Assembly (NCBI GenBank): GCA_964019425.1
Contig: OZ025797.1
Span: forward strand, 1,178,001-1,242,000
Direction: 5' to 3'
Origin: Flectonema sp. DT1601
Lineage: Eukaryota
DNA length: 64,000 bases
Every line of letters starts with the position of its first letter. Within the stretch, counting starts at the first letter, position 1. The translations under genes and the position numbers were made by a program. The notes beneath the pieces were generated by a model, which was not told the DNA's origin, searched no databases, and saw only the letters and a program-made list of their open reading frames with translations. This document shows positions 1 through 64,000 of the stretch, in pieces.

Positions 1-556
1 ATTACTGCGCGGAAAAAACCGCACTAATTTTTCCACGCAGTAATATTTCCACCGCACTAATTTTTTCTATTCTTTCTTTTTTTTTTTTTTTTTTTTTTTC
101 TCTACCTCTCTCTTAATTCTGTTCGTTTCTTTGAAACGAAAATTCATTTGAATATTATTCCTTGGTCAGCAACCATCATTGTCGCCCTTTGGGCCTGTTA
201 AAAAAAAAAAAAAAATAAAAAGAAAGTTTACGTCGGGAATAGGGCAGGAGCCAAAAGCTCCCAGTCCGTTACTTCCCACTTATCGAAATTCAACCAAATC
301 TGCAAAAAACCGCACTAATTTTTCCACGCAGTAATATTTCCACCGCACTAATATTTCTGCTCAGAAGTGATTTTTTCTCCAGATGCATTTTTCTGCTGGT
401 GCCTTACACAGCAAAAAAGCAACCAAATTTTTTTCTACCACCAAGTGGAAAAAACCGCACTAATCTTTTCTCAAAAAAACCGCACTAATTTTTCCGCGCA
501 GTAATATTTCCCCGCAGTAATTATTCAGCGCAGTAATATTTCCAGTTGCAGTAATT
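1..556. repeat. Array of short direct and inverted repeats, probably transposon subterminal DNA
   Basis: Motif AAAAAACCGCACTAATTTTTCC(A/G)CGCAGTAATATTTCC near 13, 305 and 474, partial near 449. 1-16 ATTACTGCGCGGAAAA is the reverse complement of TTTTCCGCGCAGTAAT near 491. The parent element cannot be assigned because the array runs off the window. Confidence 0.7.
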
Positions 557-772
557 TAAAATAACAAGAGTGATAATTGTGATCCAAATTTTCTTAAAAG
601 GGTTGATTCATTGTGGTTACACAAAACTAAATAAAAAAGTGAAAAGTATTCATGTTTTTTCTTATTCTTTCTTCTGTCTCTTCCTTGCCTTGTCAGCACC
701 CTTGCGCTTTTTTTTCTCGTTTTCTTTCTTCTTCTTTCTCTTCTTTTTCTTCTTTCTCTCTTCGTTTTCTTT

Positions 773-2596
773 TTATTCTTTTCTGCCTCTTTCGCCGTTT
801 CGGTGAGGCTTAGTTATTTCGCGTTCACCATAAACTCGCAGCCGTTTTACCCTTGAGCGACCTATGGATCTCTTTACTAGAGGAGGTTTTGTTTCATCCG
901 CTTCCAGCTCAGGAAGTCCGAGCCCCAAGGTTGGGACAGGATAGGTGTACACCTTTGCTGCTGTTTTTGCCCACAATTTCTGATTTACGAAACTGTAGGC
1001 CGCATCCAACGGCTCCCGATCACTAAACTGCTCAATGGCGGACATAGCATGTGAGCACGGAACACCGTACTCTTGGAAAGTGCTGCATGTGCAGCTCAAT
1101 TCGTTGAGATCTGCAGTCCATCTCCACTCCCCATCCTCCACCTCATACACCCCCTCCCTTACCCTAGTCGCCATGTGGTCCTTCCGTGCCGTAGCGTAGT
1201 TTGCCTTCAAGCTGCTGCGTACCCGCTTGACAGGGGCAAGGGATCGCAGCTTGCTACAACCTTCTACCTCTGCAGCAAACTCCTCCATTCTCGTCACTGC
1301 TTTGTGCAGAGCGTGTCTGCGAGTTCCCTCCATCAGGTCAATATAGTTTAAACCCCGAAGGGGGACTAGGACCGCGTTCAGAGACTCGGCTATATTGCTC
1401 GTTGTGTGACCGCAGCGGGGGTGGGGAATGTGGGCTTGGCAAAAGGTACCTAGTTCTTGTGCAGACACATAGTCAGCTGCACGCTTGGAGATTTTCTTAA
1501 GCTCTTTAAGCAACTCTTTGGCTTTAGCAGTGGATCTTGCATGTACTAATTGCTTGTACACCAAGAATGCTGCCTTGCCGTGCAGCTTTAATACGTTTCT
1601 GCCCATGTGGGCAGTGCAAAGACAGTGTGTCGTTGCCAGTCGTGAAGACACATTTGACACGCCCTTGAACTTGTCAGAAATACTAACGACACCTGTACGA
1701 AACACTGAGTTTCCAATCCAATCTTTGTGCAGCTTCACAAAAGTGGACCACCCGTCCTTGTTTTCATTTCCCTCCGATATCATAAATATCAGTGGAAACA
1801 AGTGGCTGTTGGCATCAACGCCAACGGAGACGTACAAAACACCCTTGTACTTTCCTGACAGGTGTGTCGCGTCGAAGGCGAACACGGAGCGAAGAAATTT
1901 CGCTCCTCTGCGAGAGTGTCCGAAGGACCACGCCGCCTTATTGAATCGACCGTCTTCGTCGATTCTCAACATGGTGCGGCTTTCACAGTCCGCGTCCTCC
2001 ACAGCCCTCATCCAGGCAGCAATCTTTGTGATTGCTACCTCTGGCTTCATGGAACCCAGCAGGTGGTTCAAAGTATTTCGTGCCACCTTTCTTCCTACCC
2101 TTACGCCACACACCTTTTTTGCCAGCTTTGTCACCGACTTCACAGTGAAGCTTACGGCTACTGACCGCAAGATTTCTGCCAAGCACTTCGAGGAAATGCT
2201 GGCCTGGCTTTTTCCGCAATTATGATGCGGGTTGGACGAGGTAGTTGTCCACCCGTCCCTCCCCGCCCGTGCATGTGCAGAAAACTTGCACTTCTTGTCA
2301 GCGCATATCAGCTGCGCGCGGGTTCTGTCGCTCTGCTTCGCTCTTAACCCCTTACCCCGCTGGGTCTCACAATGGCGCACTGCCGTTTCCCACCCTCGCT
2401 TGCTGCTGAAAACCTCATCCTGCCACTCTTGAATACCCTCAGGCAGCGAGGAAGACTGGGAGGAGTGGGGGTGAGAGAAGTAGGAGGAGTTAGCCGATTC
2501 AGAATCGCTGCATTCTGAATTAGAATCACTGTATTCTGAATTAGAATCGCTGTATTCTGAATTAGACAGGTCAAAATTCTCGGTTGCTGATGACAT
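773..2596 (-). CDS. Mutator-like (MULE) DDE transposase with SWIM zinc finger, 607 aa, ORF intact
   Basis: FAFDATHL (D1), SISDKFKG (D2), CLCTAH (CxxH), TSNIAESLN (E), SWIM CTC..FQEYGVPCSH, N-terminal C-x4-C...H-x-C finger. SNSEYSD-type unit x3 at the N-terminus. Confidence 0.93.
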   Translation of the reverse strand: MSSATENFDLSNSEYSDSNSEYSDSNSECSDSESANSSYFSHPHSSQSSSLPEGIQEWQDEVFSSKRGWETAVRHCETQRGKGLRAKQSDRTRAQLICADKKCKFSAHARAGRDGWTTTSSNPHHNCGKSQASISSKCLAEILRSVAVSFTVKSVTKLAKKVCGVRVGRKVARNTLNHLLGSMKPEVAITKIAAWMRAVEDADCESRTMLRIDEDGRFNKAAWSFGHSRRGAKFLRSVFAFDATHLSGKYKGVLYVSVGVDANSHLFPLIFMISEGNENKDGWSTFVKLHKDWIGNSVFRTGVVSISDKFKGVSNVSSRLATTHCLCTAHMGRNVLKLHGKAAFLVYKQLVHARSTAKAKELLKELKKISKRAADYVSAQELGTFCQAHIPHPRCGHTTSNIAESLNAVLVPLRGLNYIDLMEGTRRHALHKAVTRMEEFAAEVEGCSKLRSLAPVKRVRSSLKANYATARKDHMATRVREGVYEVEDGEWRWTADLNELSCTCSTFQEYGVPCSHAMSAIEQFSDREPLDAAYSFVNQKLWAKTAAKVYTYPVPTLGLGLPELEADETKPPLVKRSIGRSRVKRLRVYGEREITKPHRNGERGRKE

Positions 2597-2710
2597 TTTT
2601 TGAGGAACTAGCTGAGGAGAAAGTTGTTATAAATCCGAATAAATTGAACCTGTGGGAGCCTTCCTGTACACAAATTGACTTACAAGTTCAAAGCCCGAGG
2701 TTCGGTGTAT

Positions 2711-2942
2711 TTTGGGGTATTTTGGGCCACATTGGGGTATTTTGGGCCACTTTGGGGTATTTTGGGCCACTTTGGGGTATTTTGGGCCACCAGGTGGGGT
2801 ATTTTGGGCCACTTTGGGGTATTTTGGGCCACTTTGGGGTATTTTGGGCCACTTTGGGGTATTTTGGGCCACTTTGGGGTATTTTGGGCCACTTTGGGGT
2901 ATTTTGGGCCATTTGCAAAAAAAGTGGGGTATTTTGGGCCAT
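2711..2942. repeat. 20-bp G-rich tandem repeat (TTTGGGGTATTTTGGGCCAC), about 11 units
   Basis: Read directly from the sequence, with two interrupted units. Lies just upstream of the MULE start codon. Confidence 0.95.
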
Positions 2943-2947
2943 TGCCC

Positions 2948-3480
2948 TTCTTTTTTTTTATTTTAAATTCTTTTTATTTATTCTTTAAAGAAAAGAAACG
3001 GAAAATAGAAATTAGTCGACAAAGTCGAACGATAAAAAAAAACAATGATAACATTGTTTATTCTTTTTTTTTTTTTTTTTTTTTATATTCTTTTTTATTA
3101 ATTTTGAAAAAAAAAACAATCAGTTTAGCGTCTTGACCAGGACGGAAAATAGAAAGTGATCGACATAGTCGATCGATAAAAAAACAATGATAACATTGTT
3201 TATTCTTTTTTTTTTTATTTTAAATTCTTTTTATTTATTTTTTAAAGAAAAAAAACGGAAAATAGAAATTAGTCAACAAAGTCGAACAATAAAAAAAAAC
3301 AATGATAACATTGTTTATTCTTTTTTTTATTTTTATTTTTATTCTTTTTTATTAATTTTGAAAAAAAAAAACAATCAGTTTAGCGTCTTGACAAGGACGG
3401 AAAATAGAAAGTGATCGACATAGTCGATCGATAAAAAAAACAATGATAACATTGTTTATTCTTTTTTTTTATTTTATTTT
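2948..3480. repeat. Two-copy ~250-bp AT-rich direct repeat, each with an internal sub-repeat; probable MULE terminal region
   Basis: ACGGAAAATAGAAA...GTCGA...ATAAAAAAAACAATGATAACATTGTTTATTC occurs four times in an ABAB pattern. Confidence 0.8.
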
Positions 3481-3499
3481 TATTTTAAGTAGTTACTAG

Positions 3500-4830
3500 C
3501 TTTTCTGCTGCAGATGCCTTGAAGGTACTTCGAAGCATCACTACTGAGCTACTTGAAGCTAATGTTGTCCCACTTGCCTTCTGTGCTGACAATGCAAAGA
3601 GCATGCAGAATGCCCTGAAGGAAGCAGCACTTCCAGTTAGTATGTATCTAAAAAAGCAAACATTACCTGCTGCCCAACATTTTACAAACTAAGATTTAAT
3701 AAACCATCACAGAGATGGAGAGTCTTGAAGAAGACACTGACAATGACAGTGCAGCATCTTGTGAAAGTGCAGGAGAAGAAGACCCAGAGGGCATTGACGC
3801 AGATGCTCTAGAGCAGATGCTTCAGGCTGCAGGGAAGGAGAAGCTCCTCACTATCAGATGTGCAGCACATTCATTGCAGCTGTTAATGAAGGATCTCATC
3901 AATGGTATCCCCCTCCTCTCAACGGCATACAATAAGGTGAAGGATCTGACAGAGGAGATGGCAACCCCCAAAAGGAAGGAGTTGTTCCTTGAGGTGCAGA
4001 AGGGTCGAAAGGGAAGCCCTTTGCAACTTAAACGCATAGGCAGTACCCGATGGAACACAGTATACGACTGCTGGGTTCGGGCAGTGAGACTCGAAGATCT
4101 CCTGCTGAAACGCAAGGGGAAACAACGCCTGGTTCCTTGCTGTGCAGCAGACATCGAGAAGATGAAAACTGCTGCAAAATTGGTGCAGCCAGTTGCATAT
4201 GCAACTGATAACCTCCAGCGTGACTCGGCAGGGTTGCAGGATGTGCTGGGACAGCTGGAGTATGTGACACGGAAATGGAAAGCAATAAGTGATCCAAAGG
4301 TATCAAAATTGGTAAGCAGTGCACTGCAGTCCCTGAACACCCGCATTGTGTCTAAGTTCAGTTTTGATGCTCTTAAGATGTTAAGGGCAATGCAGGGGAT
4401 GGGTCTGAATGAGGAGCAGCAGAACCTGATGCAGCCTTACTTTGCAGGGTGGCTGGTAAGACATGGGTTCAGCACCACCCTTATCTCTGAGTTGTCAACA
4501 GCTACAGTAGAGAGGCAAAAGAAAGCACATCAGAAGAAGGATGCAGCAATATTCTGGAGGGAAATTGGTAGCAAGGTTGTTCCCCACCTTACACAGTTCT
4601 ACATGTCACTGTGTAGAATTGCTGCATCAGAGGCACATGTTGAACGGACATTCAAAGTGACATCCCGCCTACTGACAAAGCAGCGATCAAGAATGGTTCA
4701 CAGACATGTTGATGCTATGCTGCAAGTAGCGTGCAACATGTTTAAGGTGTGTGCTGCTGACCCAATAAGGAAGAAGACAAAAAAAGCAGAAGGCCCTGCT
4801 GTGAAGAGGGTTAAAGACGAACTTTCCTAA
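3500..4830 (+). pseudogene. hAT transposase, 5'-truncated, with one intron (3640-3712)
   Basis: Upstream exon reads ...AFCADNAKSMQNA (hAT DNAxxM). A GTATGT...CACAG intron joins it in frame to ORF 3715. RCAAHSLQL (CxxH), TRWNT, ASEAHVERTF...QRSRM (catalytic E/dimerisation region). The first catalytic D region is missing. Confidence 0.85.
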
Positions 4831-5326
4831 GTTTAATAATTCCTTTCTACCCTCTTCTAATAACTGATATCACATGTCTTTCTAGCTTGTATTTTACTAC
4901 TTCTGTGGTATAATTATTTAGTGAATTTATGGATATCTCCTCCTTTTAGTGACATTTTTTTAATCCAGGTAGGGAAAATGTGTGTTAAGGCAAGTATAGC
5001 GAAAAATCATACTCAGTGTTGATTGTAATAAGTAATAATTTGCCTGTCATATCAAAAAAAAAACATATTTCTCTCCCAACAGTACACATAGTTGAATTAT
5101 GAAATGTTATCTTTGTAGATACCAGGTTGCGCAAATATCGAAAAATCACGTCACTTAACAGCTTAAATGAGCCAAAAAACACACAAAAACCTGTAGTGGT
5201 GGATACTGGAAATATTATAATTGGTGTTTTTTTTTTTTTTCCACACTTTTTTTCCTCACAAAACCAAAAAAAATATCAAAAAAGTACAGAAACATGCCAA
5301 AATTTAAAAAAAAATTTTTTTCAAAA

Positions 5327-5400
5327 AAAAGCTAAAAAAAGCTAGATAGCTTTAGCTCCAAAAAGCTTAGCTTTAGCTTTTAGCTTTTTGCACAAGTATG
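5327..5400. repeat. AGCT-rich short repeats, probable right end of the hAT element
   Basis: Repeated AAAAGCT/AGCTTT(T) units ending in TGCACAAGTATG. No partner TIR found in the window. Confidence 0.45.
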
Positions 5401-5529
5401 CAGTGCTCATATGTTCTGTTCCAGACGAGGAACCTCCCCACGTGGCATTCAAGACCACTAATGTTTTAGGTTTACCTTGGTAATTCTCGTGTTTAGGATC
5501 CATTATACTGCTCTCTCTATCTTTTTGTT

Positions 5530-6067
5530 AACTCATCGTTCTTATAAAAGGCTTATAGAAGGCCTGACGCCCACTATCTCTTTTGAAGTTGGTGTCTTTC
5601 AAGGCTGCGTTTCCTCCCCGACCCTTTTTAATTTGGTATTCCAACTACTGCTCTTTTCCTTAGCAGTTCATCAACAGGAAGCCTACGAGTTTAACAATAA
5701 ATCCCTCCAACTATTAGTTGCAGCTTTTGCTGATGATTTACAACTTACCACGTCATCAAAGGCGGGGGCAAAATTGCTAATCAAGTCGCTTGAACAGTTT
5801 CTTTCCTGGTCTCGTGGTATGAAAGCGAAACCCCAGAAATGCATTGCCCACAGCTTTGTACAAGGGAAACCAGCTAACCCGGACCTGAAGATTAACAATG
5901 TTCCGATTACGAATCTCCAGGAAGCTGGAGAGTTCAAATACCTCGGGCGTTGGTTTGAGCCGAACGCCAAAGAACAGAAATTGCGAGAGCGCCTGACCAC
6001 TTTTACCAGGAAATTTTTAAAAAAAGTCGACGCCTCCAAGGTGAGTAACGACACCTCCCGTTTGTGA
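5530..6067 (+). pseudogene. Non-LTR retrotransposon RT fragment (domains 4-7), possibly RLE/R2-group-like
   Basis: GVFQGCVSSPTLFN, AFADDL, KPQKC, FKYLG. Truncated at both ends. The clade call is tentative. Confidence 0.8.
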
Positions 6068-6959
6068 CTATGACGCGGGGGAGTCGGCGAGCAAAGACTC
6101 GCAAACTGTTTGTTTCTTCTGATCATTTCTTTTTTAAAACCAAATAGATCAACATGGTTGGATTGGTGCAGAGCGCAGGGCCACTTGGGGCGATAATACC
6201 AAGGTAAGACGCTTGTAGCTGCTGACACATGTCCAGATTTTATTACTTCACGGACACCAGCAGCGAATGGGTATGAAATCCAATTAGATTAAACAGTTTG
6301 CTTTCCTTTCTTTCTTTGCTGCCGATGCGCAGCTGTAGACAAAGAAGTCCAACTTCGATGTCATTTGTTTACTTAGGTAATAAAAACAAACCACATACAG
6401 CTACAGGATACTCACATCAGTTGGACCGATATCGATGCTTTCGTTGTCTTCCCTGGCATTGTTTTTCAACAACACTCGTTCTTTTTCATGTTCTGAAATA
6501 CTTTGCTAACATTACAACACAATTCAAACAGGTCTTTCATTGCTTTATTTCCGCATTCTGTTTTGCCATGGGACGATGGAAGTACTTCGATGGAGGCACC
6601 CATGGCAAAACGCTTTAGGGGCATCGGTGTTTGTAACCCTCTGAAGCTTCTCCTTCTGCAACTTCTGAGGGAGCAACACTGTCTTTTCTGTCTTTTCCCT
6701 TGACTGTTTGGTGTCATCGGGGGTCATCTGTTGATGTAATGGAGTCTGAAGTTGTTTGTGAGACTCTGAAGGTGTGTCTGCTTGACGTTCTGGAGTGTCA
6801 AACAAGCATCTTCTATTTACATCGTTAGTCTCTTCATCTGGTATTGCTGTGCACTTCCCGTTCTCATTTGGAAAGTCTGCCGGGTGACTTGTGTCTAAGA
6901 AGCGATTCACGTTTCCTAGTATACCAATACCTGATCCAAGATCATCTACTTGTCTGCCC

Positions 6960-7451
6960 ACAGGACCAAGAAAGGGTTTTGGTTTTTATCTTTTCCTCAG
7001 GAAGTAAAAACCACTTTTGCACAAGTAGTCTAACAAAGCGATATGTTGAAGAGGTTCTCCACTCAGTCCGCATTTCTGTAATTCATAAAAACAATCTAAG
7101 TGAGGACCAGTTCTTCTTGATAATTTTAGATAGGTTTAGTGGACAGATTCAAGAGGATATTGTTGGACTTCTTCTTTCTTGTGGCTCTGTTTCTGTCTAT
7201 GTGCCAGCTGGACTGGAAAACTTCAGCCACTTGATGTTGCTGTATTCAGTGGTATGAAATTAAGACTAAGAGAGAAGTTTCTCAAATGGTACACGGTTAG
7301 CATCCAAGTGGATATGAGTACCACATCAATCGGGGACCAGCACTTTGCATGGGTTCTAGATGCTTATTTCAATACACCACCTGATACTGTAAAAGTAGGG
7401 TTCAAAAAAGCAGGTGTTCTCATAGAACAACCAAACTTAGGTAGTTACTGA
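6960..7451 (+). pseudogene. pogo/Tigger-like (DDE_1) transposase remnant, frameshifted near 7210
   Basis: LIILDRFSGQ, then YVPA / WTGKLQPLDVAVF in a second frame, then KVGFKKAG. Confidence 0.8.
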
Positions 7452-7699
7452 ATCCAACAGTATTACCACTGATGAGCTTCAAAGTGTTACTGTTTTTAGT
7501 GAAAACTCAATCTTCAGCCTTGATGATGATAGTGAGTTCTTCTTGGAAGACAACCTTAACCCCCACAGAGATTGTCTTATCAGATGAAGAAGTTGAGTTT
7601 CAAAGTGAAACACTTATTATTAAATAAGAATGCTATTTATTTCTCCCTATAAGAGCTTTTGTCTTTGATTCAACTAAATCGAACGGTGTCCACCTGCAT

Positions 7700-8050
7700 G
7701 ATCAACTTGACAATGGTAGCAACTTTGCCTTTGCTTTCAGGAAGATTAAAGAACTGAGATGCTGGTAAAGATATCAGTGTCAACAACATCTCAGACTGCG
7801 ATCTACCGTCGGTTTCTTGGACTTGTTTGTCTCGAAATCGGAAATACTATCACTTGAAGCCCCCGCACTCTCAGAAGGTGATCATGAAATGGATAAATGC
7901 TGCGACTTTACAAAGGCAGAGATTGAAGCAGCGATCAAGAAATTGAAGACCCGCAAGGCTGCAGGATCTGATGGAGTTCACAATGAGATGATCAAAAACT
8001 TCTCTCCGACAACAGCGGAATACCTCCTGAGAATTATTAACACTTCCTAG
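7700..8050 (+). pseudogene. APE-type non-LTR retrotransposon remnant (pre-RT linker and RT domain 0)
   Basis: FTKAEIEAAIKKLKTRKAAGSDGVHNEMIK. Upstream FAFRKIKEL resembles WAFRKVKQL in the elements at 48.7-64 kb. Confidence 0.7.
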
Positions 8051-8615
8051 GAAGACCGTATCTATGGCTCTTTTAGTTTTGTGGATTACTTCAGTAGTTT
8101 TTGTTCCAGGTTTACAATCATAAACTGATGACTTGAACAGAATCCAGACAGATGAATTCAGATTGGTGATGTCTTTTTTCCCCCTTTTTTCCCCTCTTTT
8201 TTTTTTCTGCCAAGAAAACACATACCTGTATAGTTTTTTGTCGGCTGGAATTGCATCTGATAAAACTGGTGGTCTTTAAAAGTGTAAGCCAGATACAAGT
8301 TGCCTAATCAAAAATTAATAACGCCGCTACAAACTATCAAGAATGTCAGGCGCACTTGTTGTTCTGGTCCAGGCATGTTACATTTTTATTTTGTATCAGA
8401 CCAGGTTTTCATTTCAAAAAAAAAAAAAAAAAAAAACGAAACAAAGCCTACATTATTATTGTTTGAAAAATGAAAATTCTCTTATTGAAAACCTTATCTA
8501 TTTAATTAGCAGGAAGCAGATGGAAATATTGACGTGCCTGACAGGGATAATTGGTACACTGCTGGTCAGCTGTTGGTTGCTTGGAGATCAATTTAAGTTC
8601 ATAATCTTCGATACA

Positions 8616-11600
8616 ATGACTACAAACAGACCAGAGACGGCACCGAAATTAAGTCCGGGGTGTCGAAGTGAGGAACTTACACCTAGTGCCACTGCAACAA
8701 TAAGACAAAAGTTAGAAAAAGCAACGGAACTAATTCAAAGGAATGCATGCGAAGAGGCAGTCACATTACTTTCGAAGGCTTTGACAGATTTTCCAAATAA
8801 TTTAAATTTATACTTAAAGCGATGTGATTGTTGGATAAGACGAAAGGAATACCACTGGGCACAACATGACATTGAGCAATGTTTATTAATTGATGTTGAT
8901 AACGCTGAGGTATATAATATTCAAGGTGATATATATAGAGGCCAAAATAGGTTTTATGATGCTTACCATTCGTGGGCACATCCAAGTACCAAAAACCGAA
9001 ATGACATAAAACAAAAACGTGATGAGTTACAATGCGCTGTTACAGGAGGTTCCTTGATGTCTGTTATTACAACGTCGATTGACAATGAGCTGCTTCGCGT
9101 ACTTGAAAATCCCAAAGACTTAGATTTGCTCTCTCTTCCTGATATTCATAAAAAGTTAGATGACTGCGCTAACATCCTTTTAGTTGATGATGTAGCTCTT
9201 TGTAACAATATCGTATCATCACTTTTCCTAACTCACTCATACAACAAAGCCTGTTGCATAATGGCACAAGTAATAGCTTGGTTTCCACAGCATATGCCGC
9301 TGTTCAACTGGAAAAAAATGATCGATTGCATGGGACGATGCCTCTTTCAAGACTGGAGCATCCATGGTAGAAATGCAAAGTTCTGCGCAAATGCGCTGAC
9401 AGTACTTGCAGCAGATGCGCAAGACGATGAAATACGCAGATATGCTGTAAAGACGTTGTTAATACCAATGTCGTTATGGTTGACTGATAGTACCCCTGCA
9501 CCAATTGAGCTACAAGACGATGATTTTGCGGTGTCGGGATGTTCATTTGTTCTGAGACGTCACTCAGCAATAAGTTGGTTGGAAATGTTGTTTGAGCCAA
9601 TGAATTCTTTTACAGGTGACCCTCTTGGTTCTCATTATCACTTAATTGAACAAGAATTATTATTATTTCATGGTAATCTATTTATGTTTAATCAATTACT
9701 TCATATAATGCATTCTGAAAAAGTAGTTTCACTAATCATCCCTGACATTGTATCACATGTTCGTGGGTTTACTGATGTATTAGCCTTACCAAGTAATAAG
9801 AGTATATTGTTAGACACGGTTACCACATTCTCGTTTTTTATAACGTGTGCTGATGCAACGCCAGTGTTCTCAAGTGCTGTGTGTACTGGTTTGCTTACTA
9901 TTTTGAAGACGAAAAATGTTTCGTCGACGCTAATCACATCTCAGCATGCGTCAGTGCCATTACTTGTTGTGTTGTCGAGGCTTGCGTGTTCTCATTCTCC
10001 AGCGTTGCATTTGTTAGAACACTTGGCGATGACGCATCCGGGTGTGGTTGATAGTATTAGAGCTTTAGCACAAGTCTTGGAGGTACCTCCCAAAGATTCA
10101 ATTAAGGATTTCACAGATGATACCAAAGACTCTGCGTCTCAAGAAATCGATGAAACTCCTTCCACACCCTCCAGCATCTCAGCCGATTCCATCTCTGACA
10201 GCGACGGGCCAGACATTTCCTGGGAGATGGTTTTAAAAGTAAATAATGACAATCGTGAAACATGTCTTCTTACGTATTGCAGTGATCATTACCGACTACA
10301 GCCTGTCTCAGTCACTGATGATGACGATGTATTCATTCCTCTGGTGCTTACAGATGAAATAATACCACATCAAGATAAGAGTAGTGTCAAAACAGACTCT
10401 CACAAGACTATTTCTAATTCAATTTCGGGAAACCTTCAACAAGTTCATGGCAGTGAAAATACTTTTGAAATCATCGGCGAGAACGGGAAAGTGCTACTCA
10501 CGGTTCAACAGTGTGGACTGAACAAAGAGGGAACTCTTAGAACATTGTATTACCCAATTATATATAATAATGATATTAAGGATTGCGTAGGTGGTCATGT
10601 TAAGCTAAACTTTGTACCAAAAAATAACTGGGTTTCAGAAGAGATATATGCAAAGACGGCACCCGATGGCATTACACCCAGAATTGTGAAGAAAAAAAGT
10701 GAAATAACGAGGGACTTGGCTCAGGCTTGGTGCCTACGAGAGATGGTTTCTCGGATTACAGGAGTTGAAGATGAAGGACTGCAGGGACTAATGTTAAGAA
10801 TGACTGTAGCTGATAAAAGAATATGGCTCACCAGACAGCTAAAACGACACCACCAAGACGGTGATAATATTGCTTTCGTGGAGTGTTCACGTAACGGTGA
10901 TCAATTTAAGGAACTTCACAACCAATACAAAAATAAAATAGGGCTCGCCTCATCTGACATATGCAGTGAATTTGAAGTCCGTTTCAGAGAAGAAAACTCT
11001 GTTGGATCAGCTGTTGTAAGGGAGTGGATGGAGATTGTTGCCGCTTCGTATCGACAGTCTCAAAATCTGATTCCGCATCCTAACAACGGATGTTATTTAA
11101 TAGCTTCTGATACTTTATTTAGAAATCCTTGGTGGTCAGTTGATTTCGAAATGCTTGGTAGAATGCTTGGCCTTGCCTTCTACCATCAGGTTACCCTGGA
11201 TCTACCATTAGATCCATCAATATGGATGATGGTATTACTGCCTGATGAATATCAATTCCCTTTTGATAGTGATGTTGATGATAATACAAAGTTACATAGT
11301 GACTTCAATAGACTGTTCCCAGATTGTGCTAAACATAATATAAAGTGGTTGATTGAAAATTCAGTGCAATTACTTGGTATAGATCTTACATTCACTGACT
11401 TAATTCCAAGTTCTGTGAAACAAGATCATAATGCTGAGCCAGTCACTGTTTCAATTAGCGATATATTATCCTGTAGTGGCTCTACACCATCTGATAGTAA
11501 CGATGACTCAAGTAGTAGTAGCAGTAGTAGTAGCAGTACGAGTAACAGTGATACCACTTCTGGACCAGCTCCCATCTCAGTAGAGTTAACTCCTGGTGGA

Positions 11601-12188
11601 GAATCTATTCTGGTGACGGATGATAACAAAGAAGATTATGTTTTGTTGCTTCAAAAGTGGCGTCTTTGCACTGGAGTAACTCGACAGGTGGCGAGTCTCA
11701 AGAAGGGAATTTCAAAAGTAATCCCTCCATCACTGATGGCTGACATTAAGAAGATGTTGACACCATCAGAACTAGGACTGCTGCTGAGTGGAATGCAAAC
11801 TATTGAGATACCTGACTGGAAGGCCAACAGCAACTACGTTGGATTCCCAGATGGTGGTGAAACACCTGTCATAAAGTGGTTTTGGGAAGTAATGGAGAAC
11901 TGGAACTCAGAAGGTAACACAGACCGCTTACAGTCGGCTCTACAATTCGCAACCGGATCCCGACGTGTTCCTGTTGGCGGATTCGCCTGTCTGGTTGGTC
12001 ACAACGGAGGTCAGCATCAGTTCACTTTATCTAACGCGAAACACATGTCGGTGACTTCCTTACCCAGAGCGCAGGCGTGCATCTGTACCGTTGACTTACC
12101 CCCGTGGGAATCGAGAGAGGTGGCAGTGGAGAAGTTGACACTCGCTTTTGATAACAGAAATCTCAGATTTGAGGAAGGCTTCAACTAA
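8616..12188 (+). CDS. HECT E3 ubiquitin ligase with N-terminal TPR repeats
   Basis: FEVRFREE...AVVREW, VELTPGGESILVTDDNKEDY, LQFATGSRRVP, LPRAQAC..VDLP (catalytic Cys). TPR-like helices at the N-terminus. Start placed at MTTNRP; upstream ATGs cross poly-A sequence or are less likely. Confidence 0.88.
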   Translation: MTTNRPETAPKLSPGCRSEELTPSATATIRQKLEKATELIQRNACEEAVTLLSKALTDFPNNLNLYLKRCDCWIRRKEYHWAQHDIEQCLLIDVDNAEVYNIQGDIYRGQNRFYDAYHSWAHPSTKNRNDIKQKRDELQCAVTGGSLMSVITTSIDNELLRVLENPKDLDLLSLPDIHKKLDDCANILLVDDVALCNNIVSSLFLTHSYNKACCIMAQVIAWFPQHMPLFNWKKMIDCMGRCLFQDWSIHGRNAKFCANALTVLAADAQDDEIRRYAVKTLLIPMSLWLTDSTPAPIELQDDDFAVSGCSFVLRRHSAISWLEMLFEPMNSFTGDPLGSHYHLIEQELLLFHGNLFMFNQLLHIMHSEKVVSLIIPDIVSHVRGFTDVLALPSNKSILLDTVTTFSFFITCADATPVFSSAVCTGLLTILKTKNVSSTLITSQHASVPLLVVLSRLACSHSPALHLLEHLAMTHPGVVDSIRALAQVLEVPPKDSIKDFTDDTKDSASQEIDETPSTPSSISADSISDSDGPDISWEMVLKVNNDNRETCLLTYCSDHYRLQPVSVTDDDDVFIPLVLTDEIIPHQDKSSVKTDSHKTISNSISGNLQQVHGSENTFEIIGENGKVLLTVQQCGLNKEGTLRTLYYPIIYNNDIKDCVGGHVKLNFVPKNNWVSEEIYAKTAPDGITPRIVKKKSEITRDLAQAWCLREMVSRITGVEDEGLQGLMLRMTVADKRIWLTRQLKRHHQDGDNIAFVECSRNGDQFKELHNQYKNKIGLASSDICSEFEVRFREENSVGSAVVREWMEIVAASYRQSQNLIPHPNNGCYLIASDTLFRNPWWSVDFEMLGRMLGLAFYHQVTLDLPLDPSIWMMVLLPDEYQFPFDSDVDDNTKLHSDFNRLFPDCAKHNIKWLIENSVQLLGIDLTFTDLIPSSVKQDHNAEPVTVSISDILSCSGSTPSDSNDDSSSSSSSSSSTSNSDTTSGPAPISVELTPGGESILVTDDNKEDYVLLLQKWRLCTGVTRQVASLKKGISKVIPPSLMADIKKMLTPSELGLLLSGMQTIEIPDWKANSNYVGFPDGGETPVIKWFWEVMENWNSEGNTDRLQSALQFATGSRRVPVGGFACLVGHNGGQHQFTLSNAKHMSVTSLPRAQACICTVDLPPWESREVAVEKLTLAFDNRNLRFEEGFN

Positions 12189-12914
12189 GAAACCATATTG
12201 AAATGTGAAGGATTCCTTATCCTGATGGCTACCTGTTTATATTATTAAGAACTTTCTTATTGTAGTTGGAGAGCTGGTGTTACAGTCTTATTTAATTTAT
12301 CTGTTTACTAACTCCTTCATTGTTCTGATAAAATGGTCGAACGTTGAAAAGTTGAATTCGTCACCTTCTCAATAGTCAGCACGAACTGGATGTTATTTTT
12401 GATGTTACGATTTTAGTTGCCGATTTCATTTTTTTTTTTTTTCGATTACTCTTTTGCGCATCTTTTCTTATTTCCCCCGTTCAATTTCTTTGTTTACAAC
12501 AAAGTGCGCCAAGAACAGCTGACCTACAGGATGCCTACTCGTTGTTTTTGTGTAGACGTTGGTTGCATTTTCGTATTTGTTTTTTGCGGTTAGTTTTTTT
12601 TTTAAAAATTTATTTTTCATTGTTTTTTTTTTGTTATTCCAGAAAGAGATAACAAACTTTTTCCTCATTTAGCCATTTCTATAACAATGATAAACAAAAG
12701 AGTCCAAAGAAAAAAATTGTTCTTTTCTGAGTGTTTGTATTCTCAGAGAACAATAAAGTGGATTTATCTATTCAAAAGACTTCTTCACAATACAAGTATT
12801 AATTTACTGCCTTGGGTTGTTTACCTCAAGTGAGATCAAAAAGTGATCTCCACTTCGATATCCTCACAGTGATGTTACTAATTCTTATTATTATTTTACA
12901 GCACTTAATAAAAT

Positions 12915-15900
12915 ATGAGTGACTCGCTGGAAAATTTATGTGAGAAATTATCCAGTTGGGGATTCACACGTAGTAAGTCTGAAATAACAGATGTCGATCC
13001 TGAACAAGAGGAGTACCTTCAGTCGTTATACACTCTTCAATGTGTTGTAGCAGAAGTTATGTATAAAACGATAAACATGTTGTGGAATGAAGTAACCCCA
13101 GACCATATTCAAGACACTAAAGATGTAGTGATGCAGTATGAAACTGACATATTAAAGATTCAATCTTTGGTGAAAAACTTTCAATCGACTGCTGACATGG
13201 CGAAGAAGGTAACTTTATTTTCACAACAATTAGAGTTGGTAGAATTAGCTTATGAATCGCACATGTTACCTGAGCATTGGATATCATTCTTTAGTGAGTC
13301 TGATTACAATGGCGCGAATGACATTATTGAGAATTTGAAATCTACTCAATCAGAAACTTCTCCAGTGATTTCTTTTATAATAAAAGATTTTTTTGCATCT
13401 CTGACGACAACATACGTCATAGATCATCTTAGAAGTACTGTAATGAAATCACGTAGAGAAGAAGAATTATTATTTCAATTAACTGACTTTAGGAACAGAT
13501 TCACGTCAGTTTTATTACCAATTGACACCTCTTCTGGTAACTTAGTATTGTTGAATGCGAGTCAATTTATTACAATAATGCTTGAATTGCGAACATCTTT
13601 GTTGCTGATTGCTCCTTTATCAGAGTCAGACAGTGATAGAATTCAGAGTGAGAATATTGAAATCGGTGAAGCGATTACTCGAGTTAGGTCTCTTATTGTG
13701 ATTTGGATAGAACTTACAATGAACTTGACGACTATGGAATCGGTGTTGAATAATCCTTCGGTAAGAGAGAGAATGGCTGATGAATCGAATAACGTAATCG
13801 AATCAAAAAATAAATTAAAATCCATTAAGAAACTAATAATATCAATACAAGATGGATGTAATGAAAAAAATATTACAATCTCAAGTCTACACAAAAACCC
13901 ATCTGACTACGCGTGTATTGAAAGATGTGTTGATGAAGCAACTGAATTAGTAAGACAGGCGAAAAATGATTTATCAGAATGTGTCGTCGATCTTTGTCAT
14001 TCTTTTCCAAAATTAAATTGGCTCGAAGAAGACATGTTATTAAATGTAATCGCTGTGAAGAGTATCCCTGATGAGATTAATAAAATATTACCCTTGATTT
14101 ATGATTCAATAACTTCACTTATCATCAAGTCAACCACCGATAATGATCTACTTCACATCACTGGAGTGACAACAGCAGCAGAGGAGGTGTTAAAGTTTCC
14201 TGAAGAGCTGATTGTAAATATTAGTGAAGATAGTTACTTCTCTGAATGGATAGTTCAACTACAACAGTCTATCGACATGTCTATCTCATCACTTACTGTT
14301 AAAATGATATCACTTTCTGAAGGGTTACGAGTTGGTAGAAATCAACTCACTGATCGCTATCTAGAATCATTACCTGGTCACTTCTGTACTCTTGGAGTAC
14401 ATCTAACCTGGACTGGTATGGTTGAAGCTTCACTTGGTGTTCCTAGTCACTCTAGAGGAGAATCAACATTATGTAGAGACAAGGTTAAGTATTCTAAACC
14501 TGGTCTTTCTTCTTCAGTTCGTCCAAGTTCTGCAGCATGTCCAGTAACTAGTACTCGACCTATGTCAGCAAAGTATGCCACAGCAACTCGTCGTCCTCAA
14601 ACTGCTGAACTTCGACTTAAGAATTTAACGACCCCCCTGGCAGCTGATAGTTCAATTATTAGACCTGGTTCAGCTGGTTATAAAGCAGCTAAACATCCCA
14701 CAGCAAAGGCTGATGAGACCCGTGCTGCTCGTCCTCCCCGTCGAAGATCCTCAGCACGTAAGAAAGGCGAGGAAGCTGCTGACAGACCCGGCACGAGCCA
14801 AAAACGCCGCTCTATTATGCGTAAACCTGATTCCAGACCTGGGTCTTCTGCTCTAGGTCTCCGTGGAACTGCTGTAACTCATACCAACGTTGAGTCATTT
14901 GGTTTGGGCAGGGCATTTCAAGAGGATTTTGACAGGTCTTTGTCACCTCCAGTTCGAGTTCCAAGGGAGCCCTCTCCTCCACCGGTTACGGTTCCAGTTC
15001 CTGTGGGGGCAGGTTTTGATGTTGGCAGATGTCGTTGGGTAACATCACCAGGACTGAGTCATGCCTGTCAGAAGTTGAGAAGCATGCTGGGTAATCTGGT
15101 AGACATGAGTTTGGGAAATATTCCTCGAAGGAAGAGGATAAAGATTGAAGGGTTGATAAACTTATTAAAATATCTGACAGACGCTGCTGAAGATGATTCA
15201 ATAAAGAAAACAGAATCACTCACAGACTTTGATTGGCAAAGACTACCAAGAATATATGCTCCTCGATCCCACACTGAAAATCATAGACCAGAAGTACTTT
15301 CACTTGACGAGGGTAACCACATGGTTTCTGTGAAGGGAGGTACACCTGTTGTCACTGGACATGTTTTTAAAATGGGAAGCCTCTCTCTTCCATCGGGAAT
15401 GGAATTCCACGCATCTCACACTACTCCTGTAATAGTAACTCCTCAAACAGTAAAGTATTGGCTTCACTTAGTCCAAGCCATCGCTCTTCACTACAGTGGA
15501 ATAATATCTTCAGGGACCAGAGGGATTGCTGTTCAGGCGATAAAAGATTTAAGTTCAATGGCTGGAAGGTTTGTTGTGGTATTGGAAGGTAACTCTGAAG
15601 TAACATCATCTCAGCTGTCATCATTTTTTATTGGATTAGTTGAAACTGGTAGTTGGGGAATAGTTGATGGCGTTAATAAGATACCATCAGAACTGATGTC
15701 TAATTTAAACATTTTAACTGAGCGGCTTCACAGCAGCTCCTGCAGACCTGCAATTGCTATGGGTGGTGGGCTCAGACAGGGAGTACCAGGAGCGGCGATA
15801 TTCGGCCTCTTATCACCTTCTTCAACAAATCATGTACCAGCTTTACCATCAGACCTCCAGGCTCAGTACAGAGTGTTGTCGCTGCCTATTCCTAACTACT

Positions 15901-18900
15901 CAATTATATGTTCTACTCTGTTGACGATCGCTGGTTTTGATCAAGACACGATCTCATTATTAAGTAGACGATTAGAGTCATTTATTCAATTATTAAATAA
16001 TTCTTTTGATGATAAATATAATTTTGGAATTCACACCCTTCGAACGATATCAAGAAGAGCATCAGAGTTGTTAAGAAAACAGTGTAGTTCTCGTGAAAGG
16101 AGACATGTTCTTCAAGACTTGTTGTTGTTAAGATCATGTAGAGAAGTTGTAACGTGTCAGTTAGAAATTAAAGATCATGCGTCACTACTCACAATATTGT
16201 CTGATATATTTCCTGGTCAAAAAACTTGTTGTAGACACCTCTTGGTGACTGAAGCACTTCGTACGTCGTTATCAACTCACGGGATAACATCATCACCTGG
16301 GTCTGCTTGGGAGAATAAAGTCAGCTTGTTATATGAGACATACGTCTCAGCTTCAAACATTCTTCTCTTAGGGAATGGTTATACAGGTAAGACAACAGCT
16401 AGAAAGGTTCTCTTTGAAGTATTAAATATCGTCACGTGTTGTAAACAAACTGAAGTAGTGTTGTATCCGAATTCACATCCAGCAGGTGACTACTTTGGAA
16501 GAATTGGTCAAAATATGATTTGGGAAGAAGGAATATTCTCAAGAGAGTTGAGACACATATCAGATAGTAGTAATCCCACTTGGATCGTTCTCGATGGTAA
16601 ATTAAACTTTTTGAATGAGATAAAGAGTCTTGTTGATGCTGTTCCTCAAATCAACAAACCTCATCAAAGTAGAGTTCGACTCGGATCGAATTGTAAAATA
16701 GTTCTCGAAACAGATGTGATTCCTTCATCAGCAACAGTTGATGTTTTAACAGAATTCACAACTCACTTCTTCGATGATGATATTGTTGAGTGGAAGAATC
16801 TTTTGCTTACAAAGCTTTCGTCGATCTCAAATACTGCTGAGCATCCTCAGCTGTCGTGTTTTTATAATCTTTGTGAACAACATCTTCCTTCGATATTATC
16901 TCATGAAGTAGTAATGATGACGGATATTCATGTAGTCTCAACATTACATGCTGTGGGTAGTTTGTTCTCTTGTGCAAAGGCAATCTTTTGTAACTCTCGA
17001 ATGCTGTCGAATGACAGTCGTGCAAACCAAACAACTATCTCACCAGGAACTCATAGTGTCTTTTGGTGGTGTGTAGCTCATGTGTTGGTAGCTGGAGCAA
17101 CAGACTCAGCCAGATCAGTTTTTGAAAGACAAGTAATAGAGCCTCAGATAACAGCAGCAGGGTTATCACTTCCAAGTGGAGTGACTTCAATATTTGATGT
17201 TGTTCTGGATGATAAAAGTTGTACTTTCTCAATACCTCAGCCGCTGACTTCATTAAAGTATTCAAGTCTCGCTTCTTCAGGTGTTCCTCCTTCACTTGCA
17301 GCCTTTGAGATTGTGACTGCTATCAGTCCTGGAGCATCATGGTTGACACAATTACTTATTCAAACACCTCACAGTGTTGTTGTTCACAGTGATAATTTAG
17401 TCACAGGTAAAACTGTTTTGTCTAAATGTGTACTTCAGTCTTTAGGGAAATCATATTTAACCGTCAGATTCGGACACTCTAATTCACCAGACAGAAATCT
17501 GATTGTGTCGTATACAGGAGCGGTACTAATTGATGATGTGAGTTTAGAACCTGAGTCAACATTTCCGAATCCATTCTATGAAATGATTAACAACAATGAG
17601 TCTCTCAGATATATTGCGACGGTTCGTAGGAACGCTTCGAATTCGTCTTACGATCGAAGGTTTTTATCGAAATTCGTTCAAGTTCACTGCAATCCATCGT
17701 ACTCTTCTACTACTGACTCGTATTGTAAATTATTACGAGCGTATTTAAAAGGTCAGGGAGATCTACCAGACTTCCTTCCAAGTATGACTGTCTCAGTTAT
17801 GAAACGTTTACGAGTCGTTGAGGAACCGACTTGTGCTGTGGTGTGTCTTCCGACCTTTGTGAAGATTATGACATTTGTTTCGAATTGCATTTCAAATGCG
17901 ACTCCAAGATGTCTGATGTCGTTGTGGAAAAGTGAAATAGCTCTTCAGCTGAACACAACTAATGAAAATGTTTCTAATGCTTGTACTGAAGTATTGAGAT
18001 CTGTAGTTCCTACTCAGACGATGACCCCTGATGAACATTGGGTTTATGCGAAACCTGGAGTAGAGTCCAGTCAAAATGTTGTTGTTGACATTGAGGGTGA
18101 TGGCTACACCGAAAAGTGTAAACAATTACTTTCAAAAATCCACAAAACTGAATACATACTTTATCCATCATTAATGAGAACAATCTGCTTAGTAAGTAGA
18201 ATCATATCAGTAGTTAACTCACACGCACTAGTCATTGGGATTCCTGGTTCTGGTAGAGGGATGTCGATAAAGGTCGCTGCAGCTGTTTCAGACATTCAAT
18301 CCGCTGAGGTGTTTATTGACCAATCATCAATATCGATACCGATTAATATTATTAATAAAGTTTCTGAATGTCATCATTGTTGTCTCATAGTGAGGGTTAC
18401 TTCTGAGTCGAAGTTTAACAATCGAGTATCTCGTCAATTGTCAGAAATTTGTTCGGGTAATGTCTCTGTTACGGAAGATCAAAAAGAAAATCTCATAGCT
18501 TCTCACCACGATGCGATTATTTCGAATATTTCGTCGATATTTCCGGAGCTCACTTCCGCTACTGAGAAGTGGCAGGTAATTCAAAAAGCAATCTCTCTTT
18601 ATCTTCACGTTTTTGTAGTAACTGAGAAAGATTCCCCGACAATATCTGATTTTTGCAGTAGAGAAAACTGTTCTAAATTTTCAACAAGTTCGAACCTGAC
18701 TGAGAGCGATTTTAGATCGATATCAGCTATTAAAGGTATTGATGCAAGTAATCAAAATGCGGTAACAAAATTGTTACATGATACGCATAAGTGGGTGGAG
18801 GAGAAGATGAGTATTCCACTACCCCCTTCATATGCACCTCGGGCTATAACTAGTGTGATGGGGATAGCGTCGTCGAGAGAGATTACTTTGAAAAAACAGA

Positions 18901-21900
18901 TTGGAATGATGCAAGGCTCTCAAAGAGATCTTTTATCAGTCAGCCACTCGTTATCAACATCCACTGGTGTACCACCAAAACCTATTTCATGTGATGCGAG
19001 TCATAGTGTGTATTTTACAGCTCAAGTTACTGATTCACTTTTAATAAAAGTTGTACTCGACATTATTGATAATGATCCATCACTAATAAGAAATCCTGGA
19101 GTCTGTATCCTCAACACATCTAATAATGAACCAATCGTTAACTTCTTCGTTCAAGGTGAGATTGACTACAACAACAGTCCTATCGAAGAGAGGAATGGAG
19201 GACCTCCGACATCATCACGTCTGTCGATAACAGGAAGTAGTATTAGTCTTGAGGATTGTATTCTAACAAAGACAATAGTTGATAATGTTATTATTTGGAG
19301 AATAGTAGGAGTGTTGAAGACTACCGGAAATAATGATGTTCCCTTCACACTCAGTCAATCAACACCAGTCGATGAATCTTCTTCATGGCTACGAGGACAG
19401 ATGAAAGGTGGAGCAAGAGTCGAACCAACTGAGATTCAGAATTCAGTCCAAGTTGAGAATTTAGATTCCATCACAAGACATGTTCATGAGATTCTTGAAA
19501 CTGAGAGATCCAGAATATCAGATCGACTCGCCTATCTCTCTCCAGATACTTTAATTAGTGATGCTGTTGTCGCTGGTATCTTTATGACATATTCACCTGG
19601 TTTACTTTGTGATCATCGTATTGGATTATTTAATTTTATTATCGATTCTTGTAAACCAGACTCTCTAAATCTAAAAATTGGTAAATCATTAACTCCAAAA
19701 GGACTTTATGCAGTTTATCAGTCGTGTGATGATACAGAAGTTTATTGTCAGCTGTCATCTGCTGTCAGAAGTAAACTGCCACCAGGATTCGCATGGGAGA
19801 GTTTGTGTGTCGCAGCGTTGTCTTCAGGACTGATCAGAAATGGTAATCAGATTATTAAAAAAGAATTCAGAATACCCTTTGTGATCGATCCACACAATGT
19901 CTTCCTTCCATGGCTTGCGGTTTCTGAAGAAACTTTACGTGCGGGAAACACATCTGATTTGTTGTGTATTCACGCTGACGATCCGACTATTGACACGGCT
20001 TTTATTGATTCTATTAAACAAGGAAAGACTTTAATTATTGAAAATATTGATTTGGAATCCCACGTTGAAAAGATAACGCACCTCTCTTCCATTCGTTTTG
20101 ATAGTGCTGCGGGTATGATTTATTATTATTATTTATTATTAATGTAAATTAGAAAACAATAACACAACATAAAACAGTTCAATGCCATTGTAGTCTTCCT
20201 GGTTTTCCGCAAGCGATGTCTTATTCGGAAGATTTTCGAATGATATTAGTCAGCAGTTCTGAGTCTGTGAGTGACAATGATATTTTAATTACTGAAATAC
20301 ATGCTCGTTGTTCAGTTCTAAATGCTACCCTTGGAAGTGAAGGTGTAGCAGACGCAATTCAAAATTCGATGGTTCACAATGATCAAGGCTTGTCTGGAAT
20401 GCTTGAAAAAGTATCAAAAGAATCAGACGTTAGTTATAAGAAATTATTAGTAAACGAAACACCGCCTGATGATGATAATAATTCAGTTCTGTTGTACGGA
20501 GACCCGTCATCGTTGCTTGAGAGACTTTATGGTCAAGAATTACAATCTTGTTATCAAAGAATGTCTTTGTGTCAGTCTGATTTTGAAAAGTGTTATTCGA
20601 AAGTTCGTAACATCGAACAGCAGATCAACTCATCGATGGAGCAATTCGTTGCGATTGTTCCAAAACTGATGGCTGTTTATGAAGCATCTTGTGATGCAGC
20701 AGTTGTTTATAAATCCCCCACAATGAAATTAAGAGTCAACAGAATACTAAAATTAGTAGCACGTCAACAAAACGGACCACGTTCACCAGGTGATAAAGGG
20801 AAACAAGAATTAGTTGAATCCATAATATCGAGTATTACTTTCGCAGCTTTTTCAAGTACTGATGCTGATTACAGGATGTTGTTAGCTACCTTAATGGCAG
20901 TGAACAGTGAACGTCTTTCGTCTGAGATAAGCCCTTGTGACATTCAAAAATTCATCACAGCAGACAGAGGTAATAACATACATGATCATTTGCTTCAGGA
21001 GGAAAACATTAAATCAAAAATTGAAAGTCAATATAAAAACGCTCTATCGGAATATAACAAAAAACAAGCATCAGCTCAAAAAGAGAACAACGAACAACAA
21101 GATGGGGCAAGACCGACGTCGGGTAAACAAAAGCAAGGCGTCAAATCTGTTAAGAAAACAGCTGCGGCAGAGATTCCGATTCCTGTGAAGCAACCATTTC
21201 CAAATAGTGTGAAGCCTGACTATAAATGGTTAGACCATAGTAGATGGGTTGAGGTACTACGAATTGCAAGTGAAATCCCAATATTTTCTAAGATACCTGA
21301 GTTTATATGTCCTGAAGTAGTACAAGGAGGAGGAAAACAACATCGAGACCAATCTAAAGCCCCTCGAACTCAAGCTGCCACCAGAGATCTCCGTTGGCAG
21401 GAATGGTTTGACGGACTTGGAAAGCTTCCCGACATGGAAAAGATCACAACTTCGAAGTTTGATAAACTTCTTCTCAACCTCGCAGTGAGACCTGACAAGT
21501 CAATGAATACAATAAGAAAATATATCATCGATATAAATAAGAACTTTGATCCATATGCTCTCACATCACCACTAAGTCCAGATATAATAACTTCTTCATC
21601 TCATGATACTGCGATCACATTTATATTAGGAAGTGGTGATTCTAATTGTGAGTGTCTTCAGTTAGCGAAGTCTATTGCACTCACTACGAAATCATCTCTT
21701 CCAGATGCTTCTTGTATATCAATGCAACATGGATCTGAAGAAGGATCTCTGCAAGCAGTCAGACAAGGTCTTATCACTGGGTCATGGGTATACATAGCAA
21801 ACGTTCACTGTACTGATAAACATTTTCACCGAGACTTGGTTGTCTGCATGAGAGAATGTACAACTCCGAATTCAAACTTCAGACTTTTCCTAACATACAG

Positions 21901-23371
21901 AGACACCCAACGAGAACCACCTCAGGTAGTTGCAGAATCTGTTTTGGTAGCTGTCGGTGGTGCTAGAGGAGTTAAAAACTCAATGTCCAGCATCTACAAA
22001 AATATTGAAAGCCAAAGTTTAGCATCCTGGAGTGCTTCAGAATGGCAAAGATTATTATTTTGTGTTTTATTGGTCGTCGTGTTAGTTGGTGAACGAGATT
22101 CACTAGTTAACGGGATGGGAAAAAGTGTCGGAACTCATCAAAGCTTAGCTGCTGCAGCTTCAGCTGTGTCTGCCCTAAAGCAACAATACTCCTCACAAAG
22201 ATTATCATATAAACATAAAGACTCTCGTATTTCAGAAGCTTGTTGGGGATCACTCCGACATAGTCTTACAGAAGCTATGTCTATGAGTTGTCAAACATCA
22301 TCATCACGACTTAGCGTGAAGGCCTTTATTGATTGGTGGATTCATCCAGAAATTACAAGCAGACCAGGAATGATTATTTGTAAAGGATTTCAAATCCCTC
22401 TCAGTGATCTGTCATCTCACTTACAAGCGATCGATTTAATGCCTTCGACTGACACTACTGAACTTCTTGGTCTTCATCCGAGTTCGGAAACCATCGCACA
22501 GAGATGTTTATTAGAAGGTTTACGTTCTAGTATGAGTCAAATATTCTTTCCTTTAAATAATAAATTAACTCCTGATGTCTTATCTTATCGAGATGGTAAA
22601 ATAAAACAATTCTTAAGTAAGCTTCCAGGACCTTTTACAAGACAAGAGATGTCATCATTTTGTGAAAGTGGTAGTTCTCCTTATAGTGAGTTCTTCGCAT
22701 CTGAACTTCGGAAGCTAAATAGTTTATTAATCCAAATTAGTGAAAGTGTTAGTGGTGAAATATCAAAACAAGAAATCAACAATCAAATATCCAACGGGAC
22801 AGTTCCAACATCATGGCCACATTGGTTTGACACAACCAACACTGGATCGTGGTTGTCGTGTCTATTAGCTGCAAAGAAACAAATTTACGTTTTTTGTAAA
22901 AATCCGAAATTAGCAACTCAACGACCAATTGAAATAGGACTCTTTAAAGACCCAATGAATTTAATTATTGCTCATAGACGTGCGGTGTGTAGAAAATTAA
23001 AATGGGGATATGCATCTGTTGAGTGTCAGGCACTACTTCTAAATGACAGTGAGGATTGTGTTGTGCCGTCTTTAGTTTTATCTCGTCTAAAGAGTGTTGG
23101 ATTCATGTGGAATAGTGAGAGTCAATTAGTGACGGATATCCCGAGTAGTAATTGGTGGCATTCTTATATTAAGAAGTTTCCTTCACTTCGGATCATTGTG
23201 ACTCCAACGACTATTTCACGACAACCAACTGGAATACCTGTTCCACTGTTTTGTCGAGCTTCTGATCAAGAACCACTACTGTCAGTCATCTTACCATCAG
23301 AACAGACAGAACCAAATCATTGGGTTCTACGAGATGCAAAGATCCTTTGTGGACATCCTGAAAGGGTGTGA
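12915..23371 (+). CDS. Highly divergent dynein heavy chain-like protein, ~3460 aa, two exons (intron 20113-20177)
   Basis: FPKLNWL, DFDWQRLPR, VIVTPQT, GLVETGSWG, KYNFGIHTLR, GNGYTGKT, WIVLDG, PFVIDP, GSWVYIANVH, NFRLFLT. The 65-nt GTATG...AACAG intron joins ORFs 12915 and 20216 in frame. Confidence 0.88.
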
Positions 23372-24084
23372 GAATGACTTCTTTTTATAAAAATCTATTT
23401 TAAAGTTTAACTGGTCTTTTCGGTAATCCTGATAGCCCATCGCTTCCGTTACACAAATGCAAGAAAAATAAAAAAATAAAAAAATAGAATAAAAAATATT
23501 TATCGTTGCATTTCCCTTATTCCTTCTTTACTGAGAAAGACTTACTGAAGGGAAGATTTAAAAAAAAAAAAAACAGTTGTTGTAAAACATGTTAAGATCG
23601 AGTGTGTCTCTCTCCGTCTACATCGGAGTTAAAAAGTGTCCATTCGGTGAGGACACTGACAGGTTTTTTCTTTACCATCCTTACAGACCATCAGTTCTTG
23701 CAACGGGTGCTTTCAACTTGTTTAAACTGAAAAAATATTATATTTCTATTCCCCTATTAACTGTTGTTATTTTTTTTTACCTGTTTTTCCCCGTCTTTAA
23801 TTTTTTTCAATTCTCACACACAACACACTCTCTTTCCAACCGCAAACCCGCTTCTTGTCTCAGTAAATAACAAACATACCTCGAATCGAAAACAAAATAA
23901 CAGAAAATAAAATAAAAATTTATTTTTTAAAAAAAATTATAAAAATTCGAATGTTTTTTCTTATTTTGTTTTATTCACTACCAGAAATCAAGCATAATGT
24001 AGTTGGGTAAGGGGACATCAAACTGGATTGTAAAATATTGGTTATTTTTTATATATTTTTGACAGGTCCTTCTCCTCCCCTAAA

Positions 24085-25359
24085 ATGATATATTTAAGAG
24101 GACTTCAAGTTCGATACCGAAGTCACATCAGCCAACAGATCTCAGGATATGTTAAGAAATGGGTTGTTGATGTTCGTATTGATTCTAATGGAAAGTTACT
24201 TCATAATGTTGTTGACAACACATCGAAGATAGTTGAAGGAGGTAGTGAAGCTGTTGTTCCGGTTTTAAGACATTTCCCTAACCGAGTGACATCATGGATA
24301 GATAGACACATTACACAACACTTACTACCTGTTGGATATCAAGGAGGATCAGTTCATAAGAGTTACTATCGTTATGTTGGATATCATTCTGTAGCAGCAG
24401 TAGCAGGAGCAGTTGTAATGGTCTTCTCAACTCAAAGTATGCTTTATGCTGCAGGACTAGGAGCTGGAGCTATTCCCGTAGCTGCAGCGTTAAGTTGGGT
24501 TCTAAAAGATGGTTTGGGTCAGTTTGGTGGAGTTCTGTTCGCAAGTTTTGTTAATAAAAATTTTGATTCGGATCCAAAACGGCATCGATTCTTGGCGGGT
24601 CTAACTTTGGATTTCGCAGCTTTTCTCGAAACACTAACGTTGTTCTTCCCTACAATGTTTTTACCATTAGCTGCAGCTGCGAACTGTGGAAAGAACGTAT
24701 CATTTTTGGCTGCTTCAGCAAGTAGAGCGAGCATTCACAACACTCTAGCAGCGTCTGGTAACCTTGCCGATATCACCGCCAAGGCTGGGTCTCAAACTAC
24801 TGTCGCATCAGCCATTGGTACGACGTTAGGTGCAATCATAAGTACTCAGATTGGTAATGAACCGAACTGTATGGCTGTTGCTGTTGGATGTGGAGCTGTT
24901 GTTCATTTAACTTGTCTTTACATGGCTGTCAGATCTGTTACTTTTTCTCAACTAAATCAACAGCGATTGGAGATATTAGTTTCGTATTACTTATCAACGA
25001 AAACAACATTGACCCCTTGTGAGGTTTCTAATTTGGAACATTTTGCATCAAAATATGTTCCAAAAGTAATAATTGGAATCGACTTACGAACAGTCATCAC
25101 TGAGCCTGAGCAATACGATTTACTTGTTGAGGAACTTTCTAAAAATCGATTTTTTGTATTTACTCTTTCTGATAATAAAAAGGGATTCCTACTCTGTACT
25201 ACCGCAGAAACAAATGACATCATAAAGGGAATGTATCACTGTGTGAATGGGTCTTTAGAAGGTGCTGAAGAATTTATTGCCGCCATTGAAGACGCTGGAT
25301 GGTCATTAGGACAATCGTATATCGAAGATCAACCTGCGAGAGTTAGAATTGAAAAGTAA
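24085..25359 (+). CDS. RUS1 family (DUF647, root UVB sensitive-like) protein
   Basis: LLPVGY..SVHKSY, WVLKDGLGQFG, FDSDPKRHR, GNLADITAKAGSQ, LNQQRL. Confidence 0.9.
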   Translation: MIYLRGLQVRYRSHISQQISGYVKKWVVDVRIDSNGKLLHNVVDNTSKIVEGGSEAVVPVLRHFPNRVTSWIDRHITQHLLPVGYQGGSVHKSYYRYVGYHSVAAVAGAVVMVFSTQSMLYAAGLGAGAIPVAAALSWVLKDGLGQFGGVLFASFVNKNFDSDPKRHRFLAGLTLDFAAFLETLTLFFPTMFLPLAAAANCGKNVSFLAASASRASIHNTLAASGNLADITAKAGSQTTVASAIGTTLGAIISTQIGNEPNCMAVAVGCGAVVHLTCLYMAVRSVTFSQLNQQRLEILVSYYLSTKTTLTPCEVSNLEHFASKYVPKVIIGIDLRTVITEPEQYDLLVEELSKNRFFVFTLSDNKKGFLLCTTAETNDIIKGMYHCVNGSLEGAEEFIAAIEDAGWSLGQSYIEDQPARVRIEK

Positions 25360-27020
25360 TTGTTATCACAGTTGGAAAAGTTTTTTTTTTTTTTTTTTTT
25401 TGTTATATTAATTTCTTATCCTTTTTGGAAGACTACTACACTAATAAAACACCACCGCTGGTCTGGTTGTGTCTGCTTAGCGAACAGTATGAACGCAGAG
25501 AATTTAATATCACTGTTGGTCTGGTTGATGTTTTATTCACATTTTATTTTTATGTTTTTTTTTTTTTTTCCACTCGTTTTACACATCCTGTTGGATGGTC
25601 ATCATAAGAAGTCTCTTTTCTTAATTAATTACTTCGAAGCAAAACGTTACTTTAGTGGCATCACTGCCAGTCTGGTGTTGCTGTTTTTATGTTCAATTTC
25701 CTTTCTTTTGGTTAGTCGGGGAATTCCGTTTTTTTTTTTTTTTTGAAATCTCAAAAGAGATTAATTCGTTTTAATGTTTTTCTACCGCTGCTCTGGTCCA
25801 GTAGTTTGGGTAGTTGACATTATGTGTTGTCAAGTGTTACTCTCTCATACCAACTCCTTGCGGTTGTGTCGACCTGCAGTTACAGCGAGGAGTGAGAGAA
25901 GACGCAGACTACAACAACACCCACACTAATTAAGAAAATGATTCTTCAAACGTTCCATAAAAAAAGAACTTTTTTTTTTTTTTTTTGGATAAATTATTAT
26001 ACTTTTACAACTAATAACTGTTTGTTGTATTTACTCTTTGAGGTAGGGGGAGGTGGGTAGTGGAACCCCCTAAATATGTATTTACTTCCCCAACACAGTT
26101 CACGTTAGCTCTGTATCAAAGTTACCATCCTCTCCCACTACAAGAGAGATGTTTATATCGTATTCGGTTAACGATGTGATGTTTGGGCTCTCTTGTTTGT
26201 GTTTTTTCTTGTTTTCTTGTGCGTAAGAACTTTTTCTGTTTTTTTATAATGGAAAAAGTAGAAGTGCACTCCCTCACCTCACCAGGCGAATAATCAACGC
26301 TGTCAACTAATAGTGAATGTGGTTGGGTCTGGGTAGTCATTTCCTTCAGGTGTTATTAACGTCGCTTTTCGCCAGTGAGAGTCTCACAGTTGTCGTTTTC
26401 TTCCGAATCTTCCTCTCTTCCCGTGAGCTTTTACCTGGAGGTTGACTCCCATGATTACTTTATGGTAGCGTGTGTCCCTCTCAACGTCTCTGTCTGCTGT
26501 GTAGTGTACCCTCCCTCCCTAAGGTCATCTCAAAGGTAAATTAGTATCCGAGTGAGCAGCCCGTTAGATTTAACCATCTTGTTAGAAGTGGGTTGTTTTC
26601 TGTCATCTGTTTGTAATCACACTTGGAACAGGTGTTGTGTTGTTTGTGTTGAGGGGTTTTTTTATTTCTTAAAATCCGAAAAAAGAAAAAAAAAAAACCA
26701 AAAAAAAAAAAAACTTTAAAAAAAAAAAAAAAAAAACCATCAAAACAAGAAATAAATAACTCTCTTCTATATTTATTATCTTTAGTATTCCTAACGGCCG
26801 TGTGTGTAGGGAGGGGTGGGTATCACTATCCCCAACCGGAGATATTATCACAAGTTATATAATGAAATAAACTACCTCACTATTTACTACCAGATCACAA
26901 CACACACGATTATACTGTAAAATAGTGAAAACATTAAGAAATTATGAAGGCCTGTCCAATATAATTCTTTTTTTTTTATTATCCCTCACAAAAAAAAAAA
27001 GAAAAAAAAGTCTGCAAAAT

Positions 27021-28925
27021 ATGAGCGACTACGAACTATTAGATTGCATTGGTAGTGGAGCGTATGGACAAGTATATCGAGGTAAGAATACATCGACGGA
27101 CCAGTCGGTGGCTATTAAAGTTATAAACTTCGAAACAATCTCCGATGATATCGAAGAGCTCATGCGAGAAGCACGTTCAATGAGAGAATGTTCTCATATA
27201 AATACCGTTAAAATTATTTCCGGATTCGTAGTGGGATCGAGACTCTGGATTGTTATGGAATACCTCGCTGGAGGTAGCGTTGCTGATATTTTAAGATTTT
27301 TATACACCGTCGAGAGACAAACACGATTATCAGAAATTCAAGTTGCTTGCATTATCAGCGACGTCTTACAAGCTCTGATCTACTTACATGGTCAAGGAAA
27401 GATCCACAGAGATATCAAAGCAGCTAATATTTTATTAAGTGCGAGTGGGGTTGTTAAATTAGCTGATTTCGGAGTGTGTGGTCAGCTCTCAATAACTTCG
27501 ATATCAAATAATAAACAACGAGGACTTCAATCTGTTGTTGGAACTCCTAATTGGATGGCACCTGAAGTAATCGTTCAGGGAATATGTTATGATACGAAAT
27601 GTGACGTCTGGTCTCTCGGGATTACAGCTTACGAAATAGCAACAGGTCTACCACCGTATGATAGACAGCCTACCAAGGCTTTATTTGAGATACCTCGAGT
27701 TCAAGCTCCTCTACTTACTGGTGAGTACAGTAAAACATTTAAACAATTCGTGTCTTATTGCTTGGTTAAGAAACCTGAATGTAGACCTTCTGCTCTTGAC
27801 GTCTCAAAGCATAATTTCATTACCGAACATTGCACAGGTAGGACTAGCAGCAGTGCCTTACAACCTGTTATGGAGATCTGGTTGAGACATAAAAGTCAGA
27901 GTGAGAAGAAAAAAGGATCTCAACACAGCAGGTCATCAAGTGCTGATAATGAAGATCTTCACAATAAAATCGATTGGGAATTTCCAGAAAGCGCAACTCA
28001 GAGTAGTGTAGGTGGTCGACATCATTCGAGAGTGTTGTCAGTCGGTTCCAATGGAGGGACGAGAAGAGTTCATCCTCCGACATACTCATCGTCAAATGGG
28101 ACGTTAGTACCTCGACTACCACTTAGTGGGATGGGTGCTAATTTATCAGCTTTGGGAACTCCAAAGAGTGACAATCGAGGTAGACTAACTCCTCGAGAAC
28201 GAGGCTCAACACCCATGACAACTCCAAGAGGAGGTCAAGTCTCACTCGCAACAGCAGCTCATATGTCTGTTGTTAAACCAGCTCTATTAAAACTATCGAG
28301 ATCTCACAGAGCTACTTCTGCTGGTGTCACTGAAGGAATTATTAGATTGAATCGACTGGTTGATGAAGCGCAAGCAATCTGTCCATCGTTCTCTCTGCTG
28401 TTGGTTCAAAATATTGTTCGAATGTTATCAAAGTCACCAGTCTATTCACATCTATTGCCTCATAATGAACTACTACAGACTGATAGCCTTCCTTGTAATG
28501 TAACATCAACTCCAAGAACACCATCATCATGTACGAGTATGGCAGACATTAGAAGAAGTGTTTGTAATACTCCAACGAGAGGGAAGTTTGGAGGAAGTGG
28601 TCATCTCACTGTTTCTCTTGAGAAGTCAATTAACGATGAGACTCGTCATGTTGATACTCCAACTGAAGAAGTTGTTTATTCTGATCATGAGACTTTAGAA
28701 CACATCGATCCATCAAATCAACCTCAAGAACAGAATCAAAACAATTCGAATACTGCGATCACAACCACAACAACTGGAGGAGGTAGTCTGTCATCATTAG
28801 TAACGACATCAGCTGGTCATTTATTAGATATTTGGGCACAACAAGAAGTAGCTGAAGGAAGAACTAATTGTTTGATAACACAACCAGGAAGAAGGACACC
28901 AATTCCAAAGAAAGGGAAAACATAA
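27021..28925 (+). CDS. STE20-family Ser/Thr kinase
   Basis: IGSGAYG, VAIK, LWIVMEYLAGGS, IHRDIKAANIL, ADFG, GTPNWMAPEV. Start at MSDYELL. Confidence 0.93.
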   Translation: MSDYELLDCIGSGAYGQVYRGKNTSTDQSVAIKVINFETISDDIEELMREARSMRECSHINTVKIISGFVVGSRLWIVMEYLAGGSVADILRFLYTVERQTRLSEIQVACIISDVLQALIYLHGQGKIHRDIKAANILLSASGVVKLADFGVCGQLSITSISNNKQRGLQSVVGTPNWMAPEVIVQGICYDTKCDVWSLGITAYEIATGLPPYDRQPTKALFEIPRVQAPLLTGEYSKTFKQFVSYCLVKKPECRPSALDVSKHNFITEHCTGRTSSSALQPVMEIWLRHKSQSEKKKGSQHSRSSSADNEDLHNKIDWEFPESATQSSVGGRHHSRVLSVGSNGGTRRVHPPTYSSSNGTLVPRLPLSGMGANLSALGTPKSDNRGRLTPRERGSTPMTTPRGGQVSLATAAHMSVVKPALLKLSRSHRATSAGVTEGIIRLNRLVDEAQAICPSFSLLLVQNIVRMLSKSPVYSHLLPHNELLQTDSLPCNVTSTPRTPSSCTSMADIRRSVCNTPTRGKFGGSGHLTVSLEKSINDETRHVDTPTEEVVYSDHETLEHIDPSNQPQEQNQNNSNTAITTTTTGGGSLSSLVTTSAGHLLDIWAQQEVAEGRTNCLITQPGRRTPIPKKGKT

Positions 28926-29643
28926 TAACTTTCATCTCTTTGAGACGTTGTTAATTGTTTACTGTTTCTTATATTATGGAACAACCCTTTTTTTTTTTGC
29001 ATGCCTAGTAGTATTATGATTTTTCGTTAAGACAAACAAAAAAAAAAAAAAAGTGAATTAGTATTCTCACCACTCTGTGAAAGCTTCATTTAGTAGTCTT
29101 GACAAGAAAAGGAACCGAGGAAGGGGGGGTTTAGCTTATAAAAAAAATAAAATAAAAAAAGGAATTGGCTTTATCTTAAACTATACAGAAAATAGTAATA
29201 TGACTACTGTACTAAACACGTGAACCGACTTAAACTGATAAAGCTAAAGGAGGTTTACGTGTGATGCCAATATTTCTTTTTCGTTCTTACGATACTTGTT
29301 AAGTGCAAAAAAAAAAAATGATGAAGGGAAAAAAAAAAAAATAAAAAATAAAATTCCGTTATGTAGTTTCGTTCATTCAGGTAAGGATGCGGCAATTGTT
29401 CCTTTTCTGTTGATTACATTTTTGTTAATATTTTTTCTATAAACCTTATTTTGCCTTTTTTTAGAACAAAAAAAAAAAATCAAAAATGAAAGCGAGAAAA
29501 GTATTTTAAGCACAAATACACCTCCAAAACATTTCCTACAAAATTAATATAAAGTAATCCAAGAAATCGTTTATACATATTAACTGTAACAGGACATTAA
29601 CGTTTTTTTTAAAAAAACAAAAACAAAAAAACAAAAAAGAAAT

Positions 29644-30687
29644 ATGAAAAAGGTAGGTAAATACAAGCTCAAAGACCCGTTGGGTAAGGGTGCTTTTAGC
29701 GTCGTTCATCACGGAACAGATTTAGAAACAAATCAAGAGTATGCTGTAAAGATGTGTGAAAAATCAAAATTAGTAGCAAATGACATGTTGGGGGAATTGG
29801 AAAATGAAATAGCAGTTTTAAAAAAGATAAAGAGTAAATATATTGCAAACATGCTTGACATTATACAGACAGGACGATTCTACTACCTCGTCTTAGATCT
29901 TTGTAAGTATACTCTCTTTGAAGTAATTATAAACACACCTGAAAAGAAATTATCTGAAGACCAAGCCAGGAAATATTTCCATGAACTATTATTAGCCGTA
30001 TACTCCTGTCATCAACAAGGTGTGATGCACAGAGATGTTAAACCTGAGAATATTTTGATAACTGAATCTGGTCAACTTAAATTATCAGATTTTGGATTCG
30101 CTTGTCCGGTTGCAAAAAATGAAGAAAACAGAGCCCAGTGTGGAACAAGACAATACCTCGCACCCGAAGTGTTTACGATGAATGGAAGATCAGAAGATTT
30201 TGATGGTTTTGCTGTTGATGTGTGGAGTTGTGGTGTTGTACTATTTGTTATGGTATGTGGTCGGTTACCCTTCGCTGATCACAACCACGAAATCCTTCGT
30301 CAAAAAATCTGCTCTGCCTCTTACACAATTCCCTCAACTGTAAGTGCGCCGTGTAGCTCTGTTTTAGAAGCGATCTTAACGTTGAATCCGTTATCACGAC
30401 CGACAATATTTCAGATTATGAATACTTCTTGGTATAGACAAGACTTTGATCAAACTCTTTTAGAAGAAATAAATGAAGAGCTCCGCTACCAACGATCAAT
30501 TAGAATAGAAACAATGCCAAGACAGTTCAATAGACACGTTCCAACTACTCTCTCGAGTGCTTCATCTCCACAACTGGTTGAGAGTTCTTCATATCATTAT
30601 TCGAGTTCTTTACCTCATTCTTCTTATACTTCAGTTCGATCCCCTGCGATGACTATTGGTGGAGGTGGAATTCCGATTCACAGATAG
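29644..30687 (+). CDS. CAMK-group (SNF1/CIPK-like) Ser/Thr kinase
   Basis: VGKY..LGKGAFS, HRDVKPEN, SDFG, CGTRQYLAPE, DVWSCGVVLFVMVCGRLPF. Confidence 0.92.
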   Translation: MKKVGKYKLKDPLGKGAFSVVHHGTDLETNQEYAVKMCEKSKLVANDMLGELENEIAVLKKIKSKYIANMLDIIQTGRFYYLVLDLCKYTLFEVIINTPEKKLSEDQARKYFHELLLAVYSCHQQGVMHRDVKPENILITESGQLKLSDFGFACPVAKNEENRAQCGTRQYLAPEVFTMNGRSEDFDGFAVDVWSCGVVLFVMVCGRLPFADHNHEILRQKICSASYTIPSTVSAPCSSVLEAILTLNPLSRPTIFQIMNTSWYRQDFDQTLLEEINEELRYQRSIRIETMPRQFNRHVPTTLSSASSPQLVESSSYHYSSSLPHSSYTSVRSPAMTIGGGGIPIHR

Positions 30688-30979
30688 CTCGATTCTGTTG
30701 ATACGCAAACAGTTGTTTTATAATTTGGAATATCTGATCATATTTTTGTCAGCTATCCTCAACAGATGGAATTCTTTCACTTCTAAAAAAAAAGAAAAGA
30801 AAAAAAAGTCAACTCAACAGTTGACTGATGTGGATCATGAGATTATTCTCTTTGAAACTTCATCACCATCGTTCACTGTATCGTTTTATGTTTATGCTTC
30901 TTAAATGATATTACTGTGAGAACGAGCGAACCAACGACAACAACAGTATTGTTTTCTTTTTTAATGAGTGGGGTGGGTA

Positions 30980-31015
<36 letters not shown>

Positions 31016-31403
31016 AACTATTCATTTACTTAAGAAGAAAAAAAAAAAAAAAAAAAAGAAGAATATTCACATATATATGTGTCCTATATCATTAAACTTT
31101 TTAAATTTTTTTTGCTTTCCCCCATGAGTTGGGACTCGTCTTGTGGTTTTGGTTAGTTTGTAGGTTTGTCTCTTTATTTTCTCTCTCTATGAAGGTGTGT
31201 GTGGGATCAATATTATTTGCGAACATGAAACATGTTATTTTTGTACTTCAATTGCTGTACACTGAAAAAAAAAAAAAAAAAAAAGAATTTATCATAGGTT
31301 AATTATATTATTTTTTTTTTCTGTCTTGCTTTTTTATTGTGATCGGATTGTTATTTTATTTGGTATTGTTTTTTAAAAATGTTTTTTTTTTATCAAAACG
31401 AGG

Positions 31404-31434
<31 letters not shown>

Positions 31435-32767
31435 AGTCACTGTATTTCGTTTTTACTGCTTTTGGCCCCTTTCTCAAAAATCATGGACCCGCTCTATTTA
31501 TATTGCCTAACCTCTATTGTTTTATTTTTATTTTTAAATTATTAAATATTTCTCTGCTGACGTATGCAAAAAGTTAAGAAACATGGACTTGTGATTGTTG
31601 CATTAACAACATTATTCGTGTTCGAGAATTGTCTTTTTGTTTTTTTTTATTTTTTTATATTCTTAGTGCGCGTAAATTTTTTTTTTTTTTTAATACTTTT
31701 TTTTTTTTTAAACGGGTTCAAGTTTGAGAGAGTTGTGAATGAAAACGAAAAAAAGAAATAATTATTGAGGTTTACCATCTTAGTAATGTTTTGTTACTTT
31801 TTTTTTTTTTTTTTTTTTTTCACAAAATGGTCGTGAAAACGGCAGTCATTAGCGAAGCTTTGTACAGCTTGTGCTATTGTGCTTGATGAAAAAAAAAAAA
31901 AAAAAAAAAAAAAAAAACGAAAAGAACAACGAAAGAAGAAAAAAAGCGTATACGCGAGTGGAAAAAAAAAAAAATAAAAAAAATTGTGTACAGCAATTTG
32001 CAGGGGAAGGTTTGCACTTGCCTCCTCACAATTTGCATTTTACATGTTAAGTGGTGATTTTTGCGTGCGTGTGTCGTATCGTGAATGTGGTGGAATAGGG
32101 AGAGAGAGGGAGAGAAAAAAAGAAGGAACAAAAAAAAACAAAAACAAAAAAAACTGTCTTCATGTTTATTTACAGACGAATTGTGTTTTAAATATTTTTC
32201 GAACCCTATTCTTATTATTTTAAAACCCTTTTTTTTTTTTTCCTTTAGACATACACAATTCTTAAAAAGATAAAAAAGTGTATTCAATACTAGACTTATG
32301 TTGGCGCGTGGGGTGTTCTGTTTTTTTTTTGATCCTCAAAAATAGCAAATAGCCCTGCCAAGTACGAAGGCATAATTTCCTATCCAACCGATTGGTTCAG
32401 TACGGGCCTGTGTTCGAAAATAGGAAGGACCACAAAAAAAATCAAAAAAAAAAAAAAATCAAAAAATCTCGGTTCTCGTTTTCCCTTTCGTTCTTTTTTT
32501 TTTCTTTTCTTTAGTTGTGTTATTTGTTCTCTCCCCCATTTCACCCGCCAGCGTGTGGATTGATTTTTTTTTTTCTTTCTTTTTTATTAGCTGTGCACCC
32601 CTCACCTCGTTGACCAGCCCACCAGCCCACAGTCATACGGGTTAGAAAGTATAGCTTTGCTACTTCTTTTTGATATTATTTAATATATGAATTTGAGAAA
32701 AGGGGAAAATAAAAAAAATAAAGTAAATAGATGATAATAATATTATTTTATAACCCCTACACCATAC

Positions 32768-32800
<33 letters not shown>
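32768..32800. repeat. (TGA)11 microsatellite
   Basis: Read directly from the sequence. Confidence 0.95.
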
Positions 32801-32890
32801 GAATTAGAAGTAACGACATCACTGTATCGTTGAGTTTGTGTTTAAATTATTCATATTTCTATTGATACAGTAAAAAAAAAATTAAAAAAA

Positions 32891-34123
32891 ATGAATCGAC
32901 TCATTGCAGCAACATCACTATTCTCAGTAGTGACTGCGGGTAACGCTTGTACTGATGGAGGTAACGGTGGTTGTAGTCCTCCTCAGGGGTCGAAGTGGAA
33001 TCGTTGGGACATGGCTGGATCAACGTACACTTATTGTTATCATGATTGCCCAATGGATTGGTTTATTGAAAATACTAAAAAATTATCACTAAATGAATTC
33101 GGAGGTATGGTAGGAGTAGACCACTACTGGACTAAACAAGGAATGCCATGCGTTGATGGAAAGCCTCAGGAATTTCAAATGCAAAACAACCTCAGCGAAT
33201 ACTGGAAATCATCATTCCCAACAATGAGATTCATGAGTTACAGAATACTAAGTGCCGTACCTTATGATATGATTGTACGTGATAAGATGTTATCAAACCC
33301 TGAGTATTTTATTAGATGGAATCACTTACCAGGTAGTACTGAACCAGGTAATGGATCGATTTGTTATAATTACATCAGCGCTTGTTTTAATGATCCAACA
33401 AGAATTAATGATCCTTCTCATCATTGTTCATTTGAGATTCGTGCTGCGGCATACAACTGGGTTGAACCAGGAGTGATTGATTGGTATGTCAACAGTGTTA
33501 TTGCTCCAGCACTTGATCACTGTGATGGTGTCTGGTTAGATGGAAATGGTCCTGATAATGGAGCTTACATGTGTTCAGGTATTTGTTGTGGGTTTGGTCC
33601 TGAGAACTCTCCTCAAAACGAAACTGAAATCGAAGCTTTTTGTGACGGAAATCACGCGGCAGCAGCTGCCGCAAGAGAATACATGAGCCCCAGAGGAGGT
33701 TTCGACATCCAGGGCTGCACAACATACTTTGCTGGTAGTGAACTTCCCAGCATTAATGACAGCCCATCTCAATGTGGTGATAAATTATTAAAATACGCTC
33801 ATTTTGGAAGTAATCATTCTAATTATAATTTAGTAGTTGCGTACGGAAGTAGAACAGCTGGAACTACTTACAACGATGAGACTGCCGCAGCTTCTGTTGC
33901 TGCTTTCTTACTTATGAGAGGAGAGCATTGGTTTCTCAGTTTCTATCCAAGTCACGGGAAGTTGAATGAAACCACCGCCAGACTTCTCACATCGGACTAT
34001 GGAATGCCAAAAGGAAATGCAACTGCGGTTCCAAACAAACCAAACGTCTTCTTCCGTGAATTCGAGAAGGCTACTGTCACACTCGACTGTAATACTTTTA
34101 GTGGTCATTTTGATGAGCATTAA
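32891..34123 (+). CDS. Secreted putative glycoside hydrolase (GHL15/PF14885-like)
   Basis: Signal-peptide-like start. DGVWLDG, AAFLLMRG, DYGMPKG, VFFREFEKATVTLDC. The family call is from motif recall, not from a search. Confidence 0.6.
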   Translation: MNRLIAATSLFSVVTAGNACTDGGNGGCSPPQGSKWNRWDMAGSTYTYCYHDCPMDWFIENTKKLSLNEFGGMVGVDHYWTKQGMPCVDGKPQEFQMQNNLSEYWKSSFPTMRFMSYRILSAVPYDMIVRDKMLSNPEYFIRWNHLPGSTEPGNGSICYNYISACFNDPTRINDPSHHCSFEIRAAAYNWVEPGVIDWYVNSVIAPALDHCDGVWLDGNGPDNGAYMCSGICCGFGPENSPQNETEIEAFCDGNHAAAAAAREYMSPRGGFDIQGCTTYFAGSELPSINDSPSQCGDKLLKYAHFGSNHSNYNLVVAYGSRTAGTTYNDETAAASVAAFLLMRGEHWFLSFYPSHGKLNETTARLLTSDYGMPKGNATAVPNKPNVFFREFEKATVTLDCNTFSGHFDEH

Positions 34124-35421
34124 AAATAAATAAATAATCCCCCGCTCAAATATTTAATTATTAAGTGATGAGAAGCATACCTCGACAGTCTTTTAGTCTG
34201 TCTTCACAAATACGAAATGAGTTGTTGTCTTGGTAGCTCTCTCGGATTAAAGTTTCTTCTGTCCTTTTCTATTCATAGAATTATTAGTTGCGGGGATATT
34301 GTTGTTTTCTTATCCAGCAGTTTTAAAAAAAAAAAAAAAAAAAACGGAGTATTTCTGTGTGAAATTTACTGCAATTTTTTTTTTTTTTTTCTTCTTCTCC
34401 TCTTCCAAATACTGACAGATAACTAAATGTGTTTTTTTTTTCCTGAGACAAAAAAACCCCACCGAGAAGTAGGTTTTAAGATCTAATTTGTCATCTTATT
34501 TATGTTTCATCTGAATTGCGAATTCATCCAGTCCAGACGAGTCTGATAATATCGGTCAAACAGTTTCTTTTGGACTAAAAAAATAAATAAATAAAACACG
34601 ACTGCGATTCGAAGTACGTACGAATGGTTTGTTTCAATTTGAAACTCCTCCTCTTTTTTTTTTTTTTAATTAATAAGAGCAATAAAATGAAATTACGATC
34701 TTAATTGAATTACCATCAGCATCTTTCTAGGTTGTTGTTGGTTTTTATTTTTATGTTTTTGTTCTTTTTGACTATAGCTGTGAATCAATCCTGTATAGTA
34801 GCTTTGCTCCCCTTTTTTTTTAAAAAAAATTTTTGGAGAAGGAAAAAAAAAAAAATAATCTTCGCATGTGTGGCTGAAAAATAAAAGCTGAGTAGGTGGA
34901 AAAGGGGGAGAAAAAAAAACAAAAAAAAAAAAAAACGAATTTTCCGAAATTAAACTTGACCCAAACGTCGAACGTGCAGGGATGGCAGCGTAATATAGAT
35001 GGATACTAATTCCGTAAACAACATCGTGAAATGCTCTCCATTTTATTTATTTATTTTTTTTTTTCCCCTTTCTCTTGTTCTACTTCCCTTTTATTTTCTT
35101 TATTCCGTCTGCGTGTTATAAAAAGCACTAGTAAGAACGAAGAATAACGAAACGGGAGAAAAATGAGAGAAAAACCAACGTTATTTATTTACATTTTCTC
35201 TCTCCTTCAAATTGCATCGGTAAAGCTGTGAACAGTTCCAGCACGAAATAAATCGACCACAGCGGTTTCTGTTAATTATTACCATCCGTGTTCGTGTTTG
35301 AATTGTACAAACAATTGTATTGTTGTTTGGAGGTAGTAGCTGCTGACAACTTGTTTTGAATATTATTTGTACTCATTCTTCACAACAGCAAAAAAATAAC
35401 ACCACCGTCACAACTTTGATA

Positions 35422-36333
35422 ATGTTGTTTACTTTGGTAACAACCGCACTGGCGACAACAGCGATGGATGAAGAGCCGTGTTTTCAGATTCACGACATCC
35501 ACGAGTGTGCTGCAGCTAATAAGGAACACGGATGTCGTTGGGTTGCTATTAACCCGCAGGACCCGGATGATGGATTCTGCGACAAGACGAGACAAATCGA
35601 TTGGCCAAACTGTCCTGAGATCGTTGACAAGGATGAGTGTGGTGCTGAAGAAGTTTGCGAATGGAGAATTGACGATGAGTACACCTCCTGCACATTCAAC
35701 GTTGCTGCAGATGAAAAACTATGCACCATGTCAAAGAATGAAGAGAGCTGTTTTGAGAATCCTGGCAGCTGTTTCTGGAACGAACAACAAGTTTGTGAAT
35801 GCGTTTCTTGTAAAGGAGATAGAAACTTCTGTGAGCTCATTTCATTAGTAAGAGAACCATTCCCATTTAGAGCAATGATGCAATGTATGGGAAGTGAGTG
35901 TAAATCTGACAAGGCAGCAACTGATCTTTGCATGAGAAGTTTCCCTGAGACTCCTCAAGATGCCGCAGATGCCTGCGACAAACAACGTTGTGACTGCATT
36001 GGAGGATTCACTGACCCTGATGGTTTTTGTATCGTCTCTCAAGATGTTGATGAGCCTCATCCTTGTATCAGTTGCAGAGAATGTAGCGATCCAGATAAAT
36101 TAAAATGTAATGCTGAGAGAGCTATCTGTTTCCATGCGGCTACTCAATTCCAAGTCTCACCAACATTGTGTTCAAATGTATTTGAGTGCATGAAGAACAT
36201 TCCTGACCTTCGTGAGGTTTGTAAGTCCCACAGAGATGTATCGATCTGCTCACCTGAACATCAAGACATCGTCTGCCCTGCTCACGAGGTACTTCACGAA
36301 GCGTTGATGAGGTCTCTTGATCCATTGAACTAA
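35422..36333 (+). CDS. Cysteine-rich secreted protein of unknown function
   Basis: Hydrophobic MLFTLVTTALA start, three C..C..CxW..C repeats, Cys-rich C-terminal half. Confidence 0.75.
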   Translation: MLFTLVTTALATTAMDEEPCFQIHDIHECAAANKEHGCRWVAINPQDPDDGFCDKTRQIDWPNCPEIVDKDECGAEEVCEWRIDDEYTSCTFNVAADEKLCTMSKNEESCFENPGSCFWNEQQVCECVSCKGDRNFCELISLVREPFPFRAMMQCMGSECKSDKAATDLCMRSFPETPQDAADACDKQRCDCIGGFTDPDGFCIVSQDVDEPHPCISCRECSDPDKLKCNAERAICFHAATQFQVSPTLCSNVFECMKNIPDLREVCKSHRDVSICSPEHQDIVCPAHEVLHEALMRSLDPLN

Positions 36334-37464
36334 TCTTGTTTAACTTTCCCTTTCAGTTTGCTTTCCCTTTTTTTGTTGTTCTTCACTTTGGTTCCAGTCA
36401 GCGTAAATTCAACAGTCGAAAAGTATCGCTAGCAACGTTTGGCTTTCGAACCCAATTTTTCTTTTGCAGATTATGAACTGCTACAGGACACAATGAACGA
36501 AATATATGATTGACGACCCTACTTCGTGTTTTTAAAGTAAATTTGAAAACATGTTACAACTACCGCAACACCATTTTTGAACAATCCCCAAGTCATGACG
36601 ATAGTAATTTCATTTTCTTTTTCTTTTATTCTCCCTTCCCCCCTCAGTACTTTTCTCCCACCAGGAGGACCAGTACCCTGGCGGGTTTCCCATTTATTAT
36701 TTTACTTATGTATGTGTGGGGAGGTGCATCGCTTCAAGCCACAGACTCTTTACTGCTTTATTATTTAACACAATTTAATCGGTTACATAAATAAATAAAT
36801 AAAACTATTATCCACCTCATGAATCAATGACTTGGTAGATAGATTCTTCTTGGTCTGTGTTTGGTGTTGTAGTTAATGAAGGGAGAGGTTATAAGTGAAG
36901 GTGATGTTGGGTTAAGCATCACTCCCCCCACTCAAAGTCGACTTGTACGGATGCTATAAAATAATAAAATGTCTAACCTCACCCCAATGTAGTCGAGTCG
37001 TTGTGTTGCAGTTGTAGAAAGCATCGCATCGGATTCAGTTCTTGATATGCGATCCCAGTTTTCATTATCAGTTTGGTCATCTCTCATCCCCCCAATCACC
37101 CTTAGTCACTGTATTTAAAACTAATGTTAAATTATCTTTATGTTTTTATGATACAACACAGTTGTAATTTTTACAAAATCGAACATACAAACCCCCCATC
37201 TTTTGTAAATGTTTTTACGATACATTACATTTACTGAAGTCGTTTGTTGAACTCGTAATCTCCTGAGTTTTTTTTTTTTTTTTTTTTTTCTTCTCTGTTG
37301 CCTTTTTTTTTATCATAAGGAGTTGGGTTGGTTTTACAAAAGATGAGGGGATTATATTTTTAACCCTTTCTTTTTTTTCTTGATAAGAAACATGACCAGA
37401 AGCGCTTTTGGTTAAAAAAAAAAGGAAATCTCTTTTTTTTTTTTTTAAAAAAAACCATCGCTGT

Positions 37465-37496
<32 letters not shown>

Positions 37497-38213
37497 GGTC
37501 TTTTGTTTGCCGCGTGTGATGTGAAGTGACATCGTCTGGTGTTCATAAGTTTGAAATACATTTTCTCCTTTTTTTTTTTTGTATTTCATTCACTTTTTGG
37601 TAACTAAACAAATTTAAACAAGACTCGTACTCAAACTATATCGGTGTTCGTAAACCAGTTTTCTTGTTTCCTCCTCCTTTGCGACGATGAGATAATTTTT
37701 CAAAGGACTTTATTCTAAATAAGTGAGAGAAGTCTTCAAATTATTGGTTCGTGCATTTTTTGCCTAAGAATCGATTGTTTGTTGTTGAAAAAGAGAAAAC
37801 TGTGAGTGCCTTCTGAATGGTTAAAATAAAAAAGAAGAAGACGGGAAAAAAAAAAGAGAAGAGAAGAGAAGAATTATGTGAAACAAAAACATCCTTTTTG
37901 ACTTATAGTCAGAACCGGATGTTTGTGTTGTTAGCTTTCCTTTCTTTTTTTGTTGTTGTTTTTCTTTAATTTTTTTTCTTTTTATATTATGTTATTATTA
38001 TTATCGTCACTAAGACATTTGATAATAAGCAGCCTTCACTACCATCGGATTCACTTCTTTTGGTTCAAACTGAATGTTGAGAATATCATAACAACCATAA
38101 CCGTATTTCACGACAGGATCTTATTGTTTGTGGAAGAGTTGTTGTATTTTATATTATTTTATTATTGTTTTATAGTAATGTTTCTATTCACTTATAGCTG
38201 TCCATATCAAAAC

Positions 38214-41200
38214 ATGTCACATGGCGGCACACATGATGAAGATGACGATGATGATGAAACACAGTTAGACAGAGCTCTCGCTGACACAGAAATTGATATT
38301 TCTGAAAGAGTTCCCTGTCGACAACTAACATACAAAACTGTTACTTGGGCTGAGGAAGATATTAATAAAAAAGTTCCTAAAGAATTGACATCAATAGACG
38401 ACATGCAAATCGTTGGTGTTTGCACTGGTGACAGACGTGAAAAGACAACTGAAAAAGTAAAGATAATAATCCCTAACGCTGACATTGATGAGGTTTGTGT
38501 TAACTGTTTTCTATTTCATTTGTACGCGACACCAGAATCTGTAAAGGTTTTAATAGAACAAAACAGGAATTTGATATTAACGACGTCCTTCGAAACGATC
38601 ACGTTGTAGAAATAGATGAGAGATGGGCATCTACCCGATTACAGTTTGATGAATTAATTCAAAGAGGAGAAGAACAAGATAATTTATTATTAGAAGCAAT
38701 AAATGACTTGCGGACGCTTGAAATGCCCGAGTTATTCAAACCTCAACCTGCAAGCGAAGAGAGAGAACCACGCAGCCCCAGCCCTGCTCCATCTCTTCAT
38801 CTGAGTGACGTATCCGACGAGGAGGACAGACAGCTACTCGTTGATGACACAACGATGATAGAAAGTTGTAATCAGCAACTGTCAAGTGACTACGTTGATA
38901 TGATTAAAACAACTAATCAAAATAGAATATTAATCAACTCAATGGTTGAGGAAGATTTCATTCAGAAAGTTGAATCTCAAAAACAAAAGATTGAATCACT
39001 TCAGGCCGTCTTATTACAAAACGTTGAATGCGAACCTCTCAGTGAACCTCTCGAACAGCAGGACGCTGCGGTGGTAGCTTTCGCAGAGATCGGAAAACAA
39101 ATATCGCAAACGATGAATAAATTCACCGCTTCTGAACAATCACAATCCAATAGTACTCCACACGAACATCTCATCACTCAAATCGTCGACAGAAGCGAAC
39201 ACTTTGAAGTCAACCTGCAGAAACAAGAAGAGCTCTCGGATAAAAAAATCATTGATGACGGAATAGAACTTGCCGCTTCACAGAAAAGACAACAGGAAAA
39301 GAGAGAAGCGATGAGGGAACTGATCGAAGCAGAAGATCGAGCAGAGCGTGAAAAGCAAGCCAAAGAGATGGCGCAAGCTGAGGCTGAGTCAAAAAGAATG
39401 CGAATAGCAGAACGGGGAAGGCTACTAATTATTCAACAGAATAGAGAAAAAGTGATTATGGAGTGTTGTGAGGCCGATACTAAATTATACATCTCACGAC
39501 TTCAACAAACAGAACAACGAAATGCTGCTCTTTCTAGAGCTCGAAAGTTAGCTGCTGAACAGGAATTTATCGAAGAACAGGACACCTTCATAGCAAATGG
39601 CATATCAACTCTTCGACAGTGTATCACTTCCTGTTATGGTGAAATAGAAAGTATCTTATCGCAGTGTAGTTCTTTGAAAAAACTACACTCAGACCAAGTG
39701 AGTGAACAACGTGACCTTTACACGACTTGCTTTGCTGAGAAGAATTGTATTATAAAAATTTTTAGATCAGAAGCCAATGACATTTCGGAGTCTTTTGAAA
39801 ACCACATCGAATCTATAAACGTGGAGTTGATAAATTACTATTCTGAAGAGAAAAAAGATCGCCAAATCCTCCTCACCGAAGAATCACAATGCTATGAAGA
39901 ACTCGTTTTAAATGCATGTGGTGAACAGGCTGCTGTTCACAGAGTTGTTATTCAATCGCAGCTTGAGTCTAAAAAACGTCTTTCCAGACACAAAGCCGCT
40001 ACCACAACTGCTTCAGAAATTGAATTACTCAGGAATCGAACTGGATGTTTTTTTAAAAAGTCTCAAACGAAGAATGAGAGTATGCCTTGGTTAGCTGCCT
40101 TGCAATCCTTACATCAGAATCTAAGTAAGTGGAGAGATGATGGAGGGGATGGACTGTGTGTTATTGAAACTATCAGAAGGAGGAAAGTTTCCTGTTTTGC
40201 TGCATCACCAAAGAACAACTGTCCGATAAGCGAAGAACTAACCACATCACATCCATTTGGTATCACGCAGTTGCGTACTCGTCCAGATAATTATATAATG
40301 GAGGGATACGATGCAATGGTATTCTGTGATTTATCATCAGAAGAAGTTACTTTGACCAGAAAGATTAAGAAAATAAACCTATCTGGTAATAGGATATCTT
40401 CGATTGCAATTCAACAAGGAGATTTATTTATTAATTGTGAAGAGATATCTGTTTCAGATAACAGTTTGGATGCGAATTGTTTTTCTCAATTAATAAGTTC
40501 TTTTGGAAATGTTAAAAAGATCGTCGCAGACTCAAACAGGATTTCATCCATTCCAATGGAAATGTCTTGTTTAAGAAACTTACACATCTTATCTTTGCGA
40601 AGCAATTGTCTTTCGGATTCCTCAGCTGTTGTTGGATGCAATAGTTTACATACTTTAGATCTGTTAGGAAATAATCTGCTTGATTTTAATTTAGACCATC
40701 TCAGTACTTTAACATTTTTAAACTTATCAAGGAATGCATTGCGTACTGTGAATTCAGTTTTTTTAAACTGTCCAATACTCCGATCATGTCATTTAAATAA
40801 CAACAGGATTCACTCTTTGCCGATCATATTTCGTTCTGTGCTTCTGCAGGAACTTTGGATCGGTGACAACGAACTTGTTGGTATCCCAGATTTAACTCAC
40901 CTCCCTCTCCTTGAAGTGTTGTACCTTCAGGGTAATATGATAGAGGATGTTACGGGAATAAAAAATTGTCAAAACTTAACTTTCTTCGATATTTCTTTCA
41001 ACAAATTGTCTGACGTTGGCAACACCACCAACGCCCTTCGGGGTCTCAAAAAACTGAGTCGGCTGTCAATTAATGAAAACCCTATTTGGAACTCATCTGC
41101 TTCACTTATTGAACCGATACTTCTGGAAAACCTCCCTGCTTTGCGGATCCTTAATTCTGATCCCGTCGATCCCCGAACTGATATCACAATTCCGACTGAA

Positions 41201-42220
41201 AAAGTATCCGATCTGGGAATCGAACTTGCACTCTATCCTGGGGTTTGTGGGATCCAAAATGAAGATTTTGCTGGACTGAAAAAGAAATATGTGACAAGAG
41301 AATCAGAGAAGGAAGTAGCTTACGCTGTTGAAACTGCAACACTGTGTGAGCAAAGCTACCTACTTCACTCAAAGGGTAATGTTAAAGCAGAAGGGATAAG
41401 TAGAATATGGAGAACTAATCAAGTATACGCAGACTATAAAAACAACAGAAGAAGACATAATGCCTCAGGAACCATCGCTAGGTGGTTCAAGACTGCTTTA
41501 GTACAACAAAAGCGAAACACAGCTGCAAGGAGAATCCAACGTATTGTTCGTGGTTCCCTCCTCCGTTGGAAGTTAACCAGAGGGAAGTGGATTGATGAAG
41601 ACGCGTACAACTACAGTCAGATTGATGAACCTGAATTCTCACCTGAAATTGATACTTCACAGTTTGAAGACATGGGGAAGATTCTAACAGATGCTCTTCA
41701 GAAACAGGCTGGTTCTCAAAACTCAATAAAATCACCAACAGCACCACCACCACCACAACCACCTCCTCCTCCAGTAATAGTTCCAACACCACCTCGAGTT
41801 GATTCATTCAGAAGTACTTCAGAAAGTAGTAATGGATGTGGTAGTCACTCACCTCATTCAGTCATGACTGCTGAGGAGGATTCTGTTCCGTTATCTGGAG
41901 CAACATTAGCATGGAGTGCAGGGATGAATAAAAGAGTTAAAAAGTTTCAAACTATTAAAAAGAAACGACTTGCAGAAGAACGCTTCCTATTAGATAAGAA
42001 TAAAACCCTTGATAACAAGCAGGCTGTTATCAGAAGAACAGTCAGCGATCGTAGCAGAGCCAGTGCGAAACCTCAACCTCGACCTCCAAATACATCGAAT
42101 CGATGTACAGATGACGACTTAGAAGTAGAATCGATGAACAGCACTACGACGTCATCAATGAGAAGAGGTTCACTTCCTCCTCTTCAAAGTGATTCATCAT
42201 CTGAAGCCGCAAAGAAATGA
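38214..42220 (+). CDS. Coiled-coil + leucine-rich repeat + IQ motif protein (LRRIQ1-like), two exons (intron 38493-38566)
   Basis: A GTTTG...AACAG intron joins the upstream exon to the 38708 frame with no stop. Many LxxLxLxxN repeats, LRR cap INENP, IQ motif AARRIQRIVRG, poly-Pro tail. Confidence 0.85.
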
Positions 42221-42458
42221 TAATTGAGATGTCAATAATGACCTCGACCTTCCGTACTTAAAGCCGATGTTATTTTTCGCTGCTGTGAAGCAGGTTTTGG
42301 TTTTTTTTTCTTTAAATATGTTACTTACACCGTGTTGGTTAGTTTTTGTTATAATCAGTTTTGGGGAAAATAGATTTTATTTTATTTAATTGAATCGGTT
42401 GATTGGTTTTGTGTACTTATCTACATCTCTTTTTTAGATTTATTAATAACTTCATAAA

Positions 42459-43139
42459 ATGGTTGCCTTCGACGCAGGAGAACAGACTTGCAGAGCTTTC
42501 CAGAAGCAGGTATGTTTTTATTACGATGATGTAATTATTAACTTGGAATTGAAAAATAATAATACACAACAAAAAACAGGGTAACGTCTTCCCAGCCACT
42601 AAGCGTGCTGTGAAGTCGAAGTACCAGAAGAACAGCAAGGGTAACCTTAGACAGTGGAAGACCGTTGGTTTGGGATTCAAGACCCCAAAGGACGCCATTA
42701 CCGGAACCTACGTTGACAACAAGTGCCCATGGACTGGAAAGGTCTCAATCCGTGGACGTATCCTTCGTGGAATTATTAAGAGTACCAAGATGGAGCGTAC
42801 CGTTGTTGTTCGTCGTGATTACCTTCACTGGGTTACCAAGTACCAGAGATACGAAAAGCGTCACATGAACTTCGCTGCCCACTGCAGTCCAGCGTTCCCA
42901 GTTAAGAAGGTTTGTGTGTTTCTAATTACAAATACCACCACACCTTTAGTACTCTCTGAGTGATGATATGATTCAATTTTCATAAACTCATAATATTTTT
43001 AACAACACAGGTTGGTGACGAAGTTGTTGCCGGACAGTGCCGTCCTCTTTCAAAGACTGTTCGTTTCAACGTCTTGAAGATCAACCCAAAGGGTAAGCAA
43101 CGTCTCGAGACCCGCTTCAGAAAGTTCAACAAGTTCTAA
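42459..43139 (+). CDS. RPS11: 40S ribosomal protein S11 (uS17), copy 1; exons 42459-42509, 42580-42909, 43011-43139
   Basis: [46 protein letters not shown]. Two GT-AG introns. Confidence 0.97.
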
Positions 43140-43422
43140 GAAGCTGTTTATTCATCTGATCACTCGTCGGTAGGACCAATCATTTTAAAAAAAAACGGAA
43201 AAAAAAATAAAAAAAAATAAAGAGGGAGTGATAAAGATGTATCCCATTGGTACCTCATCATGAAGTTATGGCTGTGGATGTTGTGAATCAAGACTTGTGT
43301 TTTGTATTTATTTTATACAGCAGGGGAATCTCATACAAAATAATAATCAGAGTCGTTGTTTAGATCATCGCATTGGAGTAGCTCTTCATCCCCTCCTTCA
43401 GTAATCACATAACCCTACAAAA

Positions 43423-44267
43423 ATGGTAGCCTTTGACGCAGGAGAACAGACTTGCAGAGCTTTCCAGAAGCAGGTATGTTTTTATTTAACTTTGAATTAC
43501 AAACCCGTTGCATCAAGACTTGTGTTCTATTCTGCCATTGATCTTTCACCTGTCTGCCGTTCACCACTTGGGGCCAAGCTGAGATAAAAGGTGCGGCATT
43601 CAGTTCACACGACCTCAACTCCTTGCTTGGGATTGTAGTGTTGTTAACTTGGAATTGAATAACTGCACGTTGCAAACCAAAAAACAAAAAAACAGGGTAA
43701 CGTCTTCCCAGCCACTAAGCGTGCTGTGAAGTCGAAGTACCAGAAGAACAGCAAGGGTAACCTTAGACAGTGGAAGACCGTTGGTTTGGGATTCAAGACC
43801 CCAAAGGACGCCATTACCGGAACCTACGTTGACAACAAGTGCCCATGGACTGGAAAGGTTTCAATCCGTGGACGTATCCTTCGTGGAATTATTAAGAGTA
43901 CCAAGATGGAGCGTACCGTTGTTGTTCGTCGTGATTACCTTCACTGGGTTACCAAGTACCAGAGATACGAAAAGCGTCACATGAACTTCGCTGCCCACTG
44001 CAGTCCAGCGTTCCCAGTTAAGAAGGTTTGTGTGTTTCTTACAATAAGACTTTGTACACCACATCTTATTACCTATTCACCTCTCTTAGTACCTGTTCAC
44101 CTTTGGTTGATTTAATTTTCATACTTTTAACAACACAGGTTGGTGACGAAGTTGTTGCCGGACAGTGCCGTCCTCTTTCAAAGACTGTTCGTTTCAACGT
44201 CTTGAAGATCAACCCAAAGGGTAAGCAACGTCTCGAGACCCGCTTCAGAAAGTTCAACAAGTTCTAA
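43423..44267 (+). CDS. RPS11: 40S ribosomal protein S11, copy 2; exons 43423-43473, 43696-44025, 44139-44267
   Basis: Same protein and intron positions as copy 1. Intron 1 is longer (222 nt). Confidence 0.97.
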
Positions 44268-44415
44268 GAAGCTGATTTAGTGTCATCACTGCCTGTCAGT
44301 TAGGGTGCCAATAGGAATTCACAATGGAAATTGTTCTGACATTCTTATTTATTCCTTTTTTTACAGGTACTCAAATGGACTAGGGGGATTGTGATATTTT
44401 CTGAATAAAGCAATC

Positions 44416-44480
44416 ACAATAATATCACAATACCACACAATAATATCACAATACCACACAATAATATCACAATACCACAG
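44416..44480. repeat. 22-bp tandem repeat x3 (CACAATAATATCACAATACCA core)
   Basis: Read directly. An inverted copy of part of the unit (ATTGTGATATT) lies about 20 bp upstream. Confidence 0.85.
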
Positions 44481-44645
44481 AATACCGACCAGTAAAATAA
44501 CAAATCGAGAGTAGTCAACGTGTGACGTAATCTATCGTTCGAAGTGGCTAGAGAGATGGAATACAACAACTTCTGTTTCAGTCTTACTTTCTTTTAATTT
44601 GCACTAAAATTATCTCCCAACAGTTAATTAAGAAGAAGGAGCAAA

Positions 44646-45353
44646 ATGACTTTCGACGCCGGTGAACAGACTTGCAGAGCTTTCCAGAAGCAGGTATGTT
44701 TTCCTTGTTCACTGGAACTTGTTTTTTAGCACAGTGGTGTCTGACGAAACTCATCAAAAAGGTTCTAAAACGAACCTAATAAAAAAAAAATAGGGTAACG
44801 TCTTCCCAGCCACTAAGCGTGCTGTGAAGTCGAAGTACCAGAAGAACAGCAAGGGTAACCTTAGACAGTGGAAGACCGTTGGTTTGGGATTCAAGACCCC
44901 AAAGGACGCCATCACCGGAACCTACGTTGACAAGAAGTGCCCATGGACTGGAAAGGTTTCAATCCGTGGACGTATCCTTCGTGGAATTATTAAGAGTACC
45001 AAGATGGAGCGTACCGTTGTTGTTCGTCGTGATTACCTTCACTGGGTTACCAAGTACCAGAGATACGAAAAGCGTCACATGAACTTCGCTGCCCACTGCA
45101 GTCCAGCGTTCCCAGTTAAGAAGGTTTGTGTGTTTCTAATTACAAATACCACCACACCTTTAGTACTCTCTGAGTGATGATATGATTCAATTTTCATAAA
45201 CTCATAATATTTTTAACAACACAGGTTGGTGACGAAGTTGTTGCCGGACAGTGCCGTCCTCTTTCAAAGACTGTTCGTTTCAACGTCTTGAAGATCAACC
45301 CAAAGGGTAAGCAACGTCTCGAGACCCGCTTCAGAAAGTTCAACAAGTTCTAA
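44646..45353 (+). CDS. RPS11: 40S ribosomal protein S11, copy 3; exons 44646-44693, 44794-45123, 45225-45353
   Basis: Starts MTFDAGEQ, has DKKCP instead of DNKCP, same intron positions. Confidence 0.97.
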
Positions 45354-46137
45354 ACAGCTTGTTCACGTTACTGAGCGTTATCGTGTAGTGGTGGCAGCAG
45401 AAATGTGTTTCTTCTTATTGTTATCAAATTTCTGCAACAACAAAAAAGTGTCGTAGTTTATTTTTTCGTTGCATTGCGGGTGACTCTGCACTGGATTTCA
45501 ATTTCTTTTCAGTCTCATTTTCCTCACAGGACTACAAACAGATCTGATTTACTTGAAACTTCCTGCTCTGTTACTCACATCAAATTTCTTTTTTCGCTGT
45601 TTCTGCATGCCACTTATTGGGCAATTCTTCTTTTGATTCTCCTCACTAAATGATGAATAATATTCGAACAATCCAACTCTGATCGACCTTTGATGTAAAA
45701 CACCCTATTTAGGAAGAGCCGTCTGATGTTGTGCTTTGTTTGTCTTGTGTCCCTTAATTTCTTGATCAGTTCACACAACTGCGAACGTCTCAATATTTGT
45801 GAAGAGCTGTCCCACAATTTATTGAGGACAGTAACCAGTCTTCTGACTTTTAAAATGCCTGGAAAGGTGATGTGACAAAGTGAGCCACTGTCTGTTAAAA
45901 ATACACATTCACCACCTTGACCAGGACAAAAGAAAACACCCGCTGCCTATCGAAAATAATTTTGAGATTTTTGCTATTCACTAAAAGTGATGCTATTTTT
46001 TTTCGCTGTTCAGTGAACTTCACTATCAATTACAATTTTTTTTTGCATTCGGTTTCGTGCACAAACAAAAAATCACAGTGTTATATCATTATTTTCTGTA
46101 TAGTTGAAGTTAAAGCCAATTCTTTTTTTGCATTTAA

Positions 46138-47887
46138 CCCTTACACCACCGGAGCTGATATATCAGTCTGAAAAATTTTTTTTTTTTTGCTAAGTGAAAA
46201 TTTTGCATTTCTGAGTACAACGATTTCACGGGAGAGGTATTATTGAGATGTCTTTTATGTTCCTTATGTGTTGCGCCGCAATAGTTTTTATTAAATGGTA
46301 AATTTTCCATTTGCTAAAGCTGGCCAAAATCAACTTGGGAAATATGTCGGTCCACAGTTCTGATGAGGATGCAACAGTATTTGTTAATCCATCGTCGGTG
46401 TGCTCCGATTCGTCACTTGACGAAGTATCTGACTCCAAATGGGGAGGGGAGGTAACAAGGGTTACCAAGAATAAAAACGCGTTTCCAAGAAACGTTAAAG
46501 ATTAGAGTTGCACGCAAGTCGGAGCTGCAGGTTTTTGAGTTTTTCTTCGGATAGTCAGTTTTCCAGCTGATGAAGAAAAACTCTGAGGTCTATGCCTCAC
46601 AGAGGGGAAGGAAATTTAAAACCAGTACGCAGGAGCGAAGGGCCTTTGTTGGCACAACACTACTGACGCGCCTCCCAATAAAATCTAACCTAGGGGATTC
46701 CTGGGGTTTGAATGACATGCTGTTGACCCCCCCTGTTGTTCTTTCCGCAAGTGTTTTCACGTAATCGCTTTGCCGAAATACTGAGGAACTTACACTTCTC
46801 TGCGATATTACCTGCTCCCGAGCATGAGGATCCGAAGTGGAGACGTGTATTTTGAATTCCTTTATCCTGATGCGACGTGGGCATGGTGGAATTTGGACGG
46901 ATAGTAGTGAATCTGGCTGGAGAAGCAAGAGATTCTTATCCTTCAAATTGGCTTTGTTTTGGGCAGCTTAGGTACATTTAAACGTACCAGAGCGGCACCA
47001 ACACTATTAATAACACCATCAGTACCGCCTTCTCCACAATCAGTATCAATCCCTGATCGCCTCAAGCCAGCTTTGGGACACTACCCCGGAAAGATGGAAA
47101 AGGCTCGTCAGTGTGCAGTTCGCGCAAAGCGCGCACAATCACTAGATTACTGTGAGCGATGCAACCAAGCGCTTTGTGCTTACCCATATTTCAAAAGGTA
47201 TCACATTCTCCAAAACTACAAAATTCCTTGTGATGTTCCTAAACCGCCAACTTCCCAAAAATCCAGTATGCCAGGCTGGTGGGGTAAAGAGGTGGAAGTT
47301 TATAGATCCAGCCCAACACGGTCTGATCTAAGTAGCTGCACTGTTACTAATGAAGTTCCATGATCTGGGATCGATGTTATTTGTATTTTTCGAGCTTATC
47401 AACCCCGATGCGGTAATCCTCCTGTGTGTCTGAACCTGCTGTGCCATGATGCGGGTTGTTTGTGTATTTTCCGCGACCACAGAGGGCTTTTACAAGCTCA
47501 AAAAACAGGGAAAAAATCTGATTTTTCGATTTAATATCGGCCGTGATTTGGCATTCTCTTTACTTGGGCTCCCTCTGACATGATGTTGCGCAGAAACATC
47601 ATCCCTTTCAAAATACGGGAAGGGAATAACATGCAGCTGCTATGAATGGAAACCGTTGAGTACGTTATTGCGACACTGCCGACTTTGTTAGTTCTGCTGA
47701 ATGTGCAACAACGCACCAAGGTACGCACCGTTAGGTGTGTGGGTGACAGGTGCTATTGACCCGTAGGAGTAGTTGTGTCCGGTTTGGTACATAGGTTTTC
47801 TGGGGGGGTACGGCACCTTTTCTCTTTTTGAAAAAACAGTAAAATTTTGGACCCGTTGTTTTGGGGGTTCTTACGGTGGTGTAAGGG
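46138..47887 (+). mobile_element. piggyBac-like DNA transposon, internally deleted (1750 bp)
   Basis: TTAA TSD at 46134-46137 and 47888-47891. Perfect 14-bp TIR CCCTTACACCACCG/CGGTGGTGTAAGGG. Remnants ERRAFVG, SRNRFAEILRNLHF and C-terminal CERCNQALC...FKRYH. DDD core not found. Confidence 0.93.
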
Positions 47888-48552
47888 TTAACAAGTAAAA
47901 ACGAAAAAGAATATTGGCAGCACGTACTCCTTTAGCTTTATCAAGTCTAAATCGGTTCACAGTTTTGTGCACAAACAAAAAACTCACAAAATGTCGAAAG
48001 TAGATATCCCAAGAATTCGACTGGTTAACTGTCGAGGTGCCTCATATTCCGGAAGTGCGCATCTGTCAGCGAAGGAACATGCAGAAACAGTTATGGAATT
48101 AACTGTAGTGGAGAGTGACGATGGATCCACATAGGGTCGTCACATAGTTGGAAAACCTAAAAACCCCTTCTGGCCTGAATTATGTGTTGGCAGGTTTGCA
48201 ACAGCGTTACAGCACAGTCAACGGAAAAGCAATCCAGGAGACTGCTGCAGAGGGCGGGGGGGCAGTGTCGCACAAAATGCGACACTTGCTGAGATTGACG
48301 GCGCTGCCAGTATACGGAGCCACTAATTGGCCTCGCGCGGCAAACTCACAAAGGGTTATTTTGGAGGAAAGAGGAAGTATTGAATGGAGGAAAAAACCAC
48401 ACGATGTGTGGGGGACCTGTTCCGGAAGGGACGCAAGGCAAAAAGCGGATCGGAAGACCGCCGAAAAAATCACTTGCCATAGTGAACCAAAGAACTCGAG
48501 GCAAAGATCAACTTGGGAGAGTTGCAACCACAGTCGGCGAACCAAGCTAGAG

Positions 48553-48557
48553 AAAAA
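48553..48557 (-). terminator. Pol III oligo-T terminator of tRNA-Ser
   Basis: TTTTT on the minus strand 1 nt after the discriminator base. Confidence 0.75.
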
Positions 48558-48558
48558 T

Positions 48559-48640
48559 CGCAGCCGGCAGGGTTTGAACCTGCGCATGCAAAGCACACTC
48601 GCTTAGCAGGCGAGCCCCGTAACCACTTGGGTACGGCTGC
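48559..48640 (-). tRNA. tRNA-Ser (anticodon GCT), 82 nt
   Basis: Acceptor stem GCAGCCG/CGGCTGC plus discriminator G, anticodon arm CTCGC-CTGCTAA-GCGAG, long variable arm, T arm GCAGG-TTCAAAC-CCTGC. Confidence 0.96.
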
Positions 48641-48717
48641 TTCGAGAAAAAAAACTTCTTTTTCTTTTTTCTGGTTACACTCGTCTGTGCTTCCAGACTC
48701 TTTGTTTAAAAAAAAAT

Positions 48718-51700
48718 TATTATAAAATACTGTTGGAAAGGGCAGCGCCCAAATTAGAAAGAATTAAGAATGTACAGAAACTTGCTAATAGGATCAACAA
48801 CGAGATTCTGAGAGCAGCGAGTAGGGCCATCCCAGGCTACAACAAGAAGTCAAGTAGTACCTTCGCTGTGAGGGATTCAGAATTGGAAGATTTGATGGCA
48901 GAGACTGACCCTGATAAGACAGACTCAGAAGCAATTGAAAGAGGTATCAACATGATCAAACAGAAGATCATTGAGTGCGACATGACTGGAATGGACTACC
49001 GATGGGCCTTTAGAAAAGTTAAACAACTGGAAGGTAGAATGATGGACCATTCAATTACTAAGATTGTCGACGGTGAGAAGGAATTAACTGACCCGCGGGA
49101 GATGGCAGATGTCTTCACCAAAACATACGCAGACCAATTCAAATTCGAAGACGGTGAACCAACCTTACAAGGAATACCTGATGACAACTCGGTGGAATTT
49201 GGAATGCCTGAACTGGAACGACAAATTTCAAAAACAAAGGAGAAGAAGGCACCTGGACCGGACCACATCTGGAACTCGATGTTAAAACAACTTCCAAAAG
49301 CTTTCCTCGAGCAACTACTAAGACTATTCAACCTCTCATGGCAACGATCAGCAGTACCCAGGTGCTGGAAAAGTGGAATGGTAATACCCATACTGAAACC
49401 TGATAAAGACAAGAAACAAGTCCTATCGTACAGACCGATAGCACTAACCTCGACCGTCTCGAAACTCTTTGAAAGAATGGTCGTAGAACGGATGCACCAC
49501 CTGTTGAAAGACAGAATGAATCCGAGGCAAGCAGCCTACAAACGAGGACGGGATTCCATTGAAAATCTCTGTATAGTTACAGACAAACTCAAAAGTGCCA
49601 AGGCAATGGGAGAAGAAGCGATATTAATCACCTTCGACCTACAAAAAGCCTTTGATGCAGTTCAACCGGTAACTCTTCTAAATAAGATGTCCAAAATAGG
49701 ACTACCAACGAAATATCTACGGTGGGTTCAAAACTACTTGACTAGTAGGAAGATTTCAACAAGGGTGAATGGAGTGAAGGGAGCATTCCGGAACATTCGA
49801 GTAGGAGTACCACAAGGAAGCGTGCTGGGACCCCAGTTATTCTCTATCTTCATAAATGATTTGATAGATAAACTAGAGATGTACGAACCGACTGTCTTTG
49901 CAGATGATGTTGGAATAGTAATAACCGCAGGCACTGTCAGCTGTTTAGAAAACAAGGTTAACAACGCAGTCAAAATATTTGAAAGGTGGGCACTTGACTC
50001 ACACATCAAAATCAATAAGAACCCTGGCAAGACGGAATACATTCACGTGAGGCCAAGTGGAACACATGACAAGTCCCCAGTGGTAGTATACTCTGAAGAA
50101 CACACATTTAAATATGTGGTGGCCACGGCAGAACAAATGAGTAACCTTGTGAAGGATGATAACTCAACAACTGTAGCTTCAAAAGAAGAATTCGCCATCA
50201 CTCACCTGTATGTCGTTCCAAAACATAAGATCAAAGTCAAGCTACCGAACAAACCGGCGGTACTGAAAACAATGAAGATGAGTGCCCGCTTCCCACAACT
50301 GAAGAAAGTCCACAACAAGGCAGAAATAGATAAGATGCTGGAAAGAGTGGGACCCGGATTACACGGATTTGCCTATGCGGTTGGACGAAAAGTTCACAAG
50401 ACGAATACCGTGCGGTATCTAGGCGTACATTATGACGAGAAGTTAACCTTTAAGTCGCAAATTCAAAAGATGATGACAGCTGCTTCCAAGGGTCTAGGCT
50501 TGTTGGTTAGACTCACCAGGATAGGCTGCAGAAAGAGGACACTCATCAGTATACTGGTGACGGTGGTGTTAGCAAGGGTGCTTTATGGTGTTGAAAGCTT
50601 TGCTTGGATGCTACCAAAAGAGTGCTTCGAACAACTGGAATTACTGGTAAACAGGGCAGTGAGGCTGGTAACTGGATGTCTGCGGAGCACCAAACTACAG
50701 AGACTTTACAAAGAAGCCGACACGCCAAGACTGAAGGAACACATCCAGTATAAGATGTGTAGAACTTATGAACGTTTCAAATTGAGTCCGTTCCTACCGA
50801 CTCGCAAGCTGACGAGAACAGGGAGTTCAGAATTATTTCAAAAATCGAAATGGGGATGGAATGTCTGGATAGACTATGTCTCTGGTGTCCCTGGCCTTGA
50901 CAACTACCGGAGCATTACCAACCTGGAAGTGAACCCAGAACACTACACTGTCCCTCCATGGAAAAGTACTAATGCGATGAAATTCACATATTCACGCAAC
51001 AAGGAAGAGGCTGAACAGCGAGAAACTGAATTACCAGCTCACGAGATGAAAGTCTACACTGACGGGTCGATAAGACACAAACCCAACACTTACATGACAG
51101 ACTCGGCTGCCGCTGTGGTCATGGTTAACGGAAGCAAGATGCGTCTACTTGGATATAAAATACCAGTAGCGGGTTCCTCTTATAGGACCGAGCAGATTGC
51201 AGTGAAACTGGCGTTGGAAAATTTAGTTCAGGTGGCGGAGGATGAACATGAATCTCTAACAACAACGACGCACCTGTTGACTGATTCGATGTCAGTCATG
51301 CAGGCATTGGAACAAGGGCCATATAAACAAAGGTCCCCAATGAACAAAAAGATCTGGAAGTTGGCAATAAAACTGGAGAAGAAGGGAATCCAAGTCAACA
51401 TGCAGTATGTACCGGCACACAGAAACGTGCGGTACAACGAAGTAGCGGACCAACTGGCGAAATTCGCTGCAGGCCTGAAGGAAGATCCACCTCACGAAGA
51501 TGTTATTATTAAACAACTGCCCACTCAACTTGACATGGGAACATTGATGACGTTTCACAAGCGGAGAAAACGGGAGAACTGGATCGGACCGGGAGAGGTA
51601 AGACACCCTCCGTACATCGAAGCTCTAACACGACCAGAGGAAGTACTGATGTCACGCTTTAGAGTGGGACATTGCAGATCTCTGATAATCAAAGGACTGA

Positions 51701-52176
51701 ACGAGCTGTGCTTTTTCTGTAAACTTGGAAAGGCGACAGCACATCATGTATTATTTATATGCGAACATTGGTGTATAGAAACCTTGAGGGAAAAATACAT
51801 CAGTCACATGATGAATGACAAGGGAGAGGAAGCATGCCAACTGGAGGACTGCTACTTACCTGCGAATCAACAGCAGATGACTGGTTTTGTCACAACCTTA
51901 GACAGACTGGCACAACTATTAGGACGGTAGTATTATTAAAACATCGACATTTCGAATATCAACATTGAAGGCATCATTGCAACACATCTGAAGTCGTCCA
52001 AGTGGACAATTTATTCTGTAGTATTAGTTTTAAGTTATCAAAACAAAGAAAGGAGATACGAAGCCTACGGGATTCCCACCCCCAACCCCCAAAACAAAGA
52101 AAGTAAGAAAGAAAGAAAGAAAAAGAACAACCGCGCCTAACAGCGCAATCAGCATCACAGACTCACGGGTCGTGGT

Positions 52177-52202
<26 letters not shown>
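48718..52202 (+). mobile_element. Non-LTR retrotransposon copy 1, 5'-truncated (no ORF1, no APE), poly(A) tail
   Basis: Homology to copy 2 begins at YYKILLERAAPK just after an A9T run. 3' UTR followed by a 33-nt A run (52179-52211) that merges with the 5' A-run of copy 2. Confidence 0.92.
48733..51930 (+). pseudogene. ORF2 remnant: RT + RNase H + C-terminal CCHC; frame open but lacking its 5' end
   Basis: YRPIAL, DLQKAFD, GVPQGSVLGP, FADD, YLG, YTDGS, LTDS, VPAH..NEVADQLAK, CFFC...HVLFIC. Confidence 0.9.
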
Positions 52203-52213
<11 letters not shown>

Positions 52214-52215
52214 AA

Positions 52216-54045
52216 ATGGCTGGTAAGAAAGCAATGCGTCCGCAAGACAGAAGGGCAGCGGAAAGGAGAGAAAGAGAAAGGAAAGAGGCGAAGATGATGA
52301 GGGAACAAGCCAGAAATGAGATCCGGGAAGAAGAAGAGGAGTCTCAGCAGGAGATAGAGTCCCAGCAACAGGAAGAAATGGAGATGGACTCTCCAGAAGT
52401 GCCAGAAGGAATCTCAGTAGAGGTGACCGCAGTAGGACCTCCAGCAGCATTTCAAGCAAGCCCTCAAAACAAGGAGGCAATTCAAACAAAGACAAGCCCT
52501 CAAAACAAAGAGGCAATTCAAATAAGCCCTCAAAACATAGAGGCACAAGGAAGTGTTTTAAAAACAAAACAAAGCCCTCCATCAAATGAGGCACCCCAAT
52601 CAAGCCCTCAAATCAAAGAGGCACAAAGAAGATCGACGGTGATGATGAATGGACCACCACCAAAGTTTAACAAGGAGCATTTTAAATGCAAAATACTCCA
52701 GCCAACTGATGACCTCAACAGCAAGACCAACGGCATTATACTTGCATTATCTCAACAAGGAAGAAACCTGGACGAAGACTACTTCGAAAAGGCTAGCAAA
52801 ACGCAACAACTGACGATAGTGTTCACACGACCACCTCCAAAACGTGCCCTACAACACGCAACTGACTGCAGTCAGATTCAGACGCCAGTCCAATTCGATG
52901 GACAATTAAAAATTAGAAGCTGGTGGTTCGTTACAATGTCAGGCACGACCCACAGACCAACATTGACCATCGCCAAAAAGGTCAACCCACCGGAGACACA
53001 TGAACTGATAGCCTGGATGACAAAGAAGGACATCTCCAAGGCGCAGGTGGAAAGCCCCTCAGCAGTAACAGCCATGATAAAAGCGGTTGTTGCACAACAC
53101 GGAAGGGTGGATCAAAGATCGTACAGATCAGTGGAGGGAGACTTTGCGGAGTTAACAATCCTGCCAACGGATGTAGACTCAGCAGTAAAGTTACTGAAGA
53201 ACTCGGGAACAGACAAGGTCTACTTCCGAATCAAACAAACGCTGGGACAGTCAGCAACCAAGTACAGTACCGTGTGGCTGGACCGCAAGACGACGAATGA
53301 TGAGGCAGTTGGCATTCTGAAAGCCCAACAAGACCTCTGTTACGGACTCACCATCAGCCACGGCAAAATAGGGTTGAGAGTGATTAAAACAAAGGACGTC
53401 GACAAAGTAAGGAAGGGAGCTGGGAAGTACGCCAGCACTGTATACGGCGAAGGGCTACACCGTCTCAGCGGAGCGCCTTACAGCTGGGGCAACAGGCTCC
53501 AGAATATTCTATCGCAGTTGGGACTGAGGTCTAAATTTGTAAGGATGGAGCGGGGTGACTTCATCATCGCGTTGGACAAGAAGCCGGAAACGAAACTTGT
53601 CCAATGTGGTGAGGTAGTCATCCTAATTGAAAAATTAGAAAGTGTGGAAGTGGAAGTGAAGAAACCCGTCGTTGTGAAATACCGCGAGGCCAAGACTTCG
53701 TATGCAGCCGCAGTCAAAAAGACGTTACCGACTCCGAAAAATCCAACAACTGAAGTACAAAACTCTGAGAGCAGTGTTAAGGAACTCAGAGAAAAGACTG
53801 ACAGCATGATGGCACAACTTAAGAATGATGTTACAGATCTGCAGAAAAGATTAGAGGAGGGACTCTACAATCTAACGAAGGTGGTCGCAACCCTGACGGA
53901 GGCCGCTAATAAAAACGAAAAGAACTATAACAACATGGCCATAGCCATCACAAGTCTGGTAGAATCGGTGAAGCGGATGGAAGCCACTATTGGTCTCGGT
54001 CGAACAACAAGTACGAATAGAAACAACAACACTGGCCAATCATGA
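52216..54045 (+). CDS. ORF1 protein, 609 aa: charged N-terminus, SPQ repeats, unassigned central domain, SYAAAV motif, C-terminal coiled coil
   Basis: Lies before ORF2 and overlaps it by ATGA. Homologous to the copy 3 ORF1. No CCHC knuckle. Confidence 0.85.
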   Translation: MAGKKAMRPQDRRAAERRERERKEAKMMREQARNEIREEEEESQQEIESQQQEEMEMDSPEVPEGISVEVTAVGPPAAFQASPQNKEAIQTKTSPQNKEAIQISPQNIEAQGSVLKTKQSPPSNEAPQSSPQIKEAQRRSTVMMNGPPPKFNKEHFKCKILQPTDDLNSKTNGIILALSQQGRNLDEDYFEKASKTQQLTIVFTRPPPKRALQHATDCSQIQTPVQFDGQLKIRSWWFVTMSGTTHRPTLTIAKKVNPPETHELIAWMTKKDISKAQVESPSAVTAMIKAVVAQHGRVDQRSYRSVEGDFAELTILPTDVDSAVKLLKNSGTDKVYFRIKQTLGQSATKYSTVWLDRKTTNDEAVGILKAQQDLCYGLTISHGKIGLRVIKTKDVDKVRKGAGKYASTVYGEGLHRLSGAPYSWGNRLQNILSQLGLRSKFVRMERGDFIIALDKKPETKLVQCGEVVILIEKLESVEVEVKKPVVVKYREAKTSYAAAVKKTLPTPKNPTTEVQNSESSVKELREKTDSMMAQLKNDVTDLQKRLEEGLYNLTKVVATLTEAANKNEKNYNNMAIAITSLVESVKRMEATIGLGRTTSTNRNNNTGQS

Positions 54046-57000
54046 TTGTGATTTGGTCAAATAACATTCGCTCAGTTCTGAAACCAGAAAACTACTTCAA
54101 ACTGAATTGGGCTCTCAAAGAAGAAAAACCTGAAATAATACTACTACAAGAAACATGGTTAACCGATGACAAGCCCTTCTCTGTTGACGGGTACAAAACT
54201 TACAGAAGAGACAGCACCACCAAGATGGGACATCGTGGGCTCATTACATTGGTAAGGAATGATCTTAAAAATGCGATTACTAAACTCAACGACATCTCAT
54301 TTGACCAAACTGAGATACTATCAGTAGAATTACAGTCTAATCCACCTCTTATAATACATAATGTTTACCACCCGCCTGAAATCAAGGCAACAACCTGGAA
54401 GATTAAATCAGAACTCGGCACATTAATTGCAGGTGATATAAATGGACACCATCCGACATGGTCTAATGGAAATAAGAACACTACTGGTATAAGCTTCTAT
54501 AATTGGTCACTGGAAGCTGCGATGAAAGTTATTAACAACCCTCAACAACACACGAGACCGCTAAGCCTGACATCCCCAGACATTGTAGCCTTGGACAACA
54601 CGATGGAAGCAGAAGTTAAAATTATGAGAGGGTGGGGTAGCGACCATCAGCCACTCAAAATAATCATCGAAGAAATAAAGACTCAAGAGCAACATCAGAA
54701 AACTTACAATTGGAAATGGAAATGGCACTGTGCCGACTGGGAATACTACAGAAGAATATTGCAAGCTGCAGCACCCAAGCTGGAACATATAAAAACAGTC
54801 CAAAAACTGGGAGCAAGAATAAACAATGAAATATTAAAGGCAGCGGGAAGGGCCATACCAGGATATAACAAAGAAGTAGGTGGTGCCTTCACAGTGAGGG
54901 ACCCTGAACTTGAGGAGTTAATGACTGAGACGGATCCGGATAAAACAACTACGGATGCTATAGCAGAAGGAATCCGAAAGGTAAAACAGAACATTATCGA
55001 ATGTGATATGTCGGGAAAAGATTATCGGTGGGCCTTTCGGAAAGTCAAACAGCTAGAAGGTAGAACGATCGATCATGCGATCAGTAACATAACACACAAA
55101 GGGAGGGAATTAACTGATTCACAGGAAATAGCAAATGCTTTTACTGAAACGTACGCAAACCAATTCCCGAAAGATGGGGAAATGGAGACAATTTCGGAAC
55201 GACCGGATGAAAATGATGAGGAATTTGGGATGTCGGAACTGGTGAGACAGCTCACAAAAACGAAGGAAAAGAAAGCACCGGGACCCGACAAGATCTGGAA
55301 TTCTATGATCAAACAACTGCCGGAAGCCTTTCTCAAACAACTGTTGCGACTGTTTAACCTGTCATGGCAACGATCAGCTGTACCAAGGTGCTGGAAAAGC
55401 GGTATGGTCATACCCATATTAAAACCAGATAAGGACAAAAAGCAAGTTCTCTCTTATAGACCGATAACACTCACCTCTTCTATTGCGAAGCTCTTTGAGA
55501 GGATGATCGTTGAACGCATGCATCATTTATTAAATAAGACGATGAACCCAAGACAGGCGGCCTACAAACGCGGACGAGATGCTACAGAAAACCTATGCAT
55601 CGTAACTGACCGGCTTCTCAGTGCTAGGGACAGGGGAAAGGAAGCAATACTAATCACCTTTGATCTACAAAAGGCATTTGACGCGGTACAGCCAAAAACT
55701 CTTATGGACAAGATGATGACCGCAGGGTTACCAACAAGGTATCTGAGGTGGGTACAAAACTATCTGACCGGAAGAAAAATCACAACGAGGGTGAACGGAA
55801 CAAAAGGTAATTTCCAAAACATACAAGTGGGTGTACCACAAGGAAGCGTGCTGGGCCCCCAGCTCTTTTCGATATTTATAAACGATTTAATAGAGAAAAT
55901 GGAGAAGTTTGAGCCAACCGTCTTTGCTGACGATGTTGGGATAGTTATCGCATCCGATACCATCAACCGTCTGGAGGATCGAGTCAATGAAGCGGTACGA
56001 ATCTTTGAGGAATGGGCATTAGACTCCCAAATAAAAATTAATAAGAACCCTGGCAAAACTGAATACATTCATGTGAAGCCGAACAGAACGCAGGACAAGT
56101 CCCCAGTTGTGGTGTACTCTGAAGAGCATACTTTTAAATATGTTGTGGCCACAGCAGAACAGATAAGAAACCTTGTGAAAGACGATGGCACAACAACAGT
56201 AGAAAAGAAGGAAGACTATGCTGTCACTCACTTGTACGTGGTGCCGCCACATAGAATAAAGACAAAGCTGCCGAACAAACCAACAGTAATAAAAACACTA
56301 AAGATGAATGCTCAGCGCTTCCCCCAACTAAAGAAAGTTCACAATCGGGGGGAAATAGATAAGATGTTGGAAACAGTGGGGCCAGGACTTCACGGATTCG
56401 CACTTGCAACTGGACGGAAAGTACATAAGTCGAAAGTTGTAAGATACCTGGGAGTACACTATGACGAGAACCTGACATTCGAGTCACAGATGGGGAAAAT
56501 GATGATAGCTGCATCTAGAGGTCTTGGCTTGCTGACTAGACTTACCCGGATAGGCTGTAGGAAGAGAACGCTGATTAGCATCCTAGTGACGGTGGTCCTA
56601 GCAAGGATCCTTTATGGTGTTGAGAGCTTTGCTTGGGTACTAACAAGCAACTTTCTCCAGCAACTGGAATTAATTATAAACAGAACAGTGAGGCTGGTCA
56701 CTGGATGCCTGCGGAGCACAGAATTAACAAGACTGTACGAAGAGGCAGACACTCCACGACTAAAGGAACACATCCAATACAAGATGTGCAGAACATATGA
56801 ACGATTCAAGCTCAGTCCACACCTACCAGCACATGAACTGACAAAAACAAAAAGAATGGAAGAGAACCCACCAAAAACGATATGGGGATGGACTGTCTGG
56901 AATTACTATGTATCTGGGATCCCTGGTCTTGACATAAACAGAAGTATCATAAGCCAAGAAGTAAATCCGGAGCACTACACGCTACCACCGTGGAAAGAAA

Positions 57001-57962
57001 CTAATGCGATGAAGTTCACTTACCCAGGTGACAAAGACGAGGCGAAACGGAGTGAAGCAGACTTACCTGCTCAAGACACGAGAGTTTACACGGATGGGTC
57101 GATAAGACACAAGTCTAAGACCTACATGACGAATGCAGCTGCTGCTGTGGTTATAGTAGACAAAGGCAAGACGTGTCTACTTGGATACAAAATACCGGTG
57201 GCGGGTTCCTCCTACAGGACTGAACAGATCGCTGTAAAATTGGCGATGGAGAATCTTGTTCAAGCAGCGAAGGAGGAACGAGAATGTCCAACAGCAACGA
57301 CGCACCTGTTGACTGATTCGATGTCAGTCATGCAGGCATTGGAACAAGGACCATACAAACAAAGGTCCCCAATGAATAAAGACATCTGGAAGTTAGCTAT
57401 GAAGCTAGAGAGGAAGGGTGTACAAATTAACGTACAGTATGTGCCAGCGCACAGAAATGTACGATACAATGAAGTAGCAGACCAGATTGCGAAATATGCA
57501 GCAGGCCTGAAGGATGATCCACCTTATAAGGATGTAATTATTAAACAACTACCCGCTCAACTTGATATGGGAACGATGATGACCTTCCACAAGCGGAGAA
57601 AACGGGAGAACTGGTTAGGGCCAGGAGAGGTAAGGCACCCTCCATACATTGATGAGCTCACCAGACCGGAAGAAGTGATCATGTCACGCTTTAGAGTGGG
57701 ACACTGCAGATCCTTGAAACTCAAGGGACAAAATGAGAAATGCATTTTCTGTAAAGATGCAAGGGCAACACCACATCATGTGGCCTTATTATGTGAACAC
57801 TGGTGCGTGGAATTCTTAAGAGACAAGTACATCGATCCTATGATAAACGAAGAAGGAGAAGAACCATGTTCTCTAGAAGACTGTTACTTACCGAATAACC
57901 AACGAAAGATGTTAAACTTTGTCACTGTCTTGGACGAACTAGCAGTACTAACAGGAAGGTAA
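54042..57962 (+). CDS. ORF2 protein, 1306 aa: APE endonuclease - RT - RNase H - CCHC
   Basis: SNNIRS, LLQETW, NVYHPP, AGDINGH, SPDI, GSDHQP; FADD; YTDGS; CIFC...HVALLC. Confidence 0.96.
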   Translation: MIVIWSNNIRSVLKPENYFKLNWALKEEKPEIILLQETWLTDDKPFSVDGYKTYRRDSTTKMGHRGLITLVRNDLKNAITKLNDISFDQTEILSVELQSNPPLIIHNVYHPPEIKATTWKIKSELGTLIAGDINGHHPTWSNGNKNTTGISFYNWSLEAAMKVINNPQQHTRPLSLTSPDIVALDNTMEAEVKIMRGWGSDHQPLKIIIEEIKTQEQHQKTYNWKWKWHCADWEYYRRILQAAAPKLEHIKTVQKLGARINNEILKAAGRAIPGYNKEVGGAFTVRDPELEELMTETDPDKTTTDAIAEGIRKVKQNIIECDMSGKDYRWAFRKVKQLEGRTIDHAISNITHKGRELTDSQEIANAFTETYANQFPKDGEMETISERPDENDEEFGMSELVRQLTKTKEKKAPGPDKIWNSMIKQLPEAFLKQLLRLFNLSWQRSAVPRCWKSGMVIPILKPDKDKKQVLSYRPITLTSSIAKLFERMIVERMHHLLNKTMNPRQAAYKRGRDATENLCIVTDRLLSARDRGKEAILITFDLQKAFDAVQPKTLMDKMMTAGLPTRYLRWVQNYLTGRKITTRVNGTKGNFQNIQVGVPQGSVLGPQLFSIFINDLIEKMEKFEPTVFADDVGIVIASDTINRLEDRVNEAVRIFEEWALDSQIKINKNPGKTEYIHVKPNRTQDKSPVVVYSEEHTFKYVVATAEQIRNLVKDDGTTTVEKKEDYAVTHLYVVPPHRIKTKLPNKPTVIKTLKMNAQRFPQLKKVHNRGEIDKMLETVGPGLHGFALATGRKVHKSKVVRYLGVHYDENLTFESQMGKMMIAASRGLGLLTRLTRIGCRKRTLISILVTVVLARILYGVESFAWVLTSNFLQQLELIINRTVRLVTGCLRSTELTRLYEEADTPRLKEHIQYKMCRTYERFKLSPHLPAHELTKTKRMEENPPKTIWGWTVWNYYVSGIPGLDINRSIISQEVNPEHYTLPPWKETNAMKFTYPGDKDEAKRSEADLPAQDTRVYTDGSIRHKSKTYMTNAAAAVVIVDKGKTCLLGYKIPVAGSSYRTEQIAVKLAMENLVQAAKEERECPTATTHLLTDSMSVMQALEQGPYKQRSPMNKDIWKLAMKLERKGVQINVQYVPAHRNVRYNEVADQIAKYAAGLKDDPPYKDVIIKQLPAQLDMGTMMTFHKRRKRENWLGPGEVRHPPYIDELTRPEEVIMSRFRVGHCRSLKLKGQNEKCIFCKDARATPHHVALLCEHWCVEFLRDKYIDPMINEEGEEPCSLEDCYLPNNQRKMLNFVTVLDELAVLTGR

Positions 57963-58317
57963 TCTTATAATCGACAAATGTCAAGATCAAGACCGCAGCC
58001 TACAAGACTAGGAAGTACTGATGGCAATTTAGCAACACATCCGAAGACGTCCAAGTGGACAATTTACTCTGTAGTATTAGTTTTAAGTTATCAAAACAAA
58101 GAAAGGAGATACGAAGCCTACGGGATCCCCACCCCCAACCCCCAAAACAAAGAAAGTAAGAAAGAAAGAAAGAAAAAGAACAACCGCGCCTAACAGCGCA
58201 ATCAGCATCACAGACTCACGGGTCGTGGTGCACACAAAAAAAAAAAAAAAAAATTTGTTTTTGTTCTTTTCACTTCTTTGTTTTGTCTTTCTTTTATACT
58301 TTACAAAAAAAAATAAA

Positions 58318-60210
58318 ATGGCTGGTAAGAAAGCAATGCGTCCGCAAGATAGAAGGGCAGCGGAAAGGAGAGAAAGAGAAAGGAAAGAGGCGAAGATGAT
58401 GAGGGAACAAGCCAGAAATGAGATCCGGGAAGAAGAAGAGGGGTCTCAGCAGGAGATAGAGTCCCAGCAACAGGAAGAAATGGAGATGGACTCTCCAGAA
58501 GTGCCAGAAGGAATCTCAGTAGAGGTGACCGCAGTAGGACCTCCAGCAGCATTTCAAGCAAGCCCTCAAAACAAGGAGGCAATTCAAACAAAGACAAGCC
58601 CTCAAAACAAAGAGGCAATTCAAATAAGCCCTCAAAACATAGAGGCACAAGGAAGTGTTTTAAAAACGAAACAAAGCCCTCCGTCAAATGAGGCACCCCA
58701 ATCAAGCCCTCAAATCAAAGAGGCACAAAGAAGATCAACGGTGATCTTGAATGGACCACCACCGAAACTCAACAAGGAGCATTTTAATTGCAAAATTCTC
58801 CAGCCAACTGATGACCTCAACAGCAAAACCAATGGAATTATACTTTCATTGGCTCAACAAGGAAGAAGCCTGGACGAACAATACTTCGAAAAGGCCAGCA
58901 AAACAAAGCAACTGACGATGGTGTTCACACGGCCACCTCCAAAACGTGCCCTAAAACACGCAACTGACTGCAGTCAGATACAAACGCCGGTCCAATTTGA
59001 TGGGCAAATAAGAATAAGATCATGGTGGTTTGTGACTTTTACCGGAGCAACCTACACCCCAACACTAATAGTGGCAACAAACATAAAGCCACCGATCACT
59101 CACGAACTCATCGCGTGGGCTACAACAAAGGAGCTAGGAGGAGATGCTATCAGAAACCCAGCATCGCTTACTGCAAAAATCAAGGCAGTGGTGGGTGATC
59201 AGGGACGGGTCGACACAAGGACATTCCGGATAGTTGGAAAGGGGGATTTTAGTGAAGTCACAGTCCTACCAAATGATGAAAAGGCAGCAATCGCACTGAT
59301 GCACAACTCAGGGAGTAACAAAGTTTACTTCAGGATAAAATCGATAGAGGGCCTGACCAAGCATGTCTATGAAACAGTATGGCTTGACAGGAAAACTTCG
59401 AATGAGGAAGCCATGGGAGTCCTGAAGGCACAACAAGACATGTGCATGGGGCTGACTACCAACTATGGGAAGATAGGGATAAGGGTGAGTGCCTCTGCAA
59501 ACGTAGAGAAAGTACGGAAGGGTGCCGGAAAATTCGCTGCGCAAGTCTACGGTGCTGGACTGTACCGTATCAGTGGTGCACAGTACAGGTGGTCGAACCG
59601 GCTCCAGGGAATGCTCTTGGAAGCGGGATTAAATTCTAAATTTATTCGCATGGAGAAAGGCGACTTCTTGGTCGCCCTCGATAAAAGTCCGAAAAGCCAG
59701 TTCTTACAATGTGGTGAGACCCTGATGTCTATTGAGAAAATGGAGCTGCCAGAAGACCAAAAACAACCAAAACCAGCCGTACAAAAGTATCGAGATGCGA
59801 AAATATCTTATGCGGAAGCAACTAAAAAGACACTGCAAGGAAACAAGCAGCCCCAAAAACAAGAAAATAAACTGCCCCCATCGCAGGGAAAAACGCAAGA
59901 ACTGAAGAAAGTAGAAGATGGTCTCAAGACTATGAAGGAAAGAACTGACGAGACGCTAGCAAAATTACAAACTGAGGTAGCTGACTTGCAAACTAGATTG
60001 GATGAAACGATGTCAAAAATGACGCAGATAATTGAAGGACTGACCAATGCGACAAAGAAAAATGAAGAAATGATTGTTAAAAATTATCAACAAATGTTGA
60101 ATGCAATATCTCAAATTGCAACCGCCGTCAACAAGATAGAAGCCAAGGTAGGGCTAAGCGGAACTACCCACCAAGTAACAGCAAACCAAAACCACTGTCA
60201 AAATGATTGA
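58318..60210 (+). CDS. ORF1 protein of copy 3 (630 aa from MAGKK)
   Basis: Near-identical N-terminus to copy 2 ORF1, diverged afterwards. Stop overlaps the ORF2 start by 8 nt. Confidence 0.85.
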   Translation: MAGKKAMRPQDRRAAERRERERKEAKMMREQARNEIREEEEGSQQEIESQQQEEMEMDSPEVPEGISVEVTAVGPPAAFQASPQNKEAIQTKTSPQNKEAIQISPQNIEAQGSVLKTKQSPPSNEAPQSSPQIKEAQRRSTVILNGPPPKLNKEHFNCKILQPTDDLNSKTNGIILSLAQQGRSLDEQYFEKASKTKQLTMVFTRPPPKRALKHATDCSQIQTPVQFDGQIRIRSWWFVTFTGATYTPTLIVATNIKPPITHELIAWATTKELGGDAIRNPASLTAKIKAVVGDQGRVDTRTFRIVGKGDFSEVTVLPNDEKAAIALMHNSGSNKVYFRIKSIEGLTKHVYETVWLDRKTSNEEAMGVLKAQQDMCMGLTTNYGKIGIRVSASANVEKVRKGAGKFAAQVYGAGLYRISGAQYRWSNRLQGMLLEAGLNSKFIRMEKGDFLVALDKSPKSQFLQCGETLMSIEKMELPEDQKQPKPAVQKYRDAKISYAEATKKTLQGNKQPQKQENKLPPSQGKTQELKKVEDGLKTMKERTDETLAKLQTEVADLQTRLDETMSKMTQIIEGLTNATKKNEEMIVKNYQQMLNAISQIATAVNKIEAKVGLSGTTHQVTANQNHCQND

Positions 60211-63200
60211 GATTTGGTCCAATAACATAAGATCGATACTACAAAATGAAAACTTCTTCCAATTAAATCGATCGTTAAGAGAGCACAAGCCAGAAATTGT
60301 TCTACTACAAGAAACATGGCTCAATTACGGAAAATTTCTGAATATAGATGGTTATATTATAATTCGAAGAGACAGCCTTCTGAAGGTAGGATACCGAGGT
60401 CTGGCCATACTTGTCAGAATGGATATTAAAAATTATGTGACAAAACTCCCCGACATCTCATACGACCAAACTGAGATACTATCTGTAGAATTGCGATCAA
60501 CACCGCCATTAAAAATACACAATGTATATCACCCGCCTAACGTAACGGCAAACACATGGAAGTTACCAACAGAGCCAGGAACACTGGTAGCAGGCGATAT
60601 CAACGGACATCATGAGATCTGGTCAAAAGGAAAGACGAATTCAGCAGGAACAAGCTTCTATAATTGGTCATTAGAAGCTGCCATGGAAGTATTAAACGAG
60701 CCCCAGCAGATAACGAGACCATTGAGCTCATCCTCCCCAGATATTATTGCTCTGGATAATTCAATGATGGCAAACATAGGACTGCTAAATGGATGGAGTA
60801 GTGACCATCTTCCAATAAGTGTAAAGATTGAAAACATACACTTGACGAAAACCAAAACACAATCGAACGAGATGTGGCAATGGAAATGGAAGTGTGCAAA
60901 GTGGCATGCATACTCGGAGGTTTTAACGACGGCGGCAACGAAGTTAAAGAATATTGAAACAGTGCAAAAACTTGCAAAAAGGATCTCTGTAGAAATTCTG
61001 AAGGCTGCGAAACAAACCATACCGGGCTATAAGAAAAGGACGCAAACCACCTTCTCAGTGATGAACCCAACCAGGACAAAGTTGACAAGGATGCCATTGC
61101 GGAAGGCATCAGAAAAATTAAAAGAAACATCATCGAATGTGACATGACTGGGATGGACTACCAATGGGCTTTCAGAAAAGTAAAGCAACTTGAAGGGGGC
61201 ATTGTTGATAATAACATTAGCGAATTAGAACATGAAGGCAGTACAACAACTGATCCAAAAGAAATGGCAGACATATTTACCACGGCATACGCGACACAAT
61301 TCAATCTGGTAGACGACGAAGTGCCCTCCTTGGTATTTGAGAACAAACCAGGGGACGAAGGCAATGAAGAATTCACAATGAGAGAACTAAAGCGACAGCT
61401 CAAGAAATTAAAAGACAAGAAAGCACCTGGACCGGATGGGGTGTGGAACACTATGTTAAAGAAACTCCCAGAAACATTTATGGTGCAACTCTTACGGCTG
61501 TTCAACATGACTTGGGAAAAGTCGGCGGTTCCGAGATCTTGGAAGTATGGGATAGTAGTTCCAATCTTAAAATCGGGAAAAGACAAGAAACGTGTACTCT
61601 CTTACCGACCAATAACATTGACGTCAGCAATAAGCAAGTTGTTTGAGAAGATGATGGCAGAAAGGATGCATCATTTACTTGGGGACAGAATGAGTGCGCG
61701 GCAAGCCGCATATAAAAGAGGGCGCAGTGCCGTAGAAAATCTCTGCATGATAACAGAGAGACTACTAGATGGAAGGTACCGAGGTAGGGAATCGATGTTA
61801 ATGACGTTTGACCTGCAGAAGGCATTCGATGCCGTCCAACCGAAAATTCTACTGAAGAGGATGTCTGAAGTTGGGATACCGGCGAAATACACAAGATGGG
61901 TCCAGAGCTATTTGACTGGGAGAAAGATCACAACCAGAGTAAACGGCGAAAAGGGAACATTCAAACACATACAAGTTGGAGTACCCCAAGGAAGTGTCCT
62001 AGGACCACAGCTATTCTCGATATACATCGAAAGCCTTATACGAGAATTGAATAGGTATAAACCAGCAGTCTTTGCAGATGATGTTGGGCTCGTGATGACA
62101 TCTCCAGATGTTAAAGGACTGGAGGACAAAGCTAACACAGCAGTACGCATCTTCTCAAATTGGGCCGCAGCATCCCACATTTGTATAAACAAGAGCCCGG
62201 GTAAAACAGAGTTCATACATGTGAGGCCGGATACCGATAGCCAAGACAATAAGTCTCCACAAGTGCTATACCCGGAGGGGCACACCTTCAAATATGTCGT
62301 CACAACAGCAGAGGCCATCCGAAAAATGCTAAATAATCAGGACTCAACTACTATAGGCAATTCTAAAAAGGCGATAACACATTTCTATGTGGTTCCGCAG
62401 CATAAAATAAAACGAAAATTACCGACGACAGAAACTGTATTGGTAGACATGCAGATGGAACCTAGTAAATGCTCACAACTGCAAAAGGTTCGCACCAGAG
62501 GAGACATCCTGAGGATGCTACAAGGAACTGGATCTGGTCTCAAGGCTTTTGCATTTTCGGTGGTGGACAAACTACATGAAACGGATGTAGTAAGATACTT
62601 GGGAGTTCTGTACGACAAAAACCTCGACTTCAAAACTCACATGCGAAAGATGATGACGGCAGCCTCCAGAGGACTGGGGCTCCTGCTAAGACTCTCCAGG
62701 ATGGGATGCAGGAAGAGAACCCTCATCTGTGTTCTGGTGACCGTTGTAATGGCGAGAGTGCTCTATGGGGTTGAAAGTTTTGCCTGGCTGCTGCCAAAGA
62801 GAGGTGACGTCAGTCTTGAGAGGCTAAACATCTTAATAAACAGAGCCGCTAGACAGGTAACGGGATGTCTGCCAAGCACCAGACTGAGGAACTTGTACCA
62901 TGAAGCAGATATGCCGAAATTACAAGAACACATACGCTACAAGATGTGTAGGGCCTATGAAGAATTCAAATTAAGTCCCCACCTACCAGCTTGTAGCCTC
63001 ACAATGACGGAGGGAGGCCTAAACTACCCACCAAAAACAGCTTGGGGTCGCATAGTTTGGGATGAATATGTGTCGGGGATCCCGGGACTCGACAAACACA
63101 GAAGCTCGTATCACTCGGAAATCAATCCAAAGCACTATAAGATGCGATCATGGAAGGTAACTAATGCAATGGAATTCAACTACTGTTTTGGAAAAGAAGA

Positions 63201-64000
63201 GGCAAAAGACAAAGAAGCCGGTCTACCAATTGAAGACGTGAAGGTGTACACAGATGGGTCTATTAGACATAGGACGAAGACGTACATGACTAAGTCAGGA
63301 GCATCTGTGATAATAGTGAAGGGTAAGGAAGTTAGCATGACCGGATTCAGAATACCTGTAGCAGGAAGCTCCTACAGAACTGAACAGATAGCCGTGGAAC
63401 AAGCGATGAGGATACTCCTGAAAAACAAAAAGGCATCCGAAGGAATACTTCCCACAACAAAGACGCATATTCTAACTGACTCAATGTCGCTAATACAGGC
63501 ACTTGAGCGAGGACCTGAAGAACAGAAATCTGCTACAAACGCATCAATCTGGAAGTTAGCACTGAAACTGGAACACAGAGGTGTTAATATTAACATGCAG
63601 TATGTCCCAGCACATATGGATGTGCTGTATAATGAAATAGCAGACAAGGTGGCAAAACACGCTGCAGGTACGATAAAGAAACCTCCAGATGACAGTGTGG
63701 TACTCGAGAGTTTAGTTACTAGACTGGATATGGGAACCCTTATGACTTTTCACAAGAGAAGAAAACGAGAGGAGTGGATTGGAGCCGGCGAACAGAGGCA
63801 TCCACCTTTTGTAGAAGAACTGACGAGACCACAAGAAGTCCTAATGTCCCGCTTCAGAGTTGGACACTGTAGATCTCTTAAACTAAAAGGAATGAACGAA
63901 CAGTGCATCTTCTGTCATGGAGATACTGCAACACCGCATCATGTGCTTTTCAAGTGCAACCACTGGTGTATCCAAAAGATGAGATCATTGTACATACACA
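60203..64000 (+). pseudogene. ORF2 of copy 3 (APE-RT-RNase H-CCHC), broken by a ~28-nt deletion near 61068
   Basis: APE in ORF 60203-61147. A second frame from ~61069 carries FADD (~62071), YLG (~62596), YTDGS (~63247) and CIFC (~63904) to the window end. Confidence 0.9.

Follow-up and report, generated by a model that had tools for sequence, protein, structure and literature searches.

How retrotransposons target Pol III genes is described as resolved for yeasts and dictyostelids alone (PMC5911963). TRE5 inserts 44–54 bp upstream of tRNA genes, oriented like the elements reported here, and its ORF1 protein binds TFIIIB (PMC5911963); for TRE5-A a range of 37–90 bp upstream is given (PMC5006619), and a 3' hairpin is required (PMC3159450). 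Two elements with an RNase H are also described upstream of tRNA genes, NLTR-A of Dictyostelium purpureum at 2–6 bp and NLTR-B of Polysphondylium pallidum at 39–64 bp (PMC5006619). The D. papillatum genome paper reports LINE-1, SLACS, R2 and jockey-like ORFs as well as 211 tRNA genes with at most 10 identical copies, and states that the transposons await rigorous study (PMC10161547). A full-text literature search, with Repbase and most subscription papers outside its scope, returned no tRNA-targeted non-LTR element in Euglenozoa.

This study focused on a locus of Flectonema sp. DT1601, a diplonemid, within a window of 64 kb, meaning the whole stretch of DNA that was analysed. ARAGORN recognises a single tRNA gene in the window, tRNA-Ser(GCT), and upstream of it stand three retrotransposons, E1, E2 and E3, head-to-tail on the plus strand and with their 5' ends toward the tRNA. 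The stack of three elements is real, and its members represent three subfamilies (E1, B; E2, A; E3, C) with ORF2 identities of 60–74%. The features are as follows.

48559–48640, minus strand: tRNA-Ser(GCT) gene, likely functional (ARAGORN; Rfam tRNA, 58.3 bits), with a T5 terminator at 48553–48557
48641–48707, no strand: host flank upstream of the tRNA, the tRNA-proximal portion of the target region, which also appears to begin copies P0147, P0186 and P0194 on other contigs
48701–48707 (left copy) and 58254–58260 (right copy), plus strand: 7-bp target-site duplication of E2 (TTTGTTT)
48708–48717 (left copy) and 52203–52212 (second copy), plus strand: 10-bp duplication of E1 (A9T), a duplicated E2 5' end
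48715–52202, plus strand: E1, a 5'-truncated subfamily-B copy, with subfamily-B homology from 48715 and 98.1% identity to P0002
51979–52178, plus strand: 3' module of E1, followed by poly(A); 196 of 200 positions identical to the E2 module
52203–58253, plus strand: E2, a full-length, intact subfamily-A copy (leader, ORF1, ORF2, 3' module, tail)
52216–54045, plus strand: ORF1 of E2, 609 aa
54042–57962, plus strand: ORF2 of E2, 1306 aa, APE-RT-RNase H-CCHC, overlapping the ORF1 stop by 4 nt
56106–56423, plus strand: RT insert of about 100 residues, seen in the FADD-to-YLG spacing and common to the Flectonema elements
58261–58304, no strand: displaced host flank, 44 bp between E2 and E3, equal to positions 68–111 upstream of +1 in the empty site
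58305–64000, plus strand: E3, a 5'-complete subfamily-C copy that continues beyond the window end

By Pfam, each of the elements has RVT_1 and RNase_H, and E2 and E3 have APE as well; representatives of all three subfamilies have intact catalytic motifs and a CX2CX8HX4C knuckle. An ORF2 with APE and RT, both with intact catalytic motifs, a poly(A) 3' end, variable 5' truncation and short target-site duplications identify these as APE-type non-LTR retrotransposons, and the RNase H after the RT, together with the C-terminal CCHC knuckle, fits the RNase H-bearing I group. ORF2 nucleotide identity is 74% between E1 and E2 and 65.5% between E2 and E3. E1 is truncated within the APE-RT linker, and its ORF2 remnant, open to 51930, retains RT, RNase H and CCHC. 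E2 comprises a 13-base A-tract leader, both ORFs, a 3' module at 58032–58231 and an A18 tail at 58236–58253. The ORF1 of E3 (58318–60210) encodes 630 aa; its ORF2 starts at 60203 and is broken near 61060 by a short frameshifting deletion, relative to intact relatives.

The 3' 200 nt of E1 and E2 are 98% identical, and the module is closed, before the poly(A), by a predicted stem-loop (E1: 52151–52178; fold z −3.7 and −4.0) that is likely to be an RT recognition element. At the other end there is no 5' UTR beyond the 13-base A-rich leader; a search for a 5' ribozyme gave no Rfam match, and fold z values there were −1.4 and 0.5. Transcription of the elements by Pol III from the tRNA boxes is not supported, since T-runs on the sense strand are not depleted (E2 has 7 runs of T4 or more, against 6.5 after shuffling).

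Over its first 420 nt, ORF1 shows 98.8% identity in a comparison of E2 with E3, and over its core 62%. Thirty of 50 ORF1 proteins have an intact N-terminus, and among these head alpha is combined with core A in 5 proteins, with B in 4 and with C in 2, head beta is found on cores A and B (3 and 13, plus 1 without a core assignment) and head gamma on core C (2). The spread of head types over several cores indicates that ORF1 heads have been exchanged between subfamilies. The structure model of ORF1 is poor (mean pLDDT 49.9) and suggests RRM-like domains followed by a C-terminal coiled coil, the best RRM-like match having Z 8.0, rmsd 2.1 and 68 aligned residues, with PTB at E 3e-4. No Pfam family scored above cut-off for ORF1, a search of 1.84 billion proteins returned only host copies and three weak hits (E 3e-4), and the best ESM Atlas score was 0.85.

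The RT carries an additional domain. Spacing between the FADD and YLG motifs is 173–175 residues in six of seven diplonemid proteins (the other is truncated), compared with 72–78 in 32 of the 38 other hits measured (6 were not scorable). The insert is predicted to fold as a beta-rich domain (model pLDDT about 80–95); it has no sequence match in Pfam or PDB, and its best ESM Atlas score is 0.87. The RT model itself matches R2 and L1 ORF2p with Z of 29.8 (rmsd 3.3, 415 aligned) and 28.7 (3.5, 418), respectively. In a quick IQ-TREE analysis of 67 of 118 RT domains (every diplonemid and every RNase H-bearing one, plus each third of the remainder), the seven diplonemid RTs form one long branch (SH-aLRT 100), placed among RNase H-bearing sequences (SH-aLRT 84, unstarred) in a tree built without named clade references. 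Their close named relatives are transcripts of Flectonema neradi only, at 45–59% ORF2 identity.

How the stack was built can be read from its joints. In two other runs, X1 (one contig) and X3 (two contigs), which are two samples of two studies, sequence passes from 48707 straight into the letters of 58261–58290, so E1 and E2 interrupt a single host flank, and the 44 bp between E2 and E3 are displaced host flank rather than element sequence. The E2 duplication ends 67 bp from tRNA +1, E1 starts at 75–77 bp, and E3, in the rebuilt empty site, stands at 111 bp; the entry points of E2 and E3 into the host flank are thus 44 bp apart. The last three bases of the left A9T duplication of E1 are microhomology with E1, and duplication and microhomology together are typical of target-primed reverse transcription. 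Since the same A9T leader precedes the E3 start codon, E1 most likely entered the A-tract at the 5' end of E2. E1 is younger than E2 and presumably the youngest copy, and E3, judging from its decay, probably arrived before E2. The target-site duplications show that the insertions were separate.

As an observation, the preliminary description of this locus is confirmed; its interpretation is partly supported. The three head-to-tail elements are agreed upon by the Pfam domains, the ORF2 identities and the ARAGORN and Rfam tRNA calls; the start of the stack, put at 60–77 bp upstream, corresponds to the E2 duplication at 67 bp and E1 at 75–77 bp; the target-site duplications bear out repeated independent hits on one locus; and the 5' ends face the tRNA's 5' end, as in TRE5. 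The fixed distance that it had proposed is not seen, as distances run from 64 to 111 bp and E3 was at 111 bp before E2 and E1 arrived.

Around the stack, the tRNA body and the DNA 3' of it (48300–48621) have zero contig cover in four of four runs, an uninformative gap, and the DNA pattern of the flank gave 0 matches in metagenome contigs. Between 8.3 and 45 kb, all nine ORFs of at least 300 aa lie on the plus strand, the layout expected of euglenozoan gene clusters.

The family is sizeable, with about 160 ORF2 copies (161 clustered: A 31, B 91, C 39), and occurs on at least 56 contigs (22.4 Mb, told apart by their lengths alone) among the members listed (e.g., 15 of 91). Two or more subfamilies share a contig on 15 of the 56, a raw count that is again among the members listed. 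Other insertion sites were sampled through copy proteins whose reading frame begins outside the element, a method that captures in-frame junctions only. An N-terminal extension of five or more residues is present in 20 of 118 family proteins in ENA; eight of these were dropped as frameshifted element sequence (P0139, P0190, P0195, P0207, P0230, P0232, P0233 and P0245). Of the 12 readable junctions, three join the flank sequence seen at this tRNA-Ser gene, two a second flank and three a family tail, and four are unassigned (P0180, P0181, P0219 and P0223). As 8 of 12 fall in recurring targets, site choice is not random.

P0186 and P0194 follow the rebuilt empty site in 17 of 17 residues, of which 8–17 traverse the 44-bp displaced flank, and have their ORF1 joint about 97 bp from +1; the two are probably one insertion. 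P0147 matches the flank in 5 of 6 residues, with an ORF2 joint about 64 bp from +1, and, since matches as good occur at 2 of the 6669 start codons of the window, its assignment to the tRNA-Ser flank is suggestive only. P0192 and P0201 have a second flank in common (8 of 9 residues). The start of P0192 was also read as a reversed tRNA box A, a reading that was dropped; a similar pattern in P0139 is frameshifted element sequence. In P0131 and P0174 the frame opens within a 3' module and its poly(A) and passes directly into a truncated copy, and P0138 starts in a module-like stretch. Outside the host, ORF2 found 16 loci in metagenome contigs at 25–46% identity, which are not close relatives and have a tRNA at 0 of 16, and alignment of ORF2 to genome contigs and viral contigs gave no matches.

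These observations favour, by our estimate at slightly better than an even chance, a family with a preference for DNA 60–110 bp upstream of tRNA genes, into which it inserts so that its 5' end faces the gene. An element 5' end facing a tRNA 5' end within about 100 bp was found at one locus, where two insertions into host flank have this arrangement, at 67 and 111 bp. By chance, 0.015–0.08 element 5' ends genome-wide (for genomes of 280–50 Mb) would lie in divergent orientation no more than 120 bp away from a tRNA, given 161 copies and about 200 tRNA genes (assumed, from D. papillatum) and with the second flank insertion not counted. The duplications, the distances, this low expectation and the other copies on the same flank support tRNA targeting, as does the precedent of TRE5-A and NLTR-B. 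The three cut sites in the flank have no common sequence, which fits a choice based on position. Against it, this is the sole tRNA-linked locus seen, and the other junctions were read as peptides rather than DNA, so that a tRNA beside the shared flanks is presumptive; P0186 and P0194 are probably a single event and the P0147 match spans only 6 residues; the 64–111 bp window is wider and farther out than the 44–54 bp usual for TRE5 (PMC5911963); and E1, P0131 and P0174 occupy A-tracts that belong to resident copies, for which a tRNA is not needed.

Under tRNA targeting, the element RNA, with its stem-loop and poly(A) end, would be bound by ORF2p and ORF1p, and the Pol III machinery, or the open chromatin which that machinery makes, would attract this RNA-protein particle. 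There, the APE domain may nick without strict sequence, A-tracts at the ends of resident copies providing extra sites, and newer copies would displace older ones away from the tRNA. Given that there is no 5' UTR, transcription could depend upon read-through from co-oriented host genes or from an upstream copy, or alternatively upon a promoter located within the conserved 420 nt at the start of ORF1. Both ORF1p, by analogy with TRE5-A, and the insert in the RT are candidate targeting parts. It is possible, if rather doubtful, that tRNA targeting arose independently in Euglenozoa in a diplonemid-specific lineage of RNase H LINEs that dock on a Pol III complex via the RT insert or ORF1p, lost their 5' UTR, are transcribed by host read-through, and swapped ORF1 heads inside tRNA-gene stacks.

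A fairly unlikely alternative is that the elements pile up for reasons of sequence, with an endonuclease that prefers pyrimidine-rich or A-tract DNA, including the ends of its own family, so that stacks would build up at whatever place a first copy had reached, and a tRNA that is incidental. The E1 site (TTT/A9) is of this kind, as are the starts of P0131 and P0174 in 3' module plus poly(A) and of P0138 in its module-like stretch; the type-I flank and that of P0181 look pyrimidine-rich, and co-residence of subfamilies on 15 of 56 contigs, among the members listed, points the same way. Yet E2, P0147 and P0186 meet host flank at cuts that lack an A-tract, and T-rich tracts are frequent in the DNA of the window, so three contigs in one 50-bp flank would be unexpected from sequence preference alone, and the expectation for a first copy to land no more than 120 bp from a tRNA is 0.015–0.08.

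Less probable still is a true target consisting of a multi-copy cassette that contains the flank, for example a small-RNA gene about 100 bp upstream whose transcription runs away from the tRNA, or an unrecognised repeat that abuts the tRNA here by coincidence. The flank does recur on other contigs and was assembled in runs at a depth of only 2–3.5, suggesting several copies, and the X1 contig extends for 161 letters, no return to ORF1 being listed for it. There is also a model for such an arrangement in trypanosomatids, whose snRNA genes are described as relying for promoters on divergent tRNA genes some 100 bp distant (PMC4950102, PMC2784804); they start about 104 bp from the tRNA box A (PMC4950102), with tRNA-snRNA spacers of 93–105 bp (PMC2784804). 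However, Rfam detects no further RNA gene above chance in 42000–64000, including snRNA, 5S and SL RNA; the U2, 5S and SL genes of D. papillatum are reported to form a tandem repeat of their own (PMC10161547); and at least two different recurring flanks plus several unique ones suit dispersed tRNA gene families better.

That the array is a tandem duplication, a recombination product or an assembly chimera is highly improbable: its junction regions are near-identical (3' module 98%, ORF1 head 98.8%) and no single contig spans it, but the bodies are 62–74% identical and belong to three subfamilies (31, 91 and 39 members), and the pair of nested duplications accords with successive insertions. Elsewhere the shared heads turn up in every combination, as a family trait, and independent runs contain both the joined empty flank and near-identical contigs for the subfamily-A and -B regions compared, so that an assembly chimera, of which no sign was seen, is unlikely.

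Should tRNA targeting be correct, a case in Discoba would extend convergent Pol III targeting to a further eukaryotic supergroup, and within a lineage whose tRNA genes also provide promoters to small-RNA genes on the divergent side. With its many intact, near-identical copies and its unique RT insert, the family would permit a direct test of which part of the protein determines the site, and LINEs that target a position could be useful for inserting genes at safe harbours. Should targeting fail, the family would still represent a diplonemid LINE lineage not described before, whose RT has an extra domain and whose ORF1 is modular.

Among described elements, the RNase H-bearing I group includes I, Nimb, Ingi/L1Tc, R1 and Tad1, and has the same APE-RT-RNase H order. 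The best non-diplonemid ORF2 hits are RNase H-bearing elements at 31–37% identity, the named ones coming from Littorina. From this group the diplonemid elements differ by their own long branch, which supports a separate lineage, and by the RT insert, absent from the relatives measured. Their ORF2 had been called I-group/Ingi-like; the APE-RT-RNase H-CCHC order fits the former, and Ingi is doubtful. Ingi has a single ORF and a 5' HDV-like ribozyme/promoter signature. The family described here has a separate ORF1 of 609–630 aa, a CCHC knuckle and, at its 5' end, a 13-base A-rich leader with no Rfam match and no ribozyme-like structure. Vingi, the sister clade of Ingi, is likewise reported as single-ORF (PMC13708176).

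TRE5-A (Dictyostelium discoideum, L1 clade) resembles the diplonemid family in the 5' end that faces the tRNA 5' end, the two overlapping ORFs, the 3' hairpin module, the oligo(A) tail and the repeated hits at one gene; it is described as having no RNase H, a 200-bp A-module promoter at its 5' end, and insertions about 50 bp upstream (PMC3159450, PMC5911963). The presence of RNase H and absence of a 5' UTR thus distinguish the diplonemid family. An RNase H element at tRNA genes, implied to be new in the preliminary description, is preceded by NLTR-A and NLTR-B (PMC5006619), which are likewise non-LTR elements that encode APE, RT and RNase H and are found in front of tRNA genes (PMC5006619, PMC5911963). 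Compared with these by description only, the present family differs in a single ORF2 that combines RNase H with CCHC, in the 100-residue insert of its RT, in its diplonemid host and in its distances of 64–111 bp. Nearest of all are the unnamed transcribed elements of Flectonema neradi (EukProt EP01060), known from the transcriptome, which have the same RT insert and fall in one clade with the present family; no ORF1 was found among the F. neradi sequences. The family appears to behave as TRE5 and NLTR-B do without being a TRE5, and lacks those features of Ingi; what is new here is the host lineage, the 100-residue RT insert with its predicted fold, the absence of a 5' UTR and the exchanged ORF1 head.

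The predicted primer strand at the target site of E2, the intact subfamily-A element of the LINE stack (left copy of the target-site duplication, 48701–48707), has an A-rich end. Since such an end is unable to pair with a poly(A) tail, insertion of E2 was probably primed there without base-pairing.

A second recurring flank, which is GC-rich, adjoins the family copies behind the proteins P0192 and P0201 (contigs of 227,357 and 103,393 bases), and could be the flank of another tRNA gene or the 3' end of subfamily C, the subfamily of E3. An in-frame fusion occurs in P0177 (contig of 349,797 bases), where ORF1 continues into the final 48 residues of the ORF2 of subfamily B, the subfamily of E1; this reflects either an internal deletion or a nested insertion. 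The proteins P0253 and P0254 show faint, remote similarity to ORF1 (E 3e-4) and may be the ORF1 products of LINEs in other protists.

Elsewhere, the window carries a transposon cluster at its left end, host genes, and a further element. All nine long host ORFs (8322–45200) lie on the plus strand, the strand of the LINE stack, and include a HECT ligase, a divergent dynein heavy chain, a RUS1-type protein and two kinase-like ORFs. The features are as follows.

773–8275, left-end transposon cluster, comprising the next four
773–2626, minus, MULE transposase with SWIM finger
2711–3485, short tandem repeats
3703–4830, hAT fragment
5462–6067, fragments of a reverse-transcriptase element other than the LINE-stack family
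Split at 20147–20153, plus, divergent dynein heavy chain ORF
42456–45359, ribosomal protein uS17 (S11) gene, three tandem copies, 91–92% identical
46134–47891, TTAA-ended element with 18-bp terminal inverted repeats

No long ORF was found in the TTAA-ended element, and its insertion site is a short repeat that occurs a second time at 29155–29290. From its inverted repeats and TTAA ends, we take this element to be piggyBac-like.
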